64,000 nucleotides of DNA from Methanomassiliicoccales archaeon UBA280 (GTDB lineage Archaea; Thermoplasmatota; Thermoplasmata; SG8-5): NCBI GenBank assembly GCA_002499085.1, contig DAKD01000036.1, forward strand, positions 24,213-88,212, in the 5' to 3' direction. A program made the translations under genes and the position numbers. The number at the start of each line of letters is the position of its first letter. Position 1 is the stretch's first letter. This document shows, piece by piece, positions 1 to 64,000 of the stretch. The notes under the pieces are model-generated. The model was not told where the DNA came from and ran no database searches. It worked only from the letters and a program-made list of their open reading frames with translations.

Positions 1-1442
1 GCAAGCTTGAGGGCTCGCAAACGCTCAACGGCACAGAGCTGGCCGATGCACTCAATCTCCGGCTGAAGAGAATTGACAGGGGAATCTCGGAGATACCCAT
101 AACAGTGAGCGCGAACGGCACGGGGCAGGTCACGCTCGGAGACCTGTCTGTCCTTTACGACATTCCCACTTACATCCTCTCCACGGCAATCACGGGCTCG
201 AGCCAGTCAGGCGTTTACTGCTACAATTCGGCCCCGGAGTTCATCAACTCGTCCTTCGGGGACAACACGGCTGATTTCACTTTGAACTCTGAATCCAGGC
301 CCAGGGCGCTGAACTCGACATTCTCGGACGAAAAACTTGAGTTCATGGATTCGAAATCCAACCTGAGCGCGCAGAACTACCTGCATGTCAGAGCAGAGAA
401 TCTCACGGGCCAGCCGCTCGATGCACGCGTGACATGCCTGGACAACGGGCAGCAGGCTTTCGACGGATGGACCGGGGGGGACGGGGAGATCATGTGGATC
501 GCGCTGACCTATGCCTCGTACAACATCACCGGGCGATGGGACAACATCACCGCCGCCGAAGCTACCATGGGAACCACCGTATTCGCTGACAGCCCGCGGA
601 CCGTTGACATGTCCGCATCGCACTGGGAGATATTCTCGACCGACTCTGTCGGCCCGAAATTCTGCTGTCCCTTCCCGCAGCCTGGATGGACCTATGCCGG
701 CCTGAGGCCGGAGATTTCCGTCATAATAACTGACAACCTGGGAATCGAGTATTCGTCAATCAGACTTTACGTCCAGGGCTTCATGGTGTTCTACAGTTCC
801 GCGAGCGTTCCGGGCGGGTACAACATATCGTACTTGCATCCGGCGGATTTCGCGGAGGGCCAGGTCGTCTCGTGCAGGATATACTGCAGGGACATTCACG
901 GTAACGTGCTTGATTTCTCGTGGAACTTCACTGTCGACACCGGCTCTGAGTATTTCTCAATCGAGCTGCAGCCGGGCTGGAACCTCATATCGGTGCCCTT
1001 GGAATCGTACGACATGTCGGTGGGAAACGTCCTCTGGTCAATATCGGGCAGCTACGACTCGGTGAAGACCTACTCCAGGACCGCGGACAGGCCCTGGCTG
1101 AGCTACAGGCCAAGCTCGGAACTCAACAGCCTCGCCTCGATCGAGAGGGCCCGGGGTTACTGGGTGCATGCCACGGAATCCTGCGTCCTGCGGATATCGG
1201 GCTTGCCGGCCGAAAGCACGGCCATCACACTGTACGCCGGCTGGAACCTGGTCGGGTACCCGACATTCGACGGCACTGTCACGTTGGGAGAGGCGCTCTG
1301 GGGCACGGGCGCTGACCGAGTGGAGGTTTTCGATCCAGCATCACCATACATCAAGGAAGCTGGACCAACCTATATCATGAAGCCCGGAGAAGGCTATTGG
1401 GTTCATGTTCCAGCGGATACTATTTGGACGATTGATTGGTAA
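1..1442 (+). CDS. 3' part of a large secreted/cell-surface protein (5' end lies upstream of the window)
   Basis: Frame 3 is open from nt 3 with no stop before the listed start at 105, so the ORF enters from upstream. Stop TAA is at 1440-1442. The protein is rich in Asn-X-Ser/Thr. It has an Ig-like module (VSCRIYCRDIHGNVLDFSWNFTV) followed by two ~80-aa C-terminal repeats, each framed by GWNL(I/V)..P ... GYWVH. Confidence 0.75.
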   Translation, partial: KLEGSQTLNGTELADALNLRLKRIDRGISEIPITVSANGTGQVTLGDLSVLYDIPTYILSTAITGSSQSGVYCYNSAPEFINSSFGDNTADFTLNSESRPRALNSTFSDEKLEFMDSKSNLSAQNYLHVRAENLTGQPLDARVTCLDNGQQAFDGWTGGDGEIMWIALTYASYNITGRWDNITAAEATMGTTVFADSPRTVDMSASHWEIFSTDSVGPKFCCPFPQPGWTYAGLRPEISVIITDNLGIEYSSIRLYVQGFMVFYSSASVPGGYNISYLHPADFAEGQVVSCRIYCRDIHGNVLDFSWNFTVDTGSEYFSIELQPGWNLISVPLESYDMSVGNVLWSISGSYDSVKTYSRTADRPWLSYRPSSELNSLASIERARGYWVHATESCVLRISGLPAESTAITLYAGWNLVGYPTFDGTVTLGEALWGTGADRVEVFDPASPYIKEAGPTYIMKPGEGYWVHVPADTIWTIDW

Positions 1443-1465
1443 CTTGCATTCCCACGAATGCAAGT
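1442..1465 (+). terminator. Stem-loop immediately after the stop codon (10-bp stem ACTTGCATTC/GAATGCAAGT, 4-nt loop)
   Basis: Perfect inverted repeat read directly from the sequence, overlapping the TAA stop of the upstream gene. Confidence 0.5.
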
Positions 1466-1839
1466 GGTGCGAAGAACGAGCATGCCCACCTGAAGTTTTC
1501 ACCGCAGACGGCACTGCCGTCGAGGCCCAGACGATGTCCGAAGAACTCGTCAGGGTTTACTGAATATTTCCTTTTGCGTAAGGTGTCTCAACGAGGCATA
1601 GCCTCGTCTGACTTGATGGCGCACTTCGTTTGCCAAAAAGAGCCAGCGCAGTTCGGAGCTTCAAAAAGAAAAACTCCTCGAAGCCGATTTTTAAAATTTT
1701 TCTGGAAGTTTGGAATGGCGAAAGTATCAAATAGTAATTACAACATGTATATACTTAGGGTGCTTACACGGAATACCTATGGAAAGGCCAGGAGCTGAAA
1801 CTATCCAACGCTGCATACCGGGAACTGTTCAAACACAGT

Positions 1840-2031
1840 ATGGACATGTTTGACGTTCTGGACATCCTGGAAACTGGCTATGATTGCGAACGTTCCAGGC
1901 GTAAGAAAGGAACATACGAGCGATGTAAGAAATCTCACAACAAAACCTGGAAGGTAGTGGTCGTGGAAAGCATCCAGAAATGGAACGATACACCTGTATG
2001 GCTGATAATCCATGTGGGGGTGATGAAATGA
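1840..2031 (+). CDS. DUF4258-like toxin candidate, possibly N-terminally truncated or frameshifted
   Basis: 63-aa ORF ending ...WKVVVVESIQKWNDTPVWLIIHVGVMK, a C-terminal pattern typical of DUF4258-type small toxins. Its stop overlaps the start of the next gene (ATGA). The in-frame upstream stretch (1759-1839, LKLSNAAYRELFKHS) looks like the missing N-terminus but has no start codon. Confidence 0.45.
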   Translation: MDMFDVLDILETGYDCERSRRKKGTYERCKKSHNKTWKVVVVESIQKWNDTPVWLIIHVGVMK

Positions 2032-2354
2032 AAAGAGAACTGAAAAAAGAAAAAATCAAGTGCCAATGCGGCAAATGGACCGAACCGAAAGAGTTCAACA
2101 TTGACGGCTTCAAGATGCGTGGATCGGAATGTTCTAGCTGCGGTGAAACCTACCTCAATCCGGAGGATGCGAACCAAGCCCTTATCTACAATAAAATAAA
2201 ACACGAGGTTCTTACTGGAAAAATCGCGAAATCTGGAAACTCGATTGTAGTTCGTCTGCCTAAGAGACTTGTTGAGGCGTTGAACCTGACAGCTGGCGAA
2301 ACCGTTACCATTTCCTTTGAAAACCCGAAAACCGTAAAGCTCATATGTAGCTGA
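2028..2354 (+). CDS. Antitoxin-like protein: YgiT/MqsA-type zinc ribbon fused to a SpoVT/AbrB swapped-hairpin domain
   Basis: ATG at 2028 overlaps the upstream stop (ATGA). It has CQCG...CSSCGETYLNPEDA (zinc-ribbon pattern with the CGE.Y signature) followed by GNSIVVRLPKRLVEALNLTAGETVTISFE (AbrB-type). Confidence 0.65.
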   Translation: MKRELKKEKIKCQCGKWTEPKEFNIDGFKMRGSECSSCGETYLNPEDANQALIYNKIKHEVLTGKIAKSGNSIVVRLPKRLVEALNLTAGETVTISFENPKTVKLICS

Positions 2355-2510
2355 ATATTTGAAAGCGCTCTGAACATGCGGGCGGGGGCAGAGCAACGAC
2401 GGTTGCGAGCAAGCCGAATTTTGAATTTGAACTAGGGGCGCGATCGAGGATTCGACATAAATCCGAAAGGCGAGTGTCTTGGATTCGTCCGGATAGGCAA
2501 GCGCCTGACC

Positions 2511-3002
2511 TCAGCCCTCCGCCAGTATCCTCTCCACCGCCTTCCTGAGCCCGCCGTCACCTTCCGCCAGAATGAACCTGAGGCCCATGCGCTTCGCAAC
2601 TTCCCTGTCGCTCTCGAAATCCCCGACGAACCATGAGTTCGGGAAGTCGATGCCATATTCTGCGCCGGCCTGCTGGAACAGGCCGGTTTCCGGTTTCCTG
2701 CACCCGCAGTTCTCGTCGGGCCTGTGCGGGCAGTGGTATATCCTCTCGATCCTGCCGCCGGCTGCCTCTATCTCGCAAAGCATGTTGTTGTGAATGACCC
2801 CGAGGCCTGCCTCGGACAGGAAGCCGCGGTTTATCGCGGACTGGTTGGTGATTATGAATACCAGGTAACCGGAGCCTGAGAGTTTGGCTATGGCCTCCTT
2901 CGCGCCTTCGAGGAACTCGAACTGGCCCCATGAGGTGACATAGCTGCCCCTGTTCAGCCTGTTGATGACGCCGTCCCTGTCCAGAAAAACAGCCCTATCC
3001 AC
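2511..3002 (-). CDS. gmhB: D-glycero-D-manno-heptose 1,7-bisphosphate phosphatase (HAD-IIIA)
   Basis: FLDRDGVIN HAD motif I, a Zn-loop CPHRPDENCGCRKP and GDFESD motif. Overlaps gmhA by 8 nt. Confidence 0.85.
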   Translation of the reverse strand: MDRAVFLDRDGVINRLNRGSYVTSWGQFEFLEGAKEAIAKLSGSGYLVFIITNQSAINRGFLSEAGLGVIHNNMLCEIEAAGGRIERIYHCPHRPDENCGCRKPETGLFQQAGAEYGIDFPNSWFVGDFESDREVAKRMGLRFILAEGDGGLRKAVERILAEG

Positions 3003-3588
3003 GCCTGGCCATCTCCTCTTCCTTCATCATGAGCGTGGTGAGATGGTCTATGAGCATGTGCACGTCCTCTGTCTTCTGCATGTTGTGCACCGGAACGATA
3101 AGGCACAGGTCCGCCATGTCCTTTATCTTGCCGCCGTCGAAGCCAGTTATCCCGACAGTCACGCCGCCGTTCTCCCTGGCATACCGGATGGCCCTGAGCA
3201 CGTTCTCGGAGTTGCCGCTGCCGGAGATTCCGACGACAACGTCTCCGGGCTCGAACAGGTTCTTGAGCTGCTCCACGAAAATATCCTCGTAGCAGGAGTC
3301 GTTGCCCCAGGCCAGCATCTGCGGTATGTTGTCGGCGAGCGACAGGGCCTTGAACCTCGGCCTGCCTTCGACTATCGTGCCCTTCGCAAGGTCGCTGGTG
3401 AAATGCGACGCTGTCGATGCGCTGCCGCCGTTGCCGCAGAAGAATATCTTCCTGTTCTTGGCCCTGGCATCGAAGAATATCTGAGCCAGTTTGTCGAAGA
3501 AGTCGGAATTGTTCTGCCGGATTTCCCCGAGTATGCGTATCATGTCGCCCAGGTACTCGTCTGTGAATTTTCTCCTGAATTCGGTCAT
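2995..3588 (-). CDS. gmhA: Phosphoheptose (sedoheptulose-7-P) isomerase, SIS domain
   Basis: CGNGGSASTASHF and GISGSGNSENV SIS signatures; length 197 aa. Confidence 0.85.
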   Translation of the reverse strand: MTEFRRKFTDEYLGDMIRILGEIRQNNSDFFDKLAQIFFDARAKNRKIFFCGNGGSASTASHFTSDLAKGTIVEGRPRFKALSLADNIPQMLAWGNDSCYEDIFVEQLKNLFEPGDVVVGISGSGNSENVLRAIRYARENGGVTVGITGFDGGKIKDMADLCLIVPVHNMQKTEDVHMLIDHLTTLMMKEEEMARRG

Positions 3589-3592
3589 CTCA

Positions 3593-4600
3593 TCACCCGT
3601 TAATTATCGATGCTCCCTTCTTGTCGAAATGGAAGTCCAGCGGGCTAAGGCCCTCGGCCCTCAGCGCCTTGGTCACCTTATTCTGGTTGGCCTTCTCGCA
3701 GAACAGCATCATGTACCCGCCGCCGCCCGCGCCGGTGAGCTTGCCTCCCATCGCGCCGTTCTTCTTGGCTATGCCCATGAGCTTGTCTATCCTGGGATTC
3801 GTTATGCCCTGGGCGAGGTTCTTCTTTGTCTGCCATGAGTGGTCCAGAAGCCTTCCGAACTCCATCAGGTCGCCCGATTCTATTGCCTTCTTCACATCGT
3901 AGGCGACCTGTTTGATGGCATGCAGCGACTCGACCACGTGGCCGGACTTGTCCTTCGTGGACCTGTCCTGCGACCTCAGTATCTTGGAGGACTCGCGTGT
4001 CCGGCCGGTGAAGAACAGCATCACGTCGTTCTCCAGCCTGAGTTTGACCTCCCTGGGTATCTTCAGCGACTCCACTTCGGTGGTGCCGTTCCTGTTGAAT
4101 TTGATGAAGTTGATGCCTCCGAAAGCGCTGGCGTACTCGTCCTGCTTGCCAATGGGCATCCCGAGGTCATGGAATTCTATCTTGTATGCGAGCTCGGCCA
4201 TCTCCTTCTTGCCCAGTTTCAGCCTCTCGAGCTGGTTGATGGTGTTGATCATGTTCACGGTCACAGCGCCCGAGGAGCCCAGGCCGGTGCCCGGCGGAAT
4301 TTCCGAAGCCATGAAGATGTTCAGCCCCCTCTGCACGTTGAAGTGCTTGAGCACGGCCACGGGAATGTCCAGGCCTTCTCCGTACTTGAGATGGTAGGCG
4401 TCCGAGACAGTCTGGTTGAGCTGCAGGTCCGAGGAGATTATCTGGATGCGGTCGTCCAGCCTCATCTCGAGTACCGTGTAAATATACTTGTTTATGGACG
4501 CGCTGACCACCACGCCTCCGTACTTCTCGTAGTAGGATGCGAGGTCTGTCCCGCCTCCGCCGAAGCTTATCCTCACAGGTGAGCGGCTAATCAGCGTCAT
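3593..4600 (-). CDS. hddA: GHMP-family D-alpha-D-heptose-7-phosphate kinase
   Basis: N-terminal SPVRISFGGGGTDL and GHMP motif PPGTGLGSSGA. Lies between gmhA and the nucleotidyltransferase and overlaps hddC by 14 nt. Confidence 0.8.
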   Translation of the reverse strand: MTLISRSPVRISFGGGGTDLASYYEKYGGVVVSASINKYIYTVLEMRLDDRIQIISSDLQLNQTVSDAYHLKYGEGLDIPVAVLKHFNVQRGLNIFMASEIPPGTGLGSSGAVTVNMINTINQLERLKLGKKEMAELAYKIEFHDLGMPIGKQDEYASAFGGINFIKFNRNGTTEVESLKIPREVKLRLENDVMLFFTGRTRESSKILRSQDRSTKDKSGHVVESLHAIKQVAYDVKKAIESGDLMEFGRLLDHSWQTKKNLAQGITNPRIDKLMGIAKKNGAMGGKLTGAGGGGYMMLFCEKANQNKVTKALRAEGLSPLDFHFDKKGASIING

Positions 4601-5297
4601 TCAGTTCCCTTTTCGCGCGCTCCAGGCCGTCGGGCGTGCCTATGTCGTAGAATCTCCTGGGCGTCAAAAATCCAAAGAGTCGGCCCCTATTTATTAATTG
4701 TGGCAGAATCGCCTCCTCCAGCGAGAACTTCCTGCCCGGCGCAAGGTCCAGGATGTTCCGGTCGAACAGGGATAGACCGGCCTCGAGGCAGTTCATGGAT
4801 GCGGGCGGGTTCTTTTTCACGTAATCCAGCACCCTGCCGTCCTTTGCCAATCTGACATTGTTGGGAGCGATCGAGTCGGTGTTCTCGTAAACCGTGATTG
4901 CGCCTTCGGCATTGTTCTTCTCGAAGCATTCTGAAAGATCGTCCAGATCCAGCGGGAGATAGCTGTCGCCGTAAGCCAGGAAGAAGGACCCGTCAAGCAG
5001 GTGCCTTGCATTCAGCAATGCCCCGCCCGTGCCCAATGGCTCGGGTTCGACGGAATGCACTATCCCGACGTCGAAACCTGTCCCGTCCCCGAAATGGGCC
5101 TCTATGTTGTCATGCAGATGGCCGGTGCAGAACACGAACCTCTCCACGCCCCAGTCCCGGAAATGTTCGACAATGTACTGCAGGAACGGTTTGCTGTGCA
5201 CCGGGACCATGGGCTTGGGTATGTCGAATGTGAGCGGGCGCAGCCTTGTGCCGAGGCCCCCGCAGATTATTGCCGCCTGGCGGGCCTTCATTCTCAT
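4587..5297 (-). CDS. hddC: D-alpha-D-heptose-1-phosphate guanylyltransferase (NTP-transferase fold)
   Basis: AIICGGLGTRLRPLT sugar-nucleotidyltransferase signature. Its start overlaps the stop of the upstream SDR gene (ATGA). Confidence 0.8.
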   Translation of the reverse strand: MRMKARQAAIICGGLGTRLRPLTFDIPKPMVPVHSKPFLQYIVEHFRDWGVERFVFCTGHLHDNIEAHFGDGTGFDVGIVHSVEPEPLGTGGALLNARHLLDGSFFLAYGDSYLPLDLDDLSECFEKNNAEGAITVYENTDSIAPNNVRLAKDGRVLDYVKKNPPASMNCLEAGLSLFDRNILDLAPGRKFSLEEAILPQLINRGRLFGFLTPRRFYDIGTPDGLERAKRELNDAD

Positions 5298-6244
5298 CTC
5301 CCGTAGACATAAGGGTTGGCGAGCAGCCAGCGCACTGTCCTGCGCACAGTCTCCTCGATGCTGACTTTCGGTTTCCAGCCCAGCGCCCGCATTCTCGAGG
5401 TGTCGAGGTGAACGAGCGGCGAATCCCCGATCCAGCCTCTCTCGCCCCCGGTGAACCTGTACCTGACATCCTTCAGGCCCATCTCATCGACGATTGTGTC
5501 GGCGACCTTTCTCACGTTCACGTATTCCTCATGCCCGAGGTTGAACAGGTTGACCCTGGCATCGGCCTTCCCGAAGCCGAGGAAGAAGCCGTCCACGCAG
5601 TCCCCGATGTAAAGGTATGACTTCCTGGCTGTGCCGTCGCCCAGAATCTCAAGTTCCCTCGGGTCTTGACTGAGCTTCTTCACGAAATCGTAAGTCACGC
5701 CGTGCGGGTGCCTCTCGCCCTGGACCGAAACGAACCTGTACGTCCAGGCCTGCATGCCGTAAGCCTCGCAGAAAGCCTCGATCAGGCCCTCGCAGGCAAG
5801 CTTCGAGGCGCCGTAGAAAGAGGTCTGGCGCGGATGGTAGGACTCGGGCGTGGGAAAAACGTCCGGCTCGCCGTAGGTCGCCGCGGTCGATGAAAAAACA
5901 ATCCTCTTCACATCGTTCCTGCGCATGGCCTCGAGCACGTTGTACGTGACAATGAGGTTCCGGTCTATGTCCCGGAAATTATCCTCCAGGCCGCGGCGCA
6001 CGTCGGCGTTCGCGGCCAGGTGGAAGACCGTGTCCGCGCCTTTCAGGGCTTTGACTGTCTTCTTCAGGTCCCCGAGGTCGAATTTCTCCAGACTGACTTT
6101 TCCCGAGTCCAGGTGCCCGGCTATGTTCTCGCGGAAGCCGGTGCTCATGTTGTCGATGACGGTAACATCATGGCCCTGGCCCACCAGCCTGTCCACGACA
6201 TGGCTGGCGATGAACCCGCAACCTCCTGTCACAATGGATTTCAT
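5294..6244 (-). CDS. NAD-dependent sugar-nucleotide epimerase/dehydratase (extended SDR)
   Basis: TGGCGFIASH Rossmann motif and YGASK catalytic Y-x3-K. I prefer the ATG at 6244 (MKSIVTGG) over the listed TTG at 6259. First gene of the heptose operon. Confidence 0.8.
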   Translation of the reverse strand: MKSIVTGGCGFIASHVVDRLVGQGHDVTVIDNMSTGFRENIAGHLDSGKVSLEKFDLGDLKKTVKALKGADTVFHLAANADVRRGLEDNFRDIDRNLIVTYNVLEAMRRNDVKRIVFSSTAATYGEPDVFPTPESYHPRQTSFYGASKLACEGLIEAFCEAYGMQAWTYRFVSVQGERHPHGVTYDFVKKLSQDPRELEILGDGTARKSYLYIGDCVDGFFLGFGKADARVNLFNLGHEEYVNVRKVADTIVDEMGLKDVRYRFTGGERGWIGDSPLVHLDTSRMRALGWKPKVSIEETVRRTVRWLLANPYVYGR

Positions 6245-6267
6245 TTTATCGGCAGGCAATAAACATA

Positions 6268-6282
6268 TAGGTTAATAAATGA
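6268..6282 (-). promoter_or_regulatory. TATA-like element upstream of the heptose operon
   Basis: The minus strand reads ATTTATTAAC about 28-36 nt upstream of the ATG at 6244. This is compatible with a leaderless or short-leader archaeal promoter. Confidence 0.3.
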
Positions 6283-6404
6283 TTTCCAGCCTGAACCGCC
6301 ACAGCAGCTTGAGTGTTGAATGCGACATAAAGTCCGAATGCCGAAGGCTTCGGATGCAGAAAAAAGCATTCGACGATGGTGCGGGAACATTTTTTAGCTA
6401 AATC

Positions 6405-6580
6405 CAGCGCCATAAAACATCAGCAATATGTGAGCATGGACTTGGGATAGAGATGATGCAGTTCCCAATCCCGAAGGGTTGGGATACCGATAAAATTCGC
6501 CATGAATCAGCAATATCTCAGTGGATAGATTCATGAAAATTCGGTAATCAGCATTTTCTTGGCGAAGAGATTACCGAGAT
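6405..6580. repeat. Three degenerate tandem units, each containing ATCAGCA(A/T)T(A/T)T; two form 8-bp-stem/19-nt-loop hairpins
   Basis: CATGAATC-N19-GATTCATG (6501-6535) and CGGTAATC-N19-GATTACCG (6542-6576). A related unit lies at 6410-6450. Another hairpin, CCCAATCCC-GAA-GGGTTGGG, lies at 6464-6483. Confidence 0.6.
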
Positions 6581-6582
6581 TC

Positions 6583-6647
6583 AGCCGCCTGTGACTATTG
6601 CTTTCATTGATTGAACATGTTCTCGCCGAATCCGCTTCGCGGACTCG
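6583..6647. repeat. Copy of the dispersed repeat family also found at 43061-43435
   Basis: GCCGCCT..TATTGCTTTCATTGATTGAACATGTTCTCGCCGAATCCGCTT shares the blocks GCCGCC, TATTGC, TTCATT, ATGTTCTC and GAATCCGCTT with units A/B/C next to the tRNA. Confidence 0.55.
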
Positions 6648-6931
6648 TCTATTTCCTCGGTGAGTTCCTCACCTGCGGTCTCGCCCGCATACCGCGACTT
6701 TTAAGTCTGCGGATAAGGGCGTTTTTATGCAATTCCGATGCGAGAAATTGTTCAATTAAAGTGCTCCCCACGATGTCAGTATGCTCCAAACATTTTCGAA
6801 TCTGCCTGAATGAGTAACTGGCGGTAGGTAATCACGAAATTCAGGGTGAAGACAATTAATGGATACCCCATGCTTTGGCTTGGGGAGCACTCATTCCCCG
6901 TATCCTATTGCGTTATTATTGGTTTTGCCGC

Positions 6932-7450
6932 TCATTTCGAGGCCAATTTCCTCAGCACCCTGATGCCGGCGATCGAAACCATGTCCACGCCTATGCCAGT
7001 AAGCGTCTCTCTCGCGCCCTCCTCCCGGTCGACAATCACGAGCGCCTTCTCCACGAGGCCGCCATGCTCGCGGACCGCGTTGATGGCCTTGACAAGGCTT
7101 CCTGCCGTGGTGACCGTGTCCTCCACGAACACCACTTTCTCGCCCGCTATCATAGAGCCCTCTATCAGGTTTCCAGTGCCGTGGCCTTTCCTCTGCTTCC
7201 GCACCATGAGGAACGGTATGCCTGTTTCCAGGGACAGGGCCGCGGCAATCGGCACCGCGCCGAGTTCGACGCCCGCGATCTTGTCGCATGCCCCGACATG
7301 AGGGGCCATGGCCTTTGCCACCTTTTTCAGGAGCTCGGGGTGCGTGGTAACAGACCTCAGGTCGATATAGTAGTCGCTCTTCCTGCCGGATGCGAGCGTG
7401 AAGTCGCCCAGTATGAAGGCGCCGGCTTTGACAATCTCCTCTTCTAACAT
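6932..7450 (-). CDS. pyrE: Orotate phosphoribosyltransferase
   Basis: FTLASGRKSDYYIDLR and PRPP-binding loop VVFVEDTVTTAGS; 172 aa. Confidence 0.9.
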   Translation of the reverse strand: MLEEEIVKAGAFILGDFTLASGRKSDYYIDLRSVTTHPELLKKVAKAMAPHVGACDKIAGVELGAVPIAAALSLETGIPFLMVRKQRKGHGTGNLIEGSMIAGEKVVFVEDTVTTAGSLVKAINAVREHGGLVEKALVIVDREEGARETLTGIGVDMVSIAGIRVLRKLASK

Positions 7451-7478
7451 GTAAACAACCAGTTCCTCAAAGTGATAA

Positions 7479-7503
7479 CGCTATAATAAACTACTTATAT
7501 AAT
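7479..7503 (-). promoter_or_regulatory. TATA-like elements upstream of pyrE
   Basis: The minus strand reads TTTATTATAG (7481-7490) and TTATATAAG (7494-7502), 31-52 nt upstream of the ATG at 7450. Confidence 0.35.
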
Positions 7504-7864
7504 CCAACGGAACTGTGTGTTTACAGAAGTAAGCCATGCATGTAAACTACCAGCCCTAAAAAGGGCTGGCGTTTGTTGCCGGGCTGGAAGTTTACCATAG
7601 GGCAGTTGCATGCCTGATTATCAAAGCCTGTGAGCTTTGATTTCACTTGAACATATATTCACGGCATGCAACGGTGGATTGACGGCTCCTCATGCCGATT
7701 CATCTCAGCCCTGAATGACGGAGGGTGGAGCAACGATACTTCGTTGCGACTGAGCCGAATCTTGATTCGGCATTATCTCGGCATATTTACACTAAAATAT
7801 CAAAGCCTGGAGCACTCATTGATTATGGTAAAATAAGTACGGTACATGGCGGTTTCCCTTCCAC

Positions 7865-8452
7865 CTACCAGGGCACATCCTTCTTCCCCATTTTAAACCC
7901 TATGATGTTCATTGCCCTGTGCATGAACGGTATCAGGATTATCAGGCCGATGAAACCGACGATGTATATCCCCTCTATCATGTTCCCGTAGAACCAGGAC
8001 CACTGAAGGGGGATGAGGAGGATGAGGGTTCCGATGAGGAAATCGTACTGGTCCAGTATCGGGGCCTTGGCGCCGCGCTTTATCCCCATTCGGCGCTTCA
8101 GGAAGCTGCCCAGCATGTCCCCGAACATCGAGCCGAAGCTCAGCAGGAACAGGATGAAAAGGGTGCAAAGTACGCAGGAGTTGCCAGGCAGATAAGTCCA
8201 CTCGGGGACGTCCAGGGCGATCATGATGCAGACCTGGATTATCCCGAGCGTCATGCCGCTCAGGGTCCCGCCGAACAGGCCGCGCCAGGTCTTGCCGTCC
8301 CCCAGGTACCTGGTTCCGTTTGCCATCTTCTTCCCGAAGTCAACGGGCGTTCCGCCGCCGAACAGCACGGCCGCGGAGTTCGGGATGAGCATGGGAACCA
8401 TGAGCCAGAGGGCCCTCATGACCGCGAGAATAGCGTCGATTAATTCCTGCAT
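7865..8452 (-). CDS. carS: CDP-archaeol synthase (CDP-2,3-bis-O-geranylgeranyl-sn-glycerol synthase)
   Basis: Polytopic membrane protein of 195 aa with DGKTWRG and the FGDMLGSFLKRR...DQYDF pattern typical of CarS (DUF46). Confidence 0.8.
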   Translation of the reverse strand: MQELIDAILAVMRALWLMVPMLIPNSAAVLFGGGTPVDFGKKMANGTRYLGDGKTWRGLFGGTLSGMTLGIIQVCIMIALDVPEWTYLPGNSCVLCTLFILFLLSFGSMFGDMLGSFLKRRMGIKRGAKAPILDQYDFLIGTLILLIPLQWSWFYGNMIEGIYIVGFIGLIILIPFMHRAMNIIGFKMGKKDVPW

Positions 8453-8618
8453 CGGCCGAGTATCGCCGGGCCCGATATTAAGGTTGTGAGGGGGCTGTTC
8501 CGACCAGGCCCTTACTATGCATCCTGCCCGACACAGGGGCAGCGGTGGCCCTGATTATCCGCACGGCCCTGGCTAAGGACTCCTGGGCAACCCCAGACTG
8601 GGTCATGAAGGGCAAAAT

Positions 8619-8638
8619 AATGTACATATAAGTACATT
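8619..8638. promoter_or_regulatory. Palindrome AATGTAC-ATATAA-GTACATT upstream of the giant-protein gene (possible operator/TATA)
   Basis: 7-bp perfect inverted arms around an A/T hexamer, about 65-85 nt upstream of the ATG at 8702. A second TATA-like element, CTTATAAC, lies at 8652-8659. Confidence 0.35.
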
Positions 8639-8701
8639 AAACAAACAAAAATCTTATAACCTATGAAACACATTCCACCTCAAGAGATAGGAGGGGTCAA
8701 G

Positions 8702-11700
8702 ATGAATGCCTTGAGCAGGAAGAGTTTTGCATCGGTGTGCGCAGCATTGATGATCGTGATGATTTTCCAGAATGTCTCAGCCGAAGGATACAACACGGGA
8801 GAAGATATGGACATCTTCATAGACTCGCACGGAAACGAGCACCAGGTCTGGAGGAAGCTGGTCAATGGAACTTACCAGGTATTTTACGGCTATGAAGTGG
8901 CAGACTCGATTTACAATACGAATTACGCCACTCACTCAAATCAGTCAATAAACAACAACATCGACTTCGACGACGGGTCCATTACAATTACCAATTGCTC
9001 CGTCAACGGCAATATCAAGCTCACCCAGGCCAATGCGTTTCTTCAGGATTGCAACATCAACGGGAACGTGAAAATCGACCTGGGCAGGCTCCAGATATTC
9101 AACTGTTCCATCAACGGCAACCTGGAAACAAAGAATGCGGATCTGGAGATCAGGTACTCAGACATGAACGGGAACCTGCAAGTGAAGCAAAGCAGCTACG
9201 AGAACATCGACAGCATCATAATAGCCAATGAGATAAACGGCAACCTGAAGGTTAAAGGCGGCACATGCTACATCGTCGGAAACACGATAAAAGGCAACCT
9301 CCAGGTGCAGGACCCGGCTATCATCCACCAGGTAATTGACAATACGGTGAATGGAAACATTCAATTAACTGATAACACACAAGGGTTTGACGGATACCAG
9401 ATAACGAATTCCACATCGGATGTCCAGTACCCTCAGTGCACAGTTGATTCAATTACCCATCTTGGTTATATTCTATGGGTGGAAAATGATTCAGAATTAT
9501 ACTATGTAGGAACTGATGATTTTGTTGTCTGGAGTCAACCTATATTACTCGCTTCGATAAATGCAACTATCAATCCAGAATTGAACATTGTTGCGATGAA
9601 CGGAACATTTAGTATTACTTCGAATATCATTGCACAAATCACATTCATCTCTGATATTGACGGGGATTTTTTCCCAGATAATTTTGACACAAATCCCATA
9701 TTATACGATGCTTTCTCCTACAATTCTTCATTTGTTCCAGATTCTGTGACGATAGATGTGAATTTGGGGATAAGTGTAGCTGTAGATTGGAAAAACGATT
9801 CGAGCATAAGACCAATTATTTCTCCAGTTGTACCAGCTAATCTATTGGTTGGTTCAATTGCCCCATATGTGGATATATCATTGCCAGATGGCGATTTCAC
9901 TGTATTGATTAAATACAAATATTCAAATTCTACGCTATCGCGATATATAAATGAAGATTATCTGCGGATCTTCGCTTACGAAGATGCCTGGCGAATGGTC
10001 GGTGATGTGAAAGGATGGATTGGAAGCGTCAACACAGAGAACAATTATGTATGGGCTAAAACCTCGGAACTCTCAATAGTCACTGTTGCGGATGCCTCAG
10101 CTACGGACCTGAATGTCAATGGCATACCGGACATATGGGACATTTCAGAAACATCCGATGAAGAAAACCCAAACTCGGATCGCTTGAGCATATATTCAGG
10201 TGATTCCCTTGCTCCGCAAATATACATTTCACCAGATGATATTTATCATATGGCTTGGATCGATAACAGGGATGGGTCGCCTGCCATATTTTACAAACAA
10301 AGCATGGATTATGGAGAAACCTGGACAACCGATACAAGCCTTACAGTTTCTTGTTTAGAGATTCCATCCATATCGTTTTCAGGATATAATAATCACCTTG
10401 CAATAGCATATACAGAAAATTACCAAATTGAGGAATATATCAACAGTAATGTCACGGTTTTAGAGAGTTTGGACGGGGGAATCACCTGGGAAATACTTTC
10501 GATACCGATGTGCTGGGGTGTAAATCCTTGCATATCAGTACATGAAAATGAAATATACCTCGTATATGACAAAATAATTCCCTCTGGTGTCAACTTACCT
10601 TCAATGCACATCCTGGAAGGGCTTCAACTTTCGTGGACAGAAGATGGAATCATGAATAGCCAGATATTACTCAGCACAGAAAGTGAGGCTCAGCACCTTG
10701 TGCCCAAAATATGCGTCGATAACAACGAAATATTCATTGTCTGGGCAGGATACTTTGAAGGTGAAGATTACAGTTATAATAAAATTTTTTACACCTACAG
10801 AGAAATCGGAGAAACAAACTGGGGCGACATTGAAGAAATTACATCTTATTATGGTGACAATGACCCATATGCAATTTCATTTGCAGCAAAAAACGATATT
10901 CTTTATCTTGCCTGGGCTGATGACAGAAACGGAGAATTTGAAATATATGGCAAATGGAGTGTAAGTAATTCGGGCATGTGGTCAGAAGATATAAGGCTGA
11001 CTGTATCTGATTTACCTTCAAGATATCCCAATTTATTTATCGACACAGAAGAAACAATCCAATTGGTTTGGCAGGAAGGAACGACAACAGAATCCGAAAT
11101 TTATCATATGGAATTAAATCCGACAACTCAACCAGCAGAAGAAATGGCAATCGGTGAACTACCTGAATTAAACGACGGCAACAGTTACCAATTAACCAGA
11201 GTTCCTGATGAAATTTATCAAATATTGACTGAAACCGATGTTCCTGCTCTAGTCAATGCTAATAGTGAATCATTAATTACTGGTAATTTAGTGAGTGGTT
11301 CAATTGCAGATACTTTTAATAGCGATAATCAATATGAGAAATTTTCTCCGGAAATAGCAAATAATCCATTCCAGATTGTTCATTCTTGGTATTTCCCCAT
11401 TTCCTCGGAAACATCATTCGACCTTTATTTCGAATCCAAGATTTCTCAAAATTTTGGCGCTCACCAGTTAACATACAGCATCTGGTATTCATTTGATAAC
11501 GGAGGAACTTATCAAATCCTCGGAACATACTCCAACATGGTAGATAATACATATGAGTTTCAGTTGACCTCGACAAACTCTGCCACTCAGTGTGAGGTTC
11601 AGTTACGGTATTCTCATGCCACAATCTCAGGTATTACAATTTCTGTCGACCGAGTACAAATCGGCCTTCCAACAACAGCAATGAAGATGACACACGACTG

Positions 11701-14700
11701 GGTTATGGATATAACCGTGCCGCAATCTACAACGCACACATTCTTTATAAAAGGTTATATGACATCTTCGACATCCTCAGATTCAAATGAAGGCGACAAT
11801 TTTTTATTCTCCTACTCGTTGGATAACAGCAACTACATAAACATGCTTGTTCTAGACAAGATAGCAGAGGATGGAAATTACCTGCAATATGCTTTACCTC
11901 CCATCCTCGCAGGCACAGTCTATATTCGGGTGATTGACACTATCCAGGCCGACAATGAAGTGATCGATAGCCTTTTCATCGACCACATGTACATTGAATC
12001 TATTTATAATGACATTGGAATTATTACACCTGCCAAACAAATCTCAAGCGACCAGGCCGTATCTTCAGGTTATCCGTCGGTGTCAATGAATTCCTTGGGG
12101 GACCTTTATGCAGTCTGGCAGGATTGTTCCTATGATAACTTTGAAGTAATCGCCATGACGGATGGGAGCGAATCGTCGGAAAAGACATCGCCTATTATCC
12201 AAATGCTCGCGGGATTGGATGATAGCATGTACAGCGAGGAGACTGAATATAATGTTGAAGCTTCAACCAATGTACCCTCAATACACAAAGACGCTCTTAT
12301 TTCACAATTGAATTTATTGTGCAATATGCTTGAAGCAGAGGACTATATTACTGCATTCAGTAAAATCCAATATGATATTATACCATACATTGATTCGGCA
12401 ATATTAGATGTATCTACAAAAGGAGAAGTTATAAATGCCCTTACTATTATTAGCGATTTAATAGAACCGATGGGTCAACAGGGCTCACCACCACCACCAC
12501 CAGGTCCTCCAGTTGATTTATGGGTGTCTACAGGTACTTCTGGAGGGGATATCCTCGTTGATTGGGCGCCACCAATACAAGGGGGTAATCCCACTAAGTA
12601 TTTAATATATAGAACAACAAATCCCACTATAGGCACTAGTATTACATATTGGAATTATTATATTAATATGTATAATAATAATGAAGGAAACGAATATAAC
12701 ATCGCCCATGTCGACATACCCTCAAGTATTACCAATTTTACAAATAGATATTATAATGACGCATCAACACCATATGACGATAGAATGGTTAGATGGGTCA
12801 CAACCTCCACAACAACTCCAGCCGAGCTGCAGTTTGAAATAACATATTATTATGCAGTCATTGCCTGTAATTCAGGAGGATTATCAGGACCTCAAATTGA
12901 ACTTGATAATTCAGCTTCTGCGGATGTTCCCACTTTGGTAACCTCATTTACTCCTTCGAGTGGCGCGACTGCAGTGAGTACAACAACGCTTATCGATATC
13001 TATTTCAACAAACCAATGAATTCGACCTCGGTCGAGTCTAAATTCACCTTGACCTATCTGGGGAATGCAATCCAATGCTCCGCAACATGGCCCACCACCA
13101 AACATGTTCAATTCCAGCCATCAGGCGATTTAACTCACGGTACAATATACACTGTCACTTTATTGGCTTATGCGAGGGCTACCGATGGATTGCACACACA
13201 AACCAAGACACAGTGGACCTTTACAACAGAGTTATCAGGAACACCAGAAGTTGTATGGTGGTCACCACAGGGGGATGAAGTATCATCCGGACCCATTATT
13301 GTAACATTCACAAATGAAATGAATCCCAGTTCTGTAGAAAATGCATTTGTTCTGAATGGATATTATTCAGGCATTATATCTGGATTCACATTCTCATGGT
13401 CAACTGATTATAAAACCATCACAGCCACACATTCTTCACACCCAATTTCCGAGGAATCTTACACAATCACCATCGCTGGGACTGTGCAAGACATTTATGG
13501 CACAGCCATTGCCAATGGCGGATGGACAAGCCCCCCATTCAGAACCCTAATAAATGTTTTCGATCCAGTCCTAACCACAACAGCCCAAGAATATCTCCTC
13601 TCATGGCCAGCTATCGGCAACCCAAGGAGTGTTAATCCATATGAGATATTGTTCTCTGACGATTTATCTGAATGGACTTCCTTGGGATATACCACTTCAA
13701 CAACCTATGTAATGGACACACTTACATATGGAATCTATGGCCTAAAACCACATAATCACTACTATTTCAAGGTCAGAGCCTACAACACAGCAGAATGCCA
13801 TGGAATCTCCATTCACAAAGGAGCAGATTGTGGACGTGTAGATTACTTCCTGGATGTAGGAAATATGGTCAATGCTCATGTATATGGTGGGAGAGACATG
13901 CCTTCTTATCCCAACATGATGCACGATTATGGCCTTACACTGACACCTATTCCTGCGGATCAGGTTGGATGGAGTACGCCAATTGAAAATAGCACATTTA
14001 ATTGGAGGCGAGGGACACAGGCAGAATACCAGAGATTCTTTTTTAACCTAGGTTGGAATGCTGAACTCCACATTGATTATATGCTCACGTTAAGATATTA
14101 TGCCAGCGGCACATTCAATTTAGAACAATTGGTTGCTGGCGGCAGCTGGCTCCCAGTTGGTGTAATTAACGGGCACAACCTCTGGGAAACTACAACAATT
14201 TTACTTGACCATAATAATTATTTCGATTATTCTGGGAGTGGAGATTGGGATGGCATGAATGTCCAATTTAGGTTTTCAGACAAGAATGTGATATATCTGG
14301 ACTGGATAAAGGCGGAACCACAAGCATATTATGCAGATATTCAGAAAGTTGATTTTGAAGATATAACAAAGCACAGTCCGGGAGTTTGCCTGAATCCAGG
14401 GGATTGGAGTGCTTGGGACTCGGGAGTGGGGGGAAGACTGGGAACTGTCGAAAGTAAAATTCAAATTAATTTACCTAGTACACAAGCTATTGATGTTCCA
14501 TATTATAGAATAAAGGTTACTTATAAATCATTCTCTGCTTCTCCTGAGGACAGCGAATTTTCTTTATATGATGGCACATCATTTGTACCTATTGATGAGG
14601 GGTGTATAATAACTGATCAGAATTGGCACTCAGTAGCTTTCAAAATTAATCCTGAAATGTACTATGATTATGACCCCAGCAATCTTCATTATAATCTTAT

Positions 14701-16012
14701 TATTAAAAGTAATGTAATCATGTATATCTCAGAAGTAGAACTATATCATATTTCGGAATCAGAACGGTGGACAGTTATGGTTTACTTTGTGGGAGATAAT
14801 GAAATTGAACCTCTGCTTATCAACGAATTTCAAGAATTGGAAGCGATTGGCTCAGGGGGTAAGTTAGATATTGTAGCTTTATTTGATAGAAGCAGTCAGG
14901 ATGAAGAAAGTGTATACAGGAATCAAGGCGCTGATGGGTTTAACCCACACCCCAATTGGCCATTTACCAATGAACCCAACCCAGAAACAGGAGATTGGGG
15001 TAGTGAAGCAAAGATGTTTCATGTTTTACATGATACAAATCTCAATAAATTTGCACCCTATGAAGAAAATATTAATTCATGGGATTTAGGTGAAATTGAA
15101 TGCGGTAATCCGGATACACTAAAAAATTTTATTGATTGGAGTACAGAAAACTTCCCTGCAGAACATTATGGATTAATTATGGTTGATCATGGTCAAGGAT
15201 GGCGTTGGATATGCCGTGAATATGCATATGCTGATTTCGATAGAATTGATATGCCCGAGTTAAAAAATGCCATAATTTCAACTGGAATTAAATTTGATTT
15301 CATTGGATTTGATGCGTGTGTTATGAACCAAATAGAAGTATTATATCAATTGATGGATTGTACACATTTTATTGTTGGTACAGAACACAGTATTGGAGTA
15401 AGTGGATGGCCTCTTCCGCCTATGTTAGAACCATTAAAAAATGAGTTGATTTCCCCCTATCAAATTTGTAAGCATTTTGCACAAACATACATATCTGTCA
15501 ATAATAACCCGTTAGATCCTTGGTATCCTCCTTATTACGATGAAAGGTCTGCCCCCCCAATGTCAGTTTTATCCACTGCAAAAATTATTCAATTCGTCAC
15601 GCAAATTTCTACTTTTGCTGATGAATTATTGAATTCACTTGAGGAGTATCGTGATGAAATAGAGCAAATAAGTTATGATGTTTATACTTCACAAGTTGTG
15701 GAAATACCTGGCTGGGGAGTAGATATTTATATACTTGCTGAATTAATTAGAACAAGAATAAACAATGATGAATTACAACAATGTGCTATAAATATTATTA
15801 ATCAGATACCGAATATAGTTTGCACGATAATTAAAGGCCCAATTATAGATAATCCTTTAGATTCTGGCATATCTATATTTTTTTACATATCTCCTAAATA
15901 TACTTATTCTTATCCAACATCATTGGAAACAAATTATCGGACTGAATTGGACTTTGCATATGACACCACATGGGATGAATTTTTATTGGCATTTTATGCT
16001 CCATATAAGTAA
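8702..16012 (+). CDS. Giant secreted multidomain protein with C-terminal clostripain-like (peptidase C11) domain
   Basis: I prefer the ATG at 8702 because GGAGGGG lies 7 nt upstream and it is followed by the signal-peptide-like MNALSRKSFASVCAALMIVMIFQNVSAEG. About nine ~20-aa NGN[ILV]x[LIV] beta-helix-like repeats come first. Asp-box/BNR motifs follow (SMDYGETW, SLDGGITW), then a PPPPPGPP hinge and an FN3-like module. Two SbsA/Big_5-like Ig modules are present (FNKPMNSTSVESKFTL; FTNEMNPSSVENAFVL), followed by jelly-roll modules. The C-terminal C11-like domain has MVDHGQGW (His) and FIGFDACVMNQ (Cys). Confidence 0.85.
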   Translation: MNALSRKSFASVCAALMIVMIFQNVSAEGYNTGEDMDIFIDSHGNEHQVWRKLVNGTYQVFYGYEVADSIYNTNYATHSNQSINNNIDFDDGSITITNCSVNGNIKLTQANAFLQDCNINGNVKIDLGRLQIFNCSINGNLETKNADLEIRYSDMNGNLQVKQSSYENIDSIIIANEINGNLKVKGGTCYIVGNTIKGNLQVQDPAIIHQVIDNTVNGNIQLTDNTQGFDGYQITNSTSDVQYPQCTVDSITHLGYILWVENDSELYYVGTDDFVVWSQPILLASINATINPELNIVAMNGTFSITSNIIAQITFISDIDGDFFPDNFDTNPILYDAFSYNSSFVPDSVTIDVNLGISVAVDWKNDSSIRPIISPVVPANLLVGSIAPYVDISLPDGDFTVLIKYKYSNSTLSRYINEDYLRIFAYEDAWRMVGDVKGWIGSVNTENNYVWAKTSELSIVTVADASATDLNVNGIPDIWDISETSDEENPNSDRLSIYSGDSLAPQIYISPDDIYHMAWIDNRDGSPAIFYKQSMDYGETWTTDTSLTVSCLEIPSISFSGYNNHLAIAYTENYQIEEYINSNVTVLESLDGGITWEILSIPMCWGVNPCISVHENEIYLVYDKIIPSGVNLPSMHILEGLQLSWTEDGIMNSQILLSTESEAQHLVPKICVDNNEIFIVWAGYFEGEDYSYNKIFYTYREIGETNWGDIEEITSYYGDNDPYAISFAAKNDILYLAWADDRNGEFEIYGKWSVSNSGMWSEDIRLTVSDLPSRYPNLFIDTEETIQLVWQEGTTTESEIYHMELNPTTQPAEEMAIGELPELNDGNSYQLTRVPDEIYQILTETDVPALVNANSESLITGNLVSGSIADTFNSDNQYEKFSPEIANNPFQIVHSWYFPISSETSFDLYFESKISQNFGAHQLTYSIWYSFDNGGTYQILGTYSNMVDNTYEFQLTSTNSATQCEVQLRYSHATISGITISVDRVQIGLPTTAMKMTHDWVMDITVPQSTTHTFFIKGYMTSSTSSDSNEGDNFLFSYSLDNSNYINMLVLDKIAEDGNYLQYALPPILAGTVYIRVIDTIQADNEVIDSLFIDHMYIESIYNDIGIITPAKQISSDQAVSSGYPSVSMNSLGDLYAVWQDCSYDNFEVIAMTDGSESSEKTSPIIQMLAGLDDSMYSEETEYNVEASTNVPSIHKDALISQLNLLCNMLEAEDYITAFSKIQYDIIPYIDSAILDVSTKGEVINALTIISDLIEPMGQQGSPPPPPGPPVDLWVSTGTSGGDILVDWAPPIQGGNPTKYLIYRTTNPTIGTSITYWNYYINMYNNNEGNEYNIAHVDIPSSITNFTNRYYNDASTPYDDRMVRWVTTSTTTPAELQFEITYYYAVIACNSGGLSGPQIELDNSASADVPTLVTSFTPSSGATAVSTTTLIDIYFNKPMNSTSVESKFTLTYLGNAIQCSATWPTTKHVQFQPSGDLTHGTIYTVTLLAYARATDGLHTQTKTQWTFTTELSGTPEVVWWSPQGDEVSSGPIIVTFTNEMNPSSVENAFVLNGYYSGIISGFTFSWSTDYKTITATHSSHPISEESYTITIAGTVQDIYGTAIANGGWTSPPFRTLINVFDPVLTTTAQEYLLSWPAIGNPRSVNPYEILFSDDLSEWTSLGYTTSTTYVMDTLTYGIYGLKPHNHYYFKVRAYNTAECHGISIHKGADCGRVDYFLDVGNMVNAHVYGGRDMPSYPNMMHDYGLTLTPIPADQVGWSTPIENSTFNWRRGTQAEYQRFFFNLGWNAELHIDYMLTLRYYASGTFNLEQLVAGGSWLPVGVINGHNLWETTTILLDHNNYFDYSGSGDWDGMNVQFRFSDKNVIYLDWIKAEPQAYYADIQKVDFEDITKHSPGVCLNPGDWSAWDSGVGGRLGTVESKIQINLPSTQAIDVPYYRIKVTYKSFSASPEDSEFSLYDGTSFVPIDEGCIITDQNWHSVAFKINPEMYYDYDPSNLHYNLIIKSNVIMYISEVELYHISESERWTVMVYFVGDNEIEPLLINEFQELEAIGSGGKLDIVALFDRSSQDEESVYRNQGADGFNPHPNWPFTNEPNPETGDWGSEAKMFHVLHDTNLNKFAPYEENINSWDLGEIECGNPDTLKNFIDWSTENFPAEHYGLIMVDHGQGWRWICREYAYADFDRIDMPELKNAIISTGIKFDFIGFDACVMNQIEVLYQLMDCTHFIVGTEHSIGVSGWPLPPMLEPLKNELISPYQICKHFAQTYISVNNNPLDPWYPPYYDERSAPPMSVLSTAKIIQFVTQISTFADELLNSLEEYRDEIEQISYDVYTSQVVEIPGWGVDIYILAELIRTRINNDELQQCAINIINQIPNIVCTIIKGPIIDNPLDSGISIFFYISPKYTYSYPTSLETNYRTELDFAYDTTWDEFLLAFYAPYK

Positions 16013-16023
16013 TAGGAGGATTT

Positions 16024-17130
16024 ATGAAAAATAATATCCAGTGGTTCATTGTCGTAATATTATCAATTTCATTGATTCTATCAATTTATTACATAACCTC
16101 CCGAACTAGAGACGAATTAAACTCTTACACAATAGAAATTACACCACCAGAATACATGATATTATCTGAAGCTTGTAATATTACAGCATCAATCACTGGT
16201 GCTAAAACAGAACTTGTATATTTAAATTACACAGACATATATAATGATAGTTATTCAAAGATGATGAATTTTACAAATGAATCTTATTATTGTAATATCC
16301 CTCCACAACAAAATCTTGGTACCATTAGATATAATGTATGGGCACAATCACAAACCAATATAATTGCAACAACAGATGTTTTCACTCTGAAAGTAATATT
16401 AAACCCATTCAGTGCTAGTAATCTGGTTATCGCCCATATTAAATCAAATATTACCAATAGAAATGAAGTCGCACTTTTACAATATTCTCCATTACCAGAT
16501 TTTATTCATATTAGGCCTCTATTTAGAAATACAACCATTAGTAATCAATCTGGATTTAATCATATTGTTTCGAATTTTGAATCTATGTTTTACACACCAG
16601 TATTATTCTCAAATGATACTTCTATTCAAACGTGCATTTTCGTCAACCTTGAAAACCTAAACATAGAGATACAATATTTCAAAGGCAGTTTATATCTTAA
16701 CAATACTCAAATTTTGAATAGTATGCTTAATGAAAACATTACAATTACATCATTCAATATTCCATTAAATAATGAATATTACCCTTCGATTCAGATGGAA
16801 AATGCTACCAATCAAATTATTTCAATGGTGCAATTAATAAGAGGAGATGATAGTCAGACAATTGTTTTACAGTGCTCTGAGCCAGTTAAATGGGATGTAT
16901 ATAATAAAACTGAGTATTATTGGACCTACCAAATCCCAAATTTATGGCCAGGAACATTTCAACAATCTGAGTTATGGTTGATTTCATCTGAAAATAAAAG
17001 TTCGAATTATAATGAGGGTTCACAACCATATCTCTCAGTGACAATCGATAATGAAATATTTATAATTTCGAGAAGCTTCATAGGCACTGAAGATTCAGTG
17101 TTTGTTGTATTCACAATACCAAATTTATAA
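16024..17130 (+). CDS. N-terminally anchored, sequon-rich hypothetical membrane/surface protein
   Basis: AGGAGGA lies 5 nt upstream of the ATG. It has the N-terminal TM helix WFIVVILSISLILSIYYI and about 20 N-X-S/T sequons. No recognisable catalytic motif. Very AT-rich. Confidence 0.7.
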   Translation: MKNNIQWFIVVILSISLILSIYYITSRTRDELNSYTIEITPPEYMILSEACNITASITGAKTELVYLNYTDIYNDSYSKMMNFTNESYYCNIPPQQNLGTIRYNVWAQSQTNIIATTDVFTLKVILNPFSASNLVIAHIKSNITNRNEVALLQYSPLPDFIHIRPLFRNTTISNQSGFNHIVSNFESMFYTPVLFSNDTSIQTCIFVNLENLNIEIQYFKGSLYLNNTQILNSMLNENITITSFNIPLNNEYYPSIQMENATNQIISMVQLIRGDDSQTIVLQCSEPVKWDVYNKTEYYWTYQIPNLWPGTFQQSELWLISSENKSSNYNEGSQPYLSVTIDNEIFIISRSFIGTEDSVFVVFTIPNL

Positions 17131-17192
17131 CAATAGTTTATATAGACATAGGTGCTTTGACATAAATATCAAACCTACAATAGGTGGAAGAC

Positions 17193-20100
17193 ATGAGGAA
17201 GAAATTATTCGCATCCTGGCTGTGCCTGATACTGGTATTATCAACATTCATAATCACCACAATTGTCAGTGATAATGCTGAGGGAAAGGAAAACGTGATT
17301 AACGGAACCGCATACATCGCCAGCGCACCCTTTCGCATCAATTCCAACGCGGACTTCGCCACGTCCCCCAAGGTGACGGGCGGGGATGGCTCCGCTGGGA
17401 ACCCCTGGATTATTGAGAACTTCGAAATTAATGGGACTGGGTATGGATCATGTATTTACATTGGAAATACCACTGATTATTTTATAATTAGAGATTGTTA
17501 TTTACATGATGCTAGCGGAAGTTTAAGTAATTTGTTTAGCTATCGTGCGAATTCCGGGATTTATTTTTTCCATGTGACGAATGGTGCGATAATCAATAAC
17601 ACAATAATCTCGAACGACCAATATGGCATGTTACTTTTTTGGGATAGTTATAACAACCTCATTGCTGACAACAATATCACCTATAATTCGGTTGGTGTTT
17701 TTCAATGGCAAAGCTGGACTGGGAATACATTTTCAAATAACACATTTTTTAATAACAACTATGGTATTAGATTATACTACGCTCGGAGTGATACATATTC
17801 CGATAATTTATTCTTGAATAATGCATATGACATCCAGCTTGAGGCCTCAACTGACCTAACCTTGGTTAATAATGAGATGATTGGAAATGGAATTTTCATC
17901 GATGGCGGGGAAACGGCCTGGGAATCACATTCGATTGACACTACAAACACCGTTAACGGTAAACCTGTTCGATATTATGCGAACCAGAACAGTATTACGG
18001 TTCCCACGGACGCAGGCCAGATAATTTTTGCAAAATGCACGTTGTCGGTAATCGAAAACCAGAATTTGTCTAATGTCTCAGCTGGAATATCATTGGGATA
18101 TTCCTCAAACATTACAATTCGCAACAATAACCTGTCTTCATGCAATTATGGAATATATCTCCAAGGTTCCGATTATAATGACATCATTAACAATACAGTC
18201 TCGAATAATGAAAACGGCATGGCCCTTTCTCAGTCGGATTTTAATCATTTGGCCGACAATATTGCAAATTTTAATAATAATTCAGGCATTGGTTTTTTAG
18301 ATCTCAACTACAATTCTTATAACAATACCATAATAAATAATGCATTTTATAATAATTACAATGCTATAGACCTATTGCACTGTTGTAATGCTTCCGTTAT
18401 GAATAACACTGCATTCAACAACACCAATTGCGGTATTTCAATAAGTGCGAGTTCTAATAATGCGATCTTACAAAACAATGTTACATGGAATGGATGGGGT
18501 ATTGTGATAAATAGCATCAACAATCTTGTGAAGAATAACAATGCCTCTAACAACGCTTGGTCTGGCATCACATTGAGCGGAGGAAATGACAATATGTTAT
18601 GCAACAACACTGTTTATAACAATAGTTATTCTGGCATTCAAATATCCAGTAAATATTCTAACAATGTCGAGAATAACACAGCAATAGGAAATCCTGTCGG
18701 TTTTCTACTTAAGGGCTCACAGTTCGCCCTCGTCAAGAACAACCAGGTGCTTGACAACAATGTTGGCTTCTCTCTGACCGGATCTAGGTATAATAGGATT
18801 TTCGGCAACATGATTGAAAATTCTAAATTCGGGATGTTCCTTGATTCCTCGACCAATAATTACATTGGAGAAAATGCCATATACAATTCCACAGGCATGA
18901 CAGGAAGTTCCGAGTATTCATCATTCGAGATGGGTCTCGATGTTTATCAGAACGACCCAGACTGGTCAGCCTACTCAAGCTTCGAGGAACAGCTGGCGAC
19001 GGGCGATGGCGGTAACCCGCTGTTCACCAGGGCGGTTGATCTTGTGGACACACTAATATTCGATGTTCGGATAATAGGCCAGGCCAATGCTTATGATCTT
19101 GACCTGGGCATTTTCCTTGACGGGATGGGTGGCAACCCTATCGATGGAATTACCCAGACCGGAGAATTCGTAGCAATGTGCGCTGACAACGACGCTGAAG
19201 AGAGCGTCAGACTTTCGGTTGTGGAAGATGGCACATACCTTATCCGCGTTTTTGGATTCACACTCGGCACAAATCCGGCTCAATTTGACATGGACATCAA
19301 CATCATCAACGGAACCAGTACTGGAGTATATCTGATGAACTCCACTTACAACAGGATTGTGAACAACAATATTTCGTACAATGCTCAGGGGCTAAATCTG
19401 ACGCAGGCGTCCAACTTCAACCTCTTGCATTATAATAACATCGCTGGAAACGCTGTCCAGGCCTTTGATGATGGGCATAATCTATGGAATGCATCATATC
19501 CGACAGGTGGCAATTTCTGGTCCGATTACGCAGGTGTGGACGCCTTCTCCGGGCCTAACCAGAACATCGCTGGAAGTGATGGAATCGGGGATACACCATA
19601 TACGACCATCATAGGAGGAGCGAATGAGGATTCGTATCCATTGATGAGTTACACAGACAGTGTGTACATCGATATCACACCTCCCACGTCAAGTGCTTCT
19701 GTAATCGGGGAAACCATATTTCCACCGTTGAGTTGGGGAACTTGCGATATATTGGTCAATGCCACCGATGATTATAGCGGGATAGCGAATATCACGCTCT
19801 GGTACAGACACAGCCTCAACAATGTGTCATGGGGTTCATGGACTGTTTATCTAACGGGTGAGAATCTGGTTTCATTCGAGTTCAACCCTGTGTTCGGGAC
19901 CTTGACTGGCGAAGGCCATTACCAGTTCTACACTATTGCGACTGATTGTGCCGGGAACATTGAGGTAAAACCGCAAGCTACGGAAGCGCATTGGTTGTTC
20001 GACCTCACTGCCCCCGAAAGCGAGGTATTGCAACCCGCAAGTTACTGGAACATTCCCCCTCTTGATATGCAGGTAAATGTCGCTGACAACACGAATTCCA

Positions 20101-21473
20101 CCAGCAATGTCGAGGTGCTTTACAGGTTCAGCCCGGACAATGCGACCTGGGGTGGCTGGACCTCGTATGGCAACATCACTGCAGAACCCTGGAATTTAGC
20201 CTTCGATTTCCCTGCCGGGCAGGGCATTTACCAGTTCTACAGCCGGGCGAACGATACTTCCGGCAACCTGGAGAACGCCACCGCAGTGGCCCAGGCGACA
20301 ATCGGTTACGATGTTTCTCAGCCGCTTCTGACGGACAATACGCCTGCTGTCGGAACCACAGGCGATGCATTCCAGTTCCAGGTTGCTGCAACGGACAATA
20401 TCGCACTTGCGGAAGTCAATGTCGTGTACAGTTTCGGATCAGGGAACGAGACCAATGCCACCATGATCTCCGGATCTGGCGACTCCTATACCTTCGGCAT
20501 CGCCATCCCCATCGGAAGCCTGGATGTTCTTCATTACAGGATAGCGGCGGTGGACTCGGCCGGAAACTGGTACTCCACATCGACAAGAAATGTCATTGTT
20601 TCGGACAATGACAATCCGGCTGCCGATGCCGGCCCTGACCAAACGACGATGGCCGGTTCCGTGGTCTTTTTCACCGCTGCCGCAAGCACAGACAATATCG
20701 GCATTGTGAATTTCACTTGGACGTTCAATGAAGGCGCAGGCAGCATCGCCCTCTTCGGCGTTTCTCCCTCTCACAATTTCACAGTGCCCGGCAATTACAC
20801 TGTGCTCCTGACGGTATTGGACGCGGCCGGGAATGCCGGAACCGATACAATGCTGGTTACAGTGACGGAGCTGGCTCCGGTCATCGACAATATCCCGCCA
20901 ACAGCCAATGCAGGCTCTGACAGGTCTGTCACCATGGGCGCCGAGATAACATTTGACGGCTCTGCCAGCACAGACAATGTCGGCATAGCAAATTTCACCT
21001 GGACATTCACGCATAACGGCACAGCGGTCACCCTCTATGGCGCCTCCTCCTCTTTCAGGTTCTGGGAGGCAGGGAACCACACAGTTACATTGAATGTGAC
21101 CGATGCCGCAGGCAACTGGGACACGGACTCCATGAATATCGAGGTCTTGGAAATCCCCCCGGAGGCCGACGAGCCTGGCAATTACACCTGGCTCATTGTG
21201 ATAATCATCATAATACTGGTTGCGGTCGTTCTGGTCATGTGGCTGCAGAAGCGCGGGAAGCCCGAGGCTCCCGAGGAGACTGCCGAACCGGCTCCGGAGC
21301 CCCATCAAACCCAACCCGAGGCCACCAAGGAAAGTGCAGAACCGACTCCGGAACCACCAAAGCCCGAACCTAAGCTGGACAGGGAGGAGATGCTCCGGAG
21401 GATCGAGAAGGCTTACAAGGAGGGCAGGATGAACGAGGAGCAGTACAGGAAGAACCTCGATAAGTTCCGATAG
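17193..21473 (+). CDS. Surface protein: parallel beta-helix (NosD/PbH1-like) + PPC-like insert + Ig-like + 2x PKD + TM + SHOCT-like tail
   Basis: The ATG at 17193 follows GGTGG. Signal/anchor MRKKLFASWLCLILVLSTFIITTIV. A long run of Asn-rich beta-helix turns follows. The insert reads YDLDLGIFLDG...YLIRVFGF. There are repeated Ig-like modules (GxYQFY..A.D..GN.E) and PKD modules (ADAGPDQT..., ANAGSDRS...). The TM helix is WLIVIIIIILVAVVLVMWL. The Pro/Glu-rich tail ends in EEMLRRIEKAYKEGRMNEEQYRKNLDKF. Confidence 0.85.
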   Translation: MRKKLFASWLCLILVLSTFIITTIVSDNAEGKENVINGTAYIASAPFRINSNADFATSPKVTGGDGSAGNPWIIENFEINGTGYGSCIYIGNTTDYFIIRDCYLHDASGSLSNLFSYRANSGIYFFHVTNGAIINNTIISNDQYGMLLFWDSYNNLIADNNITYNSVGVFQWQSWTGNTFSNNTFFNNNYGIRLYYARSDTYSDNLFLNNAYDIQLEASTDLTLVNNEMIGNGIFIDGGETAWESHSIDTTNTVNGKPVRYYANQNSITVPTDAGQIIFAKCTLSVIENQNLSNVSAGISLGYSSNITIRNNNLSSCNYGIYLQGSDYNDIINNTVSNNENGMALSQSDFNHLADNIANFNNNSGIGFLDLNYNSYNNTIINNAFYNNYNAIDLLHCCNASVMNNTAFNNTNCGISISASSNNAILQNNVTWNGWGIVINSINNLVKNNNASNNAWSGITLSGGNDNMLCNNTVYNNSYSGIQISSKYSNNVENNTAIGNPVGFLLKGSQFALVKNNQVLDNNVGFSLTGSRYNRIFGNMIENSKFGMFLDSSTNNYIGENAIYNSTGMTGSSEYSSFEMGLDVYQNDPDWSAYSSFEEQLATGDGGNPLFTRAVDLVDTLIFDVRIIGQANAYDLDLGIFLDGMGGNPIDGITQTGEFVAMCADNDAEESVRLSVVEDGTYLIRVFGFTLGTNPAQFDMDINIINGTSTGVYLMNSTYNRIVNNNISYNAQGLNLTQASNFNLLHYNNIAGNAVQAFDDGHNLWNASYPTGGNFWSDYAGVDAFSGPNQNIAGSDGIGDTPYTTIIGGANEDSYPLMSYTDSVYIDITPPTSSASVIGETIFPPLSWGTCDILVNATDDYSGIANITLWYRHSLNNVSWGSWTVYLTGENLVSFEFNPVFGTLTGEGHYQFYTIATDCAGNIEVKPQATEAHWLFDLTAPESEVLQPASYWNIPPLDMQVNVADNTNSTSNVEVLYRFSPDNATWGGWTSYGNITAEPWNLAFDFPAGQGIYQFYSRANDTSGNLENATAVAQATIGYDVSQPLLTDNTPAVGTTGDAFQFQVAATDNIALAEVNVVYSFGSGNETNATMISGSGDSYTFGIAIPIGSLDVLHYRIAAVDSAGNWYSTSTRNVIVSDNDNPAADAGPDQTTMAGSVVFFTAAASTDNIGIVNFTWTFNEGAGSIALFGVSPSHNFTVPGNYTVLLTVLDAAGNAGTDTMLVTVTELAPVIDNIPPTANAGSDRSVTMGAEITFDGSASTDNVGIANFTWTFTHNGTAVTLYGASSSFRFWEAGNHTVTLNVTDAAGNWDTDSMNIEVLEIPPEADEPGNYTWLIVIIIIILVAVVLVMWLQKRGKPEAPEETAEPAPEPHQTQPEATKESAEPTPEPPKPEPKLDREEMLRRIEKAYKEGRMNEEQYRKNLDKFR

Positions 21474-21571
21474 ATATTTTAGGGATGTCCCCCCAAGTGC
21501 GACCCTGGTGCATATCGGAAACATTGTGCCGCCAGCCAATCGCTCGCCGGAGGAGCCCGGGGGCGCGACAT

Positions 21572-21590
21572 TCCCCGCAGGGGCGGGGGC
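21572..21590 (+). terminator. GC hairpin CCCCGC-AGGG-GCGGGG downstream of the 17193 gene (member of the CCCCGC(C)/G(G)CGGGG-CATG family)
   Basis: Inverted repeat read at 21573-21588, followed by GCATG as in the copies at 29258-29269 and 30617-30626. Confidence 0.4.
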
Positions 21591-21641
21591 ATGATGGCCG
21601 AGCGAATTCATAATGGTGTTGGGTACCCGAGGTCCGTCTGT

Positions 21642-21657
21642 GAAAACTCTATATATC
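21642..21657 (+). promoter_or_regulatory. BRE/TATA-like element (GAAAAC-TCTATATAT) upstream of the aldolase gene
   Basis: TATATAT at 21650-21656, about 30-36 nt upstream of the ATG at 21686. Confidence 0.4.
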
Positions 21658-21685
21658 GCGGCGTCTATCCCAACATGGTGCTAAG

Positions 21686-22486
21686 ATGGATTGGGGCATG
21701 AAGAACCGCTTGTCGAGGATAATAAAACCGAAAGACGGAAAGACCGTGATGCTGGCAGTCGACCATGGGTATTTCATGGGACCGACGACGGGCCTGGAGC
21801 AGCTGGACAAGATGGTTTTGCCGCTGCTGCCGCATGCTGACACGCTGATGCTGACTCGCGGAGCCCTGCGGAACTACATTCCCCCTGAAACAGACATACC
21901 CGTGGTCCTGCGCGTCTCGGGAGGCACCAGCATCCTGAACGATGAGCTGCTGCACGAAGGAATTACCGTTTCCATGGAGGACGCTGTCCGGCTGAACGTC
22001 TCCGGAGTGGCATTCTCGATAATGGTCGGCGCGAAGTTCGAGCGGGACACGTTGCTGGCATTCACCGAGATAGTGGACGAGGCCGAGGCCATGGGAATCC
22101 CCGTGATTGCCGTGACTGCCGTCGGAAAGGACATGGCCAGGGACGCGAAATACATGGCCCTGGCTTCCAGGATTGCCGCGGAACTCGGAGCGCACATTGT
22201 CAAGACCTATTATGTCGACGGATTCGAAAAGGTGATCGAGTCATGCCCTGTGCCTGTGGTCATCGCCGGAGGCAAGAAGACCGACGAGATAACAGCTCTG
22301 AATACAGCCTACAATGCGATCCAGGCCGGCGCTGTCGGCGTGGACATGGGCAGGAACATATTCCAGGCCAGGGATCCTGTTGCGATGATCCAGGCAGTCA
22401 ACGCGGTCGTCCACGGCAACCAGACACCGGACGAGGCATACCAGCTCCTCGCGAGAAGCCAATCCGGAAGGTACTCGAGGAGATGA
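21686..22486 (+). CDS. DhnA/LsrF-family class I aldolase (DeoC/LacD superfamily)
   Basis: Motifs DWGMKNRLSRI, AVDHGYFMGPTTGLE, IVKTYY, VVIAGGKK, GVDMGRNIFQ. As I recall the families, these match the LsrF / archaeal FBP-aldolase-ADH-synthase group. Confidence 0.8.
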   Translation: MDWGMKNRLSRIIKPKDGKTVMLAVDHGYFMGPTTGLEQLDKMVLPLLPHADTLMLTRGALRNYIPPETDIPVVLRVSGGTSILNDELLHEGITVSMEDAVRLNVSGVAFSIMVGAKFERDTLLAFTEIVDEAEAMGIPVIAVTAVGKDMARDAKYMALASRIAAELGAHIVKTYYVDGFEKVIESCPVPVVIAGGKKTDEITALNTAYNAIQAGAVGVDMGRNIFQARDPVAMIQAVNAVVHGNQTPDEAYQLLARSQSGRYSRR

Positions 22487-22526
22487 AACCGCATAATTCT
22501 ATATCGGATGCCGCCGATACAGTACC

Positions 22527-23054
22527 ATGGATGGGATAACCCATTACATGGTCGCCTTCCTGTTGGGGAGGAAATTCCGCCTTGACAAAGAGCGGATGAT
22601 GGCCATCACACTTGGAGCGCTTGTACTGGACATTGACATTGCGCTTTACCTGCTCCCGGGGCCTCTTTCGCACGGGACATTCACCCACACGCTTGGCGGA
22701 GCGCTTGTCCTCGGCGCGATATGCACTGTTGCGATGTTCCTCTGGAAGAAGAGATGGACTGCCCAATGGGTCGCCCTTGGCATTGCCAGCCACATGTCGT
22801 TGGACATGATTAATACGATGTCGATTTTCGACGATGGGAAACAGCTCCTTTACCCCTTATCTGATGAGGTTTTCAGCCTGAAGGATTACGTCCCTTACCC
22901 AGACCTTCTCTGGGCCATAATCTCTGCGGCGGTGTTTTCCTTCTCGATCGTCATGCTGGCAATATACTTTGTTGAACGTGATTATCCCTGGAGGGTGTGG
23001 TATGACGAGAGGCCGCTCGTGGAATACTGGCGGAAGAGGCTTGGCAGGGGCTAA
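22527..23054 (+). CDS. Membrane-bound metal-dependent hydrolase, YdjM/DUF457-like
   Basis: N-terminal MDGITH, LDIDIAL, SHGTFTHT and SHMSLD motifs with about 5 hydrophobic helices. Confidence 0.7.
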   Translation: MDGITHYMVAFLLGRKFRLDKERMMAITLGALVLDIDIALYLLPGPLSHGTFTHTLGGALVLGAICTVAMFLWKKRWTAQWVALGIASHMSLDMINTMSIFDDGKQLLYPLSDEVFSLKDYVPYPDLLWAIISAAVFSFSIVMLAIYFVERDYPWRVWYDERPLVEYWRKRLGRG

Positions 23055-24961
23055 CCGAACGCCATCAGCGAGCCGAGTGAGACAGCGCAGAATATCAGGG
23101 CCGATACTGGCAGCGCGGCCGCGACATCCCCTTTCCAATGGCCCCTTCCGCGCTCTATCCCGGAACAGAAGTACATTATCGTGGCGACGGTTGTGAGGAG
23201 GTATATCCCGATTATCATGACGAAGCACGGCGTGGGCATGGCCGCCGAACCGTTCATGTCCGAGAATGTCTCTGACAGGAGCCCGTAGAGGCCCACAGTC
23301 ACGCCCATTATCACCGGGCCGAAGAGCACGGCCGTGTTCTTCATGCTGTCCACTGTGGAGCGGAGCTTTATCCGCATGTCCCTGTCCGAGCTGGCCAGCT
23401 CCCTCATGTGATTCGACATTGCTATGAGCATGCCCCCGGCGGTTTCCGAGTCCTTGGCAGTGGCCTCGGTCATGAGGCGCATCGCGGCCCTCAGCTTGCT
23501 TGAGGGGTGGCGCGCAGCCATGCCGTTCACGGAGAAGAGCACGTCACCGAGGCTGCCCCCGCCCCTTCTCATCTTCGACAGGACCTCGGCAAGGAATATG
23601 CCGGCCTCTGTCCCGGACATTGTCGCGGAAACATCCTCGATGGCCTTCTCAAGGGCTGTGCCCTCGCCGAGCCTCGAGCCTATCTGGAATAGCATGTCCG
23701 GCATCTGCTCCTCGAGCCTCTCGGCCTTACCGGAATCTGCCCGGGAATGTCCCGGCCTCAGGACGAGCCAGAGCCCGATGCCCAGGCCCGACAGAATTAC
23801 AAGCGCGGCGACTGACCATTCCAGGCCCCAGAATCGGATGCGGGCGCCAATGAACCAGGCCAATGCCCCCGCGATGCCGATGACGATGATGGCCTGGAGC
23901 ATTCCCTGGAGCCCGTGTCTCTCTTCGGTCTCCCGGACCGCATGAACCCCGGGCCTCCTCGCCAGTATGGAACCGGCGTACGCCAGGGCAGCGACAGGGA
24001 AAGCCAGGTTCATGAGCAGTATGCTGAGCACCAGCATGGGAACCCAGCTGCCTTCCGCTGCCTGCGGTTCCTGCAGGCCCATGCCTAAGCCGCCCATGGA
24101 TATCATCGGGAGCATTGACCCGATTATCATCGGGAGGAGTATCCCCAGGGAAAAGAGCACCGTGGCAGGAGTGCCCAGGGACGCGGCGAAGCCCTCGACG
24201 CGCTGCCTGGTGCCCGTGAGCACCGTGTCGCATGCCCGCCTCAGCCCGGACCTGGACTTCTCCGGCTCCCTGTCCTTGGCCGCGCTCAGTATCCCGTACA
24301 TCGCGGAAGCGAGTTCCTCATTGGACTCGCGAAGCTCGCCTGCGTAGGAAACGAGCGCCTCCTCGGTGGTCGCGAACTTCCTGGCCTTGACATTCCATAC
24401 TATGGACCTCAGCTCGTCGGCCATGGGCCCTTCGGCATTGGCCGCAGCGAACTCGACGGCCCTGTCGAGCGACTGGGAGAGCTCCATGGACATGGCCATG
24501 TAATTTATGGCCTGGGGCGCGGCTCCGAAGGCTTCGGTCTCGAGGCTCTTGGCAAGCCTTTCAGGGTATGTCACGAGCAGGGCGAATGCGGCGAGAGCCG
24601 CGGCGGCTGAGGTTCCGGCGCAAGCTGCGGCAAACATTATCGGCTCCAGGCCCAGCAGCAGGGAGACCATGGCGGCAAGCGGCAGAACGGCAACAAAGGT
24701 TATCGAAGCGGCCACGGATGAGAATCTCACAACCTCCTCCACCCTCAGGCCCATGCCCGTTATCCTCATCGCCCTCCTGAAATCCCTCTGGTCGCGTATC
24801 GCTTCCAGCCTGGCCAGTTTCTTCCGCTTGGCCTCCAGCTCGCGGATCTCGGCCGAGAGCAGCCTGATGTCCTGCACCATCTTCCTCTCGCGTTCCGGGT
24901 TCGGCGAAACCTTCCCCAGCCGCCTGCAGGCTTTCCGGTACAGCATGCCGCGCTCAGACAT
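23051..24961 (-). CDS. Type IV pilus/archaellum-type platform membrane protein (FlaJ/TadC/T2SS-F-like)
   Basis: 636-aa polytopic protein with two repeated helical-bundle+TM halves. It overlaps the upstream secretion ATPase gene by 8 nt. Confidence 0.7.
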   Translation of the reverse strand: MSERGMLYRKACRRLGKVSPNPERERKMVQDIRLLSAEIRELEAKRKKLARLEAIRDQRDFRRAMRITGMGLRVEEVVRFSSVAASITFVAVLPLAAMVSLLLGLEPIMFAAACAGTSAAAALAAFALLVTYPERLAKSLETEAFGAAPQAINYMAMSMELSQSLDRAVEFAAANAEGPMADELRSIVWNVKARKFATTEEALVSYAGELRESNEELASAMYGILSAAKDREPEKSRSGLRRACDTVLTGTRQRVEGFAASLGTPATVLFSLGILLPMIIGSMLPMISMGGLGMGLQEPQAAEGSWVPMLVLSILLMNLAFPVAALAYAGSILARRPGVHAVRETEERHGLQGMLQAIIVIGIAGALAWFIGARIRFWGLEWSVAALVILSGLGIGLWLVLRPGHSRADSGKAERLEEQMPDMLFQIGSRLGEGTALEKAIEDVSATMSGTEAGIFLAEVLSKMRRGGGSLGDVLFSVNGMAARHPSSKLRAAMRLMTEATAKDSETAGGMLIAMSNHMRELASSDRDMRIKLRSTVDSMKNTAVLFGPVIMGVTVGLYGLLSETFSDMNGSAAMPTPCFVMIIGIYLLTTVATIMYFCSGIERGRGHWKGDVAAALPVSALIFCAVSLGSLMAFG

Positions 24962-26726
24962 AAGGCGCGCTCCGGAGGAACCATTGGCCCCATTCTTCGG
25001 TCAGTTTTTCCGGCTGGCCGGAGCCGAGCCTGTCAACCAGCGCCCAGTACTCCGAGTTGGACCTGACGACTGCATTCGGCCCCAGAAGGTTCGGGTTGGC
25101 TGATGCTCCGCCAACCATGCTCTCGCGGATCCCGGCCCTGGCCCTTATGTTGGCCATTGCCGTGTCAAGGCCCATGCCCCACTGGGCTGCTATAGCGCCC
25201 ACTCTGGGCGATCTCGCCAGGTTCTCGGTTTCGACGAGCGAATCAGTCCTGTCGTCGTAGACCATCAGATCGCTGAACTGACCCGGCTCGCCTCCTTTCA
25301 CGAGCTCGGAAATGGCCGTGACGCGTCTCACTTGCTTCTGCCTTCCCCCGGGCCTCACGAGGCCGCACACGACCACTATGTCCGTGGCCGAGAAGGCTTC
25401 GGGATGTATGTCCAGGTCGTAGACAATCCTCTCGAAAACAGATTTGGGGGAGTTGCCGTGAATCGTCCCCAGCACGGCGCTTCCCGCACTGCCGGACCGC
25501 ATGGCCTCGTAAAGGGTTCTGGCCTCGCGGCCCCTGACCTCGCCCAGGACTATCGCGGACTCGCCGAGCCGCAGCGAGACCCGCAGCGCGTCATCCGCGG
25601 TCCTGTCACCGGACCCGCCGACCGCGGAGCGCACGAACAGGCTCTGGACCTTGTACCCCAACTCCTGCATCCTGGCGCCGGGAAGCTCGAGCGTGTCCTC
25701 GATCGTGAGTATGCGCTGGCTCAGGGGGAATTCCAGCATCAGGGCACCCAGCATGGAGGATTTGCCCGCGCCCCTGCTGCCTGCCACCAGCACGGTGGAG
25801 CGGCCGTCAATGAGGAACGACAGCAGGCCCGCGCCCAGGGGGCTGATGCTGCCCAGGGCGATAAGTTTCGGCAGCGTCCAGGGCTCGGCGGAATGCCTCC
25901 TCAGCGCGATTGCCACGCCTTCCGGGCTGAGAGGCTTTCCAACAACCGTGACCCTGGTGCCGAATTCCTCGATATCGGTTTCGAGCATGGGCATGGCCTC
26001 GGAGAACGGCCTTCCGGACTCGAACCTGAACCTTGACACGAGCGCCTGTGCCTCCCTCTCGCTGAGATGTATGTTGGTGATGCATTTCCCGCTGATGCCC
26101 TCGATGCCCGCGTCGCCTATCACGACATGGACAGGGTTGTCGTCGGCCGGGGCGTCGATATATATGTCCTGGACATGCTCGTCTCTGAGCAGGTATTCCA
26201 GCATTCCCAGGCCGACAGTGTGCCTGAGCAGTGCGTCGGTGAGAAAGTCAAGGCCGCCCATCTGTTCGATCTCACCGGGACTTACTCTGGCCGAGCGCGC
26301 GGCAGAGGAGATTATTTCACCGGCTTCCTTCCTGCACCTGCTCCTGAGACTGCCGGCCGCCGCGGGGTTCCTGCCCTCCCTGGAGTTCTCCACGAACTCG
26401 GCCCTTGCCAGCCAGAGAAGCTTCGAGCCCGCCTCGGGAAGCGTGTATTCCCTGGGCGTGATCCTGTAGAGTGTTTCCGGGCCGGAGCATATCTCGACCT
26501 TGGCCGTGCCCACGTAATACCTTGCCAGCCTCGAGCCCTCGCTGACGACCGGCTCGCCGACCCATGCCTCGGCAAAGCCCGGCCTCAGCCTCGAATCGGA
26601 TCTGAGAAGGTTCATCAGCCCCAGGTCCAGGTTTGCCCCGGCCTTGGGAGGCTTCGGGGGCGGGGCACCGGCCGGCTGAACTATCCTCGGAGGTTTCCCG
26701 GGCCTCAGGACGATTCCCCCGGGCAT
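24954..26726 (-). CDS. Type II/IV secretion-family ATPase (FlaI/PilB/VirB11-like)
   Basis: Walker A LVAGSRGAGKSSML, Walker B/Asp box RILTIEDTLEL, GEVRGREA, His-box-like LGTIHGNS. The archaeal-type N-terminal domain has a Pro-rich start. Confidence 0.85.
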   Translation of the reverse strand: MPGGIVLRPGKPPRIVQPAGAPPPKPPKAGANLDLGLMNLLRSDSRLRPGFAEAWVGEPVVSEGSRLARYYVGTAKVEICSGPETLYRITPREYTLPEAGSKLLWLARAEFVENSREGRNPAAAGSLRSRCRKEAGEIISSAARSARVSPGEIEQMGGLDFLTDALLRHTVGLGMLEYLLRDEHVQDIYIDAPADDNPVHVVIGDAGIEGISGKCITNIHLSEREAQALVSRFRFESGRPFSEAMPMLETDIEEFGTRVTVVGKPLSPEGVAIALRRHSAEPWTLPKLIALGSISPLGAGLLSFLIDGRSTVLVAGSRGAGKSSMLGALMLEFPLSQRILTIEDTLELPGARMQELGYKVQSLFVRSAVGGSGDRTADDALRVSLRLGESAIVLGEVRGREARTLYEAMRSGSAGSAVLGTIHGNSPKSVFERIVYDLDIHPEAFSATDIVVVCGLVRPGGRQKQVRRVTAISELVKGGEPGQFSDLMVYDDRTDSLVETENLARSPRVGAIAAQWGMGLDTAMANIRARAGIRESMVGGASANPNLLGPNAVVRSNSEYWALVDRLGSGQPEKLTEEWGQWFLRSAPYV

Positions 26727-26728
26727 GG

Positions 26729-27301
26729 TCAGCCCTCCACGATGCCGAATGCATTCCTCAGTATGGCTCTCTGCAGATCCCCGGCCAACCTCTGTATGTC
26801 CGATATCTGGACCTCGGTGATGCCGGTGCAGTCAGCGCATCGCTGCTTTCCCGGGGGTCGGGTCCTGAACCCCAGCCCATGCGCCGCACTTGCCGCGCCG
26901 CCGATGTCCATGGAGCGGAGGCAATGGGCCAGAGCCGCAAGCCGGGAAAGGAGAGGCCCTGCGCACTCGCGGCATCCTGCGTCAGTTACGGAAGTCTGGG
27001 AAAGCTGCCTCGCAAGGTTCTCGCTGCGGTTCAGGATGTCTGTCATCCTGCCAAGGGTTCCGGATGCAGTGGGACCGTACCGTTTCTCGATGTGCGAGTG
27101 CAGGGTAACGGCAATGGGTATTCCCTCGCGCTGCATTATGTCCAGAACATTCCTGAAGCATCTCGGGTTCTCCAGGCCGGGCCTGGCACCGCAGCTCCCG
27201 CAGTCCATGACAAGCTCGAACCCGCCCCGCCGTTTCTTCACGCTGAAATCACAACTTCCGCTGGCTGCTGAGCGCGCGACGCGCACATTACTTCCCTTCA
27301 T
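26729..27301 (-). CDS. Cys-rich hypothetical protein, first gene of the ATPase operon
   Basis: I prefer the start at MKGSNVRV (27301), because the listed 27421 start would overlap the divergent aIF-1A gene. It has three CxxC pairs (CGSC, CREC, CADC). Its stop lies 2 nt before the ATPase ATG. Confidence 0.5.
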   Translation of the reverse strand: MKGSNVRVARSAASGSCDFSVKKRRGGFELVMDCGSCGARPGLENPRCFRNVLDIMQREGIPIAVTLHSHIEKRYGPTASGTLGRMTDILNRSENLARQLSQTSVTDAGCRECAGPLLSRLAALAHCLRSMDIGGAASAAHGLGFRTRPPGKQRCADCTGITEVQISDIQRLAGDLQRAILRNAFGIVEG

Positions 27302-27414
27302 GCTCTTCCCAGACACCCCGATGCATTTCGGGTTAAAAATGCCTTCGCATAACCGAAATTCCCTTCCGAGTAAAGTATAATAGATAGTCCATCTTACTCC
27401 CGAGCGGATATAAA

Positions 27415-27750
27415 ATGGCACAGTACCACAAACAGAACACCGAGGGCAGCCCTGACGAGATAATACGCATGCCCATGCCCAAGGACTACAAGCGCGAGAT
27501 GTTCGCGATAGCTGACCAGCTGCTGGGCGCCTCCAAGATCAAGGTCATGTGCGCGGACGGGAAGTCCCGCATCGGCAGGATACCGGGCAAGCTGAAGAAG
27601 CGCATGTGGATACGCGAGGGGGATTTGCTCATCATCAGGCCCTGGGAGTTCCAGGAAGACAAGGCGGACATTCTTTTCAGGTACACGAGGACGCAGGCAA
27701 TGAACCTTGCGAGGCGCAGGATAATCCCAGAGGTCATCAACATCTTCTGA
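27415..27750 (+). CDS. eif1a: Translation initiation factor aIF-1A
   Basis: S1/OB-type sequence ...VMCADGKSRIGRIPGKLKKRMWIREGDLLIIRPWEFQEDKADILFRY, 111 aa. Confidence 0.9.
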   Translation: MAQYHKQNTEGSPDEIIRMPMPKDYKREMFAIADQLLGASKIKVMCADGKSRIGRIPGKLKKRMWIREGDLLIIRPWEFQEDKADILFRYTRTQAMNLARRRIIPEVINIF

Positions 27751-27761
27751 CGGGGACATCC

Positions 27762-28535
27762 ATGAAGGTTGACGACAAGTTTCTGAGGGATTTGGAATCG
27801 AAGGTACTTGCCTACAGGGCCAGGGACAAGGACTCGGACCACCGCAAGACCTATGACGAGGTCTTCGACCGCGACACGCTCATGACACTCTACGACCTCA
27901 TGACCAACGAGGTCATCGACACTCTGGACTTCCCCATCGCCACCGGCAAGGAGGGGAACGTGTTCAGGGCAACGAAACACAGCGGCGGCTATCTGGCAGT
28001 CAAGATCTACCGGATGTCGAACGCAACGTTCAACAACATCCAGAAGTACATAGCCGGCGACGAACGGTTCCGCAACCTGGGCAAGAGCCGGCGGAGGACC
28101 ATACATACCTGGGCGCAGAAGGAGTACCGCAACCTGGAGAGGATGCGCAACGCCGGCATTTCCGTGCCCGAACCGGTTGTCTGCGTCAAGAACATCATAG
28201 TCATGGAGTTCATCGGCGAGGACGCCACGCCCGCGCCGCACCTCAGGGAAGTGGAGATTCCCGAGCCCGAGAAGATTTACGCCAATCTCTTCGGGAGCCT
28301 GAAGAAACTGTACCGGAAGGCAGGCCTGATCCATTCAGATTTCTCCGAGTACAACGTGCTGATGAGGGGCGGCGAGCCAATCATAATCGACGTGGGCCAG
28401 GCAGTTCTCAAGACCCATCCGATGGCCTCGGAATTCCTGACGCGGGACGTCTACAACCTCGCAAGGTTCTTCAGGAAGCAGGGCATGGACCTTGACGAGA
28501 AAACCATGCTCAGGGAGATAACGGAGGATGCCTGA
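27762..28535 (+). CDS. rio1: RIO-type serine protein kinase Rio1
   Basis: ATG at 27762 (MKVDDKFL). Motifs: STGKEGNVF-like ATGKEGNVF, LAVKIYR, catalytic IHSDFSEYNVL, metal-binding IIDVGQAV. Confidence 0.9.
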   Translation: MKVDDKFLRDLESKVLAYRARDKDSDHRKTYDEVFDRDTLMTLYDLMTNEVIDTLDFPIATGKEGNVFRATKHSGGYLAVKIYRMSNATFNNIQKYIAGDERFRNLGKSRRRTIHTWAQKEYRNLERMRNAGISVPEPVVCVKNIIVMEFIGEDATPAPHLREVEIPEPEKIYANLFGSLKKLYRKAGLIHSDFSEYNVLMRGGEPIIIDVGQAVLKTHPMASEFLTRDVYNLARFFRKQGMDLDEKTMLREITEDA

Positions 28536-29089
28536 TGCTTTACGTGAAGATGCCCAAGGAACGCGTCGGAGTGCTCATAGGCGAGGACGGGAAGGTGAAA
28601 CATCAGATAGAGAGCCTCTGCAAGGTGAGGCTGGAAGTGGACTCGGGAAACGGCGACGTTACTGTTATTCCCACTGATGAAGGCGCGAAGGACGGGCTTG
28701 TCGGGCTCAATGCCAGGGACATCGTCAAGGCCATGGCCTGCGGATTTTCTCCGGACAGGGCGATGAGGCTAGCCGGCGAGGACATGTACCTAGAGGTCTT
28801 CGACATAAGGGACTTCGCGGGCAAGGACAGGAAGCATGTCTCCAGGGTCAAGGCCAGGATAATCGGGACGAACGGAAAGACAAGAACCACGATCGAGGAT
28901 TTCTCGGGCGCGGAAATATCAATCTACGGAAACACGATAGCCATAATCGGGGACATGCTGTCAATGGACGCGGCCCGGGGAGCGGTCGAGATGCTGCTGG
29001 AGGGCAGCGAGCATTCCGCTGTCTATCGTTTCCTGGAAGGGAAGCGTAGATACATGAAGTTCAGGGAGATGAGCATGGAAGCTCCGTGA
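28535..29089 (+). CDS. KH-domain RNA-binding protein (archaeal Pno1/Dim2-like)
   Basis: Start overlaps the rio1 stop (TGATG). It has two KH-like segments (VGVLIGEDGKVKHQIE; RIIGTNGKTRTTIE). Sits in the conserved aIF-1A/Rio1/KH gene order. Confidence 0.8.
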   Translation: MLYVKMPKERVGVLIGEDGKVKHQIESLCKVRLEVDSGNGDVTVIPTDEGAKDGLVGLNARDIVKAMACGFSPDRAMRLAGEDMYLEVFDIRDFAGKDRKHVSRVKARIIGTNGKTRTTIEDFSGAEISIYGNTIAIIGDMLSMDAARGAVEMLLEGSEHSAVYRFLEGKRRYMKFREMSMEAP

Positions 29090-29148
29090 TTCTCCACACC
29101 GACAGAGTTTGAGAGAAACGAATTCTTGCAAGAGCGCAGAATAGAATA

Positions 29149-29186
29149 CCCCGCCCTAGAACATCGCAATATTGAGCCAGGCGGGG
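29149..29186. repeat. CCCCGCC ... GGCGGGG hairpin (24-nt loop)
   Basis: Arms at 29149-29155 and 29180-29186. Same arms as at 29245-29264 and 30620-30659. Confidence 0.5.
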
Positions 29187-29244
29187 CTTGAAGGGATTCT
29201 ATATACGCTGTGAAACGCGCACTATAACGCTCGCACATCGAAAA

Positions 29245-29264
29245 CCCCGCCCTAACAGGCGGGG
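29245..29264. terminator. CCCCGCC-CTAACA-GGCGGGG hairpin between convergent genes (probable bidirectional terminator)
   Basis: 7-bp GC stem between the KH gene (+) and the wHTH gene (-). Confidence 0.5.
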
Positions 29265-29297
29265 CATGCCACTGTGTAATGTCCTGCAGAATAATGT

Positions 29298-29618
29298 TTA
29301 CCCGTACATTCCGCCGGAGTTATCGTCCGGCGTTCTGAACTTCTTCCGTTTTTCTAACTTCTCGCGGACCTTCTTCAGCTGCTCCGTCTCCCTGCCCTTG
29401 AATTTAAAATCGCCATTGGCCAGGCTCACGAATGTCGTGTCCGGGAGAGGCTCGGTCCTCACGAGCCCCTTCTTGGCCAGGCCCGCAATGCAGGCCTGCA
29501 CTTTCCTTTCCGAGGTGCCGAGATAATCAGCGACCTCCTTCAGAGTTATGGGATAGACCTCGACCAGGAGGAGGAGAATCTTGGCCTCCAGGCTGGAGGT
29601 GTCGAAAATATGGGCCAT
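29298..29618 (-). CDS. Small winged-helix transcriptional regulator
   Basis: I prefer the start at MAHIFDTSSLE (29618). wHTH segment: ITLKEVADYLGTSERKVQACIAGLAKKGLV. Lys-rich tail. Confidence 0.65.
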   Translation of the reverse strand: MAHIFDTSSLEAKILLLLVEVYPITLKEVADYLGTSERKVQACIAGLAKKGLVRTEPLPDTTFVSLANGDFKFKGRETEQLKKVREKLEKRKKFRTPDDNSGGMYG

Positions 29619-29775
29619 GCAAAACCTACAACGCCTTGCGCGATATATATAGATTGCACAGGAAGGAGGCCGTCGCACACGGTGCAAATGTAATCAAAGG
29701 AAATCTGGCCTTAGGGCCAGATACATGCGAGTGTGCGACCTACGGAAGGTGAACATAGAACTGAGAGTTCGTTGT

Positions 29776-30057
29776 TCACCCGAACATGGTTCCGGAATCC
29801 GCAAGCTTCTTCTCTTCCTTTCCCGCGGCCTCGATTATGTCGAGCGAGACTATCGCATGCGTCGGGATGACCCTTATCTTGCCGACCTTGTCCTCGTGCA
29901 TGCTGTCCAGCTCTATGCACATTCCCTCGTCGTGCCCGATGGCCGTGTAACCGAGGAATATGCCGCTCGTCACGAGTGGCTTGTCCCTGGCCTCGAGCGA
30001 CTTTATCCTGTACCTCGAACCCACGCTCAGAACTATCGCGTTCTTGTCCTTGTCCAT
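29776..30057 (-). CDS. Hypothetical 93-aa protein
   Basis: I prefer the start at MDKDKNAIVLSV (30057). It lies 4 nt downstream of the preceding wHTH gene. No recognisable motif. Confidence 0.5.
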   Translation of the reverse strand: MDKDKNAIVLSVGSRYRIKSLEARDKPLVTSGIFLGYTAIGHDEGMCIELDSMHEDKVGKIRVIPTHAIVSLDIIEAAGKEEKKLADSGTMFG

Positions 30058-30061
30058 TCTA

Positions 30062-30523
30062 TCACTTCCTCTTCTTGTCCTTCTCCTCGGCGAGCCTCTG
30101 AATGTGATCCACCGACTTGCGGTAATTGGCCATCGAGACATTGATGTTCTCCTCGACGAAATGCCAGGCGTCCGAGAGGCTGGAGTACCTCAGCTTGTAC
30201 CCTTTCTTCTTCTTGCCGTCCTCCTCGACCGATGTTTCCTCTATCAGGGCCATGGCCCTGAGGTCGTTGACATACTTGCCCATGGTGGGCTGCGTTGTCT
30301 CCAGCTCATGGGCCAGTTCCTTAATTTGCCAGACCTTGTCCCGCCTCTTCAGGAAGCAGTTCACGAACAGCTTGAAGGGAATGCTCTCCCGGGCGTTCCC
30401 GCCCTTGGTCTTGGGTCCGAAATAGCCGATGTGAGTGAGAAAAATTTCGCATGCCTCCTCCAGGTCTTCAACGCTGGTCAGGGGCGTATGCTTGCGCAGG
30501 GTAATCTCGAAATCCATGTCCAT
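30062..30523 (-). CDS. wHTH-containing putative transcriptional regulator
   Basis: I prefer the start at MDMDFEITL (30523). HTH-like segment: WQIKELAHELETTQPTMGKYVNDLRAMALIEE. Confidence 0.6.
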   Translation of the reverse strand: MDMDFEITLRKHTPLTSVEDLEEACEIFLTHIGYFGPKTKGGNARESIPFKLFVNCFLKRRDKVWQIKELAHELETTQPTMGKYVNDLRAMALIEETSVEEDGKKKKGYKLRYSSLSDAWHFVEENINVSMANYRKSVDHIQRLAEEKDKKRK

Positions 30524-30619
30524 GCCGAACCCTAAGGCTGTTTCCCGATAATAATGCTTGTGCTTTAAACGATTTATTTTTAAAGACGGCACAAGCCCGG
30601 GCGATGAGAAAACAGCATG

Positions 30620-30659
30620 CCCCGCCTGATGGTGACGGTTTTTTGGCTGAAGGGCGGGG
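30620..30659. repeat. CATG-CCCCGCC ... GGCGGGG hairpin (26-nt loop), inverted copy of the 29245-29269 element
   Basis: CATGCCCCGCCTG (30617-30629) is the exact reverse complement of CAGGCGGGGCATG (29257-29269). Confidence 0.5.
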
Positions 30660-30958
30660 TGATGATGCCGGATTTTAAAAATCTGGCTGTTGTGATGCAC
30701 AGCGTGCCTTAATCCCCTAGCCCCGCCTGTGTGAGGGTTGTAGCTATCTGGCATTTTTCAGCATCAACCTGAACGAGACGAATCGCTTGCGATTCGTTGC
30801 GAGGGCAGTGGTTTGGCGCCCCACCCACATCCCCCTGGCGCCCCGATGTATTGGCTCTCGCAAGGAATCGTTTCTCTCAATCTTTGCCCCGCAGCATGTT
30901 GGGGCGTTTCGCCCTGAAAAGGTTCCACCGCCTGGCAAACCCCATCGCCAGCCTGGGC

Positions 30959-33900
30959 TTATTGGGCATTGGCGCGCCTCCTCCTGCGGAACACGATAAC
31001 GGACATGCCGAAGGGGATGAATATGGCGATGAGGGCGGCCGAGAACTCGGGGATGATGACCGTGAGAACCTGTGTCCAGCCCGTGCCGTCGGCGCTCGAG
31101 GATGGACCTTTCTCGGGCGCACCCACAATTACATCGTTGTAGCCGTCGCCGTCCAGGTCTCCTGCCATGTCCACGGACCAACCGAAATGTTCGCCTGCCT
31201 GTGTGCCGTTCTTCACGTAATCGGCATTTGCAGCGCTGATGGCGCCGGCCATGGTGGCGGAGCCGTTGAAGATGTATACGGTTCCGGTCCCGCCGTTGCG
31301 ATAGGGCGCGCCGATGATGATGTCGTCGATGCCATCGTCTCCGGCCACTCCGTAGCCCACGTTGCCTGCGCCGGAGACGGACCAGCCGAATTTATCCCCG
31401 GAGGATTGGCCGGTGAGGGTGACGTAGGGGGGGGTGCAGTAGAGATAATGCAGAGTTATGTTGTACAATATCGGCGTGTCACCAACATGGGTGGTTGACA
31501 TTCTCACCTTGTAGCAGAGGTCCTTGCCGACGGCCTCGGTCGGGAACATGTACCATACACCATATTGTATCGCGGACTGGTTCCAGGTTGTGCCGCCATC
31601 TCTGGAAATGGCAATCCAGCCAACAGTGTTTGCTGAAGTGCTGATGTTCCAAAATGGTTTAATGGATGTGATGAAATGTGGAATTGTTGTTTGTGCAGAT
31701 GTATAATCTCCGGGAGATGATGTTGTATAAATTTTAAGGTCGTCCACATAAGCAAGGGGTTGACCGTTATTTGTTCTGGGCGCTCCGAAATTCCAAGGGA
31801 ATGTTGTAATCTCGATGTTATTTATGCTTGTGACGGCAGTGGTGAAACCTAGACCTGTGCCCGAAGAAACACCGTCGATGTAGAGGTCCATCAGGTCTGT
31901 GTTGCAATCAAAAACAACCCTGAAATGATACCATTGGTCGGGATTATATGTATCGAGCGAGTAAACTGTGGTTCCAATCTGATATGCGAAGCGCTCCTCG
32001 AAGAAGCCGACTTCAATGGCATCAGTCGTCCCGCTCCTCAGGATGACGGCAAATTGCTCTTCCGTTGTTCCCTGGTCTGAACATCTTGCCCAGAACTCGA
32101 AAGCCCCGACGGTGATTGCTGTAGCGAAATTACTAGTTATGATTGCACAACCCGTGTTTGCGGTGGCAGTATCGTCATCGAACATCAGAGACTTTGAGCC
32201 GCTATAAGAAACGGTGCCAGAGACATCCACTACGCGGCCTGTGCCCTCTGTAACTGTGCTCCAAGGAGACCCAGGATTGGTTCCAGCTGTGTAAGATTCG
32301 AAACCGTCATAGAACAATGTGGTCCCTGTCAGGTTGAGCTCACCAGTTGGCGTGGCGAAAATGCCACCGCTGGGATTGTTCGTGGCAAGGCTGCTGCCCA
32401 CCGATGTGAATTCCGTATAGGTATCATTATTGATGTGTGCCACATTGTCATAATCTCCGTCAAGCCAGACATACGCATTCCCGTTATCCGTTCCTGGCGC
32501 ACCGACTATGACGCCGTCGTTGCTGCCATCGACCTTGCCGGCACCGGCAACGGAGAAGCCGAACATAGTTTCAGAAACACCATACCGTATGTTGATAGTG
32601 TCTATGTAAACGGTATCCTGGCCGATTCCATCTGCTATGTTTGAATCGATGACATTGAGATAGAACACACCCGAGAGCGTGATTGGAAGCGGTGCGCTGT
32701 AGGTGGTTGAAGAAGCCGAGTTGATAGCTAACACAGGAGTGTAGGGTCCAGATAGTTCAGTTGAATAGCCTATCAGGAAGTCATCGTTCGATCCGGCGCT
32801 GTGATAGCCCGTTGCATAAAGAGTGAGTTTGTCTGCCCCGCCCGGTATGCTCTGCGTGCGCCAGCGATGCTCAAGGCTGTAGCTTGCAGGGCGTATGGCC
32901 AACTGGAAGTAAGCGGCACCATCAGTTACCGCGGAGGTGACACTGGCAGTTCCCGTCGCCCCCGCTGCCGCCTGAGCCTTCGTCCCCCAGCAGCCCGAGT
33001 TGTAGGTCGTGGCCGCGCCATTCGTCTGCTCTGTCGATTCTGTCCAGGGTGATGCGACAGAGAAGGGTGCGCCGTCGCCGCCGTCAAACGATAGACCGTA
33101 AATGGCCAGGCAGTTGTCCACTGTGGTGGTTATTTGTGGAATGACATGGGGATTCACACCCGTGGCTGTTGATATCGCAAAGTTCTGTGCATTGATTGGC
33201 GAAGTAGTATCCGCGCCCGAGATGCGGATGTACCATCCGAGCCAGTATGCCGCACCGGTCGTAGTGACCGTGACGGATGCACCTTCAAAACCGGTGGCGA
33301 TGCGCCAGTACGCTCCGATATATGCGTCGGGCGTGGCACTGCCGGATTCGCCGATCTTTGTCCAACCGGTGACTGCGTTGAAGTGCGGAGAGACAGTCGT
33401 TGCATAGTCATCTGTGACTATCAGGAGCAGGAGTTCACCCACGGTTATTCCGGCCGGGGCCGTGAGCGCACGGGAGTTGGATGTGGCGGTGTCGCCGTTC
33501 GACGCCTGAAACCCTTCCACGGTTGGCACTCTACTTACATCTAGCACTTCCTGTATGGATTGAGTCGCTCCATCTGGAGTGCCCAGTTCATCGATGTTCG
33601 TGTAGGTGTTGGCAACCGTACCCCAGACCGGGCTGTCCATATCCACAGTATAATCAGTGTAAGTAAATTTCATCTCGCCATATAAAACAGAGAATGGAAT
33701 GCTTCTGAAATACATATGGTCCAGATACAGCGTATCAAGCTGGGTGTGTGTCGAAGTTCTGTCCTTGTCTATGACGCCTATGTAAAGTGTGCCGAGGAAA
33801 TCATTCAGGACGGAATCGGAATATTTCTGGTAGGTATCGTCGTCTGCATTCTTCGTGATTGTGAGCATCAACGTCCAGCCTGTCGAACCGACCGTTCCCG

Positions 33901-36900
33901 TTCCAACCTTCGAGTAATAGATTTCGAAATCGTCTCCCTCAGCATTCGAGGTGCGGAAGGCGTCGATGAAGAATGTGCAATTCGACCTGTTTGGAACATC
34001 AACTAACCATTTATGTTCCAGAGCACTTGATGTTCTCATTCCAAATCGAACATACCATACTTGGTCCGTACCATCAGCAGTTCCAGCACCGTCATTGTTC
34101 ATATCGTAAGCCATTCTATTCGGATGGGATCCAGAAACCCAGGATCCAACGCTGCTTCCTGAACCGAAACCCGACCATTCTAGATCAAATAAAACACTGC
34201 CTACACCATCGTAATTGAAATCTGAATATCCTACATCGGAACCGATATTGAATGTAATCCCCCAATCATTGACTTTTCCAGTTAAAACAACATTGCTTGA
34301 ATCATAAACAAGGACACGGTTTGCAATTAGACCATTATAATTCCCAACCATATTTGTTGTTACTGTTGTTAATGCTCCAACATCACACAACCATATTCTG
34401 AAGTAGGATGTGCCATACGTGCCAGACACAGTAGTAGAGGTCCTGATAGAAATCTCCTCGATGTATCCTGCTGCCAATTCAGACTGAAGGTACAATTGTT
34501 GTTGTTTATAACCTGTATTATCATTTCTGAATGGGTCACTATAAGCCGTACCTTCAGTTCCGATTGCATAGTATGTACCTGTTGTGTAACCTTCTTTTAC
34601 AAACTCATAAGTGTCGCCCTGGGTGTGAGTATTGCTGTAAGTATTGGTTAGCGTCCCCAACACAGGGATGTCAGAATCCGCTGTTTCCTCTGTAGGCGCA
34701 TGATAAATATATGATGCATCCTTCCCCGGTTCTCCCACAATCACTTCAGAACCACCAACACCATCTGTGTTCCCGGCGCTGGAAACCGATGCTCCAAAAT
34801 TTCCGTTCGTGTGTCGGCCTGCCATTATCACATCCGCGCTTCCTGCAGCCGTCGGGATGCTCCCATCACCGTAAAAGATGTACGCCCGCCCTCTGCCGGA
34901 ATCGAACCCTTGGGCACCGATGATTATGTCATCGTTTCCTGCATCGTCGTAATCCCCCGCCCCTGACACGCTCGCCCCGAACCTGTCGCCCGCGGCCTCG
35001 CCCGTGATAGTAACGTCAGTGCTTGCCGTGGCCAGGTCAATGGTCTTCGGAGTTCCGCTGGTCAGCGTTGTTGAATAGAATATGTAAGCTCTGCCTGTGT
35101 CGGAACTGTGCCCCGGCGCCCCGATGATTATGTCCGGGCCTCCGCCGTTAACATCACCGGCATCGCTCACGTCCCATCCCAGCTCATCCCCTGCGGCAGC
35201 CCCGAGAATTGTGACGTCCGCGCTCGCCGGGTCGAGGTAATTTGCGTTGGCAGACGTGAACCCGTCGTATCCGAAGAACACGTATGCGGCGCCTTCCCCG
35301 CCATTTGTTCCAGGGGCTCCGACGATGACGTCGCCGTAACCGTCGGCGTTTATGTCCCCGGCATACGAGACGTTCCATCCGAACTTGTCCCCGGCATTTC
35401 CGCCGTAACCGGATGTGACCTCTGCCATCGTTATCATGTCCTGGTCCGTTAACTCATCGCCCGGGCCGGACCTCGTCGCCGCCAGCTCCGTGGCTATCTG
35501 GTCCTCCTTGGCATCATCCCCGTCCTCGTTCCATGCCTCTATCTCGAACCATGCTGTTGCATTGGGGTCCAGCTGAACCGCTATGTATGATTCCAGCTCC
35601 CTGGAGTCCTTCATGTAGGCGGGAGTGCCGATCTGGCTCCAGGACCATGCGCCCTGGTTAGTTCCGACGAACCTGCTGTGGCCTGATGTCTTAACGGAGC
35701 CGTGCTTTCCCGTGAACTGGACCATCCTGTCCGCGCCCATGCCCCCTATCGAGTATCCCGTGGAAGGGTCCGCGTCCGTGTCCAGGTATATCCTGGCAGT
35801 GTCGTCGCCCGTGACCACCGGCTTTTCGACCCTTCCGATGAAGACATTGGCCATGACCGTGCCGCCCTGCTCCCAGACAAGGTACTCGTCAGAGCCGTAT
35901 GGATAGTCCGCGATGCCGTCGGAGTCGACGTCCCTCTGGCCGGCGGAATTCACCGACTGGGCGTCAGGTACGCCGTCGTTGTTGAAATCAAGTTCGTAAC
36001 CTGGCTGCTCCTGGTCGTCGGGTATCCCGTCCCTGTCCGAGTCCGGGGAAACAGGCTGTGGGTTGGGGTTTGGCGCCCTGGCTGTGGATTCAATGGGCAC
36101 CAGGCTGCCTGACATGAACTCACCGATGGATGAGATGTGAAGGTATGCGCCAGTTCCGTCGCTGACTGCGCCGTAGCACCTGATGTCGGCGCTGCTCTTT
36201 TTCCCTGTGGAAACTTCGTTGATCTGGTCGAAAAGCTGTCTGTCCCTCCAGTCGGAGAAACCGCCGTCGACCACGGGTATCTGGGGCACTGAGCCGATGT
36301 AGCAGAGCTCGTTCTGCCCCACGGCGACCTCGAGCCATGCCATGGCTCCCGAGAGGGCAATGTCCCCCGGCGCCGCGATCCTCAGGCCCAGCGTCCTGGA
36401 TGCCGCCGCCGATGCGGAGATGTCTGCCTGGACTGTGAGGTTGAGGGTTTCGCCGGCTGCCAGGGTTCTGCCGACCGTGAAGGACATTGAAGCCGCGGGC
36501 GGGGCCGAGCTTATCTCCGTGCCGGCCGCGTCCAACAGCCTCACTGCGCTCATTGCCGAGGCGCCCGCTGTCCCTTCCAGTGTGAGCCTGATGCTGTCGA
36601 CCGCCGAGTCGCCGCACTTGCCCTCGAACAGGATTGCGAGCAGGTTCTGGCCCGAGCCTGACACTGTCTCGGGTGCGATAGCGTACTGGCTGATGCGCAT
36701 CGAGCATAGGGAGTTGCTGACTAGGCAATCCGAATAATCCACGTATCCGTCCCAGGACTGCGAATGCACCAGGACCGATATGTCTGTGCCCTGCGCGACC
36801 TGAAGCCTGGACCAGGGAATCTGGGTCTCGAGCCTGCTGCCTGCGGCCTCTGCCCTTCCGGAGCCTGTGCTCTCGAACCCGTTCCAGTCGTCCGAGTCTC

Positions 36901-39424
36901 TCTCGGCCGAGAAGGCATAATGCGTGGTGTGAACGGCATCCCCTTGCCATCCTGCGATCGCAATCATGAAGTCCGCGCCCATGCCCCTGATGGAATAACC
37001 CGTGTCCGCATCCAGGTCTGAATCTATCATGATGTGGAACATGTCCATGATGCCCTCGCTGGCCACGGGTTCGCCCCTGAGAATGTCGCCTTCCACCTCC
37101 ACACAGAATGAGACATATGTTTCAGCGTTCTCCGCGACCCAGGCGCCGACAATGTCGATGCTGTCAGGTATCCCCGAGGGCACGGAGCTTATGCCGGATA
37201 TGTCGTTCCAGTCTGCGAATTCGCCGTCGATGTTGATGGGATACCGGACAGTGTCATTTGAGCCGGGGTACATGACCGGGATTATCAGTAGGAGCGCCAG
37301 AACCAGTGCGCCGTAGAGCACCCATCTGCTGCGCTGAGCCCTCTTCCGAATCACGTTGCGCCTGATGGATATCCCGCCCTCGCCTCCCAGACCGTTTGTG
37401 AGCCCGTTGGTAAGGCCGTTCGTGCGCCCGAGCCCGTTTGTAAGGCCGTTGGTCCTACCCAGGCCGTTCGTGAGGCCATTGGTCCTGCCGAGGCCGTTTG
37501 TAAGTCCGTTGGTTCTTCCGAGGCCATTGGTCCTACCGAGGCCGTTCGTGAGTCCGTTCGTTTTCCCCAGGCCGTTTGTAAGTCCGTTTGTTCTTCCGAG
37601 GCCGTTCGTGCGGCCCAATCCATTGGTGCGGCCCAATCCGTTTGTGCGGCCCAGGCCGTTCGTCATGCCCTTGGATCTTGCCAGGCCGTTGGTGAGGCCT
37701 TTTGCCTTCCCCGGGGGAGGGGCAGGCCTCTCCTTCTTTATGTCCTTCATCGGCTCCGGCCGGGCCAATCTCTCCAGCTCATCCAAATCTGCCATCCCGT
37801 CGGTTTCGAGCTTCCTGATGTCAGATTCCTCGAGAGCGTCGCCCAGGGAAGTTAGCTCGGCCAGGAGCTCGTCCTTGAACTCCGATTCCTTGTCATCGGA
37901 CGTGAATTCCTTGACAGGCGTTTCCTTCAGGCGTTTCCTGTCTATTGCCGATTTGACCTCTCTCGTGAAATCCGCGACGCTGATGCCTGTGCTTATCAGC
38001 AGTTCGAGCCTGGCCCTGTCATCCTCGAGTATCTTGGCCGCCTTCAGCATCCTGCCGCATCTGTCCAGCCTATCGATCTCCTCGGGCGTGAGCTTGGGGG
38101 CTTCCAGGGTTCCCAGCTCTTCAAGGAACTTGTCCTCGTCAGCCTCGCGCTTCCTCTTGCCTGCATCGAGCTCCAGGGTCTCGTCAATGGACCACAGCTC
38201 GTCCTCGAGGGACTTCTCGTCAACACCCAGGTCCGTGATGACGGACCCCAGGGCTTCGTCCTCCAGGTCCGCCGTCTTCTTTGGCAGCTTCCCGGCGAGT
38301 TTCGCGATCTTCGGGCTGGGTGTCTTGTCGACGACCATGGATTCGAGTTCCTTGGCCAAGTCCTCGGATTTCATTGGCTTGACCGGGGCCTCGGCAGCCC
38401 GCCTGTAGCAGTTCGCGGCCTTCTCGTGCTCCCCCATCTTCGTGAACACTTCGGCCTTCTCGGCCCACACGCCCGGGTGGTCCATGTCGAGTTTTGTGAC
38501 CTCATTCAGAGACTTCATTGCCAGGTCCAGGTGGCCGAGTTTTGATTGCGTGGAGCCGAGCGCGAACCAGCTCTCGATGTCCTTCGGGTTGATCCGGACC
38601 CTTTCCTCGTATCTGCCCAACATTTGGTTCAGTTCCTGCTCGGCCTGAACCTCCTCCTCCTCTTTCATTATCATGCCGCATTCGTAGCATACCTTCTCAT
38701 CGGTGCTGAGAATGGTGCCGCAGAGCGGGCACTGTATTTCCTCGAGTTCCTTGGCCGGTGCAGGAACCTCAAGTCTCTCTTGGGCCCTGCTTTCCAGCCT
38801 GTCCTGGAACGTGAGGATTATCTTGATCTTCTGCGCGGATTTCAGGCCGATTCCGTTGACCTGGGCCAGCTCGTCCACGTTGGCCTCTTTGAGGTCCTCG
38901 ATGTTCCTGAACCCTGCATCATAGAGGGCTTTGGCCTTCAGGTCACCGATTCCGGGAACTTCCATGAGGACTGCGATGGCCTTGGCCTTGAGCTGCTGCT
39001 CCGGTTTTGCGAATCCCTCCCTGAGGATGTCTTCGGCAATGTCCTTGAGCGTTATGGGGGATGTGAGCAATTCCAGGTATGGGCTTTTCGTCTCCGAACA
39101 GGCTGCCTTGACAGCCTGAAGGAATTTCGCGGCCGCTTCCTCGTACTTGCCCCTCAGGTTCTGGCTGAGGCCGAGGGCCAGGTACAGCGCCGACCAATTG
39201 GCGCCGAGCGCTTCTGCCCGTGAGAACGATGCCCATGCTTCATCATGGTTGCCCATGGCCAGATGCACCTGCCCGTACTCAAACCAGAGCTGGGCGTTGC
39301 CCGGGTCCCTCTGGAGCAGCTTCCTCAGTCTGGTAAGTTCTGTCTTGCCGCTGCCCTGGTCGTCGGATTCCGACACGCGGCTCCATTTCGCCGCAAAGTC
39401 CTCGGTGAAACGTTTCTCGGCCAT
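30959..39424 (-). CDS. Giant (2821 aa) two-anchor membrane protein: cytosolic TPR-(HhH)2-Zn-ribbon-TPR, TNGL repeats, TM, huge FG-GAP/TSP3/LamG-type ectodomain, PEF-CTERM-like end
   Basis: There is no signal peptide. N-terminal TPRs (NAQLWFEYGQVHLAMGNHDEAWASFSRA...). HhH pair PGIGDLKAKALYDAGF / VNGIGLKSAQKI. Zn ribbon CPLCG...CYECG. Acidic coiled region. An array of (GLGRTN/GLTN) repeats. RRNVIRKRAQRSR followed by the TM helix WVLYGALVLALLLIIPVMY. D-x-D-x-D-G Ca-binding repeats (DSDRDGIPDD, DFNNDGVPD, DVDSDGIAD). At least 6 FG-GAP repeats (GDINADGYGDVIVGAPG...AYVFFG). A ConA/LamG-like module (PLAYVDDLKIY). The C-terminus reads IIPEF-SAALIAIFIPFGMSVIVF-RRRRR. Confidence 0.9.
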   Translation of the reverse strand: MAEKRFTEDFAAKWSRVSESDDQGSGKTELTRLRKLLQRDPGNAQLWFEYGQVHLAMGNHDEAWASFSRAEALGANWSALYLALGLSQNLRGKYEEAAAKFLQAVKAACSETKSPYLELLTSPITLKDIAEDILREGFAKPEQQLKAKAIAVLMEVPGIGDLKAKALYDAGFRNIEDLKEANVDELAQVNGIGLKSAQKIKIILTFQDRLESRAQERLEVPAPAKELEEIQCPLCGTILSTDEKVCYECGMIMKEEEEVQAEQELNQMLGRYEERVRINPKDIESWFALGSTQSKLGHLDLAMKSLNEVTKLDMDHPGVWAEKAEVFTKMGEHEKAANCYRRAAEAPVKPMKSEDLAKELESMVVDKTPSPKIAKLAGKLPKKTADLEDEALGSVITDLGVDEKSLEDELWSIDETLELDAGKRKREADEDKFLEELGTLEAPKLTPEEIDRLDRCGRMLKAAKILEDDRARLELLISTGISVADFTREVKSAIDRKRLKETPVKEFTSDDKESEFKDELLAELTSLGDALEESDIRKLETDGMADLDELERLARPEPMKDIKKERPAPPPGKAKGLTNGLARSKGMTNGLGRTNGLGRTNGLGRTNGLGRTNGLTNGLGKTNGLTNGLGRTNGLGRTNGLTNGLGRTNGLTNGLGRTNGLTNGLGRTNGLTNGLTNGLGGEGGISIRRNVIRKRAQRSRWVLYGALVLALLLIIPVMYPGSNDTVRYPINIDGEFADWNDISGISSVPSGIPDSIDIVGAWVAENAETYVSFCVEVEGDILRGEPVASEGIMDMFHIMIDSDLDADTGYSIRGMGADFMIAIAGWQGDAVHTTHYAFSAERDSDDWNGFESTGSGRAEAAGSRLETQIPWSRLQVAQGTDISVLVHSQSWDGYVDYSDCLVSNSLCSMRISQYAIAPETVSGSGQNLLAILFEGKCGDSAVDSIRLTLEGTAGASAMSAVRLLDAAGTEISSAPPAASMSFTVGRTLAAGETLNLTVQADISASAAASRTLGLRIAAPGDIALSGAMAWLEVAVGQNELCYIGSVPQIPVVDGGFSDWRDRQLFDQINEVSTGKKSSADIRCYGAVSDGTGAYLHISSIGEFMSGSLVPIESTARAPNPNPQPVSPDSDRDGIPDDQEQPGYELDFNNDGVPDAQSVNSAGQRDVDSDGIADYPYGSDEYLVWEQGGTVMANVFIGRVEKPVVTGDDTARIYLDTDADPSTGYSIGGMGADRMVQFTGKHGSVKTSGHSRFVGTNQGAWSWSQIGTPAYMKDSRELESYIAVQLDPNATAWFEIEAWNEDGDDAKEDQIATELAATRSGPGDELTDQDMITMAEVTSGYGGNAGDKFGWNVSYAGDINADGYGDVIVGAPGTNGGEGAAYVFFGYDGFTSANANYLDPASADVTILGAAAGDELGWDVSDAGDVNGGGPDIIIGAPGHSSDTGRAYIFYSTTLTSGTPKTIDLATASTDVTITGEAAGDRFGASVSGAGDYDDAGNDDIIIGAQGFDSGRGRAYIFYGDGSIPTAAGSADVIMAGRHTNGNFGASVSSAGNTDGVGGSEVIVGEPGKDASYIYHAPTEETADSDIPVLGTLTNTYSNTHTQGDTYEFVKEGYTTGTYYAIGTEGTAYSDPFRNDNTGYKQQQLYLQSELAAGYIEEISIRTSTTVSGTYGTSYFRIWLCDVGALTTVTTNMVGNYNGLIANRVLVYDSSNVVLTGKVNDWGITFNIGSDVGYSDFNYDGVGSVLFDLEWSGFGSGSSVGSWVSGSHPNRMAYDMNNDGAGTADGTDQVWYVRFGMRTSSALEHKWLVDVPNRSNCTFFIDAFRTSNAEGDDFEIYYSKVGTGTVGSTGWTLMLTITKNADDDTYQKYSDSVLNDFLGTLYIGVIDKDRTSTHTQLDTLYLDHMYFRSIPFSVLYGEMKFTYTDYTVDMDSPVWGTVANTYTNIDELGTPDGATQSIQEVLDVSRVPTVEGFQASNGDTATSNSRALTAPAGITVGELLLLIVTDDYATTVSPHFNAVTGWTKIGESGSATPDAYIGAYWRIATGFEGASVTVTTTGAAYWLGWYIRISGADTTSPINAQNFAISTATGVNPHVIPQITTTVDNCLAIYGLSFDGGDGAPFSVASPWTESTEQTNGAATTYNSGCWGTKAQAAAGATGTASVTSAVTDGAAYFQLAIRPASYSLEHRWRTQSIPGGADKLTLYATGYHSAGSNDDFLIGYSTELSGPYTPVLAINSASSTTYSAPLPITLSGVFYLNVIDSNIADGIGQDTVYIDTINIRYGVSETMFGFSVAGAGKVDGSNDGVIVGAPGTDNGNAYVWLDGDYDNVAHINNDTYTEFTSVGSSLATNNPSGGIFATPTGELNLTGTTLFYDGFESYTAGTNPGSPWSTVTEGTGRVVDVSGTVSYSGSKSLMFDDDTATANTGCAIITSNFATAITVGAFEFWARCSDQGTTEEQFAVILRSGTTDAIEVGFFEERFAYQIGTTVYSLDTYNPDQWYHFRVVFDCNTDLMDLYIDGVSSGTGLGFTTAVTSINNIEITTFPWNFGAPRTNNGQPLAYVDDLKIYTTSSPGDYTSAQTTIPHFITSIKPFWNISTSANTVGWIAISRDGGTTWNQSAIQYGVWYMFPTEAVGKDLCYKVRMSTTHVGDTPILYNITLHYLYCTPPYVTLTGQSSGDKFGWSVSGAGNVGYGVAGDDGIDDIIIGAPYRNGGTGTVYIFNGSATMAGAISAANADYVKNGTQAGEHFGWSVDMAGDLDGDGYNDVIVGAPEKGPSSSADGTGWTQVLTVIIPEFSAALIAIFIPFGMSVIVFRRRRRANAQ
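37388..37700 (-). repeat. In-frame imperfect tandem repeat encoding about 25 units of G-L-(G-R)-T-N, immediately cytosolic of the TM helix
   Basis: The protein reads GLTNGLARSKGMTNGLGRTNGLGRTNGLGRTNGLGRTNGLTNGLGKTNGLTNGLGRTNGL...GLTNGLTNGLGGEGG. The DNA shows 12/18-nt periodicity with synonymous variation. Confidence 0.9.
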
Positions 39425-39560
39425 GTTCAGCCTTCGCTATAAGATTGTATTAGTTATGAAGAAAGGAACGGGGATATTTTAAGATTCTATACGTAAAACA
39501 ATTACATCTGTTTGAAAATCTGAAGGATATTGAACAATAATTTGTGAAATTGCCCCGCGC

Positions 39561-40262
39561 CTATGCGTCGGGAAGCGGCCGCCGGGGTATTTCCAGTACG
39601 GTCTCCTGGCCGAGAACTGTCAGAACGATCACCGTGTTCCCGCGCTTCATATCCCTTATCTCGGGCTTGAGATGTTCCTCGGCAAGCTTTACCATAAGCC
39701 TTCTGGTGAAACCCTTCGACTTGGCCCTCATCTCCAGTGCGATGTCCCTGAACCTCTCTGCCGGGAAATACCTGGCGTACCGGCCGTCCATCAAACGGAC
39801 CACGAGCTCCGAGTCAGTTAGCTCTTTAAGGCAGGTGCGCAGCCTGCCCTCAGTCGAGTCAAGACCGCCGAGCAGCGCTTTCACGTCTGAGCCCGGACTC
39901 TCGAGAATCGAATCGAAAATGCTCCGGCAGTTCCCCTTCGCAAGGACGGACAGCGCCCGGATGCTGTGTTCCTGAACCATCCCGACAGGGGCGAATACCC
40001 GGGATCTGCCATATTGCAATCTCTCGGTATAGCCGGAACTCACAAGCTGCTCGAGATGCCAGGAAACCGATGACCTGGAAATCCCTGTTCCGGATGCAAT
40101 GGCCCCGATGCCAGAGCACGGATTGAGGCAAAGGTGCTGGAAAATCCTTCTGCGGTTGGCGTTCATGAGGGGGCTTGACGGCCTTGCCCTGGCCCTGTCG
40201 GCATACCTGCCCTGCGGCACTATCTCCACGACGCTCTTCAGCGCCCGCCCTATCTTCGGCAT
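39561..40262 (-). CDS. Double winged-helix (ArsR-like) transcriptional regulator
   Basis: RRRIFQHLCLNPCSGIGAIASGTGISRSSVSWHLEQLVSSGY (ArsR-type wHTH) plus a second wHTH-like segment (SIFDSILESPGSDVKALLGGLDSTEGRLRTCLKELTDSELV). Confidence 0.7.
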   Translation of the reverse strand: MPKIGRALKSVVEIVPQGRYADRARARPSSPLMNANRRRIFQHLCLNPCSGIGAIASGTGISRSSVSWHLEQLVSSGYTERLQYGRSRVFAPVGMVQEHSIRALSVLAKGNCRSIFDSILESPGSDVKALLGGLDSTEGRLRTCLKELTDSELVVRLMDGRYARYFPAERFRDIALEMRAKSKGFTRRLMVKLAEEHLKPEIRDMKRGNTVIVLTVLGQETVLEIPRRPLPDA

Positions 40263-40269
40263 TTGAATC

Positions 40270-41172
40270 CTAACCGTCCATCAGCTCATACTCAAGCAGA
40301 ATCTGCCTGATGATGTAGTCCGGGTCCAGCGTGCCGATGTCCTCCATGGAGAGAAGGCTTATGGTCCAGTATATGCTGTGACTTACTTTCGGCGTGAGCT
40401 TCTTCTTCTTCGAAGCGGGCATCTTTGCCAGGGCCTTCTCCAGCCTGGAGTTGAGGTCCACCACATGGGGGGGCGTCTGGGCCGAGAGTGCGTCGTCCTG
40501 CACTATTATGCCGCTGCCCTTCACGATCCTGTAAGGATGCCAGTAATGGCTGTGCCTGCTGCTCCTGCACTTGATTATCTTCATGTCCCTGTGCTCCGGG
40601 CTCTCGTGGCTCTTGTATCTCAGGTGTATGACATTGTCAGCCAGGTACATCGGGATTATCAGGTCCTGGCCGGAGAGGTCGCCCATGACGCTGTGCTCCT
40701 CCAATGTGCATACGACAGTTCCGATCTTCCTTGTCTCCCTGAGAAGCAGCGAGACCAAATCCCTCTGCTCGTACCTGTGATGGACCGACCAAAGCACGGG
40801 CGTGAGCGGGTCGATTACTATCCTGGCATTGTAGCCCTTCCATTCCTCGACGAAGCCGACGAGTTCCGTCTTGATGAAATCAGTGAACTGCTTCCCGCCC
40901 GCGTCCACGAAAACCATCGCGCCCTCGTCGATATAGTCCTCGATGTTCTCCCAGCCCATCTCCACGACTTCGTTTATTATCTGTTTGGGCTCCTCGTCCA
41001 GTGTGATGAATATTGCATCCTCGCCCTGCTCCAGGCCCCGCTTGAGAAAGTAAGTGGCAAAAGTGGTCTTTCCCGCGCCCGAGGAACCAATCACGGCTGT
41101 TATCGTGTTCTGGTTTATCCCCCCGTCCATGAGCCTGTTCAGCCCGTAAATGCCGCTGCGGATCTTCTTCAT
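40270..41172 (-). CDS. KaiC/RecA-superfamily ATPase with ~70-aa C-terminal extension
   Basis: SGIYGLNRLMDGGI, Walker A IGSSGAGKTT, FITLDEEP, Walker B-like RIVIDPL, and the KCRSSRHS pattern typical of single-domain archaeal KaiC-like proteins. Confidence 0.8.
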   Translation of the reverse strand: MKKIRSGIYGLNRLMDGGINQNTITAVIGSSGAGKTTFATYFLKRGLEQGEDAIFITLDEEPKQIINEVVEMGWENIEDYIDEGAMVFVDAGGKQFTDFIKTELVGFVEEWKGYNARIVIDPLTPVLWSVHHRYEQRDLVSLLLRETRKIGTVVCTLEEHSVMGDLSGQDLIIPMYLADNVIHLRYKSHESPEHRDMKIIKCRSSRHSHYWHPYRIVKGSGIIVQDDALSAQTPPHVVDLNSRLEKALAKMPASKKKKLTPKVSHSIYWTISLLSMEDIGTLDPDYIIRQILLEYELMDG

Positions 41173-41176
41173 GGGC

Positions 41177-41422
41177 TCAGCGCCTCAGCATCTCCAGCTT
41201 CCTGTCCTCTTTGGTGGCCTTCTTGAACTGCCTGTAATGCTCCCGGCAGAGCTGGACGCCCCTGTCCTCGCCAGTGAGGTCCCATTTCATTGCCTCCTTG
41301 ACATTCTTCCTGGCCATGGAGCGCTCGGATTCGTTCCCGCAGCCCGCGACCTGGCACTTCTCCTTCGGTTTTTCGCCCCGGGTTTTTCTCATCGTATCAC
41401 AATATGATATCTGGATAGTCAT
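41177..41422 (-). CDS. Small basic CCCH-type putative zinc-binding protein
   Basis: 81-aa ORF 4 nt upstream of the KaiC-like gene. It has CQVAGC ... LCREH plus a Lys/Arg-rich tail. A TTTATC TATA-like element lies about 28 nt upstream of the ATG. Confidence 0.55.
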   Translation of the reverse strand: MTIQISYCDTMRKTRGEKPKEKCQVAGCGNESERSMARKNVKEAMKWDLTGEDRGVQLCREHYRQFKKATKEDRKLEMLRR

Positions 41423-41478
41423 ATTAAAGTCTAACGTAGGTGGATAAATACACCATTGGCTTTACAGGCACTGAAAAA

Positions 41479-42414
41479 ATGGACATGTACCTCGCAGGCG
41501 CCCTAGCCGCATTGCTGACATCGGCGCTTTGGACAGTGAACGCCGTCCTGTTCACCTCGGCCGGAAGGAAGATCGGTGCAGTGAGCGTGAATGCCTGGCG
41601 GATACTGTTCGCCCTGGCTCTGCTGTGGTGCACGCATTTCCTCATGACGGGCCGCCTGTATCCCGAGGGGAGCGGGGAGCAGTACTTCTGGATAGGGCTG
41701 AGCGGCATTGTGGGCCTGGGAATCGGGGACTTCGGGCTGTTCTCCTCGTTCGTGATACTGGGCACGAGGAGGGCCGTCCTGGTCATGTCGCTGGCCGCGA
41801 TATTCGCCGCCGTTGCGGCATTCTTCCTCTTCGGGGAGATCCTCACATTGGTGGCCCTTGCGGGTGTCATCATCACCCTGACTGGCGTCTGCGTGGTCCT
41901 GCTGGAATCCGAGGACAGGTCCCACGAGAGGAAGCTTACAAAGGAGGAGAAGACCAAGGGCATCGCGCTCGCCCTGGTGGGAGCCGTCGGCCAGGGGCTC
42001 GGCCTGGCCTTCCTGAAGATGGGCATGCTCTCTTACCCCGAGGCCACGGGCATGGCTGATGTCACAACCCTGGCAATAGCCTCGACCCTGATGCGCATGA
42101 TGATGGGCGCCTTCTTCGTCTGGACAGTTATCATGTTCTGGGGCAGGTTCGGGGAGCTGCGCAGGGCCTGGAAGAGCCCGCACAGCATGAAGCTGGTAAT
42201 GGCCGGCGCAGTGATCGGGCCTTTCGTGGGCGTCACCCTCTCCACTTTCGCGGCCTACACAACCGAGGTCGGGGTGGCGCAGACACTCATGTCCCTCATG
42301 CCCGTGTTCATCATCCCGGTCGTATGGTACACCTACAGGCAGAGAACGAGCTGGGTAGGGATTGTCGGGGCCTGCGTGGCTGTGGCCGGAGTGGCGGTGC
42401 TATTCTTGGTCTAA
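41479..42414 (+). CDS. EamA/DMT-family transporter
   Basis: About 10 TM helices in two EamA-like halves. I prefer the ATG at 41479 (MDMYLAGALAALL) over the listed GTG at 41440. Confidence 0.75.
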   Translation: MDMYLAGALAALLTSALWTVNAVLFTSAGRKIGAVSVNAWRILFALALLWCTHFLMTGRLYPEGSGEQYFWIGLSGIVGLGIGDFGLFSSFVILGTRRAVLVMSLAAIFAAVAAFFLFGEILTLVALAGVIITLTGVCVVLLESEDRSHERKLTKEEKTKGIALALVGAVGQGLGLAFLKMGMLSYPEATGMADVTTLAIASTLMRMMMGAFFVWTVIMFWGRFGELRRAWKSPHSMKLVMAGAVIGPFVGVTLSTFAAYTTEVGVAQTLMSLMPVFIIPVVWYTYRQRTSWVGIVGACVAVAGVAVLFLV

Positions 42415-42476
42415 TCGACAACTGGAATGGAGTCCATGTTGTCGATATTAGGATGGGTGAAGTCCGCCCTAAAATC

Positions 42477-42665
42477 TTATGGGAACTTCTCGGACGCCGG
42501 AACGCCTCCGAGGCCCCAGTTCTCCTTTGGCACTTCCTGGATTATGACCTCGACGGCCTGAGCAGGAATCCCCTGGTCCTCGAAGACCTTCGTAATCCCC
42601 TGGATTATGCTCCTCTTGACTTTCGCGTCGCGGCCGGGCCAGAGATACACATGGACAGATGGCAT
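42477..42665 (-). CDS. 4-oxalocrotonate tautomerase-family protein
   Basis: 62 aa starting MPSVHVYLW (catalytic Pro-1 context), with the beta-alpha-beta pattern ...KRSIIQGITKVFEDQGIPAQAVEVIIQEVPKENWG. Confidence 0.75.
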   Translation of the reverse strand: MPSVHVYLWPGRDAKVKRSIIQGITKVFEDQGIPAQAVEVIIQEVPKENWGLGGVPASEKFP

Positions 42666-42787
42666 TTTATCCTCCTTGCCTGACAGGATGGCAAGGGCGG
42701 ATTTAAGGAATTGGATGAGGTACTGCCTGTTTGAATGCCATAAATTAAATATAGAATAGGGCTTTCCGCTGATGGACATAGCAAAAA

Positions 42788-42808
42788 GGGCCCGTAGCTT
42801 AGTCCGGT
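42788..42808 (+). repeat. Exact 21-nt duplicate of the tRNA 5' end (acceptor strand plus start of D arm)
   Basis: GGGCCCGTAGCTTAGTCCGGT is identical at 42788-42808 and 42961-42981. Confidence 0.95.
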
Positions 42809-42809
42809 A

Positions 42810-42917
42810 CGTCAAGATGACAGGCCGAAGTACAAGCCATCTTGACGTGAGGACGAGTCCGAAGGATTCGTCCGTATCCACAAGATATCTGGAAGCAATC
42901 GATAGTAATTCTTGTGG
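42810..42917 (+). ncRNA. Three consecutive strong hairpins following the tRNA-5' duplicate (candidate structured RNA; function unknown)
   Basis: The first is 42810-42847, with 10-bp stem CGTCAAGATG/CATCTTGACG. The second is 42851-42873, with 10-bp stem GGACGAGTCC/GGATTCGTCC and a GAA loop. The third is 42878-42917, with 8-bp stem CCACAAGA/TCTTGTGG. Confidence 0.35.
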
Positions 42918-42960
42918 GAGGACTAAGATGCGGGACAGAATCTAAGCAATAAACAGCTAA

Positions 42961-43034
42961 GGGCCCGTAGCTTAGTCCGGTGGAGCGTTTGGCTCATAAC
43001 CAATTGGTCGCCGGTTCAAATCCGGTCGGGCCCA
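42961..43034 (+). tRNA. tRNA-Met: tRNA with CAU anticodon (elongator Met, or Ile2 if C34 is modified)
   Basis: A manual cloverleaf fold works. Acceptor GGGCCCG/CGGGCCC, D arm GCTT-AGTCCGGTG-GAGC, anticodon loop CT-CAT-AA, variable loop TGGTC, T arm GCCGG-TTCAAAT-CCGGT, discriminator A. No encoded CCA. G1:C72 argues against an initiator. One T:T mismatch sits at the top of the anticodon stem. Confidence 0.85.
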
Positions 43035-43035
43035 C

Positions 43036-43044
43036 TTTTATTTT
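43036..43044 (+). terminator. Oligo-T tract TTTTATTTT directly after the tRNA
   Basis: Archaeal-type T-rich termination signal 2 nt after the discriminator base. Confidence 0.5.
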
Positions 43045-43060
43045 ATAAGCTGATAGTCGT

Positions 43061-43128
43061 GGGCCCGACCTATCGCTGCCTATTGCTATCAAATGTTCTC
43101 AGTGAAGGCAGCGATCCGGTCGGGCCAC
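43061..43128 (+). repeat. Repeat unit A: long hairpin whose 3' strand copies the tRNA T-stem/acceptor 3' strand (tRNA minihelix mimic)
   Basis: GGCCCGACC-t-ATCGCTGCC [26-nt loop TATTGC...CAGTGAA] GGCAGCGAT-cc-GGTCGGGCC. ATCCGGTCGGGCC (43114-43126) is identical to tRNA positions 43018-43030. Confidence 0.8.
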
Positions 43129-43289
43129 TGTGTTAGAGCTGATATTGCTATAAAAGTGGGCAAGACGAACACGTTTCCGATGCTCTCTCAACACAGTGTT
43201 CGTCGCAGTCGCCAAACTAGCGCCCGTAAGCAACAACCAATCAGAGTCTGTTTGGCGATTGTCAGCTCTAGCATGGAGTCGTCTCTTTC

Positions 43290-43343
43290 ATTCTTTTGCT
43301 ATTATCTGTTCGTAAGTGAAGGCAGCGATCCGGTCGAATCCGC
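43290..43343 (+). repeat. Repeat unit B (loop plus 3' arm only)
   Basis: TTTTGCTATTATCTGTTCGTAAGTGAAGGCAGCGATCCGGTCGAATCCGC. The core AGTGAAGGCAGCGATCCGGTCG lies at 43315-43336. CGAATCCGC (43335-43343) pairs with GCGGATTCG (43367-43375). Confidence 0.75.
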
Positions 43344-43375
43344 TTATCGAGCATATGGGTTCATCCGCGGATTCG

Positions 43376-43435
43376 GCCTCTCGCCGCCTATTGCATTCAT
43401 TAGCCAACAGTGAAGGCGGCGATCCGGTCGAACCC
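43376..43435 (+). repeat. Repeat unit C: hairpin homologous to unit A
   Basis: GGCC-tc-TCGCCGCC [26-nt loop TATTGCATTCATTAGCCAACAGTGAA] GGCGGCGA-tcc-GGTC. The core lies at 43409-43430. Confidence 0.75.
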
Positions 43436-43553
43436 ATTACACCAACTTTGCACATGGCCGTGGTTGTTGGCAGTTAGAATTTTCTAGCCAATTTTATGAT
43501 CCGATTATTACGGAATCTTTGTTGACCGAGTTTTCCAACAGGACCCAATATAT

Positions 43554-44267
43554 TCATTGATCCGCATATGTCAATTTATCGGGAAAAACGTCTTTCCGGG
43601 ACGGAATATGTGCCGGCCGGTCAAAGCCTGCCATTCCTGCAACATCCACCCAACCCTCATATAAGCCATAGATTTTTGCGATTGCATAATTCCCAGTGAT
43701 TACCATGGCAAAGAGGCATAACCAAAGCAGATCCGCGGCCGAGAAAAGAATTCCGAGATTTTGGCTCTCTATCAGGGCGGTGTTCGGGATGATGATTACC
43801 CCCGAACCAAAAAACAACCCCAGCTGAATCGCATGGCCGGCTATCAGGTCGAGCAGCAGATGGCCAAGTAATACGATTGTCGCTCCGAGGAAGAATCTCT
43901 GGTACACTGATGAATCCGGTATTTTGTCGTTTTCGGCAAGATGAGCAAACATGAACAGGGCCAGCGGGAGAACCCCCATGAAAAAGGTGTTGTGAAACAG
44001 CCCGAACCCATTGACCTTGGGGAAGAAATGATCTATGTCCGGAATCATGCCCACAATCCCCAGTAATAAGATGGTTGTATATTTTCGAGATGTGGCAATC
44101 CCCAGGCAAAATGCGATGAAGATCGATATAACAAAATGAACAATGGGCGTCATCGAATAACAAACACATTCCACGACCATAAAGGCATTCGGCCAATTCT
44201 CCCGCCTGATTATCACATTTGAGAAACCAAGATATAATATCAACACTGATAATGGGACAATAAGCAA
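43554..44267 (-). CDS. Membrane-bound metal-dependent hydrolase, YdjM/DUF457-like (paralogue of 22527-23054)
   Basis: Polytopic. Motifs GMIPDIDHFF, FHNTFF, LGHLLLDLIAGH. Confidence 0.65.
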   Translation of the reverse strand: MLIVPLSVLILYLGFSNVIIRRENWPNAFMVVECVCYSMTPIVHFVISIFIAFCLGIATSRKYTTILLLGIVGMIPDIDHFFPKVNGFGLFHNTFFMGVLPLALFMFAHLAENDKIPDSSVYQRFFLGATIVLLGHLLLDLIAGHAIQLGLFFGSGVIIIPNTALIESQNLGILFSAADLLWLCLFAMVITGNYAIAKIYGLYEGWVDVAGMAGFDRPAHIPSRKDVFPDKLTYADQ

Positions 44268-44280
44268 TTAAAGATACTAA

Positions 44281-45021
44281 ATGAATAATCCTTTGATAGA
44301 TATGGTTGAAACATCTGAAATCACAAAACAGTTCACGGAGTTCTTCTACTCACCTGCCAATGTCTCTAAAAGCAAAATTCTTGTAGTCTCCAAATACACG
44401 GAACGGACCAGAGTTAACATTTGCCTGCTGAAATATTTTCTCGACAACCTGAAACAAAAAGGGATATTCATCACTATCGACAGACCTCACCAATATACGG
44501 CAAGCATCCTTGAACTTCATGGTATTTCGCAGAAAAATCTGGTTTACATTGACGCCATCAGCAGGATCTCGGGGGAAAAGGAGTCGAATGTGTCAAATGT
44601 GCGGTTCATAAATGGACCATACGGAATTAATTTCCTGGATGACATATGCTCGTTTTCCTTCACGACAGGAACAATTAATGCCCAGACACTCAATTTAGAG
44701 GATATGGACTTTGTTCTTATAGACGATATTGCGGCCATCACGAAGTACCAGGAGGAAAGTGGGGTCAAGCTTATGATCGATTCATACATATCCAGCATTG
44801 AAGGGATTAAAAATATTATAGCACCCATAGTTCTGGACGCGAATCAGCACAAATTCTTATATAACTTAATTGCAGCCAGGTGTGACCGTATAGTGCTGAT
44901 CAATCTCTCGAAATCATTGTTCAGGGAGATTCCAGTAGGTCGGTCTTCGAATATGGAGAAGTTGTTGATTGCAGGTTCAAACAAATTCCCAGGTAAAACA
45001 ATCGCACCGAGGGGGATTTAA
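44281..45021 (+). CDS. Hypothetical protein; looks like a KaiC/RecA-fold paralogue with a degenerate P-loop
   Basis: KILVVSKYTERTRVNICLLKYFLDNL sits where a Walker A would be, and FVLIDDIAAI is Walker-B-like. Its stop abuts the ATG of the next (intact KaiC-like) gene. Confidence 0.5.
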   Translation: MNNPLIDMVETSEITKQFTEFFYSPANVSKSKILVVSKYTERTRVNICLLKYFLDNLKQKGIFITIDRPHQYTASILELHGISQKNLVYIDAISRISGEKESNVSNVRFINGPYGINFLDDICSFSFTTGTINAQTLNLEDMDFVLIDDIAAITKYQEESGVKLMIDSYISSIEGIKNIIAPIVLDANQHKFLYNLIAARCDRIVLINLSKSLFREIPVGRSSNMEKLLIAGSNKFPGKTIAPRGI

Positions 45022-45705
45022 ATGGAATCGGGCTTTGAGAGGCTTTGCTCCGGCGTGGACGGCGTGGACCCGTTAATTGAGGGGGGTTATCCCTTTCCCT
45101 CCGTGATACTGGTGGCCGGACCCGCCGGGACCGGAAAGACCACTTTCTCCCAGCAGTTCCTTTTTGCAGGTGCGGATAATGACGAAGTGGGATTGTATAT
45201 CACGACGTTGAGCGAGCCTCCGCAGTGGGTGATGCATTATATGTCCCGTATCAAGCGTCTGAACAAAAGTCATATCGGGAAGAATGTGAAATTCTGTGAC
45301 ATCGGGCAGCTTCTCCGCAAGGCAACACCCCAAGAACTCATCGCCTTCATCGATAACGAAATCGCAAAAACTATGGCGCAGAGAGTGGTCATAGACCCCA
45401 TCACCGTCATCAAGGATTTTCTCGGAGTCCAATACAGGCCATTCATCTTCGACCTTGTGAATCATCTCAAGAATTGGCGGGCGGTCACCATCCTGACAGG
45501 CGAGGCTGAGCCGAATGTGATTTACCCTCACGAGGTAGCCTATGCAGCTGATGGCGTCGTGCTGCTCACTTATGAGGAAATCGATGGGACAAGGAAAAAA
45601 TACATGGAAATACTGAAGATGAGAGGGACCGAGCACAGGACCGGTAAATTGACATTCAACATCACTAGAAACGATGGCTTCACTGTGCGGGCCGGTTCAC
45701 CCTGA
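45022..45705 (+). CDS. KaiC/RAD55-like single-domain ATPase
   Basis: SGVDGVDPLIEGGYP, Walker A VAGPAGTGKTT, YITTLSEPP, Walker B VVIDPI, ILKMRGTEHR. Confidence 0.8.
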   Translation: MESGFERLCSGVDGVDPLIEGGYPFPSVILVAGPAGTGKTTFSQQFLFAGADNDEVGLYITTLSEPPQWVMHYMSRIKRLNKSHIGKNVKFCDIGQLLRKATPQELIAFIDNEIAKTMAQRVVIDPITVIKDFLGVQYRPFIFDLVNHLKNWRAVTILTGEAEPNVIYPHEVAYAADGVVLLTYEEIDGTRKKYMEILKMRGTEHRTGKLTFNITRNDGFTVRAGSP

Positions 45706-45968
45706 ATCACATGTACTAGGTATACCTATGGGGAGAATCCAAAGAACAAATGGTCAGTTCTACTGAAATCCTCTTCAACCAGACGGGTAATTATCAATTA
45801 ATAGTTCATCGTCGAGGGTATATCGGATATCTACTCTTGTTAATTGGATATCTGAGAAGTTGGCGTTTCGGGGACATATGTAGAAAATGAAATTCAGAAG
45901 AGATCGGGCGAGATTCCGTGAGAACAGGAAGAACGGCAAATCGTAATTATGAGTTGTCAGGAATTATG

Positions 45969-46241
45969 CTACGCAGGGGCTGCGATTGCCCTCTTTATCA
46001 CCGTGTGATATGAATTTACAGCCTTCTTCGGAATCTTGTCGGCTCTTGGCGTTATCCTAGGCTCTGCCATGAAGAATACTGCACTGCCGACAACCATGGC
46101 AATGCCCACTGCAAAGGCCGCGCCAATGAGAAAATTGATGGGATACATATTGTATGAGCTTGTGCCTATCAGATTTGCAATCACTGCGTATCCGAGCATC
46201 ATGGAACATACCATACCACCAAAGGAGGGGCGCATCATCAT
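45969..46241 (-). CDS. Small hydrophobic hypothetical protein
   Basis: 90-aa ORF with 2-3 predicted TM helices. No other support. Confidence 0.35.
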   Translation of the reverse strand: MMMRPSFGGMVCSMMLGYAVIANLIGTSSYNMYPINFLIGAAFAVGIAMVVGSAVFFMAEPRITPRADKIPKKAVNSYHTVIKRAIAAPA

Positions 46242-46307
46242 ATCACCAATATATCATAGGGCTATCATGGTTAATACCCCTTTTCATCGGATTATCAGTT
46301 GAGAATT

Positions 46308-46790
46308 TCAAGGATGAATCCCAAGCATGCGCGACCTTTTCCCCGAGGGAACCTGGGAGATCAAAAATAGAAGAGCGGTTAATGGCAGCACCAGAATAAG
46401 CTGCATTCTGACCCCTGACGGAGAATCGCCTTCCTCCTGGCGGGTATCGGGGGAATACACTTCTTCGTCGGCGGGGGGGAAATGAACAGCCTCGATCATT
46501 GTCACATTGGTCTCCCTAGACAGAGATTGACAGTAGGTAACATTGTTTACTGCAGTGGCATTGCCTGATTCATTGAAATTCGATCCGCCGGGAACAGAGG
46601 CCAGAAGGTCGTCGAGGGTCAGATTTCCAGTGTTCAGCCCTATAAAAGTGATGCTCGATGAATCACGCGTCACCATGCCTGACTCCGGCGAAGGCAGGCT
46701 GCTTCCGAAGAATGGAAGAATGCCGAGGAGAAGAAATGCTGTGAGAGCTACGTACACCTTCATTTTCATATTGATGAATATGGCCGCCAT
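46308..46790 (-). CDS. Small secreted/anchored hypothetical protein
   Basis: An internal start (MAAIFINMKMKVYVALTAFLLLGILPFFGSS) gives a signal-peptide-like N-terminus. There is also a C-terminal hydrophobic segment (LILVLPLTALLFLI). The exact start is uncertain. Confidence 0.4.
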   Translation of the reverse strand: MAAIFINMKMKVYVALTAFLLLGILPFFGSSLPSPESGMVTRDSSSITFIGLNTGNLTLDDLLASVPGGSNFNESGNATAVNNVTYCQSLSRETNVTMIEAVHFPPADEEVYSPDTRQEEGDSPSGVRMQLILVLPLTALLFLISQVPSGKRSRMLGIHP

Positions 46791-46939
46791 GACATAATAA
46801 ATGGAAGGAGGCAAATATTGGAAATGATAATGATCCTGACTGTCATCGCCCAGGTTGAGGTCGCTGGTCACGCATCGGTCTGGCTGAACTTCAGGCGATT
46901 GGATGTCCGGACACGCGACCATTGATCTCAGAATCCCGG

Positions 46940-47644
46940 TTAGCTCGTCACGAAGACCTTGCCCATCTTCTCGAATCTCGAAGGGAGCAAGGAGAGCATG
47001 AAAACAAATTTGTTGTCCAGCACCCTTACATCCTGGATCCTGACTCCGTCAATCCGCTTGACGTAGCTTGAGAATTTGTTGAACTCATCCACATTGTCGA
47101 ATTCTATCATCACGGCCTCGCTCATTGGACTTTCGGGCGCTCCCTTCATAGGCCCTCCTGGCACCGCCTCCATGGGCATTTCTTCCCTGTAGCTGTTGAT
47201 GAATTCGACGCTCGAAGCTGCATTGCTCAGGCTGGCACGCTTCCGGGGCGGTTCAACATTCTCGAATCCTTCGTCGTTGAGTAACTCCTCGACCTTGGCC
47301 TGAAGGGTGTGCAGAAGGTCCTTTTTCTTGACCAGATAATCCGTTACCCCGAGCCTGAATGCCCTGGCAGCCACGTCCTCGTTTCCTTCGCCGGTTACCA
47401 TTATCAGGGGAGTGTTGAGCCTCAGCCCTTCTGTCTTCTCAAGAAATCGGAGGCCGTCCATGCCGAACGGAAGCTTGTAATCCAGCAAAATAAGGTCGAA
47501 CCTTGTTTCCCTGAGCCTTTTCTCGGCAAGATGCCCGTCCCTAGCCTCTACGATTAGAAGGTCGGGCATTCTCTCTTTCAATGCTATGCTCACCATTTCC
47601 CGGAATGCGGGATTGTCGTCGATTAAAAGTATTTTTTTCTCCAT
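46940..47644 (-). CDS. Response regulator: receiver domain plus uncharacterised ~90-aa C-terminal domain
   Basis: ILLIDDN, phospho-acceptor context LILLDYKLP, MVTGEG, YLVKK. The C-terminal part has no motif I recognise. Confidence 0.8.
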   Translation of the reverse strand: MEKKILLIDDNPAFREMVSIALKERMPDLLIVEARDGHLAEKRLRETRFDLILLDYKLPFGMDGLRFLEKTEGLRLNTPLIMVTGEGNEDVAARAFRLGVTDYLVKKKDLLHTLQAKVEELLNDEGFENVEPPRKRASLSNAASSVEFINSYREEMPMEAVPGGPMKGAPESPMSEAVMIEFDNVDEFNKFSSYVKRIDGVRIQDVRVLDNKFVFMLSLLPSRFEKMGKVFVTS

Positions 47645-48097
47645 TCAATAGCCTCCCGGTAATTTGTTAACTATCAGCCAATACAAGGGTATGCTCTTCA
47701 CGGTCTCAACGAATGACCCGAATGAAACCGGTTTTACGATGTAGCTGTTGGCTCCCATGGAATAGCACTCTTTGATGTCGGAATCCAGCATGGATGAGGT
47801 GAGCATGATCACAGGAATACGCTTCAAATCTGCGTCGCCCTTGATTTCAGCCAAAGTCTGCTTTCCGTCCATTACCGGCATCTTGAGGTCCAAGAGTATC
47901 AGGGTCGGCATCGGCCTGTTTGCCTGGTTCTCCCATTGTCCTCGGCCTTTGAGATAATCGAGGGCCTCGCTCCCGTTCCGCATGGTTATGATGTTGTTCA
48001 CATTGTGCGCCTGCTCCAGTGCGTTGACTGTAAGTTCCGCATGCGCTTCGTTGTCTTCCACTAACATGATTATGCTGTTCTTCAGATTTTCTTTCAT
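47645..48097 (-). CDS. Stand-alone CheY-like response regulator
   Basis: [28 protein letters not shown]. Overlaps the upstream kinase gene by ATGA. Confidence 0.85.
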
Positions 48098-49542
48098 TCA
48101 TTCACCCCCGTTTTCGGTATCGTGAACATGAATTTCGAGCCCTTGCCGAACTCGGATTCCACGCGGATCTCGCCGCCATGGGTCTCAACGATTTTCTTGA
48201 CAATCGAAAGGCCGATTCCGGAGCCTTCCGCGCCCTGTTCGGAGGCGCGCTCGAAGATGTTGAATATCCGGCCCAGGTCTCCAGCGGTTATGCCAATGCC
48301 GTTGTCCTGTATCCAGAATTCGTAGCAAACCCCGGAATCGCCCCAGCCAATGCGTATCTCGGGCGATTTCTGGTCGCCCATGTAATTCACGGCATTGCCA
48401 ATGAGGTTATTCATTACCTGGGACAGCCTCATCCTGTCGCCATAAATCATCGGGAAATCGTCCGGATGGGTAATCTTGACCTTTCTCTCGACAATCTTGC
48501 CTTCCAGGGATTCCAACGCATCATGGAGAATTTCATTGAAATCATGCCATTCGAAGGGCTTCAGCTTCCTGCCCACCCTGGACAGTTCAAGCAGATCGGA
48601 TACAAGTGTGCCCAGTCTTTCGGAGCCCTGGTTGATGCGGTCGATGTAATGCCTGCCTTTATCGTCGAGTTTCTCACTGTAGCCCTGCCCCAACAGGTCC
48701 GAGAAGCCCTGAATGGTCACGAGCGGGGCCTTGAGGTCATGGGACACCGAGTAAGTATATTCCTCCAGTTCCCTGTTCTTCTCGGCAAGCTTGCGCTCCG
48801 TTGTCTTCAGCGTGTTCACGGTTTCATTGAGGTCTTCCATCATGTTCAGTGAGGCGCGCTCGCTTCGTTCAAGGTCGATAACCTTAATTTTGAGTTCGGT
48901 TTCTATTTTATTGCGCTCATTCATCTCATGTTGTAATTTGATGTTGCTTTCCGCAAGAGAATGATTGTTCTGATTTGCCTTGAGGAAGCTGCGTGTTATG
49001 TTATCTGACATCATGTAAGATAGCGCAATTGAAATGGACATGAGTATCCCCACGGAAATCAAATCCAAAAAGGAGGTGAATTGACTCATCCGGTTGCTTA
49101 TTATCCCGGTCAATTCACAGATGACAAATGTATGTATGAAGAGAAATACGAACAAAGAGTAGGCAATCAAGCCACGCCTGTCAAGCAACATACTGGCAAT
49201 CAGGATAGATATCGGAAAGAGAAGGATGACCATATCATGAATTCCATCTGCGAGGTACATTATGAATATCAATGAGGTCAGCATGCACAGCAACAATAAC
49301 CAGCTGGCGAGAAGGATATGCCCAAACCGCAGCAGTATTATGGATGTCAATGCTCCCATCAACATGATACTGAACGTCAAAATCAGGTAATAATCACCAC
49401 TGGCAGTGATTAATATCAACCCTGCAATGGAACCAAAAAAGAGAATGATGGAGGATAAATGGAGCATATTTGCCTTCCTATTCCGCTCTTCGTCAGGGAA
49501 TACAGACATTTTCAGGTCTTTTTCATCAGCAGGCACAACCAT
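48094..49542 (-). CDS. Membrane sensor histidine kinase (polytopic N-terminal domain, coiled coil, HisKA + HATPase_c)
   Basis: About 6 TM helices. H-box [12 protein letters not shown]-box [10 protein letters not shown]1 DNGIGI, G2 GSGIGLSI. Confidence 0.85.
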
Positions 49543-49623
49543 TCCCTCCTTTTCTTATCTGATAAAATAGGAATATCAGCATTAACGAAAGAGTGCAATT
49601 CACAAGCAATTGGGGGTCCGGGA

Positions 49624-50793
49624 TCATCTGGGAACACCGCCATTCTGCTCGAGGTGTCTTACCCTTTCCTTCAGTTCGACCAACTTCAACTCACGGTCCA
49701 CGGTCGCTTTCTTGTAGCGTTCCAATTCGGCCAGCCTGGATTCCAGGGCGCGGTTCAGTTCGGCCTGCACGGTTTCCGATTTTTCTCTGATGTCAAGCAT
49801 TGCGTTGATGTTTGCCGCCAGAGATGATATCTCGTCATTTCCTCTCACATCCAGTCTTGCGGAACGTTCCGGGTCCGCGCAAATTGAATTCACCTGGGTG
49901 TTCATATCGGTTATCCTCTGGACAATGGAACATTCAAGGATTATCAGTGTGACAGCGCCCATTATGGCCATGACAGCAAGAAGGAACACGAGAAACAGAT
50001 TTAACAATGCCATGCCCTGATTGTAGATGGTGCGTTGCATATACACAGCAAGTACCATGGCTGGCAAGCCATCAATATCATATACAATTGCATATCCGGC
50101 AATGATATCATCATCCGGTGTGTGAATGAGTTCGGTTTCATTCCGGGCATCCATCACGGAAATCGCATATTCCACATCGGCGGGCAGGGAAGTATTCAAA
50201 GAATGAAAACAGGTTTCCACGTGGGCGACTTCAGATATATGAGACTCTATTTCATCATCAAGCAAGCGTCCCATGACCAGGAAACCGTTCAGTGGCAGTG
50301 TCTTTTCGCTGTTCTGTATCGGTCGCGAAGAGACCATCAATGCCCCCCGGGGTGTGGAAACAATTCCCGCAACCCCCCCGTCCCTGTCCGGGATGTCAAA
50401 CAGGATGCTGTGATTCATGACTGAAGCAATGAAACTTTCAGATTCTGGCATAGCCGCATCAAGGTTGGAATCATAGGCCTTGCCGAATGCGAGGCTGCCA
50501 TCGCTACTGATGAAGAGCATCAGGTTCAAACGGATATTGCTGAACGTGCTGTCTCCCAGGTTCGAGTCTATGAACTCGGTATTCCTGTTATCAATGAAAT
50601 AATAGGCATCGTCCCATGCAGACCAGTCCTTTACCATCATATCCATGGCATCGATTTCCAGCCACATGATGTACATTGTTCTGTTCAAAGTTTCAGTTGC
50701 GTAATCGACCTCATGGGCTTCGAAACTGTTCACTATCATCGCCCTTGCCGCCACAGACAGCACCAGGAACATGACCGCAACGGTCACCAGCAT
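49624..50793 (-). CDS. CHASE4-like extracellular sensor + TM + HAMP + coiled coil, with no output domain
   Basis: TM1 (VAVMFLVLSVAARA), a periplasm-like domain with DWSAWDDAYYFI (CHASE4-like), TM2 (LFLVFLLAVMAIMGAVTLIIL), HAMP-like segment. It ends in LERYKKATVDRELKLVELKERV. Confidence 0.75.
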   Translation of the reverse strand: MLVTVAVMFLVLSVAARAMIVNSFEAHEVDYATETLNRTMYIMWLEIDAMDMMVKDWSAWDDAYYFIDNRNTEFIDSNLGDSTFSNIRLNLMLFISSDGSLAFGKAYDSNLDAAMPESESFIASVMNHSILFDIPDRDGGVAGIVSTPRGALMVSSRPIQNSEKTLPLNGFLVMGRLLDDEIESHISEVAHVETCFHSLNTSLPADVEYAISVMDARNETELIHTPDDDIIAGYAIVYDIDGLPAMVLAVYMQRTIYNQGMALLNLFLVFLLAVMAIMGAVTLIILECSIVQRITDMNTQVNSICADPERSARLDVRGNDEISSLAANINAMLDIREKSETVQAELNRALESRLAELERYKKATVDRELKLVELKERVRHLEQNGGVPR

Positions 50794-50809
50794 GGAAAGG
50801 ACTGTCCTT

Positions 50810-52504
50810 CTACGCAGATTCAGGGTTGCAAGCCTCCCTTCTCAATCTGCTCAATTCGTCCTTGAGTTCAATCATGCGCATTTCCCTGTCAACGGTGGCT
50901 TTTTTGTACCGCTCCAGGTCGTTGAGGTTCGCCTTCATTGTGGCCTCCAGCGTCCTGCGCTCGGTGATGTCGCGGAAAACACCGACAAGGCAAGTTTCAC
51001 CTTTTAAGTTGGTTATGTTTCCTTTTACGTCCACATAAAATACACTGCCGTCCTTCCTCTGCATTGGAAGTTCATGAGCCGTTTTAATATCGTTACACAC
51101 AATTTTACTAAATATATCCATGACCATTGGAAGGTCCTTCTGCGGATGGATGTCCATAACTTTCAGTGTTTTCATTTCCTCTGGAGTGTAACCGAGCATT
51201 TCGGACATCGTCAGGTTGTTAAATAGAAACTCGCCGTTAGTGGTGGAAACTAATATCCCATCTGTTGTGTTTTCGAAGATGGAACGGAAACGTTCCTCGC
51301 TTTCACGCAGTGCGGTTTCCACCTGCCTGCGCTCGGTGATGTTACGGCTTATCCCCTGGATGCCAATAGGTGTGCTTTTTTCATCAAGTAATATACTTAC
51401 CGAAACCTCAGCCCATACACTCGAACCATCCTTGCAGGATTGCTTCAATTCGAACATACCGGTCGGTTCGATATCCTGGCTGGGAGTCTGAAGGATGACA
51501 GCCAATTCCTTTTTAACAAATTCAATATCTTCCGGCATGACGGCCTGGTCAAGATTCTGGCTCATCACCTCATCTACCGTGAATCCTCTGAGCCTTTCCA
51601 CCGATGGGCTGACATATTGATATTTCCCATTGAAATCTATGGACCAGATAACATCTGAAGAATTCTCTGACAGCAGTCTGTACTTCCTCTCGCTCTCCAA
51701 CAGAGCATCCTCTGTTCGCTTGCGCTCCGTGATGTCCGTGAGGATGTAAAGGACATTTGTGATATTTCCCTCCTTCCTGATCGGCGAACTTTGCACAGAA
51801 ACAGTTGTTTTAATGCCATCACGCCTGGTAAATGTCATTTCGGTCTTTGGATTGCCGTCTGTCAATCTTTCATTAAAATCTGCCTGATGTTCACCCGCAT
51901 TCAGGCCGAATGCAGCCGTCAGTTCCATGAAATTCTTCCCGACCAGGTCTTCCGGACTGATGCCGAGCATTTTGAGCAATGCTTGATTCGCTTTCCTAAC
52001 GAAACCCTGAGCATCCACAAGGGCAAGCCCCGATGGCGAATCCTCGAAAAGCTGCTTGAATGTTTCTTCGCTCTCGTGGAAGGCGTCCTGCTCGGCCTTG
52101 TGCATGGTAAGATCGATGAAACTGTCCAAGATGTAAGGATGGCCGTCGATTTCTATTCTCTTGACTGTTTTCAGGATAGGTATCTTTTCTCCGCGCCAGG
52201 TTATCAGGATATTTTCGGCACTGTCGACTTCCTGGCCAAGGTCGGTGATTGGGCATTGGCCGTGTTTCGCGGGGCAGATGAACTCGTGGCAGACATTCCC
52301 GACTATCCGGCCTTTGTCGCATCCAATGAGCTCGACGGCCATGGGGTTGGCGTCCGCAATGATGTGGCTCTCCTCATCGATTATCACTATGCCGGTCTGC
52401 AGGCTGTCAAATATCGCACGGAAGGCGTTTTCGTCCAGGGTAAATTTCCCGGGTTCTCTGCGAACGGGACCGCCTGTCTCGCAACATGTGTCCGAAACGG
52501 TCAT
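50810..52504 (-). CDS. Four-PAS-domain cytoplasmic sensor protein, with no output domain
   Basis: Four PAS-like modules, several followed by DITERK/NITERR junctions. It ends in LERYKKATVDREMRMIELKDEL. Confidence 0.8.
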   Translation of the reverse strand: MTVSDTCCETGGPVRREPGKFTLDENAFRAIFDSLQTGIVIIDEESHIIADANPMAVELIGCDKGRIVGNVCHEFICPAKHGQCPITDLGQEVDSAENILITWRGEKIPILKTVKRIEIDGHPYILDSFIDLTMHKAEQDAFHESEETFKQLFEDSPSGLALVDAQGFVRKANQALLKMLGISPEDLVGKNFMELTAAFGLNAGEHQADFNERLTDGNPKTEMTFTRRDGIKTTVSVQSSPIRKEGNITNVLYILTDITERKRTEDALLESERKYRLLSENSSDVIWSIDFNGKYQYVSPSVERLRGFTVDEVMSQNLDQAVMPEDIEFVKKELAVILQTPSQDIEPTGMFELKQSCKDGSSVWAEVSVSILLDEKSTPIGIQGISRNITERRQVETALRESEERFRSIFENTTDGILVSTTNGEFLFNNLTMSEMLGYTPEEMKTLKVMDIHPQKDLPMVMDIFSKIVCNDIKTAHELPMQRKDGSVFYVDVKGNITNLKGETCLVGVFRDITERRTLEATMKANLNDLERYKKATVDREMRMIELKDELSRLRREACNPESA

Positions 52505-52586
52505 CTTTCACCTTCCGGAGAAATCATCCCGGAAGGATATTAAGCATCACAGATGATTATCATTATCGAGAACGAGAATAACAGTT

Positions 52587-52976
52587 TCATGACATGTGCA
52601 TTTTTACCTTTTCGGATTCCAAAAGAACGGACTGGATAGTCTTCGAGAGCCTGTCCAGCCTGAAAGGTTTCAGCACGTATGTGTTCGCTCCCAGATTCTT
52701 TGCTTTCTTGGCTGCGCGGGGGTCCGACGTGACTATGATGATGCACTGTTTCGGGTTGATGCATTTTATCTCCTGCATGGCGCTGATTCCGTCCCTGTGC
52801 GGCATTCTGTAATCCATGAGCATAATATCGGGATGCGATTTCAGGCCCTTGTACAATCGCACAGCTTCCTCCCCATCTTTTGCCTCCGCCACAACATGAT
52901 GGTTCAGCATCACCAGCATTTCCCTGTAAATGCTCAGCATTGCCGGGTCGTCGTCAACAGCGAATACCGTGGCCAT
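52587..52976 (-). CDS. Stand-alone response regulator (paralogue of the receiver of 57469-58263)
   Basis: VFAVDDDP, IMLMDYRMP, IIVTSD, YVLKP. Confidence 0.85.
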   Translation of the reverse strand: MATVFAVDDDPAMLSIYREMLVMLNHHVVAEAKDGEEAVRLYKGLKSHPDIMLMDYRMPHRDGISAMQEIKCINPKQCIIIVTSDPRAAKKAKNLGANTYVLKPFRLDRLSKTIQSVLLESEKVKMHMS

Positions 52977-53072
52977 CAGGCTCCCCCTCCCCCGCAGAGT
53001 CCGGTGCCCTGGGCCGCAATCCCCGTTCCGCGCTTACTGTTCCCGGGAATCATGATTTCACCGGCGCGGGGC

Positions 53073-53387
53073 TCAGTCCTTCGATAACGCATCGCGTACC
53101 AGCGTCGATGCCACCCTGTTCAGTTGCCGCGCCACCACCCTGCCCTTGTCCGTGAGCAGATAGTATTTGCACTGGGGAAACCCGTCGCTCTCTTCCAGGA
53201 CAATCAAACCCTCATTCTGTAACTTCCCCAGGGCCGTGTATGTGGACTTCTGGTTCAGATGTTCGCTTCTCAGCAGGTTCGTTATGGTGGTTTTCTTATG
53301 CTGGTGGAGATGCAGCAGTATCTTCATGGAACCTACAGGTTTCTCGATGACATTCAGTACCTCGGTGTTGTTCATGGTATGAACCAA
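53073..53387 (-). CDS. Small winged-helix regulator (ArsR/HxlR/MarR-like)
   Basis: KILLHLHQHKKTTITNLLRSEHLNQKSTYTALGKLQNEGLIV...YYLLTDKGR. Divergent from the STAND gene. Confidence 0.7.
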   Translation of the reverse strand: MVHTMNNTEVLNVIEKPVGSMKILLHLHQHKKTTITNLLRSEHLNQKSTYTALGKLQNEGLIVLEESDGFPQCKYYLLTDKGRVVARQLNRVASTLVRDALSKD

Positions 53388-53417
53388 GTGGCCTATCGTT
53401 ATATAGTTAATTCAAGC

Positions 53418-56159
53418 ATGCTTATTTCCGATATGCCCGTGACAGGGCCCGGACCGGGGTTGCTTCGTTCGAGACCAGAGCATGATTTTATTGTCATAGA
53501 TTACGATAATGTTATAAATACCGAATGCGGTTATATATGCGTGAAGAAAGACAGGAAATTATCCCTTGTAACGGAGCGAATACTCCTCCACCTGCTTGAC
53601 TTCAAGTCCTGCGAGGGCGAGAGGGACGGCAAGATGGACCTGACCCAGATAGGCATAGCCGATGCCGTGGGCATCAAGCGGGGGAATATGAACCAAGATA
53701 TGAGGCCGTTGATTGTCGGGGGATTTGTGGATTGCCACAAGGTTCACGTGCCCGGCATTAAGATAAAGAGGAACAATTATTACCTGACCCCCCAGGGCCA
53801 CGAGATGGCAAGGGCCATAAGGGAAAGGATTGTCAGGGTCCGCATCGAAGTGATTGACCGGGAAAGGGCGCGTTCGGAGGCCAGCATCGGGGATTTGCTG
53901 GAGAACACGCATCTCGACATCGGGCTGGTGGACGTGGTCAGGGAGGCGAACACATCGGGAACCTTTGATATCGGAGCCTTCCTGAGAAAACGTGCCAGGC
54001 CGGCATTCTTCCCGCCATCCGGCATCGCCGGCATGCCCCGCCCGGCAAGCTTCTTCGGGAGAATGGCCGAAAGAGCGCTCGTCTCGAATTGGATGAAAAG
54101 CCGCGCCGGGACAACCCTGGTTATACGGGGCATGCCCGGGATAGGCAAGACCAGTTTCGTCTCCCACTTCCTCTCGGAATCCGGCAAAGGGATGAAAGTG
54201 CATTATTTCAGCATACGGCCGTGGTGCTCGCTCCGGGCGCTCCTGGTCTCGCTCTCGGCATTCTTCGAGGACAATGGCGGGAACGAGCTGAGGAGGTACC
54301 TGGAAGGGAGCAAGGCAATTGACCCGTCCGAGGCCGAGTACCTGATATCGGGGACATTGGCAGGCATTCGGGACGCCGTTCTGGTCTTTGACGATTGCCA
54401 CAATTCGTCCGGGGATGTGCCGGCCTTCTTCGAGATGCTTCACAACGCGGCAGCGGGTTCCGGGGCCAGGCTGGTGTTCGTGGGGAGAGATATGCCCCAA
54501 TATTTCGACAGGAAGGAGACGGTCGAGGGGGGGTCGGTGCTTGATATCACCCTTGAGGGGCTGGACCGCGAGAGCACACTGGCCCTGGCCGGAAAGGTGG
54601 GCATTCCGGATGGATTGGCCGGCGGGGTGTTCTCCCGCACCAACGGCCATCCCTTGTTCGTGGAATTGCTGGCTACCGGCGGCTCCCCCCAGACGGACAC
54701 TGATGTCGAGCGCTTCATCAACGATGAGGTGATAACCTCCCTGGAGAAGCGGGAGCTGGCTGTCCTGAGATACATGTCCGTGCTCAGGTATGCAATCGGG
54801 AGGGAAGCGCTGGGTGCGCACCATAAGACACTATCAGCACTCATCCGGAAATCCATGGTCAGGCCCCTCGGGGACAGCCACCTGGAGCTGCATGACATGA
54901 TGAGGGCCGCCCTTTACAGGGGCCTTTCTCCCGGTGAACGGAAGAAGTTCCATGCAAAGGCGGCCGGGCATTACCTGGAGTCCCGCACGATAGACAATAT
55001 CATCGAGTCGCTCCACCACCTGATAAGCGCGGAGAGATACGCGGATGCCTGCATGGTGATCCTGGACAAGGAAGAGAAGCTGCTCAACTCGGACAGGATG
55101 GAAGAGCTGGCCAGGGTGCTGGCGCTGCTCCTGGCCGGGAACCTGCGCATGGGCAGGCGGGAGAAGGCCCACATCCTGTACCTGCAGGGGCATGCCCTGT
55201 CCTTCATCGGGGAATGGGACGACGCCATAATGCACTTCAACAGGGCCATGGTGCTGGCCTCCCCGGATGAGAGGCTGGGGATGATGTGCAAGTCCGGGGT
55301 AGCCCAAATTTCGCTCAGGAGACACAATTTTTCTATCGCCAAATCGCTTTTTGAAGATATTTTTCAATGGGCAGATGAGAATGACGATATGGACATGAAG
55401 GCTGAAAGCGGTTATTTCCTTGGCTCCACATTTGAATTATCAGGAAGCTATGATAAGGCACTCAAATATTTCACCGAAGCAAAACAAATCTCTTATAAAA
55501 CATATAATCGAAACCAGATTGCAATGGCTAACTATGGCCAGGGACGGATACATCACCGAAGGCATGAATATGAAAAGGCATTGGAAAGCAAGAACGAGGC
55601 TCTCGAAATTGCGCTAAAGATAAACAATAAACACATCGCAAGTAAAATTTTAACCAGTATTGGAAATACACTTGATTGCCTAGAACGACGTGATGAGGAA
55701 TTACAGGCACATGAGAATGCAATAAAATTGGCTAGAGAATGTGGAGCAATCAGGACACTTGCATATGCCCTTTCCAATACCGGGGCAGCCTATTTGGATA
55801 TAACAGAACTTGATGTTTCCGAAAGATATCTGGATGAGTCCGCAATCATCTTTGAGAAGTTGGGTGAAAATCACATGATTGCAACAATATTTTTGAATAA
55901 AGCGATTATCGCCCTTTACAAAAAAAACAATGATATGGCTATTCATCTTTTCCAAGAATGCGAGAACCTGTTAAATGCATTGGATAACAAGATTGTTCTC
56001 ATGGATTCGTATTTCAGATTCGGGTTGGCTCATAAAAAAATGAAATTGTTTAACGAAGCAATACTCTATTTTAAAAGGGCTATATCTATATCAATAAAAA
56101 TTAAAGATGAGAAATCACAAAGGCAAATTGACCTTGAAATTTCTCAAATTAAAAATTAA
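53418..56159 (+). CDS. STAND-class NTPase: N-terminal wHTH, P-loop NTPase, helical arm, C-terminal TPR array
   Basis: Start is uncertain (ATGs at 53379, 53418, 53430; the listed 53259 start overlaps the divergent gene). wHTH segment: LTQIGIADAVGIKRGNMNQDMRPLIVGGFVDCHKV...YYLTPQGHEMA. Walker A: IRGMPGIGKTSF. Walker B: AVLVFDDCH. At least 8 TPR-like repeats toward the C-terminus. Confidence 0.8.
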   Translation: MLISDMPVTGPGPGLLRSRPEHDFIVIDYDNVINTECGYICVKKDRKLSLVTERILLHLLDFKSCEGERDGKMDLTQIGIADAVGIKRGNMNQDMRPLIVGGFVDCHKVHVPGIKIKRNNYYLTPQGHEMARAIRERIVRVRIEVIDRERARSEASIGDLLENTHLDIGLVDVVREANTSGTFDIGAFLRKRARPAFFPPSGIAGMPRPASFFGRMAERALVSNWMKSRAGTTLVIRGMPGIGKTSFVSHFLSESGKGMKVHYFSIRPWCSLRALLVSLSAFFEDNGGNELRRYLEGSKAIDPSEAEYLISGTLAGIRDAVLVFDDCHNSSGDVPAFFEMLHNAAAGSGARLVFVGRDMPQYFDRKETVEGGSVLDITLEGLDRESTLALAGKVGIPDGLAGGVFSRTNGHPLFVELLATGGSPQTDTDVERFINDEVITSLEKRELAVLRYMSVLRYAIGREALGAHHKTLSALIRKSMVRPLGDSHLELHDMMRAALYRGLSPGERKKFHAKAAGHYLESRTIDNIIESLHHLISAERYADACMVILDKEEKLLNSDRMEELARVLALLLAGNLRMGRREKAHILYLQGHALSFIGEWDDAIMHFNRAMVLASPDERLGMMCKSGVAQISLRRHNFSIAKSLFEDIFQWADENDDMDMKAESGYFLGSTFELSGSYDKALKYFTEAKQISYKTYNRNQIAMANYGQGRIHHRRHEYEKALESKNEALEIALKINNKHIASKILTSIGNTLDCLERRDEELQAHENAIKLARECGAIRTLAYALSNTGAAYLDITELDVSERYLDESAIIFEKLGENHMIATIFLNKAIIALYKKNNDMAIHLFQECENLLNALDNKIVLMDSYFRFGLAHKKMKLFNEAILYFKRAISISIKIKDEKSQRQIDLEISQIKN

Positions 56160-56167
56160 TTTTTCTT

Positions 56168-57217
56168 TTAATTAGGGTCATCCCGCCTTCCAATCCCATT
56201 GGGGTCATCCCGCCTTCCAATCCCAAACGTATCCGCAGCCCTCATCCTCGGATACAGCGCCTCCGGCAGCCAATCGGGGCAGTGGTACATCGCGTCTCCC
56301 AGGGCATCCGTGCCTGTCTCGTTCTGGTCCGGCCCCTTGTATTCGTCGCCCCCGATATAGTCAGTCCAGAAATTGCCGCCCGCGGGATACCCGCCGTGCC
56401 AGGAATTGCCTGTTCCCGAGTCCCCTGCCTGATTCGTGTTGTTCCCGAAGTTGTTGTGGTATATCGTGTTGTCATCCGAATCGGAATCGAGGAACATGCC
56501 GAACTCGAAGCTGAGGCACAGGCTGTTGTTAACTGCCGTGTTGTCCGCCGAGGCCCAGCAATACACGCCATAGTCGTTGTAGAAGGCCAGGTTGTGTATC
56601 AGAAGGTTCCCGGTTGCAGAAAACAGATATATTCCGTATTGGCTGTAATCCGCCGTATTGTACCCTATCTCGTTGGATGCCGAATTTTCGACAGCGATGT
56701 TGGCATGGGTGTTGTTCCAGAAGTAGTTGAACGAGATGTTGTTCTCGTCCGACCCGCCGGTCAGGCGTATGCCGTACTCGTTCTCGGTAATGTTGTTGCC
56801 TTGTATCGTGTTCAAAGAGGACATGTGCAGCATGATGCCGAGCCCGGCATTGAATTCCATGCTGTTGTTCCTTACTTCGCCGTTCTGTACGTTGTTCAGC
56901 ACCACGCCCGCATTGGGCCTGTATATCCCGTCATGGTTCTGGACATACGCATCGTGGAGAAGGCAGTCCCTGATGATGAAATGGTCCGTGGTGTTCCCCA
57001 CGTAGATGCAGTACCCGCACCCTGTCCCGTCAATATCCAGCCCCTCGATGATCCAAGGATTGTCCGACGTGCCGTTCCCGCTTGCCGCAACGGCCGCGAA
57101 ACCGCCGTTCGAATCGATCCTTACCGTTCCGTTCCCTGCGCTCGCCCTCACTCCCGAGCAAAATGTGACCATTATCGCCAATGCCACAATCATGCATGCA
57201 TATTTTTTCATTTTCAT
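56168..57217 (-). CDS. Secreted parallel beta-helix (NosD/PbH1-like) protein, compact GC-rich paralogue of the N-terminal module of 17193-21473
   Basis: The ATG at 57217 follows GGGAGGT. Signal peptide MKMKKYACMIVALAIMVTFCSGVRA. DNPWIIEGLDIDGTGCGYCIYVGNTTDHFIIRDCLLHDA parallels GNPWIIENFEINGTGYGSCIYIGNTTDYFIIRDCYLHDA. YPAGGNFWTDY parallels YPTGGNFWSDY. Confidence 0.85.
   Translation of the reverse strand: MKMKKYACMIVALAIMVTFCSGVRASAGNGTVRIDSNGGFAAVAASGNGTSDNPWIIEGLDIDGTGCGYCIYVGNTTDHFIIRDCLLHDAYVQNHDGIYRPNAGVVLNNVQNGEVRNNSMEFNAGLGIMLHMSSLNTIQGNNITENEYGIRLTGGSDENNISFNYFWNNTHANIAVENSASNEIGYNTADYSQYGIYLFSATGNLLIHNLAFYNDYGVYCWASADNTAVNNSLCLSFEFGMFLDSDSDDNTIYHNNFGNNTNQAGDSGTGNSWHGGYPAGGNFWTDYIGGDEYKGPDQNETGTDALGDAMYHCPDWLPEALYPRMRAADTFGIGRRDDPNGIGRRDDPN
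56175..56228 (-). repeat. Direct 27-nt tandem duplication at the 3' end of the beta-helix gene (encodes GIGRRDDPN twice)
   Basis: GGGTCATCCCGCCTTCCAATCCCA occurs at 56175-56198 and again at 56202-56225. Confidence 0.9.
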
Positions 57218-57392
57218 ACCACTACCTCCCAAATTATGGGCGGATAGTGATTTTTAGCATGGCATTTTGAACTATCATAAGCAAGCTTTAGATAATTTTA
57301 TATATGCGAAAGGCCAGCTTGATTCGGGGTCGGAAATTTGCATTTGTCAAGTGAGGTTTACAATACACCTGTCGCGGAAACTGGGAACGTAT

Positions 57393-57414
57393 CCGGCTGT
57401 CATTTGACAGCCGG
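57393..57414 (-). terminator. 10-bp perfect hairpin CCGGCTGTCA-TT-TGACAGCCGG downstream of the 57469-58263 gene
   Basis: Inverted repeat read directly, about 55 nt past the stop codon on the minus strand. Confidence 0.5.
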
Positions 57415-57468
57415 CCCGCAGTTCAATTGTCCGATCGAAAATCATTGTATTCTGTGATTATTATATAA

Positions 57469-58263
57469 TTATCCTGCCTTTTCGGCCAGGAGCAACACGA
57501 ACCGACATTCGCAGTCCCCGCCCATTATCGAGCTTGTGTTGTCCAGCGTGAAGGCAAGCCCCGTCCTCATGGCGAAACGCGATATGACGCATCTCGCGGA
57601 AAAGCAGAAATTCGGGTTTGGGCCCAGGGATTCCATCCACACGCATTTCGAGTTGCTCAGTGTGACTGTGTTGCCCTGGATTCTATAACTGAATTCCATG
57701 CCCATGAGGTTGAAGAACTTGCAAAGCCAGTTCGCCATCGTTTCCTTGGTCAGGGTCAGGCCTTCCTTGCCCGGAATGAATTTGTTTATCACTTCCGTCT
57801 CAAGCCGCTCGGAAACCCTCTGAATACTGCCCGGATCGTCCGTCCTGAGCCGAGTGACCAGGCCCAGGAAGGATTCGCGTATCTGGTTCCTCTTCCTCTC
57901 CATGTCGGACAATGCAACTTCGATGGCGTTGAACAGCGAGTCCATCCTGAACGGTTTCAGTATGAAGCTGTGGGCGCCGAGGTCCATGACCTTCTTCGCG
58001 GCTTCGTAATCGGCGGTAACGAAGATGATGCACTGGAGCGGGTTGATGAGGTGTATGTTCCTCATTGCCGTGATGCCGTCGCTCTTCGGCATCCTGTGGT
58101 CCATCAGGATGACATCAGGCTTGTCCTTCAATGCGCTGTAAAGGATTACTGCCTCCTCGCCGTCGCGCGCCTCGCACACGACATTGTGGCTGCGTATCTC
58201 GAGCACGTTCTTGTAAACCTCGAGTATGGACGGCTCGTCATCCACCAGCATCAGGGTCGCCAT
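57469..58263 (-). CDS. Response regulator with C-terminal Cys-containing V4R/methanogen-output-like domain
   Basis: Receiver motifs: LMLVDDEP, VILMDHRMP, IFVTAD, FILKP. The C-terminal ~130 aa has CVWME...CFSARC...GGDCECRF, which is reminiscent of V4R/MetOD-type ligand-binding modules. That assignment is tentative. Confidence 0.75.
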   Translation of the reverse strand: MATLMLVDDEPSILEVYKNVLEIRSHNVVCEARDGEEAVILYSALKDKPDVILMDHRMPKSDGITAMRNIHLINPLQCIIFVTADYEAAKKVMDLGAHSFILKPFRMDSLFNAIEVALSDMERKRNQIRESFLGLVTRLRTDDPGSIQRVSERLETEVINKFIPGKEGLTLTKETMANWLCKFFNLMGMEFSYRIQGNTVTLSNSKCVWMESLGPNPNFCFSARCVISRFAMRTGLAFTLDNTSSIMGGDCECRFVLLLAEKAG

Positions 58264-58278
58264 TTCAACCGCCCCCTC

Positions 58279-60402
58279 TCATTGCACCACCCCTTCAAAT
58301 GGAAGTCTCACCGTGAACACACTGCCCTTCCCCTCCTTACTGTCGACCTCCAACTCGCCCCCGTGGTCAACTACAAGGGTCTTGACAATGGCCAGCCCGA
58401 GACCGAACCCGGTCGTCTTGGTGGAGAAGAGCGGCTCGAAAATCTTGGCCATTATCTCCGGGCTCATGCCGCAGCCTGTGTCCTCCACTGAAAGATCGGC
58501 TGTACCGGACTTCCCAATCCCGGTAGTTATGGTCAGGGTCCCGCCGCCCGGCATGGCCTGGAACGCATTGATTACAAGGTTGTCCAGAATCTGTTTGAGC
58601 TTCTCAATGTCGGCCCTTATCGGGACCAAGTCAGGCGCCAGTTTCAGTTTCAGTTCGATATTGCCGGGCTTGACATCCGGAGACGAGAAATAGGATTCGA
58701 CCAGTTCATTGAGGCTGACATCCTCCACAAGATTCGGCTTCTGGCGGCTGAAACCCAGCATGTCGCCGATTATCCTGTCCGAACGCATGACCTCCTTGTC
58801 GAGAAGTTCGAGCATCTGGAGCGATTTCTCGTCCAGGTCGGGCAATTTTGTCTTCAGGTAGAAAGCGACATTGTTTATCACGCTGAGGGGATTTCTCAGT
58901 TCGTGGCTGACGCTGGCCGCCATCTGCCCCAGGACTGCCAGACGTTCCTGCTTGACCATTGCTGCATGGGCCTTTTCAAGTTCCAGGGTCTTTTCATCGG
59001 CTATGGACTGGAGTCTCATGGAAAGCAGCTTCGATTCATCCTCAGCCCATTTGCGTTGTGTGATGTCCCTGGTGGAACCGATGATGCTGGTGGGTTTTCC
59101 GGAGTCATCCCGTAGAAATTTCAGCCTGGCCTCGACGAAAACTGTCGAGCCATCCTTGCAGAACTCCTCGGACTCGATGATATGCATGCGGTCAGGGTCG
59201 AGGCCAGAAGCGCTATCCTCTTCGAGCAGCATTTCTATGTCGTGTATGATGTTTGCATAAGATTCCTGTGTCATCATCTTGTCGAGCGGAATAGCCATGG
59301 CCTCCTCCGGGGTATAGCCACGCAGTTTCATCACCGAGGGGCTGTAATAGGTTAACCTCCTGGTCTTCAAATCCAGAATCCATACGACATCGGTTGAGTT
59401 GTCCGCAAGCAGGCGGTATCTTGCCATGGATTCTACCAGATTATCCTCGGCCTTCTTGCGTTCCGTGATGTCTTCCGCAACATTGATGTACTGAACGACC
59501 AGACCATTCCCGTCCCTCAATGGCAGGGCCCTTTCGCGTATCCATTTGACCTTTCCGTCGCAGAGGATTCTGTAGTCCATCTCCAGGTGTTCACCCTTCG
59601 CGGCATGGCTCTGGAACTCGGAGCCCACGTATTCCAGGTCGTCCGGATGGATTGCCTTCTTCCAGCCGGTCCTGTCTGCATAGGCGCTCTTGACGGTCAT
59701 GCCGAAAACCGTTTCGTAAGCGGGATTCACATAGAGCAGTTTCTTCTCAGTCCAGTCAGTGAGCCAGAAGACCAGGTCGATGTTTTCGGATAACTGGCGG
59801 AACCTTTGTTCGCTCTCGGCGATTTTCAATTCTGCAATCTTGCGCTCCGTGATGTCGCCCACCATGACGCGACACGCTGGCGTGCCGTCCGAATTCTGTG
59901 CCAGAGCCGTGTCCAGCCGCACCCAGATTGGCGTTTTGTCTTGGCGCACCATCCGCAGTTCGCACGACTGCGGCTTGCTGGTCTCAAAGAGCATCTTGCG
60001 GTGCTGGTAGTAGATGTACTGGTCATCGCGGGCGACGTAGCTGGTGAACGGCTTTTTCAGGAGTGTGCCTCTCGCGATGCCCAACAATTTGGCGAACGTG
60101 AGGTTTACACCCAGAATTAGCCCTTTTTCATCGGTTGTGATGTACCCGATAGGCGCCATATCGTACAGGTCGAAATACCGCTCCCGGGTAATTTCCAATT
60201 CCTCCTGTGCCCGTCGCAGTTCGTCGTTCTGCATTTCCAGTTCGATTTGATGCACACGAAGTTCGTGCAGCGTCTGCTTTATCTGTTTCTGTGACAGTGT
60301 TTCGAAATATTCAGGCGACTGGGCGGCTTTTTCCCGGGCCAACTCTTCGGCCTGTTCGCGCAGGTCAGCGGCATCGCCGGAGGGTCTATTCTTGCGGTTC
60401 AC
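58279..60402 (-). CDS. Cytoplasmic multi-PAS sensor histidine kinase
   Basis: LHELRVHQIELEMQNDELR leader. Four PAS modules (DITERK, DITQRK junctions). H-box SVSHELRNPL. N-box DNLVINAFQAM. G-boxes DTGCGM, GFGLGLAI. Confidence 0.85.
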   Translation of the reverse strand: MNRKNRPSGDAADLREQAEELAREKAAQSPEYFETLSQKQIKQTLHELRVHQIELEMQNDELRRAQEELEITRERYFDLYDMAPIGYITTDEKGLILGVNLTFAKLLGIARGTLLKKPFTSYVARDDQYIYYQHRKMLFETSKPQSCELRMVRQDKTPIWVRLDTALAQNSDGTPACRVMVGDITERKIAELKIAESEQRFRQLSENIDLVFWLTDWTEKKLLYVNPAYETVFGMTVKSAYADRTGWKKAIHPDDLEYVGSEFQSHAAKGEHLEMDYRILCDGKVKWIRERALPLRDGNGLVVQYINVAEDITERKKAEDNLVESMARYRLLADNSTDVVWILDLKTRRLTYYSPSVMKLRGYTPEEAMAIPLDKMMTQESYANIIHDIEMLLEEDSASGLDPDRMHIIESEEFCKDGSTVFVEARLKFLRDDSGKPTSIIGSTRDITQRKWAEDESKLLSMRLQSIADEKTLELEKAHAAMVKQERLAVLGQMAASVSHELRNPLSVINNVAFYLKTKLPDLDEKSLQMLELLDKEVMRSDRIIGDMLGFSRQKPNLVEDVSLNELVESYFSSPDVKPGNIELKLKLAPDLVPIRADIEKLKQILDNLVINAFQAMPGGGTLTITTGIGKSGTADLSVEDTGCGMSPEIMAKIFEPLFSTKTTGFGLGLAIVKTLVVDHGGELEVDSKEGKGSVFTVRLPFEGVVQ

Positions 60403-63400
60403 TGCGCGCCTCCTTCGTCCGACCAGCCTTTGATTTTATCACACGTTCCGTTGTCGCAATCGCGTACATTTTTCCGGTTTCATTCACCAGAGCGGTGGCG
60501 GTAACCCAGACCTCCACGATGGTACCATCTTTGGCAATTCGTTGGGTGCGATACGGCTCCAGAACCTTGGCCAGGCTGAGTTGATGTAACTTGACCAATG
60601 CGCTCTTTCGCAGCCTCTCCGGAATCCGGTCGTGGACGTTCATCGTTAGCGCCTCGTCCTCGCCCCAACCATACAGTCTCACCGCGCTCGGGTTCCATGC
60701 TAATATGCGGCCCTCCAGATCCTGCACCGTGATCGCATCGTGCGTATCGCGCACTATCACGGCCAGACGACGTAACGCTTCCCGCATCTGAACAATCTTG
60801 GTGATCTCCACAAATGTGATGACCACGCCCTCGATGACGTTTTTGAGCGTGCGGTAGGGCAGAATTCGCATCGTGTACCATTTGCCCTCCGTTGTCTGCA
60901 CATCCTTCTCCTCGGAAATCAGGGTGTCCAGCACGGCCTGTGCGTCTTCGGTCAGATGATTATAGCCGACCAGGTTGGAGGCGATGTGGCCAACGGGCCG
61001 CCCCATGTCGCTCGGTATCAGGTTGAGGATATTGACGGCGGCGGGGGTGAAATCACGGATGCGCATTTGAGTGTCCAAAAAAACTGTACCGATGTTCGTG
61101 CCAGCCAGCATATTGCTTTTGTCATTGTTGGCCACCGACAGACTCATCACATTGGTTTGCAACTCAACGTTGACCGTGGCCAGCTCCTCGTTAATTGATT
61201 GCAGTTCTTCCTTTGAGGTTTCCAGCTCTTCATTCGTGGAGCGCAATTCCTCGTTGGCCGACTGTATCTCCTCGTTCGAGGATTTCAGCTCCTCATTGGA
61301 GGTCTCCAGTTCCTTATTGACACACAGAAGGTATTCATCTCTGGCCAGAAGTTCCTGCTTGAGCACCACGATGTGTGATTCTGCATCCGTATCGGCACCT
61401 TTCGTGCTGGCGGTGACCTGCTGCGTCTCCTCGGGGCACAGGGGCGGCACTTCCTCCAGGATGACCAGGAATAGGGGGGCCTCGAATGTCGCGGTAGAAC
61501 TTGCCTCAACCCGGTGGATGCTGAGGTTGGATGTGGTGAAGTGGCTGTTGGTTTTGATGCGCAAACCCGGGCATCGGACTACCTCTTTTGTTGCCACAGC
61601 CTTGCGAAGAGCCATGGACAACTCGTGCCGCAGACCTTCGCGGGCCATCTTCAGCATATTGTTGATGCCTGTTTCGCCCGGTGCCGGTTCCAGGAACCTT
61701 CCGGTGCGGCCATGGAGGTAGAGAATGTCGCCCTGAGCGTTGACCAGCACGCCAATCGGGGTTACCTGTTGCAGCAAAACCTGTTCGGTAAGCTCGCGCA
61801 GAGGCAATTTCACTGGCTTATTTCCCTCGGCCCGCGGAAGCGACGAAGCGTTCTGCATCATGGGTGGGAGAAACCGGCCCAGGGGCACGCGCGGCATACT
61901 ATGAGTATCAGTTTTGCGCTGGTACAGCTTCGCTTTGCGGTCCAGCGTGGCAAAAAGGTCGCCAGATTCCCCCACTGTTTCGGAGGTTCCCAGGAAGAGT
62001 ATACCGTCCTGATTCAGCGCATAGTGGAACAGAGGAATGAGCTTATTCTGCAACTCCGTGCCCATGTAAATCATGAGGTTGCGGCAGCTTATCAAATCTA
62101 GCTTGGAGAACGGCGGATCCTTGATGACATCTTGCTCGGAAAAGACCAGCATGTCGCGAATGTCCTTGTGGATGCAGTACGCTTTCCCATCGGGTTCAAT
62201 CGTAAAAAAGCGTGCCAGCCGCTCCGGAGATATGTCGGCGGCGATGCTGGCCGGAAAGAGGCCGATACGGGCCGTGGCAATGGCCTGGGGGTCGATGTCT
62301 GTGGCGAATATTTGCACGGTATAGCTTTGCTTCAGCGCCTCTATATGCTCCAGCATGAGGATGGCTATGGAATACGCTTCCTCGCCCGTGGAACAGCCGG
62401 GCGACCAGACACGTATCGTGGCACTTGCGGATTTGCCTGCAAAGAGCTTGGGAATGACCTGTTCCTCGAGCGCCTTGAATGCTTCCGGGTCGCGGAAGAA
62501 ATTGGTCACGCCGATGAGCAGGTCGTTGAATAACGCTTTTACTTCTGCTGGCGACTGCTGCAGAAACTTGACGTAAGCGTCCATGGTTTCGATGTTTTGG
62601 ACAGCCAGTCGCCGTTCGATACGTCGGTTGATTGTGCTCGGTTTGTAGAGGGAAAAGTCATGGCCGGTCTGGGCACGCAGCAGGATGAAGACCTTCTTCA
62701 GCGCGCTCTCAACCTTGGGCGAAGGTACGGCGGGTGTCCCGGGGGACTTACCGAAATCGTTAGACACATACGCGATGAGCTTGGCCGGCATCTTGGCCGG
62801 TTGCAGCTCATAATCCACCAGGCCTGTGTCGATGACGCTACGGGGCATGCCATCGTATTCTGCTGATTCCGGGTTCTGCACCATGACCATACCGCCCTCA
62901 CTCTTGATGGCACGCACGCCCAGGGTGCCGTCGCTGCCTGTCCCGGATAGTACGATGCAAATAGCCCGTTCATGCTGGTCCTGGGCCAGGGAACGAAAGA
63001 AGAAATCAATGGGAAAACGCTGGCCGCGCGGCGCCGATGGTTCAAGCAATTGGAGGGTGCCATTAAGGAAGGCCATATCGTGCCCCGGCGGGATGATGTA
63101 TGTGCAGTTCGGCTGCACCACCATTCCGTCCTCGACCTCGTAGACCTGCATGCGTGTGTAGCGCTTGACCAGGTCCGTGAGGATGCTCTTGTGGTTCGGA
63201 GCCAGATGCTGCACCAGGATAAAGGCCATTCCGGGGTCGGTGCCCGTGGGCATACCGGAAAAAAAGGCTTCAAACGCCGCGAGACCGCCCGCGGAGGCGC
63301 CGATGCCGACAATCGGAAATCGACCATTGCTCGCGACTTTTGTCTGGGCTTCGGTATTTTTAATGGGCTTCGACCTTTTGTTCCCGGCTGCATTCTCAGA

Positions 63401-63442
63401 ACTTTTTCTTGGCTTCCTACTTTTTCTCACAGCCATCTGCAC
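60386..63442 (-). CDS. CheB-methylesterase / CheR-methyltransferase fusion with coiled coil and PAS domains
   Basis: CheB-like region: IVGIGASAGGLAAFEAFF, SGTGSDGTLG. CheR-like region: FFRDPEAFKAL, VWSPGCSTGEEAYS. NEEL-heptad coiled coil: ELETSNEELKSSNEEIQSANEELRSTNEELETSKEELQSINEEL. Two C-terminal PAS modules. The 3' end overlaps the kinase gene by 17 nt. Confidence 0.85.
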   Translation of the reverse strand: MQMAVRKSRKPRKSSENAAGNKRSKPIKNTEAQTKVASNGRFPIVGIGASAGGLAAFEAFFSGMPTGTDPGMAFILVQHLAPNHKSILTDLVKRYTRMQVYEVEDGMVVQPNCTYIIPPGHDMAFLNGTLQLLEPSAPRGQRFPIDFFFRSLAQDQHERAICIVLSGTGSDGTLGVRAIKSEGGMVMVQNPESAEYDGMPRSVIDTGLVDYELQPAKMPAKLIAYVSNDFGKSPGTPAVPSPKVESALKKVFILLRAQTGHDFSLYKPSTINRRIERRLAVQNIETMDAYVKFLQQSPAEVKALFNDLLIGVTNFFRDPEAFKALEEQVIPKLFAGKSASATIRVWSPGCSTGEEAYSIAILMLEHIEALKQSYTVQIFATDIDPQAIATARIGLFPASIAADISPERLARFFTIEPDGKAYCIHKDIRDMLVFSEQDVIKDPPFSKLDLISCRNLMIYMGTELQNKLIPLFHYALNQDGILFLGTSETVGESGDLFATLDRKAKLYQRKTDTHSMPRVPLGRFLPPMMQNASSLPRAEGNKPVKLPLRELTEQVLLQQVTPIGVLVNAQGDILYLHGRTGRFLEPAPGETGINNMLKMAREGLRHELSMALRKAVATKEVVRCPGLRIKTNSHFTTSNLSIHRVEASSTATFEAPLFLVILEEVPPLCPEETQQVTASTKGADTDAESHIVVLKQELLARDEYLLCVNKELETSNEELKSSNEEIQSANEELRSTNEELETSKEELQSINEELATVNVELQTNVMSLSVANNDKSNMLAGTNIGTVFLDTQMRIRDFTPAAVNILNLIPSDMGRPVGHIASNLVGYNHLTEDAQAVLDTLISEEKDVQTTEGKWYTMRILPYRTLKNVIEGVVITFVEITKIVQMREALRRLAVIVRDTHDAITVQDLEGRILAWNPSAVRLYGWGEDEALTMNVHDRIPERLRKSALVKLHQLSLAKVLEPYRTQRIAKDGTIVEVWVTATALVNETGKMYAIATTERVIKSKAGRTKEARSEPQE

Positions 63443-63569
63443 CTCTTCCGCAAATCCGCCAAAAATTCACGCTTGCGGGTGGCGGTTATTACGAGGATTC
63501 TCCATAAATACAATATGTTGAATTTTAATATATATAGTTAACGGAAACATTATCATTAGAACAGAATCA

Positions 63570-64000
63570 TCATAGAACGACGTCCCTTCCCCGTTGCCAG
63601 TAATAGCCAAACACAGCATCGCTCCATTCCAGCAACTCCGGCTCGGACGAGCAAAATGCCACGGAATAATCGACCTTGCCGCCCGTTGTTCTGAAACATA
63701 TCAAGGCTTCTGCCTCGCTGGCAATCAGGAAGAACGGAATGCTGCCAAGCGCTTTCACCCGGATGCCCAGCAGGCGGTTGTCCATGTACTCGGTCGGGAC
63801 CTTTTTACGCCCCGGCAGCATCATGTTTATCTGAAGGCCATACCTCAATTTCTCGGCCTGAACGGCCACCAGGGAATCGTTGAACTCGTCAAGAATGCAA
63901 TTCACCGCCTGCTTGGACTTCTCATTGATTCGGAGTATGGTGTTCACTACTTCCATGGTCCCCTCGATTTTCTCGCATGCCATGAGCGCCCGGAAGGGAT
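63570..64000 (-). CDS. C-terminal part of a DUF1724/FilR1-type archaeal regulator (5' end beyond the window)
   Basis: The frame stays open from the listed Met (63983) to the window edge. The C-terminal ~135 aa resemble the DUF1724 domain that follows an ArsR-type wHTH in methanogen regulators. That assignment is tentative. Confidence 0.55.
   Translation of the reverse strand, partial: PFRALMACEKIEGTMEVVNTILRINEKSKQAVNCILDEFNDSLVAVQAEKLRYGLQINMMLPGRKKVPTEYMDNRLLGIRVKALGSIPFFLIASEAEALICFRTTGGKVDYSVAFCSSEPELLEWSDAVFGYYWQRGRDVVL

Follow-up and report, generated by a model that had tools for sequence, protein, structure and literature searches.

An archaeal surface-protein island with compositional steps inside its genes

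Within the window, the 64,000-nucleotide stretch of DNA analysed here, positions 8456-21585 are tentatively interpreted as a flexible genomic island that encodes three cell-surface proteins and was shaped by sub-genic recombination that repeatedly brought together host-adapted conserved modules and sequences of an AT-rich gene pool. The mosaic structure of the block is genuine and of a broadly familiar type, that of variable surface-gene islands, and its layout recurs in distant relatives. The host is a GC-rich Thermoplasmata archaeon, in which the block lies between the conserved CarS-like and DeoC genes, in their divergent promoter region; the locus is organised as follows.

8456..21585, no strand: three-gene island (ORF1-ORF2-ORF3) with its non-coding ends, 13.1 kb, present here and not in sister genomes
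7865..8452, minus strand: CarS-like gene (CDP-archaeol synthase family, by Pfam), left flank, host composition (GC3 0.84)
8453..8493, no strand: spacer by the start of the CarS-like gene with a TATA-like element, ~60% gapped match to the sister spacer
21585..21623, no strand: 39-nt segment at the right island edge, 34/39 identical to the L034 spacer
21686..22486, plus strand: DeoC-family aldolase gene, right flank, host composition

Sister genomes were reached through the 90%-identity cluster of the DeoC-family aldolase. In these genomes the CarS-like and DeoC genes are adjacent, 35-240 bp apart, and the whole island is missing, its host-like ends included (n=4 independent sister contigs). The alignment with sister contigs L025-L028 stops at ~8416-8455 at the CarS-like gene, which shares 75-77% nucleotide identity with its sisters, and restarts at 21593 upstream of DeoC; in L033 and L034 the match of the 39-nt spacer restarts at window position 21586. 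This 39-nt segment is located directly upstream of the CarS-like gene in the sister genomes, and the spacer at 8453-8493 is possibly a diverged copy of it, a resemblance too weak to establish a duplication of the flank. The non-coding ends of the island are host-like (GC 0.53-0.58). No integrase, transposase or PHROG match was found within 8456-21585, nor were clear att sites, target duplications or integration scars found at the island. An earlier sequence-only reading had explained the pattern by exchange inside conserved gene ends and had argued that whole-gene transfer could not produce it. That argument is half right, because no resident conserved gene ends are demonstrated at this locus, and the whole block, ends included, is a presence/absence difference. 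The alternative cassettes that it had suggested seeking in sister genomes were not found there; the sisters carry an empty site. Because it is absent from the sisters, the island is accessory DNA in any case, and presence/absence alone does not tell whether it was gained here or lost in the sister clade.

Overall GC is 0.52-0.60 in the flanks and drops to 0.29-0.43 between ~9.0 and 19.0 kb; host genes have a GC3 of 0.68-0.84 and host intergenic DNA has a GC of 0.49. Roughly 0.9 kb at the 5' end of the island and 1.6-2.8 kb at its 3' end use host synonymous codons, and the 9.4-kb core is AT-rich, with a GC3 of 0.23-0.40 and AT segments that fall below the host intergenic value. Codon usage was compared with that of 22 host genes of the window, and change points were tested by LLR, with 2-log-likelihood support and 500 codon permutations. 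The 5' segments of ORF1 (z -1.4) and ORF3 (z -1.8) matched host codon usage, the AT segments departed from it by z -18 to -37, and the AAC/AAT, GAC/GAT, TAC/TAT and CAG/CAA ratios reversed across nt 9332 (Fisher p 2e-4 to 7e-3). The proposal that an AT-rich block has its boundaries inside intact ORFs was thereby borne out: the steps are synonymous, intragenic and sharp, the positions given for them agree with the computed change points to ~30-200 nt, and the reading frames are open across the junctions. It had been allowed that GC3 might show no step, the effect being only the amino-acid composition of Asn/Ile/Tyr-rich repeats, and codon positions 1 and 2 are AT-rich across all three proteins; however, the GC3 expected from each segment's amino acids and host codon usage is 0.73-0.75 everywhere, which excludes a pure amino-acid effect. 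The ORF1 5' module, moreover, has the lowest GC1 and GC2 (0.36-0.49 and 0.26-0.33) but a GC3 of 0.69, and with the synonymous pairs reversing across the junction this explanation retains practically no probability.

The first two genes and their segments are listed below.

8702..16012, plus strand: ORF1, predicted secreted giant protein of 2436 aa (2449 aa from the ATG at 8663)
8663..9331, plus strand: host-like 5' segment of ORF1 (codons 1-223) with signal peptide and NGN-repeat module, GC3 0.69
9317..9362, plus strand: junction J1, GC3 0.69 to 0.37, best change point nt 9332
9332..14449, plus strand: AT-rich ORF1 body, GC3 0.37, z -37 against host codon usage
14450..16012, plus strand: part of ORF1 richest in AT, holding the C11 peptidase module (~14780-15985), GC3 0.23
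16024..17130, plus strand: ORF2, 368 aa, N-terminal membrane helix and many N-x-S/T sequons

ORF1 combines a signal peptide, an N-terminal module that is specific to the family and contains the NGN repeat, Asp-box (SxDxGxTW) motifs, two Big_5 Ig-like domains and, at its C-terminus, a C11 peptidase of the clostripain type (Pfam Peptidase_C11, aa 2040-2441). Its 5' segment has a relative synonymous codon usage (RSCU) correlation of 0.76 with host core genes and 78-82% aa identity to P0005. At J1 the drop in GC3 is very large, from 0.69-0.75 to 0.34 within ~8 codons; the change point at nt 9332 (...CAC CAG before it, GTA ATT GAC AAT... after it) has an LLR of 32 with support 9317-9362, against a permutation maximum of 10.7 (n=500). 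The switch seen by eye after the NGN module is therefore a real step, but the 5' segment is only ~47% GC overall and not 50-60%, because codon positions 1 and 2 are AT-rich. A further change point lies at ~14450 (LLR 17, support 14306-14480). The best homologues of the body are P0002, P0003 and P0004, at 39-45%, and homology to these three stops at aa ~2030. ORF2 is AT-rich throughout (GC3 0.24), matches no known family and has no homologue in any fetched locus; it is a small membrane glycoprotein-like protein.

The third gene is divided as follows.

17193..21473 (start 17184/17193), plus strand: ORF3 surface protein, 1426 aa, from Pfam and homologues
17300..17423, plus strand: short GC-rich patch of ~120 nt with a conserved N-terminal cap motif (APFRINSNADF...GDGSAGNPW), from the codon listing
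17424..18710, plus strand: AT-rich N-terminal beta-helix, GC3 0.38-0.40
18711..19874, plus strand: intermediate segment with the PPC-like insert and second beta-helix part, GC3 0.54
19875..21473, plus strand: near-host-like 3' part with Ig-like repeats, PKD and anchor, GC3 0.67

ORF3 runs from a signal peptide through a NosD/right-handed beta-helix, a PPC-like insert, Ig-like repeats and two PKD domains to a C-terminal membrane anchor and charged tail, and is 55-57% identical to L035_1169 and P0016. Codons 1-80 have a GC3 of 0.65. The host-like start that had been described corresponds to a real GC-rich patch, but one that spans about codons 40-80 and not the signal peptide itself, and the change point at nt 17424 is marginal (LLR 8.5; 99th percentile of the permutations 7.1, maximum 12.4). 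Its counterpart, the first 60 codons of L035_1169, has a GC3 of 0.70-0.90. The beta-helix at 17424-18710 is the part of ORF3 least conserved relative to L035_1169 (aa identity ~0.4). The return at the PPC-like insert is likewise real (nt 18711, LLR 33), but it is a two-step ramp, to 0.54 and then to 0.67, rather than a single switch, and the 3' part lies at z -4.5 from host codon usage, with an RSCU correlation of 0.74 with host core genes.

The junctions do not depend on a single assembly. Position nt 9332 is crossed at 99.98-100% identity by L001, a 161-kb contig of an ENA megahit assembly, and by L002, L003 and L004, from two JGI samples and one Logan run; the ORF3 junctions are covered by each of the ten contigs L001-L010. 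With the window included, the junctions occur in at least five independent assemblies and are therefore not chimeric. Furthermore, homologues P0004-P0013 align unbroken across ORF1 aa 223, and P0016 and L035_1169 do so across the ORF3 steps. Several short contigs start or stop at recurrent positions (9158/9166, 9410 and 21443), as the joining of a GC-rich and an AT-rich organism during metagenome assembly might produce; these ends suggest assembly-graph branches in conserved motifs. Since independent assemblies span the junctions, the frames are open and homologues align unbroken, such an artefact, which the sequence-only reading had named as a concern, is essentially refuted and hardly credible. 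Every metagenome contig that includes the block has it in identical form, and the population is clonal across at least ten metagenome contigs.

The ORF1 family shuffles modules. Proteins whose bodies are unrelated have the N-terminal module (aa 14-~500) in common, some members possess the NGN repeat and others lack it, and the C-terminal enzyme domain is a C11 peptidase here, PAD_porph in P0002/P0003 and another domain in P0004. The nearest relative of ORF1 is P0005 to aa ~270 (73-87% identity) and P0002/P0003 from aa ~360 (57-90%). This protein-similarity crossover (aa ~300-360) differs in position from the GC3 step (aa 223), and residues 224-300 are 57-73% identical to P0005, yet AT-rich. 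In family members of GC-rich hosts, the GC-rich part always begins at the 5' end and ends at different codons (~75-100, ~223-232, ~665 and ~1100), as crossovers at varied points would produce. C-terminal domains are the most AT-rich parts also in L011, L013, L015 and L035, and orphan island genes that have no conserved modules (ORF2, L011_339, L019_315 and L035_450) are AT-rich throughout, with no GC-rich 5' end. AT segments have a GC3 of 0.23-0.40 against host backgrounds of 0.45-0.85, and this host-independent level, below the intergenic 0.49, argues against simple decay in place. By GC-normalised dinucleotide signature, the AT blocks of four hosts cluster (delta* 36-61) far from host cores (128-171), a grouping that is confounded by common amino-acid composition. 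No donor, alternative allele or cassette, or near-identical paralogue of the island genes was found. At best, matches reach 80% aa for the ORF1 N-terminus and 57% aa for ORF3, with silent sites saturated in every homologue; no cluster copy above 60% aa was present among 5.8 billion protein clusters, and the genome yielded no paralogue able to convert the ORF1 5' module.

The same layout occurs elsewhere. L035, from another GC-rich host, has a homologous cluster at an unrelated locus (42-55% aa identity) that also shows the GC/AT/GC layout; window-wise GC3 correlates with it at r 0.39-0.46 for ORF1 and ORF3, and ORF1 correlates with P0003 at r 0.39. The aligned step of L035_1169 falls at ORF3 aa 579, the same aligned residue as the ORF3 step. 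The AT-rich TPR arm previously noticed in the STAND gene from ~55320 was confirmed (GC3 0.79 to 0.35 at nt 55320, LLR 62), and the syntenic STAND homologue in sister genome L036 has a like GC3 layout (r 0.85). Protein divergence of the TPR arm does not exceed that of the nucleotide-binding domain (NOD), and the silent-site excess between the sister homologues is 0.03 in the AT-rich TPR arm versus 0.27 in the GC-rich NOD, with 0.42-0.61 in neighbour genes. Silent sites are thus saturated in the TPR arm and not in the NOD, so these parts of the gene differ in history or rate. The TPR arm and an AT patch at 33992-34945 inside a 2821-aa ORF belong to the conserved architecture of homologues and are not private insertions. 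Local GC3 correlated with local protein conservation in ORF1 (r 0.49-0.52 versus both homologues) and in the L035 ORF3-like gene (0.54), and not significantly in ORF3 itself (r 0.24). Taken together, the L035 cluster and the L036 STAND gene suggest a layout that recurs across the family rather than one recent exchange.

Recombination with an AT-rich donor, as first proposed from the letters, agrees with the shuffled modules and sharp steps, but no donor was found and the layout extends to distant homologues. On the reading that we tentatively prefer, these modular gene families would have recombined homologously within their conserved modules, by cassette exchange or gene conversion. Host-adapted copies would thereby have been joined to counterparts drawn from surface-protein genes that circulate horizontally in an AT-rich pool, and this sub-genic exchange would be recurrent in the lineage rather than a single recent event. 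The synonymous steps, their independence from assembly, the island's presence/absence, the module shuffling and the recurring layout were observed directly; that recombination caused them, which way the exchange ran and that an AT-rich pool exists are inferred. The mismatch between the GC3 step and the similarity switch in ORF1, the clonal population and the lack of mobility genes also count against it. Because the layout is common to diverged homologues, recombination would need to recur at the same module boundaries, or else a compositional regime is maintained in place. Such a regime is the main rival, although we consider it unlikely. GC3 would be raised in ordinary genes and conserved modules, either by selection for GC-ending codons or by GC-biased gene conversion that accompanies homologous recombination, and this force would barely reach poorly conserved, lineage-specific repeat and solenoid modules; the latter would lie near an AT-rich mutational equilibrium, and the steps would be limits of the force, not import junctions. 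A shared equilibrium would account for the host-independent GC3 of AT segments, and a maintained regime for layouts kept by diverged homologues whose silent sites are (nearly) saturated (ORF3/L035_1169, STAND/L036, ORF1/P0003), for AT stretches within conserved architecture and for GC3 tracking conservation in ORF1, though not significantly in ORF3; higher GC3 in recombining genes of most bacterial species tested (PMC4450053) also speaks for it. It is harder to reconcile with so abrupt a step inside one conserved N-terminal module, AT-rich residues so similar to P0005, AT segments well under host intergenic GC, boundaries that differ among family members, the missing converting paralogue, and an island that is accessory anyway.

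Transfer of an already mosaic cluster as a whole block from other GC-rich Thermoplasmata, with no intragenic recombination here, appears quite improbable. It would explain why the entire block is missing in sisters, why a homologous cluster of the same layout sits at an unrelated locus in L035, and why the non-coding ends are host-like; the dinucleotide signatures of the host cores are almost the same in the window, L035 and L011 (delta* 21-51), so a donor of the L035 or L011 kind would look host-like. However, it merely relocates the origin of the mosaic, and neither a close cluster copy nor mobility genes or integration scars accompany it.

Among known systems, pneumococcal pbp genes and Neisseria surface antigens are mosaic through intragenic homologous recombination with a diverged donor. 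The island resembles them in abrupt block boundaries within an intact frame and in conserved segments as crossover sites; in those genes donor and recipient alleles are known and blocks are set by divergence among conspecific alleles, whereas here blocks are set by composition only, no donor is known and the layout is common to distant homologues. In the model of Lawrence and Ochman, atypical horizontally acquired islands ameliorate by gradual, uniform drift towards host composition. Being AT-rich and accessory within a GC-rich genome, and missing from relatives, the block fits that picture, but host-like ends, sharp internal steps and the same layout in a 42-55%-identical cluster elsewhere do not. 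For bacterial recombination, the associated effect reportedly amounts to a few percent of GC3. Under the GC-biased gene conversion hypothesis in bacteria, recombination is associated with higher GC3 (PMC4450053), and here too GC3 is higher in conserved modules, in which homologous recombination should be possible, than in segments that are unique or variable; however, that effect is at whole-gene scale in bacteria, and the differences here are 0.3-0.5 within genes of an archaeon. Flexible (replacement or additive) genomic islands of aquatic prokaryotes encode cell-surface structures and giant proteins, as in GI1 of Haloquadratum walsbyi (PMC4535781; PMC4033161). Unlike GI1, the present island faces an empty site and not alternative versions in the sister genomes examined, shows no co-existing variants in its population, and has its compositional boundaries inside island genes rather than in flanking core genes. 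Like that cell-wall island, it groups genes for surface and giant proteins in a strain- or species-specific stretch between conserved syntenic genes, has an atypical composition, lacks clear signs of illegitimate recombination at the edges, and has homologous recombination invoked as the source of its diversity.

Across the three surface-protein genes of the island at 8456-21585, the GC content of the window falls to 0.29-0.43 between ~9 and 19 kb. Ordinary genes of the window have a GC content at synonymous sites (GC3) of 0.68-0.84, and the mean GC of its non-coding DNA is 0.49. The host is a GC-rich archaeon whose genes in the window include a CarS-like CDP-archaeol synthase, a FlaI-type ATPase and a CheB/CheR fusion, and matches to the flanking genes bear the labels Thermoplasmata or Thermoplasmatota archaeon. 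The island encodes exposed envelope components (signal peptides, a membrane anchor, NosD beta-helix, PKD, Big_5 and Asp-box).

Features of the island, its flanks and the GC3 of its segments
7865-8452 (-): CarS-like gene, left flank
8663/8702-16012: ORF1, secreted giant protein with signal peptide, NGN-repeat N-terminal module, Asp-box motifs, two Big_5 domains and a C-terminal clostripain-type C11 peptidase
ORF1 codons 1-223: GC3 0.69
9332-14449: AT-rich body of ORF1, GC3 0.37
14450-16012: most AT-rich part of ORF1, GC3 0.23
16024-17130: ORF2, orphan protein; single membrane helix at the N-terminus, N-x-S/T sequons at 3.8 per 100 residues, GC3 0.24
17184/17193-21473: ORF3, NosD beta-helix/PKD protein; carries a PPC-like insert and is membrane-anchored at its C-terminus
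ORF3 first 80 codons: GC3 0.65
17424-18710: AT segment of ORF3, GC3 0.38-0.40
18711-19874: intermediate segment of ORF3, GC3 0.54
19875-21470: 3' part of ORF3, GC3 0.67
21686-22486 (+): DeoC-family aldolase gene, right flank

The sequence-only reading had proposed an AT-rich block whose boundaries fall inside intact genes, and these switches proved to be real at silent sites. Change-point analysis placed a GC3 step in ORF1 at nt 9332 (log-likelihood ratio, LLR, 32; support 9317-9362; maximum in 500 codon permutations 10.7), which is readable by eye (...CAC CAG, then GTA ATT GAC AAT...), and a step in ORF3 at nt 18711 (LLR 33). A step in ORF3 at 17424 is marginal (LLR 8.5 vs a permutation 99th percentile of 7.1 and a maximum of 12.4); the signal peptide of ORF3, which had been taken to be host-like, lies outside the GC-rich stretch there, a ~120-nt patch that covers the conserved cap motif instead. 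From amino acids and host codon usage, a GC3 of 0.73-0.75 is expected in every segment. The 5' segments of ORF1 and ORF3 fit host codon usage (z -1.4 and -1.8), and the AT segments are off it by z -18 to -37; the core at 9332-18710 (GC3 0.23-0.40 vs 0.68-0.84 in the host) is thus atypical in codon usage, and the ends of the block are host-like. Furthermore, AAC/AAT, TAC/TAT and similar synonymous pairs flip at the ORF1 junction. Because the silent sites deviate from the amino-acid-based expectation, amino-acid composition does not explain the steps, and the refutation named beforehand, that no true GC3 step would be found but only an amino-acid effect, was rejected.

An assembly artefact at the junctions, named beforehand as another possible refutation, was excluded by independent contigs and homologues. 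Assemblies from ENA, JGI and Logan include 15 contigs that encode the exact ORF2 protein, and ten metagenome contigs compared with the window were 99.98-100% identical to it. Nt 9332 is crossed by four of them (L001, of 161 kb, L002, L003 and L004) and the ORF3 steps by every one of the ten, and homologous proteins align unbroken over the composition steps. With the junctions repeated in 4-10 independent contigs and bridged by homologues, an assembly chimera is rejected, and chimera and amino-acid artefact together retain at most a negligible probability. Independent short-read assemblies repeatedly break at the exact positions 9158-9166, 9410 and 21443, inside conserved family motifs (QITNSTSDVQYPQC and C-terminal ...QYRKNLDKFR); three short contigs share a start at 9410 and three share an end at 21443, each site within such a motif. 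These recurrent ends at 9410 and 21443 suggest assembly-graph branches with related sequences, and the breaks at all three sites hint at co-occurring sequences that share at least 31-mers and are possible recombination partners. The exact 30-mer from 9411-9440 had 0 matches in the JGI metagenome contig collection. Contigs otherwise identical differ by a 69-nt (23-codon) tandem copy number at ~24827-24840, in the ORF at 23051-24961 (-), which has 659 aa in L001 and L003 and 636 aa in the window.

N-x-S/T sequons are abundant in ORF2 and ORF3, and no ORF2 homologues were found in related loci. The ORF3 family is very large within Thermoplasmatota (966 matches at E<=1e-10). Among 5.8 billion clusters, 15 proteins belong to the ORF1 family; a scan of GTDB species representatives gave 5 loci in 3 species, and a profile scan of the JGI metagenome contig set gave 3 loci (L022, on the same contig as L011, and L023 and L024, with the same results as L013 and L014); with only 5 loci in 3 species in the GTDB scan, the ORF1 family is rare. 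It is also modular: the N-terminal ~500 residues are common to proteins with unrelated bodies, the homologues P0002 and P0003 are without the NGN repeat, and the C-terminal enzyme domain varies (C11 in ORF1, PAD_porph in P0002 and P0003, another in P0004). Up to aa ~270, ORF1 is 73-87% identical to the homologue P0005; from aa ~360 it is 57-90% identical to P0002 and P0003 and merely 10-40% identical to P0005. Judged by these alignments, ORF1 is an apparent mosaic at the protein level, and the change of nearest relative at aa ~300-360 indicates past module shuffling; the GC3 step (aa 223) falls within the P0005-like part.

ORF1-family giant genes adjoin NosD beta-helix genes in at least three hosts (the window, L035 at 3726-15199 and L011 at 7965-17797), at an unrelated chromosomal locus in each; the two therefore move, or are retained, together. 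The L011 pair sits between ribosomal-protein and RNA-polymerase operons, beside an HTH_Tnp_1 gene.

Sister lineages were reached through members of the 90%-identity cluster of the DeoC flank. In four independent sister contigs (L025/26, from a Thermoplasmata MAG, L027/28, L033 and L034), the CarS-like and DeoC genes lie side by side in divergent orientation, separated by 35-240 bp, with 70-81% DNA identity to the window in the flanking genes and full synteny; sisters at ~91% DeoC identity have the empty site. Window 8456-21585 is thus extra relative to the sisters, and this extra DNA takes in both host-like parts, the 5' end of ORF1 and the 3' half of ORF3. The alternative cassettes that had been anticipated in sister genomes were not seen at this empty site; the whole block, ends included, is what varies. 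A 39-nt spacer that abuts the CarS-like gene in the sisters now lies at window 21585-21623 (34/39 identical), and a weak ~60% match to it beside the window's CarS-like gene is the sole flanking similarity, on which grounds a target-site duplication at the island edges was rejected. A 390-aa antisense ORF (20439-21611, -) begins in this relocated CarS-proximal spacer and overlaps the GC-rich 3' part of ORF3; it is probably spurious, a product of the GC-rich composition. No mobility Pfam or PHROG match was found in the three ORFs and no tRNA at the island edges, and a virus or provirus origin was rejected for want of PHROG matches. In a tree, the empty-site sisters form one clade relative to the window, so that gain here and loss there are equally parsimonious on presence/absence alone; composition favours gain in the window lineage over loss in the sisters.

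Other differences surround the site. The sister contigs L029-L032 break off a short way upstream of DeoC, in non-coding DNA rich in repeats; their first 90-490 nt hold short tandem repeats with units of 7, 14, 23 and 34 nt, and L030 1-89 is an inverted match, at 85%, to window 7627-7540. At the insertion site of the island, these lineages may have DNA that resists assembly. Three more stretches (window 6246-6892, 7451-7861 and 22485-23057) are absent from sister L027/L028 and therefore point to several small indels around the island. Two are non-coding (GC 0.44-0.45) and the third is a YdjM-family gene, present in L029-L032 and absent in L025/L027.

Searches of protein databases, a representative library, and genome and metagenome scans returned no donor or alternative allele closer than 57-80% amino-acid identity. 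Silent sites are saturated against all homologues compared, and the best nucleotide BLAST matches to the GC patch and to parts of ORF3 were short motifs of no more than 82% identity; on these grounds a recent donor was rejected. In a self-BLAST of the 64-kb window, the 5' end of ORF1 and both ends of ORF3 matched only themselves; a repeat finder run on 6200-8700 gave short chance matches only, and no paralogue was found in databases that include this organism's assemblies. Because the 64-kb window holds no silent partial copies, a programmed antigenic-variation cassette system is ruled out. Among the metagenome contigs carrying the block, no conspecific variant of the island was found (population contigs 99.98-100% identical).

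The same layout was found in diverged homologues. L035, from another GC-rich host (core GC3 ~0.72), carries a homologous cluster at an unrelated locus, made up of an ORF1-like gene (42% amino-acid identity), a 450-aa NosD gene and an ORF3-like gene (55%).

GC3 along the homologous cluster of L035
ORF1-like gene: 0.53 in the first 75 codons, then 0.3-0.45, final part 0.27-0.31
Middle gene: 0.32
ORF3-like gene: 0.70-0.90 in the first 60 codons, 0.34-0.46 in the beta-helix, then 0.6-0.72

The step up in the ORF3-like gene aligns exactly with ORF3 residue 579, the start of the PPC-like insert. Window-wise GC3 is correlated between homologues (ORF3, r 0.46, p 0.004; ORF1, r 0.39, p 0.001) despite nearly saturated silent sites. 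Local GC3 also follows local protein conservation in ORF1 (r 0.49-0.52, both homologues) and in the ORF3-like gene of L035 (r 0.54); for ORF3 itself the correlation is not significant (r 0.24).

The AT-rich TPR arm noticed in the STAND gene (from ~55320) is likewise real and is kept in the syntenic homologue of the sister genome L036, which is 56% identical, next to KaiC-like and response-regulator genes 86-92% identical to those of the window. No GC3 step in the window is sharper than the one at nt 55320 (0.79 to 0.35), and L036 steps down at the same boundary between the nucleotide-binding domain (NOD) and the TPR arm (r 0.85, 30-codon windows). Protein divergence from L036 is no greater in the TPR arm than in the NOD; the silent-site excess is 0.03 (saturated) in the TPR arm, 0.27 in the NOD and 0.42-0.61 in the neighbours. 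Beside the STAND gene, a NosD-like gene (56168-57232, -) is 39-44% identical to its L036 counterpart, and by this comparison window 53259-57232 vs L036 6001-9736 is a hypervariable spot inside conserved synteny.

In a 2821-aa FG-GAP/TPR/HhH ORF (30959-39424, -), a 318-codon AT-rich patch at 33992-34945 has a GC3 of 0.37 vs 0.76 upstream; because the full-length homologues P0165 and P0173 (46-49% identity) align over it, the patch is no private insertion. Residues 1792-1909 of this ORF share a module with ORF1 aa 998-1114 (33% identity, E 4e-12). The AT-rich signature said to reappear at 43.45-46.9 kb holds as moderate AT-richness of the 43.5-47 kb stretch, which is preceded by a tRNA-Met (42961-43035). 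L036 has syntenic counterparts of its genes (YdjM-like, KaiC-like ATPase, response regulators), at 70-92% identity and with a similarly lowered GC3, and the stretch is therefore no obvious recent integrated element.

In relatives with GC-rich cores (GC3 0.6-0.87), ORF1- and NosD-family genes stand as AT-rich single genes or small islands between core genes.

GC3 of ORF1- and NosD-family genes at related loci, and end of the GC-rich 5' part
L011: genes 0.38, 0.40 and 0.28 vs background ~0.76; transposase-like HTH gene adjacent
L013: 0.42
L015: 0.39
L019: genes 0.35 and 0.23 vs background ~0.70
L021: 0.53 vs background ~0.68
GC-rich 5' part ends at codon ~75-100: L011 and L015
GC-rich 5' part ends at codon 223-232: window and L013
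GC-rich 5' part ends at codon 665: L014/L024
GC-rich 5' part ends at codon ~1100: L016

The host L012 is lower in GC (background GC3 0.45), and its ORF1 homologue is lower still, at a uniform 0.28; the AT segments are therefore at ~0.23-0.40 whatever the host. Within the ORF1 family in GC-rich hosts, the GC-rich part always runs from the 5' end and its stop point varies, and the small orphan genes of these islands are without a GC-rich 5' end. Genomic signatures set the AT blocks apart from host cores (3-1 dinucleotide distance 155-188, and 96 between two host-core halves), in a test that amino-acid composition confounds and that is weak, since the first distance is only about twice the second.

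Taken together, these data are best explained, at a probability just short of even, by recurrent sub-genic recombination that would join host-adapted modules with an AT-rich surface-gene pool. Such recombination, anchored in conserved modules, fits the sharp silent-site steps, the host-like ends and the module shuffling of the family; the variable crossover positions with 5' polarity and the uniformly AT-rich orphan genes; the composition of the AT segments, which is independent of the host and below host intergenic GC; and the discordant silent-site divergence inside the STAND gene. Many facts thus agree with the earlier proposal that conserved parts served as anchors and that exposed parts are of other origin; a recent exchange at this locus is not supported. 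The sisters are without the resident gene ends that would have recombined with an AT-rich donor, no donor or alternative cassette appeared in any collection searched, and the composition step of ORF1 (aa 223) lies away from the switch of its relatives (aa ~300-360). The same layout in L035 and L036 speaks against a single recent exchange, and requires that exchange has recurred at identical module boundaries or that a cause has been maintained over time.

A maintained cause of this kind, in the form of a module-specific compositional regime held in place by codon selection or by GC enrichment through recombination confined to conserved modules, is rather unlikely; recombination-dependent GC enrichment provides the comparison for it (PMC4450053). 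The correlations between GC3 and conservation bear on such enrichment indirectly, and no polymorphism was seen among the contigs. More broadly, it is possible, if doubtful, that the long modular genes of this clade carry heritable sub-genic compositional domains whose module boundaries persist through speciation and silent-site saturation. N-terminal caps, NOD and Ig/PKD ends would then be kept at host-like GC3, and beta-helix, TPR, giant-protein bodies and C-terminal enzyme domains at ~0.25-0.40. This would need an active, module-specific cause, the fading scar of one transfer being insufficient; candidates are GC-biased conversion limited to those modules for which recombination partners are still available, and selection for slowly translated AT-ending codons in solenoid domains. 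That an already mosaic cluster arrived from a similar GC-rich relative is distinctly improbable.

The finding at this locus is real and goes beyond a trivial island, yet it is of a known kind; what was unexpected is that composition steps inside genes are conserved between diverged homologues. If recurrent recombination is the cause, the locus would be a clean natural example, in uncultivated archaea, of surface-protein remodelling by whole-module exchange, in which module ends would serve as crossover anchors and envelope diversity, and presumably virus or partner recognition, would change at a pace beyond the reach of whole-gene transfer. If a maintained regime is the cause, it would offer a within-gene contrast for what holds prokaryotic GC above the AT-biased mutational equilibrium. 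Such genes will be split by binning tools and by composition-based detectors of horizontal transfer.

A typical integrative element does not describe this locus. Its closest described counterparts are flexible genomic islands that hold envelope and giant-protein genes, whose diversity has been attributed to homologous recombination and mobile elements (PMC4033161, PMC4535781); this locus shares with them its gene content, conserved flanks and freedom from integration scars. Unlike those islands, it faces an empty site in the sisters, without co-existing versions. AT-rich accessory islands of surface-protein genes are common, and this one is set apart by composition boundaries that run through its own intact genes and are met again at equivalent positions in diverged homologues, whose proteins are 42-57% identical.

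Follow-up and report, generated by a model that had tools for sequence, protein, structure and literature searches.

Do a KaiC-family ATPase, a DNA-binding-type regulator and a giant surface protein that are encoded side by side in Methanomassiliicoccales archaeon UBA280 work together, and if so, in what kind of device? To our knowledge, archaeal signalling outside two-component systems is poorly understood, and few receptor-to-output pathways have been defined for KaiC-like hubs. The locus occupies positions 30959-41422 of a 64,000-nt stretch of DNA (GCA_002499085.1 DAKD01000036.1:24213-88212), which we call the window. An earlier sequence-only reading had described four co-directional genes here, and the ORF calls agree: all four lie on the minus strand and are separated by 4, 7 and 136 nt.

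41177-41422, minus strand: small zinc protein, mechanical ORF of 81 aa (C2CH protein of 71 aa, 41177-41392, when counted from Met11)
40270-41172, minus strand: KaiC-family ATPase of 300 aa, a single domain plus a helical extension of about 70 aa at the C-terminus
39561-40262, minus strand: double winged-helix (wHTH) regulator, 233 aa, with HTH_24 at residues 33-78
30959-39424, minus strand: giant bitopic surface protein, 2821 aa, of a design that recurs in relatives

The downstream ORF at 30062-30754 (230 aa) was left out of the module because it is conserved only in the closest genome. The ORF at 41424-42026 (minus strand) was rejected as a gene, being an antisense shadow of an EamA gene. The locus was not accepted as a defence system: PADLOC returned only generic wHTH (Csa3-type) and P-loop matches, and none of its defence models matched the giant protein or the zinc protein. 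A viral or mobile origin was also rejected, as IMG/VR gave remote RecA-like matches only.

Our main reading is that the KaiC ATPase and the wHTH protein form a regulatory pair that is linked in function with a giant transmembrane protein, a receptor or adhesin, and that the locus is one copy of a multi-copy module. We consider this sequence-based reading slightly more probable than its opposite (about 0.55). It builds on gene linkage, domain identities, a topology bias, separate conserved promoter elements and fusions of KaiC to the head of the giant protein, all of which were observed here.

The 300-aa protein had been called a KaiC-like ATPase, and Pfam confirms this (PF06745, E 1.1e-39, 136.6 bits against a cut-off of 26.6). 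Its family profile, compared with the PDB, found KaiC at E 2e-42 and the archaeal single-domain proteins PH0284, PH0186 and SSO2452 at 1e-18 to 1e-20. In Foldseek, an AF2 model of the protein matched the CI domain of KaiC with target-normalised TM-scores of 0.61-0.70. In 57 homologues, which are 58-91% identical over the full length, the Walker A motif GSSGAGKT (G29-x2-G32AGKT37), the D59-E60 pair and the Walker-B-like IVIDPLT (I118-x-I-D121) are invariant. The conservation suggests an ATPase of the active type that is under strong constraint. Although it resembles the CI domain of cyanobacterial KaiABC most closely in both sequence and structure, the protein does not look like a circadian KaiC oscillator: it has one domain of 300 aa where KaiC has two, the CII phosphosite region is absent, and neither KaiA nor KaiB is encoded by the neighbouring genes inspected. 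RadA models matched it only at E > 1e-5.

The 233-aa protein had been described as a double wHTH. The first domain (HTH_24, 33.1 bits) exceeds the Pfam cut-off of 21.9; the second, at residues 114-169, is weak (HTH_HVO_0163_N, 22.8 bits against a cut-off of 31; PDB 5duk, E 0.014). The ArsR/SmtB metalloregulator model of NCBIfam reached 38 bits against a cut-off of 55. A KaiC-like ATPase beside a transcription factor has a precedent in the haloarchaeal gas-vesicle genes, where the KaiC-like GvpD controls the activator GvpE. In that system, as would be the case here, a KaiC/RecA-like P-loop protein and a transcription factor set the expression of adjacent structural genes. However, GvpE is a bZIP-like activator and not a double wHTH protein, and a membrane receptor is absent there. 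The GvpD_P-loop model did not match the 300-aa protein. A second KaiC-like protein in the window (45022-45705) matches that model weakly.

Genetic coupling of these genes to the giant gene had also been claimed. We surveyed 80 loci from GTDB species-representative Thermoplasmata genomes. Word-indexed searches were dominated by repeat and low-complexity words and gave only two true relatives for the head of the giant protein and one for its ectodomain, and a GTDB locus scan with local phmmer was used instead. KaiC is followed by a wHTH gene in 68 of the 74 assessable loci. In 36 of the 54 loci with more than 3 kb downstream, there follows a large protein built like the giant one, counted if it had a homologous head and/or ecto module. 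The shared design consists of HhH, zinc ribbon(s), TPR, xNGh repeats, one TM helix, a conserved ecto module with an internal duplication, distal domains that vary, and an anchor at the C-terminus. The linkage persists at KaiC identities between 91% and about 47%, and at least two module copies are present in UBA147, CSMAG_991, SF.bin11, CSMAG_2432, bin33 and bin396. In this survey the module was seen only in Thermoplasmata-related MAGs. The coupling is common without being obligatory: in about one third of the assessable loci, a giant gene is missing next to the pair. Among these loci are the KaiC+wHTH pairs of group B (L024-L041), which fit an autonomous regulatory pair.

It could be that there is no functional system at all, and an ordinary adhesin gene merely adjoins an unrelated KaiC/wHTH pair. 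The 136-nt gap and the separate promoter elements described below permit independent transcription, and one KaiC clade, group B, does without a giant gene. Nevertheless, the comparative data contradict this explanation, which we regard as highly improbable. KaiC, wHTH and giant genes are kept together in about 44 loci of about 38 species, in several paralogous groups that share about 50% KaiC identity and have different flanking genes. The divergence of KaiC co-varies with that of the ecto module (r = 0.88, Mantel p <= 5e-4). The range of 47-91% identity and the differing flanks also disfavour a recent mobile island. In addition, it turned out that in two paralogues (L042 13085-18049, E 4.5e-24; L022 4491-8195, E 2.7e-25) a full KaiC domain takes the place of HhH at the N-terminus of a membrane protein of this kind, which then continues as Zn-ribbon/xNGh/TM/ecto. 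These natural fusions reinforce the link between KaiC and the membrane protein and point to a contact of the ATPase with the putative receptor.

The giant protein itself contains the following parts:

39095-39337, minus strand: N-terminal TPR block of the head, residues 30-110 (TPR_17, TPR_19, TPR_16 and ANAPC3 matches)
38819-38968, minus strand: (HhH)2 domain of the head, residues 153-202 (HHH_5, E 7.7e-14, both G-I-G hairpins intact)
38672-38743, minus strand: zinc ribbon CPLC-x10-CYEC of the head, residues 228-251 (direct reading; Zn_ribbon_3 below cut-off)
38390-38575, minus strand: second TPR block of the head, residues 284-345 (TPR_8, TPR_2 and TPR_1 matches)
37715-38377, minus strand: charged, net-acidic linker of the head, residues 350-570 (59 D/E against 39 K/R)
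37388-37693, minus strand: juxtamembrane TNGL / G(R/K)TNGL repeat array, residues 578-679 (19 units, direct reading)
37268-37324, minus strand: TM helix 1, residues 701-719, predicted N-in (hydropathy 2.34)
35525-37267, minus strand: conserved membrane-proximal ecto module, residues 720-1300 (alignment of 26 sequences)
34625-35407, minus strand: FG-GAP repeat block, about residues 1340-1600 (FG-GAP and FG-GAP_2 matches; cores at 1365, 1431 and 1499)
31355-34624, minus strand: variable distal ectodomain, residues 1601-2690, mostly unannotated
31085-31354, minus strand: C-terminal FG-GAP repeats, about residues 2691-2780 (best Pfam FG-GAP stretch 2747-2775; cores at 2701 and 2764)
31013-31069, minus strand: C-terminal TM anchor, residues 2786-2804, then RRRRRANAQ

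Most of the head had been read correctly from the sequence. Pfam found the TPRs in two blocks (TPR_17 at 44.3 bits, TPR_8 at 43.8 bits, and others) and the tandem HhH pair at 52.4 bits against a cut-off of 27; the long acidic region and the TNGL array are also present. The acidic linker is conserved in the close orthologues P0001 and P0002. At the DNA level the TNGL array has repeat periods of 18, 30, 48 and 78 nt with 80-88% match, and xNG[LMIV] arrays precede the TM helix in all relatives inspected, those fused to KaiC included. The zinc ribbon is a mixed case. Its CPLC-x10-CYEC motif is present and conserved in P0001 and P0002, and the paralogues, with 1 to about 12 ribbons per protein, score far above the cut-off (37-141 bits), but the window protein itself remains below it (Zn_ribbon_3, 23.7 bits against 27). 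In many database proteins HhH, zinc ribbon and TPR recur contiguously as one unit.

As had been noted, a signal peptide is lacking from the giant protein, whose N-terminus is hydrophilic. TM helix 1 is preceded by 7 K/R and followed by 1, and the K/R excess lies on the head side in all 38 relatives checked. By this positive-inside pattern the head, HhH included, is predicted to be cytoplasmic in all 38. The claim of a cytosolic N-terminal part is therefore supported, although its length of about 640 residues is not: the head has about 700 aa because the TM helix is at 701-719. One TM helix stands at the start of the ecto module in every relative. The second, C-terminal anchor proposed for the window protein was found as well (TM 2786-2804 followed by RRRRR), and a C-terminal TM helix with a basic tail is present in most full-length relatives. 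The tail, with its 'PEF', TM and RRRRR, was rejected as a PEF-/PGF-CTERM archaeosortase signal. The curated models did not match, and only Loki-CTERM gave a hit (E 0.21, 11.9 bits against a cut-off of 19.9).

Outside-in signalling and contact-dependent DNA handling had both been offered as functions. In the latter case, (HhH)2 and the zinc ribbons would bind DNA and the KaiC-like ATPase would act on it, so that DNA would be anchored, taken up, transferred or segregated at surface contacts by a membrane-tethered machine. The (HhH)2 domain is canonical. In a comparison of 45 relatives, the PGIG and NGIG hairpins were conserved among orthologues, and this clade has kept both hairpins and the lysines that flank them, which would fit DNA binding. 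Among solved structures the domain is closest to Hjm/Hel308 domain 5, the L32e N-terminal extension, PolX and the RadA N-terminal domain, and the nucleic-acid-binding function common to such relatives (Hel308/Hjm, PolX, UvrC, the RadA N-terminal domain, ComEA) points the same way. KaiC is, moreover, a member of the RecA superfamily. An (HhH)2 domain that is most similar to modules of RadA/Rad51 and Hel308/Hjm, and that is encoded beside a RecA-fold ATPase or replaced by one, resembles a 'split RadA'. However, the ATPase is of the KaiC type and not of the RadA type, and a recombinase function is unsupported. We found no specific support for DNA handling. Two paralogues have a KaiC domain in the position of the HhH, and the second hairpin is degenerate, having lost its glycine, in one paralogue subgroup. 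DNA would have no conduit in a single TM helix, and genes for a nuclease, a translocase or pili were not found in the conserved neighbourhood. The predicted topology is opposite to that of ComEA, whose HhH is outside the cell, and many paralogues with variable ectodomains suit sensors or adhesins better than a DNA machine. We therefore consider DNA handling quite unlikely, and outside-in signalling by the giant protein remains a reasonable reading of its sequence.

The extracellular part had been described as integrin-like. FG-GAP repeats are above threshold (56.5 bits, E 2.3e-15; FG-GAP_2 at 44 bits) and split between residues 1340-1600, about 2195, and 2690-2780. At least six had been claimed; direct reading gives five canonical cores and, besides these, weaker ones. 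The label holds for this orthologue group, but paralogues have LTD/DUF11 in place of FG-GAP. By sequence, the conserved extracellular part is a duplicated, unannotated module distinct from FG-GAP. This module (residues 720-1300) consists of two IDGxFxDW...DxDxDxxTGY..GxGAD copies, an Ig-like domain and TSP3-like Ca loops. It has 32 invariant columns in the alignment of 26 sequences (A2), and its internal duplication is significant (E 2e-9). Pfam searches on the 26 members and a profile search of the PDB gave nothing beyond weak TSP_3 (a Ca-loop similarity) and Glucodextran_C, and the AF2 model, built from a 3-sequence alignment, was too poor for a fold search (pLDDT 45). The thrombospondin type-3-like Ca repeats were borne out, with DSDRDGIPD, DFNNDGVPD and DVDSDGIAD at residues 1128-1173. 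The proposed LamG/jelly-roll modules, in turn, had no significant Pfam support, the sole match being a weak Sialidase-like CBM (E 8.5e-4), which lies in residues 2201-2700 together with one FG-GAP_2 match. Residues 1590-2200 gave no Pfam match.

Upstream of the genes we identified three elements:

41421-41436, minus strand: BRE/TATA-like element CGTTAG + ACTTTAATAT, upstream of the Zn-protein/KaiC/wHTH genes (16 orthologous upstream regions aligned)
39474-39490, minus strand: BRE/TATA-like element ATAGAA..CTTAAAATAT, some 50 nt before the start codon (ATG) of the giant gene
39534-39545, no strand: palindrome ACAAATTATTGT (ACAA-N4-TTGT), candidate operator or activator site upstream of the giant-gene promoter

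The giant-gene element is conserved across orthologues as ATAGAA-N3-4-TTnATATA, and a related CTAGAAAcGGTATATAT occurs in one paralogue group. The giant gene thus appears to have its own conserved promoter, and the locus is therefore not a simple four-gene operon. The zinc protein, KaiC and wHTH genes, in this clade, are predicted to be co-transcribed as an operon. The ACAA-N4-TTGT palindrome has a single match in the 64-kb window (0.05 expected by chance) and stands at the same position in orthologues and several paralogous loci; other paralogue groups have conserved upstream motifs of their own. No such palindrome was found in front of the Zn/KaiC/wHTH operon, and the motif thus does not speak for autoregulation. 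We infer that this short palindrome may be a site for the wHTH protein of the module.

Another explanation of the locus is that the KaiC-like ATPase uses the wHTH protein as its adaptor and assists the insertion, folding, turnover or clustering of the giant protein, and that there is no relay to transcription. In favour of this, the giant protein lacks a signal peptide and has its signal-anchor 700 residues from the N-terminus. The KaiC-head fusions indicate physical proximity but not its purpose. There is also the example of ArlH (FlaH), a KaiC-like structural and regulatory component that docks on the archaellum motor. ArlH is likewise a single-domain KaiC-like ATPase on a membrane-associated machine, with its nucleotide or phosphorylation state controlling the interaction, although docking is only proposed here. 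Its NCBIfam model matches our ATPase weakly (E 3.7e-9, 36.6 bits against a cut-off of 215), and genes for ArlI and ArlJ were not found nearby. On the other hand, the near-constant partner of KaiC is a double wHTH of the DNA-binding type, which points to a transcriptional output. Pairs of KaiC and wHTH exist with no adjacent giant gene, and operator-like motifs are conserved upstream of the giant genes. A role restricted to biogenesis or quality control therefore seems unlikely.

If the regulatory pair is coupled to the giant protein, as we prefer to think, the pathway might be as follows. The KaiC ATPase, presumably as a hexamer, would dock onto the cytoplasmic head of the giant protein. A change of state in the ectodomain (ligand, contact or Ca2+) would alter the nucleotide or phosphorylation state of KaiC, or its availability. 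The state of KaiC would then set the activity of the wHTH protein, which might act at ACAA-N4-TTGT upstream of the promoter of the giant gene, and possibly elsewhere. It is possible, though we hold it only tentatively, that this is an unrecognised class of archaeal receptor: the head of a doubly anchored giant would recruit a dedicated KaiC hexamer, and surface contact or Ca2+ would act through the ATPase or phosphorylation state on wHTH-dependent transcription, or, conversely, KaiC would set the adhesion of the ectodomain. Such a class, if real, would amount to a bidirectional signalling device that is based on KaiC, resembles integrins and has expanded into families of receptors in Thermoplasmata.

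It has been suggested that KaiC-like ATPases serve as hubs of signal transduction in archaea (Makarova, Galperin & Koonin 2017, as cited in PMC5847659 and PMC4858521). The module agrees with this proposal in that a single-domain KaiC ATPase is encoded beside a predicted transcription regulator and a membrane protein, and in that KaiC domains are fused to varied input/output modules. What sets it apart is the double wHTH together with a giant bitopic protein whose head combines HhH, Zn ribbon, TPR and xNGh repeats and whose Ca-binding ecto module is duplicated. The architecture had been considered unassignable to any described system, and our literature searches found no published description of it or of this partner set; an earlier mention in Makarova, Galperin & Koonin 2017 is possible. 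The closest bacterial parallels are the ToxR/CadC-type one-component regulators and the transmembrane anti-sigma/ECF systems, which also have a cytoplasmic N-terminal nucleic-acid- or regulator-binding module, a single TM helix, an extracytoplasmic sensor and a transcriptional output encoded alongside. However, their domains are unrelated, the giant protein has no OmpR-type wHTH, there is no sigma factor, and here an ATPase is interposed, the ectodomain exceeds 2000 aa and a second anchor is present. With integrin alpha and FG-GAP beta-propeller adhesins the giant protein shares Ca-binding FG-GAP repeats, a membrane-anchored ectodomain and a cytoplasmic portion capable of binding partners, but its orientation is type II, with the cytoplasmic head at the N-terminus, and the homology is limited to a repeat that is not family-wide.

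The module appears to be a means, not described before, of connecting the cell surface with gene control in these archaea. It makes up a complete candidate pathway that can be tested, with a defined family of receptors, an ATPase and a DNA-binding protein that are both dedicated to it, and a candidate operator. In Methanomassiliicoccales-related Thermoplasmata, many genes of the 'giant adhesin-like' sort probably encode regulated receptors and not passive surface coats. The analysis also defines three conserved elements that were unannotated: the duplicated IDGxFxDW/Ca-binding ecto module, the juxtamembrane xNGh array and the C2CH mini-protein.

This mini-protein, the small zinc protein, had been given a length of 81 aa, which probably does not hold. 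Its start is most likely Met11 (window position 41392), since the orthologues all have about 71 aa and the conserved CGTTAG + ACTTTAATAT element overlaps the first ATG of the ORF. Searches of Pfam and the PDB gave no significant family match, only weak ones to DUF7562 and THAP. The protein can be regarded as a component of the system in the closest clade, to which all 16 of the 74 loci that encode it belong, but not as a general component. Among its orthologues C13, C18, C49 and H52 are invariant.

ORF calling confirmed four head-to-tail genes on the minus strand of the window, with gaps of 4, 7 and 136 nt.

41177-41422, minus: small zinc protein, 81 aa as a mechanical ORF
40270-41172, minus: KaiC-like protein, 300 aa
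39561-40262, minus: winged-helix (wHTH) regulator, 233 aa
30959-39424, minus: giant protein, 2821 aa

Metagenome contigs, the longest of 161 kb, also encode the identical KaiC-like protein with the same neighbours. All relatives are annotated as Thermoplasmata, Methanomassiliicoccales or Thermoplasmatota MAGs. The following domains were recognized in the two middle proteins.

Residues 5-226 of the 300-aa protein: KaiC (PF06745), Pfam E 1.1e-39
Residues 33-78 of the 233-aa protein: HTH_24, above the Pfam cut-off
Residues 114-169 of the 233-aa protein: second wHTH, weak Pfam match

A profile built from 57 KaiC homologues matched KaiC in the PDB at E 2e-42, as well as the archaeal single-domain proteins PH0284, PH0186 and SSO2452. 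Walker A, the D59-E60 pair and Walker B do not vary among these homologues. The AF2 model (pTM 0.74) overlays the KaiC CI domain, and the last 60 residues are confidently modelled as a helical appendage. The zinc protein is 71 aa long and not 81 aa as first read: every orthologue begins at the equivalent of Met11. Residues C13, C18, C49 and H52 are invariant in the orthologues, and the protein has no significant family match in Pfam or the PDB. Upstream of it, a 200-aa ORF (41424-42026, minus) was rejected as the antisense shadow of a divergent EamA transporter gene (41440-42414, plus), whose true start is, judging by the sequence, probably the ATG near 41478. EamA synteny is confined to close orthologues. 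Downstream of the giant gene lies a 230-aa ORF (30062-30754, minus) whose N-terminus, rich in His and Pro, is implausible. An HTH-like segment (IKELAHELETTQPTMGKYVNDL) lies in the C-terminal ~150 aa, and the ORF is kept only in the closest genome, L006.

To assess conservation, the KaiC alignment was scanned against GTDB species-representative genomes, which gave 243 relatives, and six-frame ORFs of the best 80 of the 243 loci were searched by phmmer with the window proteins. It turned out that, in this set of 80, a wHTH homologue directly follows KaiC at 68 of the 74 assessable loci. Next, at 36 of the 54 loci whose downstream sequence is long enough, comes a large protein with homology to the head (N-terminal part) of the giant protein and/or to its residues 700-1300. 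Conservation of the neighbourhood held for these three genes and failed for the zinc protein, which was found at 16 loci only. The loci fall into three groups by KaiC identity to the window protein.

Group A, at least 64%: zinc protein, KaiC, wHTH, giant protein
Group B, 53-64%: KaiC and wHTH, followed by a small wHTH-like ORF or a putative tRNA gene; giant gene absent
Group C, about 50%: KaiC, wHTH, then a protein of 1450-2700 aa

According to Pfam, group-C proteins (n=5) carry, in order, an N-terminal HHH_5, 1 to ~12 zinc ribbons, TPR, the ecto module (residues 720-1300 of the giant protein), a Lamin-tail domain and DUF11 repeats. Group A and group C copies coexist in UBA147, CSMAG_991, SF.bin11 and CSMAG_2432, and tandem arrays occur on the complete MAG chromosomes CP070751 and CP070739. 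Pairwise divergence of KaiC co-varies with that of the ecto module (r = 0.88, Mantel p <= 5e-4, 16 loci), a value to which species phylogeny contributes. Chance adjacency of the genes is effectively excluded by these comparative data. Sequence comparison establishes KaiC, wHTH and the giant protein as a functional module, whose mechanism is a proposal; the module is well delimited and directly testable.

The group-B loci (L024-L041) are KaiC/wHTH pairs with no adjacent giant gene. At L028-L033 the pair is followed by a 159-aa ORF that has no Pfam match and reads like a wHTH; at L034-L038 the directly adjoining sequence reads like a tRNA gene. In one group-C subgroup (L064, L069, L072, L076, L077, L080-L082), the gene upstream of KaiC resembles PdxS by its C-terminal motifs, the only part read. 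This synteny would set the subgroup apart, as an orthologous set of its own, from the group of the window.

The internal TM helix of the giant protein lies at residues 701-719, which extends the head from the ~640 aa first proposed to ~700 aa. In 38/38 relatives checked, a single TM helix sits exactly at the start of the ecto module, and the 15 residues before it contain more K/R than the 15 after it. Most full-length relatives also have a C-terminal TM segment with a basic tail. These features consistently predict that the head is cytoplasmic, in line with the sequence-only reading, that the body lies outside the cell and that the protein is anchored a second time. None of the curated models of C-terminal sorting signals matches the protein. 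The ecto module contains two copies of a domain with IDGxFxDW ... DxDxDxxTGY..GxGAD (internal BLASTP E 2e-9). The Ca-binding repeats described outside the membrane were recovered as three TSP3-like loops at residues 1128-1173, in the second copy. An alignment of 26 ecto-module sequences has 32 invariant columns; Pfam searches with the 26 members and a PDB profile search gave no relative. FG-GAP repeats are present (FG-GAP E 2.3e-15, FG-GAP_2 E 2.5e-11 in Pfam), with five canonical cores by direct reading. The LamG/jelly-roll modules lack Pfam support.

In the head, Pfam bore out the TPRs (residues 30-110 and 284-345, above cut-off) and the tandem HhH pair (HHH_5, that is (HhH)2, residues 153-202, E 7.7e-14). 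Among solved structures, the HhH domain comes closest to Hjm/Hel308 domain 5, the haloarchaeal L32e extension, PolX, UvrC and the RadA N-terminal domain. The zinc ribbon at residues 228-251 is readable as CPLC-x10-CYEC, but its Zn_ribbon_3 score of 23.7 bits is below the cut-off of 27; ribbons of paralogues far exceed the cut-off. Direct reading verified the TNGL array (19 units, residues 578-679), which is built of TNGL / GRTNGL and coded by diverged 18-78-nt DNA repeats. An xNG[LMIV] array sits right before the TM helix in every member inspected. Exhaustive HMMER with the head against 1.84 billion representative proteins gave 27 proteins below 1e-30, and many further proteins match HhH, zinc ribbon and TPR together as a contiguous unit. 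Within the charged linker, residues 450-510 (~nt 37895-38075) form a strongly conserved helical stretch (RLDRCGRMLKAAKILEDDRARLELLISTGISVADFTREVKSAIDRKRL), nearly identical in the close orthologue P0001 despite ~60% identity overall. It could be a partner-binding site.

Two loci encode KaiC-head fusions. The ORF 13085-18049 of L042 (CP070751.1, 4354186-4375049) begins with a complete KaiC domain (residues 11-245, E 4.5e-24), followed by zinc ribbons, xNGh repeats (the array type described above), TM, ecto module and LTD. The ORF 4491-8195 of L022 opens with a KaiC domain (residues 2-219, E 2.7e-25). Walker A of this domain is degenerate (GPAGREKD), and behind the domain come a zinc ribbon, TNGL repeats, TM and ecto module. 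In both fusions the KaiC domain takes the usual position of HhH, and nothing else in the data speaks as strongly for KaiC-type ATPases acting at the cytoplasmic head of such membrane proteins. The same replacement speaks against a role of HhH in DNA tethering or handling. Although the hairpins are intact in the clade of the window, the second one is degenerate in one subgroup, and neither a conduit nor a nuclease is present, so we consider this role quite improbable. Locus coordinates 4924-20862 of L042 form a tandem array: an HhH/Zn-ribbon giant, KaiC, wHTH, a second wHTH (202 aa), a second KaiC (252 aa), the KaiC-fused giant and a further HhH/Zn-ribbon/TPR giant. Its gene order shows local amplification of the module with domain shuffling.

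The 136 nt that precede the giant gene are conserved in a patterned way, not uniformly. The putative regulatory elements are as follows.

39534-39545: ACAA-N4-TTGT palindrome, just past the wHTH stop codon
About 45 nt beyond the palindrome, ~50 nt before the giant gene ATG: ATAGAA-N3-4-TTnATATA element
About 30 nt upstream of the zinc protein Met11: CGTTAG+CTTTAATAT BRE/TATA-like element, overlapping the first ATG of the mechanical 81-aa ORF

The palindrome has a single match in the 64-kb window (0.05 expected by chance) and reappears at several group-C loci (L043, L050, L064, L067, L080, L082). In other subgroups of paralogues, conserved motifs peculiar to the subgroup lie upstream, beside a TATA-like box. 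The palindrome was not found upstream of the Zn/KaiC/wHTH genes, whose conserved BRE/TATA differs. We infer two transcription units, and the wHTH protein of the module would probably target the promoter of the giant gene. A role of the ATPase in biogenesis or clustering of the giant protein accounts for the KaiC fusions. However, it leaves both the nearly universal wHTH partner and the operator-like motifs unexplained, and we regard it as unlikely. We favour, with a probability of roughly 55%, a KaiC/wHTH regulatory pair that would couple to a giant transmembrane receptor/adhesin through the head of the latter, with the output falling on the receptor gene's own promoter.

An existing proposal by Makarova et al. 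2017 (cited in PMC5847659 and PMC4858521) casts KaiC-like ATPases as hubs of archaeal signalling that have varied partners. In a full-text literature search, which covered the 2017 proposal through citing papers, the receptor family, the ecto module, the xNGh repeats and the whole module appeared undescribed. No viral relative of the module was found, and a defence system was rejected, with no PADLOC model matched.

The window also contains a second, different KaiC-like ATPase (plus strand; 227 aa, PF06745 E 3.6e-41) with weak GvpD_P-loop and DUF7125 matches. A 246-aa protein with no Pfam match abuts it, its stop ending at 45021 and KaiC starting at 45022; the two, which span 44281-45705, may be another KaiC-partner pair. 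Between this KaiC gene and the remainder of the window, a two-component cluster (46308-52504, minus) codes, according to Pfam, for a PAS-rich 564-aa protein, a CHASE4 protein, a HisKA/HATPase kinase and two receiver proteins. The region 8663-21473 (plus) is a low-GC island (34-43% GC vs ~55% in the flanks). This region, probably a surface-protein island gained horizontally, codes for a 2449-aa protein carrying Big_5 and, at its C-terminus, a clostripain-type Peptidase_C11 domain; for a 368-aa protein without a Pfam match; and for a 1429-aa NosD/beta-helix/PKD protein. Two tRNA genes were also located.

42961-43035, plus: tRNA-Met (CAT)
58158-58234, minus: tRNA-Ser (CGA)

Follow-up and report, generated by a model that had tools for sequence, protein, structure and literature searches.

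The repeat units A, B and C that lie downstream of a tRNA-Met gene in Methanomassiliicoccales archaeon UBA280 are interpreted here as the ends of cassettes generated by recombination at a tRNA integration hotspot, a reading given a probability of about one half. They are members of a family of hairpin modules (HD, U, F, K and P1) that is specific to this lineage of Thermoplasmata, adjoins many of its tRNA genes on the 3' side and appears to be new to description. The architecture of the repeats, the family and its linkage to tRNA genes, the direct and inverted copies matched to the target tRNA, and the polymorphism of cassettes between relatives can all be read directly from the loci compared.

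The tRNA-Met Locus

The window, meaning the entire stretch of 64,000 nt analyzed, includes a non-coding stretch of ~890 bp that houses the cassettes and is bordered by a tautomerase gene on one side and the gene for a YdjM-like membrane protein on the other. The one real tRNA of this stretch is tRNA-Met(CAT), and the repeated arms have its last 16 nt (43020-43035) as their template. The window also encodes a CDP-archaeol synthase and an EamA transporter, the homologs of which are named Thermoplasmata by NCBI, and a sequence identical to the window is present in three metagenome assemblies. The main features are given below, where R1 is a covariance model of HD and R2 a covariance model of the unit hairpin, which recovers units A, C and B.

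42786..42958, + strand: 5' leader module (D4, I3, I5, I8; fold)
42961..43035, + strand: tRNA-Met (CAT) (ARAGORN; Rfam RF00005, 66.4 bits)
43029..43122, + strand: cassette Z, 94 nt, holding unit A (I7, I22, D3; fold; R2 match, 66.9 bits)
43123..43336, + strand: cassette Y, 214 nt, holding the HD module and unit B (I2, I10, I11, I24; fold)
43337..43430, + strand: cassette X, 94 nt, holding unit C (I12, I13, D1-D3; fold; R2 match, 72 bits)
30777..30886, + strand: diverged second HD copy (R1 match, 27.7 bits, E 0.0012)

Two predictions were set aside. A tRNA-Ser(CGA) flagged by ARAGORN at 58158-58234 (- strand) lies inside a response-regulator ORF, is unseen by Rfam and is very likely a false positive, while a 106-aa ORF (43093-43413) was rejected as coding because close relatives have this region in rearranged and inverted form. 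The window also carries a gene (30959-39424, - strand) for a 2821-aa secreted or surface protein with an extended series of TNGLGR-type peptide repeats and FG-GAP-like repeats, and orthologs of this protein flank the tRNA-Met locus in all relatives.

The module on the 5' side mirrors the layout of the 3' side of tRNA-Met. In it, the 5' end of tRNA-Met is duplicated exactly over 23 nt (42786-42808), three hairpins are present, and an imperfectly matching antisense segment (42920-42934) is located 26 nt ahead of the tRNA. The 173 nt are predicted to fold as a cloverleaf-shaped four-way junction (z -6.7), and the same layout is kept in the related loci L026 and L033. An archaeal TATA-like motif, AAATATAG, is found upstream of the 5'-end copy and not of tRNA-Met itself, so that, judged from the sequence, tRNA-Met may be transcribed together with this long 5' leader.

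Architecture of the Cassettes

The earlier note had described a 22-nt core, AGTGAAGGC(A/G)GCGATCCGGTCG, common to units A, B and C, and this core has exactly three sites (43101, 43315 and 43409), with none expected and none found in 100 shuffles. The 13 nt ATCCGGTCGGGCC of unit A (43114-43126) are, as claimed, identical to the 3' end region of tRNA-Met (43020-43032), and perfect 9-nt inverted arms (GGCCCGACC/GGTCGGGCC) are also present. A shorter 9-nt core, ATCCGGTCG, occurs in four copies, in tRNA-Met and in units A, B and C. Within the tRNA it covers the final two T-loop nucleotides, the 3' strand of the T stem and the first two acceptor bases. To the left of the copies there is always the U hairpin, and to the right the sequences differ (GGCCCAC, GGCCAC, AATCCGC and AACCCAT). 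The four copies cut the region into the three cassettes, Z, Y and X, every one of which ends in a copy of the last 9-13 bases of tRNA-Met. Spacing from start to start is a regular 94/214/94 nt, not irregular as first thought. The locus is no CRISPR array, in which identical repeats of about 24-48 nt would be regularly spaced by unique sequences of similar length: the spacing here is 94/214/94 nt and the 'spacers' are homologous modules common to several loci.

In cassette Z, GGCCCAC is followed by a 23-nt spacer (43036-43058), the inverted arm GTGGGCCCGACC (43059-43070), the U hairpin (stem 43072-43080 / 43107-43115, with a 26-nt loop, TATTGC...AGTGAA) and the core (43114-43122). Cassette X has the same order, with AATCCGC, a 23-nt spacer, the inverted arm GCGGATTCGGCC (43367-43378), the U hairpin and the core (43422-43430), directly after which comes AACCCAT (43431-43437). 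The longer cassette Y contains helices P0 (43131-43142 / 43262-43273), P2 (43164-43172 / 43196-43204) and P3 (43210-43257) together with the P1 3' strand ATAAAAGTGGGC (43150-43161), and its 3' part is made up of a conserved linker (~43266-43297), unit B, which is a U hairpin without the 5' arm, and the core (43328-43336). R1 matches cassette Y at 43164-43297 (109.7 bits) and R2 matches unit B with 20 bits. An 8-nt sequence, AGCTGATA, a candidate target duplication, flanks unit A on both sides but is offset from the ends of the unit.

Unit A folds strongly (-40.5 kcal/mol, z -7.3), as does unit C to a lesser degree (-31.2 kcal/mol, z -3.3), and no fold is seen for unit B (z +1.1), which lacks the 5' arm. 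The three hairpins reported between A and B (I10, I24 and I11) are present as well and form, with an outer helix, a closed domain (z -3.5). A different pairing turned out to be the better conserved one. The last 12 nt of tRNA-Met, GGTCGGGCCCAC, pair perfectly with the 5' arm of unit A across a 23-nt AT-rich spacer, forming the hairpin H1 (-29 kcal/mol, z -6.3), and the 3' arm of unit B pairs with the 5' arm of unit C over another 23-nt spacer (z -4.5). Across the window, L007, L025 and L011, every 5' arm pairs better with the 3' arm before it (10-12 of 12 Watson-Crick pairs) than with the 3' arm of its own unit (5-10 of 12); for the orthologous units of L007 and L025 the corresponding values are 10-12 and 5-8 of 12. 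The 'minihelix' formed by the two arms of one unit is therefore not the conserved feature, and the repeating module is instead H1 (arm, 23 nt, inverted arm), followed by U (9-bp stem, 26-nt loop TATTGC...RGTGAA) and the core. Between relatives, the arms of cassette X carry a compensatory change (AATCCGC/GCGGATT versus AATACGC/GCGTGTT).

Mimicry of a tRNA minihelix, or tRNA-like punctuation, as proposed at first, is not supported: the own-arm helix is not conserved, the units have no T loop, wobble pairs are nearly absent, and both ARAGORN and the Rfam tRNA model see only the real tRNA. The only related match, a weak one to permuted tmRNA, is below threshold (25.8 bits versus a cut-off of 47). 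Nor could a related copy be confirmed at 6583-6647, where there is no fold (z -0.35) and no R2 match at E <= 10, and where local alignment with the units yields at best a 14-nt word (13/14), with a score equalled in 11 of 500 shuffles. The surrounding spacer (6260-6875) is long and has several hairpins, and contains other dispersed small modules that are distinct from the U and HD families; pieces of it recur in L011 (12146-12205, 75% over 61 nt) and L007 (6932-6971, 88% over 41 nt).

A Family of Hairpin Modules at tRNA 3' Flanks

The hairpins between units A and B build HD, a module of ~135 nt in which the variable hairpin P2 is joined by P3, a hairpin that is nearly invariant (CGCCAAAC...GTTTGGCG), and by the conserved linker (AGCTCTTGCATGGARTCGTTTCTNTCATCCTTC). 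Metagenome contigs were scanned for the conserved P3 hairpin, and this gathered 14 loci. In these related contigs HD is found beside tRNA genes of ten anticodon identities, and for nine of the ten it is downstream and on the same strand (Met, Glu, three copies at His, Pro, Val, two copies at Leu, Asn and Arg), while in one locus it is divergent from tRNA-Ala. The idea that copies adjoin tRNA genes is thus borne out for this hairpin domain in metagenomic contigs. The genes flanking the HD loci are ordinary host genes, and in several loci (L026, L012, L020, L016 and L021) HD is upstream of a gene on the same strand. Full-length HD elements of L014, L018, L021 and L022 normally have the U hairpin as their 3' component.

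P3 and the linker are nearly invariant in ~20 copies, including those of relatives in which the flanking EamA protein is only ~75% identical. Such conservation is too high for neutrality, and as a comparison of sequences it indicates that P3 and the linker have some sequence-specific function, whatever its nature. The diverged HD copy at 30777-30886 has kept P2 and the linker and has P3 replaced; it is situated just 3' of the giant gene for the 2821-aa protein, with a tRNA-5'-like fragment, GGTTGTAGCTATCTGGCA, ahead of it and no tRNA gene beside it.

Searches for known relatives gave little. Only the tRNA model of Rfam passes the gathering threshold in the window, none passes in eight related loci, and permissive thresholds returned nothing relevant for HD or the units. 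The P3 pattern and linker motif of HD had no matches in IMG/VR. The 22-nt core was likewise absent from IMG/VR and gave one chance match, to a Pseudomonadota MAG, among GTDB representative genomes, so the core is lineage-specific and unusable for finding relatives. Further readings of HD were set aside. The variable 20-22-nt loops of P3, considered as guide RNAs, have no sense or antisense matches in their own loci beyond those of cross-locus controls; a short ORF on the opposite strand of the linker fails because its stop codon is not conserved; and the conserved loops, compared by eye with the consensus sequences, fit none of K-turn, box C/D, H/ACA, hammerhead or group II motifs.

Copies Matched to the Local tRNA

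Five of the tRNAs in the fetched loci are followed by direct copies of their own last 12-16 nt, always starting from ATCC (Met, two Glu, Gly, two Leu and two Arg). Inverted copies of the tRNA's own end, 23 nt past the gene, are found for Met and Glu. In cross-locus controls, only two matches of at least 10 nt occurred among pairs of different isotype. A ~150-nt cassette, P1-F-K, is present after tRNA-Gly, tRNA-Arg and tRNA-Leu with 82% column identity; its P1 stem and terminal repeat match each local tRNA, and each example terminates in a direct copy of its own tRNA 3' end. The P1-F-K cassettes are the following.

L012, 3536-3700
L021, 9884-10050
L017 (reverse complement), after tRNA-Leu

A MITE-like dispersed element was one of the possibilities raised in the earlier note. 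The modules are indeed dispersed, and linked to tRNA genes, but the arms are copies of the local tRNA end that vary from one locus to the next (Met, Glu, Arg, Leu and Gly) and there are no fixed terminal inverted repeats, so this is not a plain MITE.

The Orthologous Locus in Relatives

The block around tRNA-Met differs between relatives, listed here by the identity of their EamA protein to that of the window (window = 100%).

L026, EamA 75%: 5' module, tRNA, P1, HD, tautomerase; without units
L032, EamA 76%: one unit, then HD
L007 and L025, EamA 84%: Z-X-HD
Window, EamA 100%: Z-HD-X

The whole block is inverted relative to EamA and the flanking genes in L007, L009, L025 and L032. Large elements are inserted in tRNA-Met in L009, L007 and L033, and the 3' fragment of the tRNA stays joined to HD. 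The insertion in L009 starts with the gene for a 448-aa protein, a distant tyrosine recombinase identified by three weak but concordant matches (PF00589, E 2.4e-5; XerA model, E 8e-6; PDB 4a8e, E 0.07). No homolog of this integrase was detected in the window or other loci, a non-exhaustive scan of the window ORFs yielded no recombinase gene, and neither an excised form nor a pair of empty and filled sites with exact junctions was observed.

At the ends of the large elements that abut tRNA-Met in L033 (4163-4215) and the tRNA-Met 3' fragment in L007 (7945-8010) there is a palindrome, GTTCACGAGTGAAC in L033 and the one-mismatch variant GTTCACTCGTGAAT in L007, and these ends also hold an inverted piece of the anticodon-stem/variable region of the tRNA. 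In L030/L031 (5920-7100), the 3' end of the EamA gene carries an inserted element that encodes Bro-N and is bounded by a ~20-nt direct repeat of the gene end.

Covariation and Strand Symmetry

Five of the six pairs of P2 show double changes and none a one-sided change, with 96% of cells paired, and double changes are seen in five of the nine pairs of U. The covariation of P2 and U exceeds that of shuffled and slid controls, and a one-sided (wobble) change is seen only once across the two. P2 and P3 cells include 254 Watson-Crick pairs, no G:T and three A:C, and those of U include 83 Watson-Crick, one G:T and two A:C. Folds are equally strong on both strands, and neither wobble pairs nor folding energy revealed any asymmetry by which a strand could be assigned.

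These data bear on whether HD and the units are functional RNA domains of the tRNA trailer or of an antisense transcript, in other words a structured non-coding RNA. Possible roles would be small RNAs released by RNase Z/RNase P, decoys that would neutralize the antisense arms, or cis-regulation of the downstream gene. The strong folds of the units, the 5' leader and HD, the covariation of P2 and U, the near-invariance of P3 and the linker, the position of HD ahead of same-strand genes in the five loci noted above, and a few G:T wobbles in the H1 arms on the tRNA-sense strand are all points in its favor. There is also a precedent in Methanopyrus kandleri, where a palindromic motif 3' of about half of the tRNA genes was proposed as a 3'-maturation signal (PMC5217627). 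That motif is similarly lineage-specific and at a fixed distance after many tRNA genes, but it is a single short motif (>=18 positions, i.e., at least 18) and not a set of modular 50-150-nt hairpin domains with tRNA-end copies.

Structured RNA is nevertheless unlikely. A T-rich tract occurs immediately 3' of each tRNA examined, and such tracts are known to act as archaeal terminators. H1 takes up 12 nt of the tRNA itself and, as RNA, would therefore compete with tRNA folding. Further points against an RNA are the loss of the own-arm helix in orthologs, the lack of an Rfam family, and P3 loops that are no better complements of local sequences than are controls. Maintenance of the palindromes at the DNA level is favored, given the scarcity of wobble pairs, the equal folds of the two strands, the T tract after tRNAs, and the overlap of H1 with the tRNA.

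Proposed Recombination at the tRNA 3' End

Decayed att sites, the last suggestion of the earlier note, come closest to the evidence, since tRNA genes have direct copies of their own ends and tRNA-Met has received insertions. Even so the att-site reading is incomplete, and 'decayed' is too weak a term for modules that are conserved, covarying and re-ordered between relatives. The att arrays that tyrosine-recombinase integrative elements leave at tRNA genes, and the cis-mobilisable remnants (CIMEs) that form by accretion, resemble the present locus in that direct repeats of the tRNA 3' part, from the T loop to the end, are stacked several deep behind an intact tRNA (the repeats being identical to it over 12-16 nt at five tRNAs), inversions occur at the locus, and large integrated elements of relatives use the same tRNA, one of them starting with the distant tyrosine-recombinase gene. 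Differences are that the bounded segments here are non-coding and only 94-214 bp long, a recombinase abutting the site in L009 alone rather than being inside the bounded element; that one module family serves many tRNAs; and that each cassette has an additional, inverted copy of the repeat 23 nt away. The mirror-image module on the 5' side of tRNA-Met is unusual for integrase att sites, and counts against the recombination reading.

All cassettes share one plan: the distal bases of the acceptor strand and a 23-nt spacer come first, after which the inverted arm pairs with the preceding arm as H1, with a 12-bp stem; a conserved hairpin is next, either U or the larger HD module plus U, and the core closes the cassette. 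It is inferred that DNA recombination at the tRNA 3' end has generated, amplified and re-ordered the cassettes, the likeliest agent being a tyrosine recombinase of integrative elements that use tRNA-Met. Replication template switching probably makes and keeps the perfect palindromes, and cassettes could move as units, for example as excised circles or as folded single strands, like integron cassettes or CTX-type elements. Mobile-element integration is a general source of tRNA gene fragments (PMC9897764), and inversion of the DNA that lies between att sites is described for an archaeal integrase (PMC5495485). How a single family of modules can serve many tRNAs with matched arms is not accounted for by a classical attP x attB model, nor is the inverted copy of the local end that always lies ~23 nt away. 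The recombination reading is further weakened by the near-invariance of P3 and the linker, by cassettes that have neither terminal inverted repeats nor IMG/VR matches, and by the failure to find a recombinase gene among the scanned ORFs of the window or to observe an excised form.

Integron attC cassette arrays and the folded single-strand att sites of CTX-type (IMEX) elements offer a further analogy. By this analogy, the ~70-nt imperfect palindromes with two stacked helices and a variable loop would be comparable, as would conservation of structure above that of sequence, a cassette order that varies between relatives, and an outer 3' arm that is a hybrid, with its distal part belonging to the next cassette. 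The a-loop-a'-body-a layout would be the expected leftover of integration by a hairpin att. On the other hand, there is no IntI, no attI and no integrase nearby, the core is ATCCGGTCG and not GTTRRRY, the cassettes have no ORFs, and the array is anchored to a tRNA; only the two-helix palindrome is attC-like.

More speculatively, the cassettes might be archaeal non-autonomous mobile elements of a class not described before, homing to tRNA gene ends by means of a hairpin att (arm, 23-nt loop, inverted arm), the stem of which would reproduce the target duplex. Integration might take place as a folded single strand, or by shuffling in the manner of integron cassettes, and the invariant P3/linker module might be a recombinase-binding or replication element. 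The non-coding cassettes would then form tRNA-anchored arrays resembling those of CRISPR or of integrons.

Less probable than either a structured RNA or the recombination cassettes is a passive by-product of a highly transcribed, hairpin-rich tRNA gene, in which tandem duplication, slippage and template switching would yield direct and inverted copies with no dedicated machinery and no function. The perfect palindromes, in which single-sided changes are almost absent, the regular 94-nt period, and the homology between the inverted arm of unit A and the P1 3' strand of the HD cassette are consistent with such an origin. They have to be weighed against modules that recur after different tRNAs at 82% identity, a P3 and linker conserved across diverged relatives, and a cassette order that is swapped between relatives, and the proposal is improbable.

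Marginally the weakest proposal is target-duplicating transposition by a casposon-like or other transposase with the conserved T loop as 'leader', whereby small non-autonomous elements making a 13-16-bp target-site duplication would build a CRISPR-like array of tRNA-end repeats: the repeats (12-16 nt, a constant ATCC start in the tRNA, matching whichever tRNA is local) and the recurrence of the same modules after many tRNAs would fit, but the inspected cassette ends have no terminal inverted repeats, neither the window nor the fetched flanks showed a Cas1, PolB or transposase gene, and the inverted arm is left unexplained. The resemblance is to the casposons of Aciduliprofundum boonei and Methanosarcina mazei, in which the T-psi-C region of a tRNA is the fixed left landmark, a segment of ~15 bp at the tRNA 3' end is duplicated, and tandem accumulation occurs. 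The target of the A. boonei casposase consists of a T-psi-C loop 'leader' and a duplicated 15-bp segment at the 3' end of tRNA-Pro, and tandem arrays have been both predicted and seen (PMC5137440). That duplication lies mostly beyond the tRNA and overlaps it by only 5 bp, whereas the repeats described here are almost wholly inside it.

Significance of the Cassettes

The hairpin-module family marks a hotspot of inversion and insertion, and its tRNA-end fragments and long palindromes can mislead both tRNA annotation and metagenome assembly. Should HD prove to be a functional RNA or a protein-binding site, the 3' flanks of tRNA genes in this uncultured lineage would have a conserved motif that is new. 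Cassettes that are mobile would instead amount to a novel type of archaeal element that targets tRNA genes, and to a natural system in which a single site of recombination fits many different tRNA ends. They would then bear on the choice of tRNA targets by integrases and casposases, and on ideas about the origin of repeat arrays such as CRISPR.
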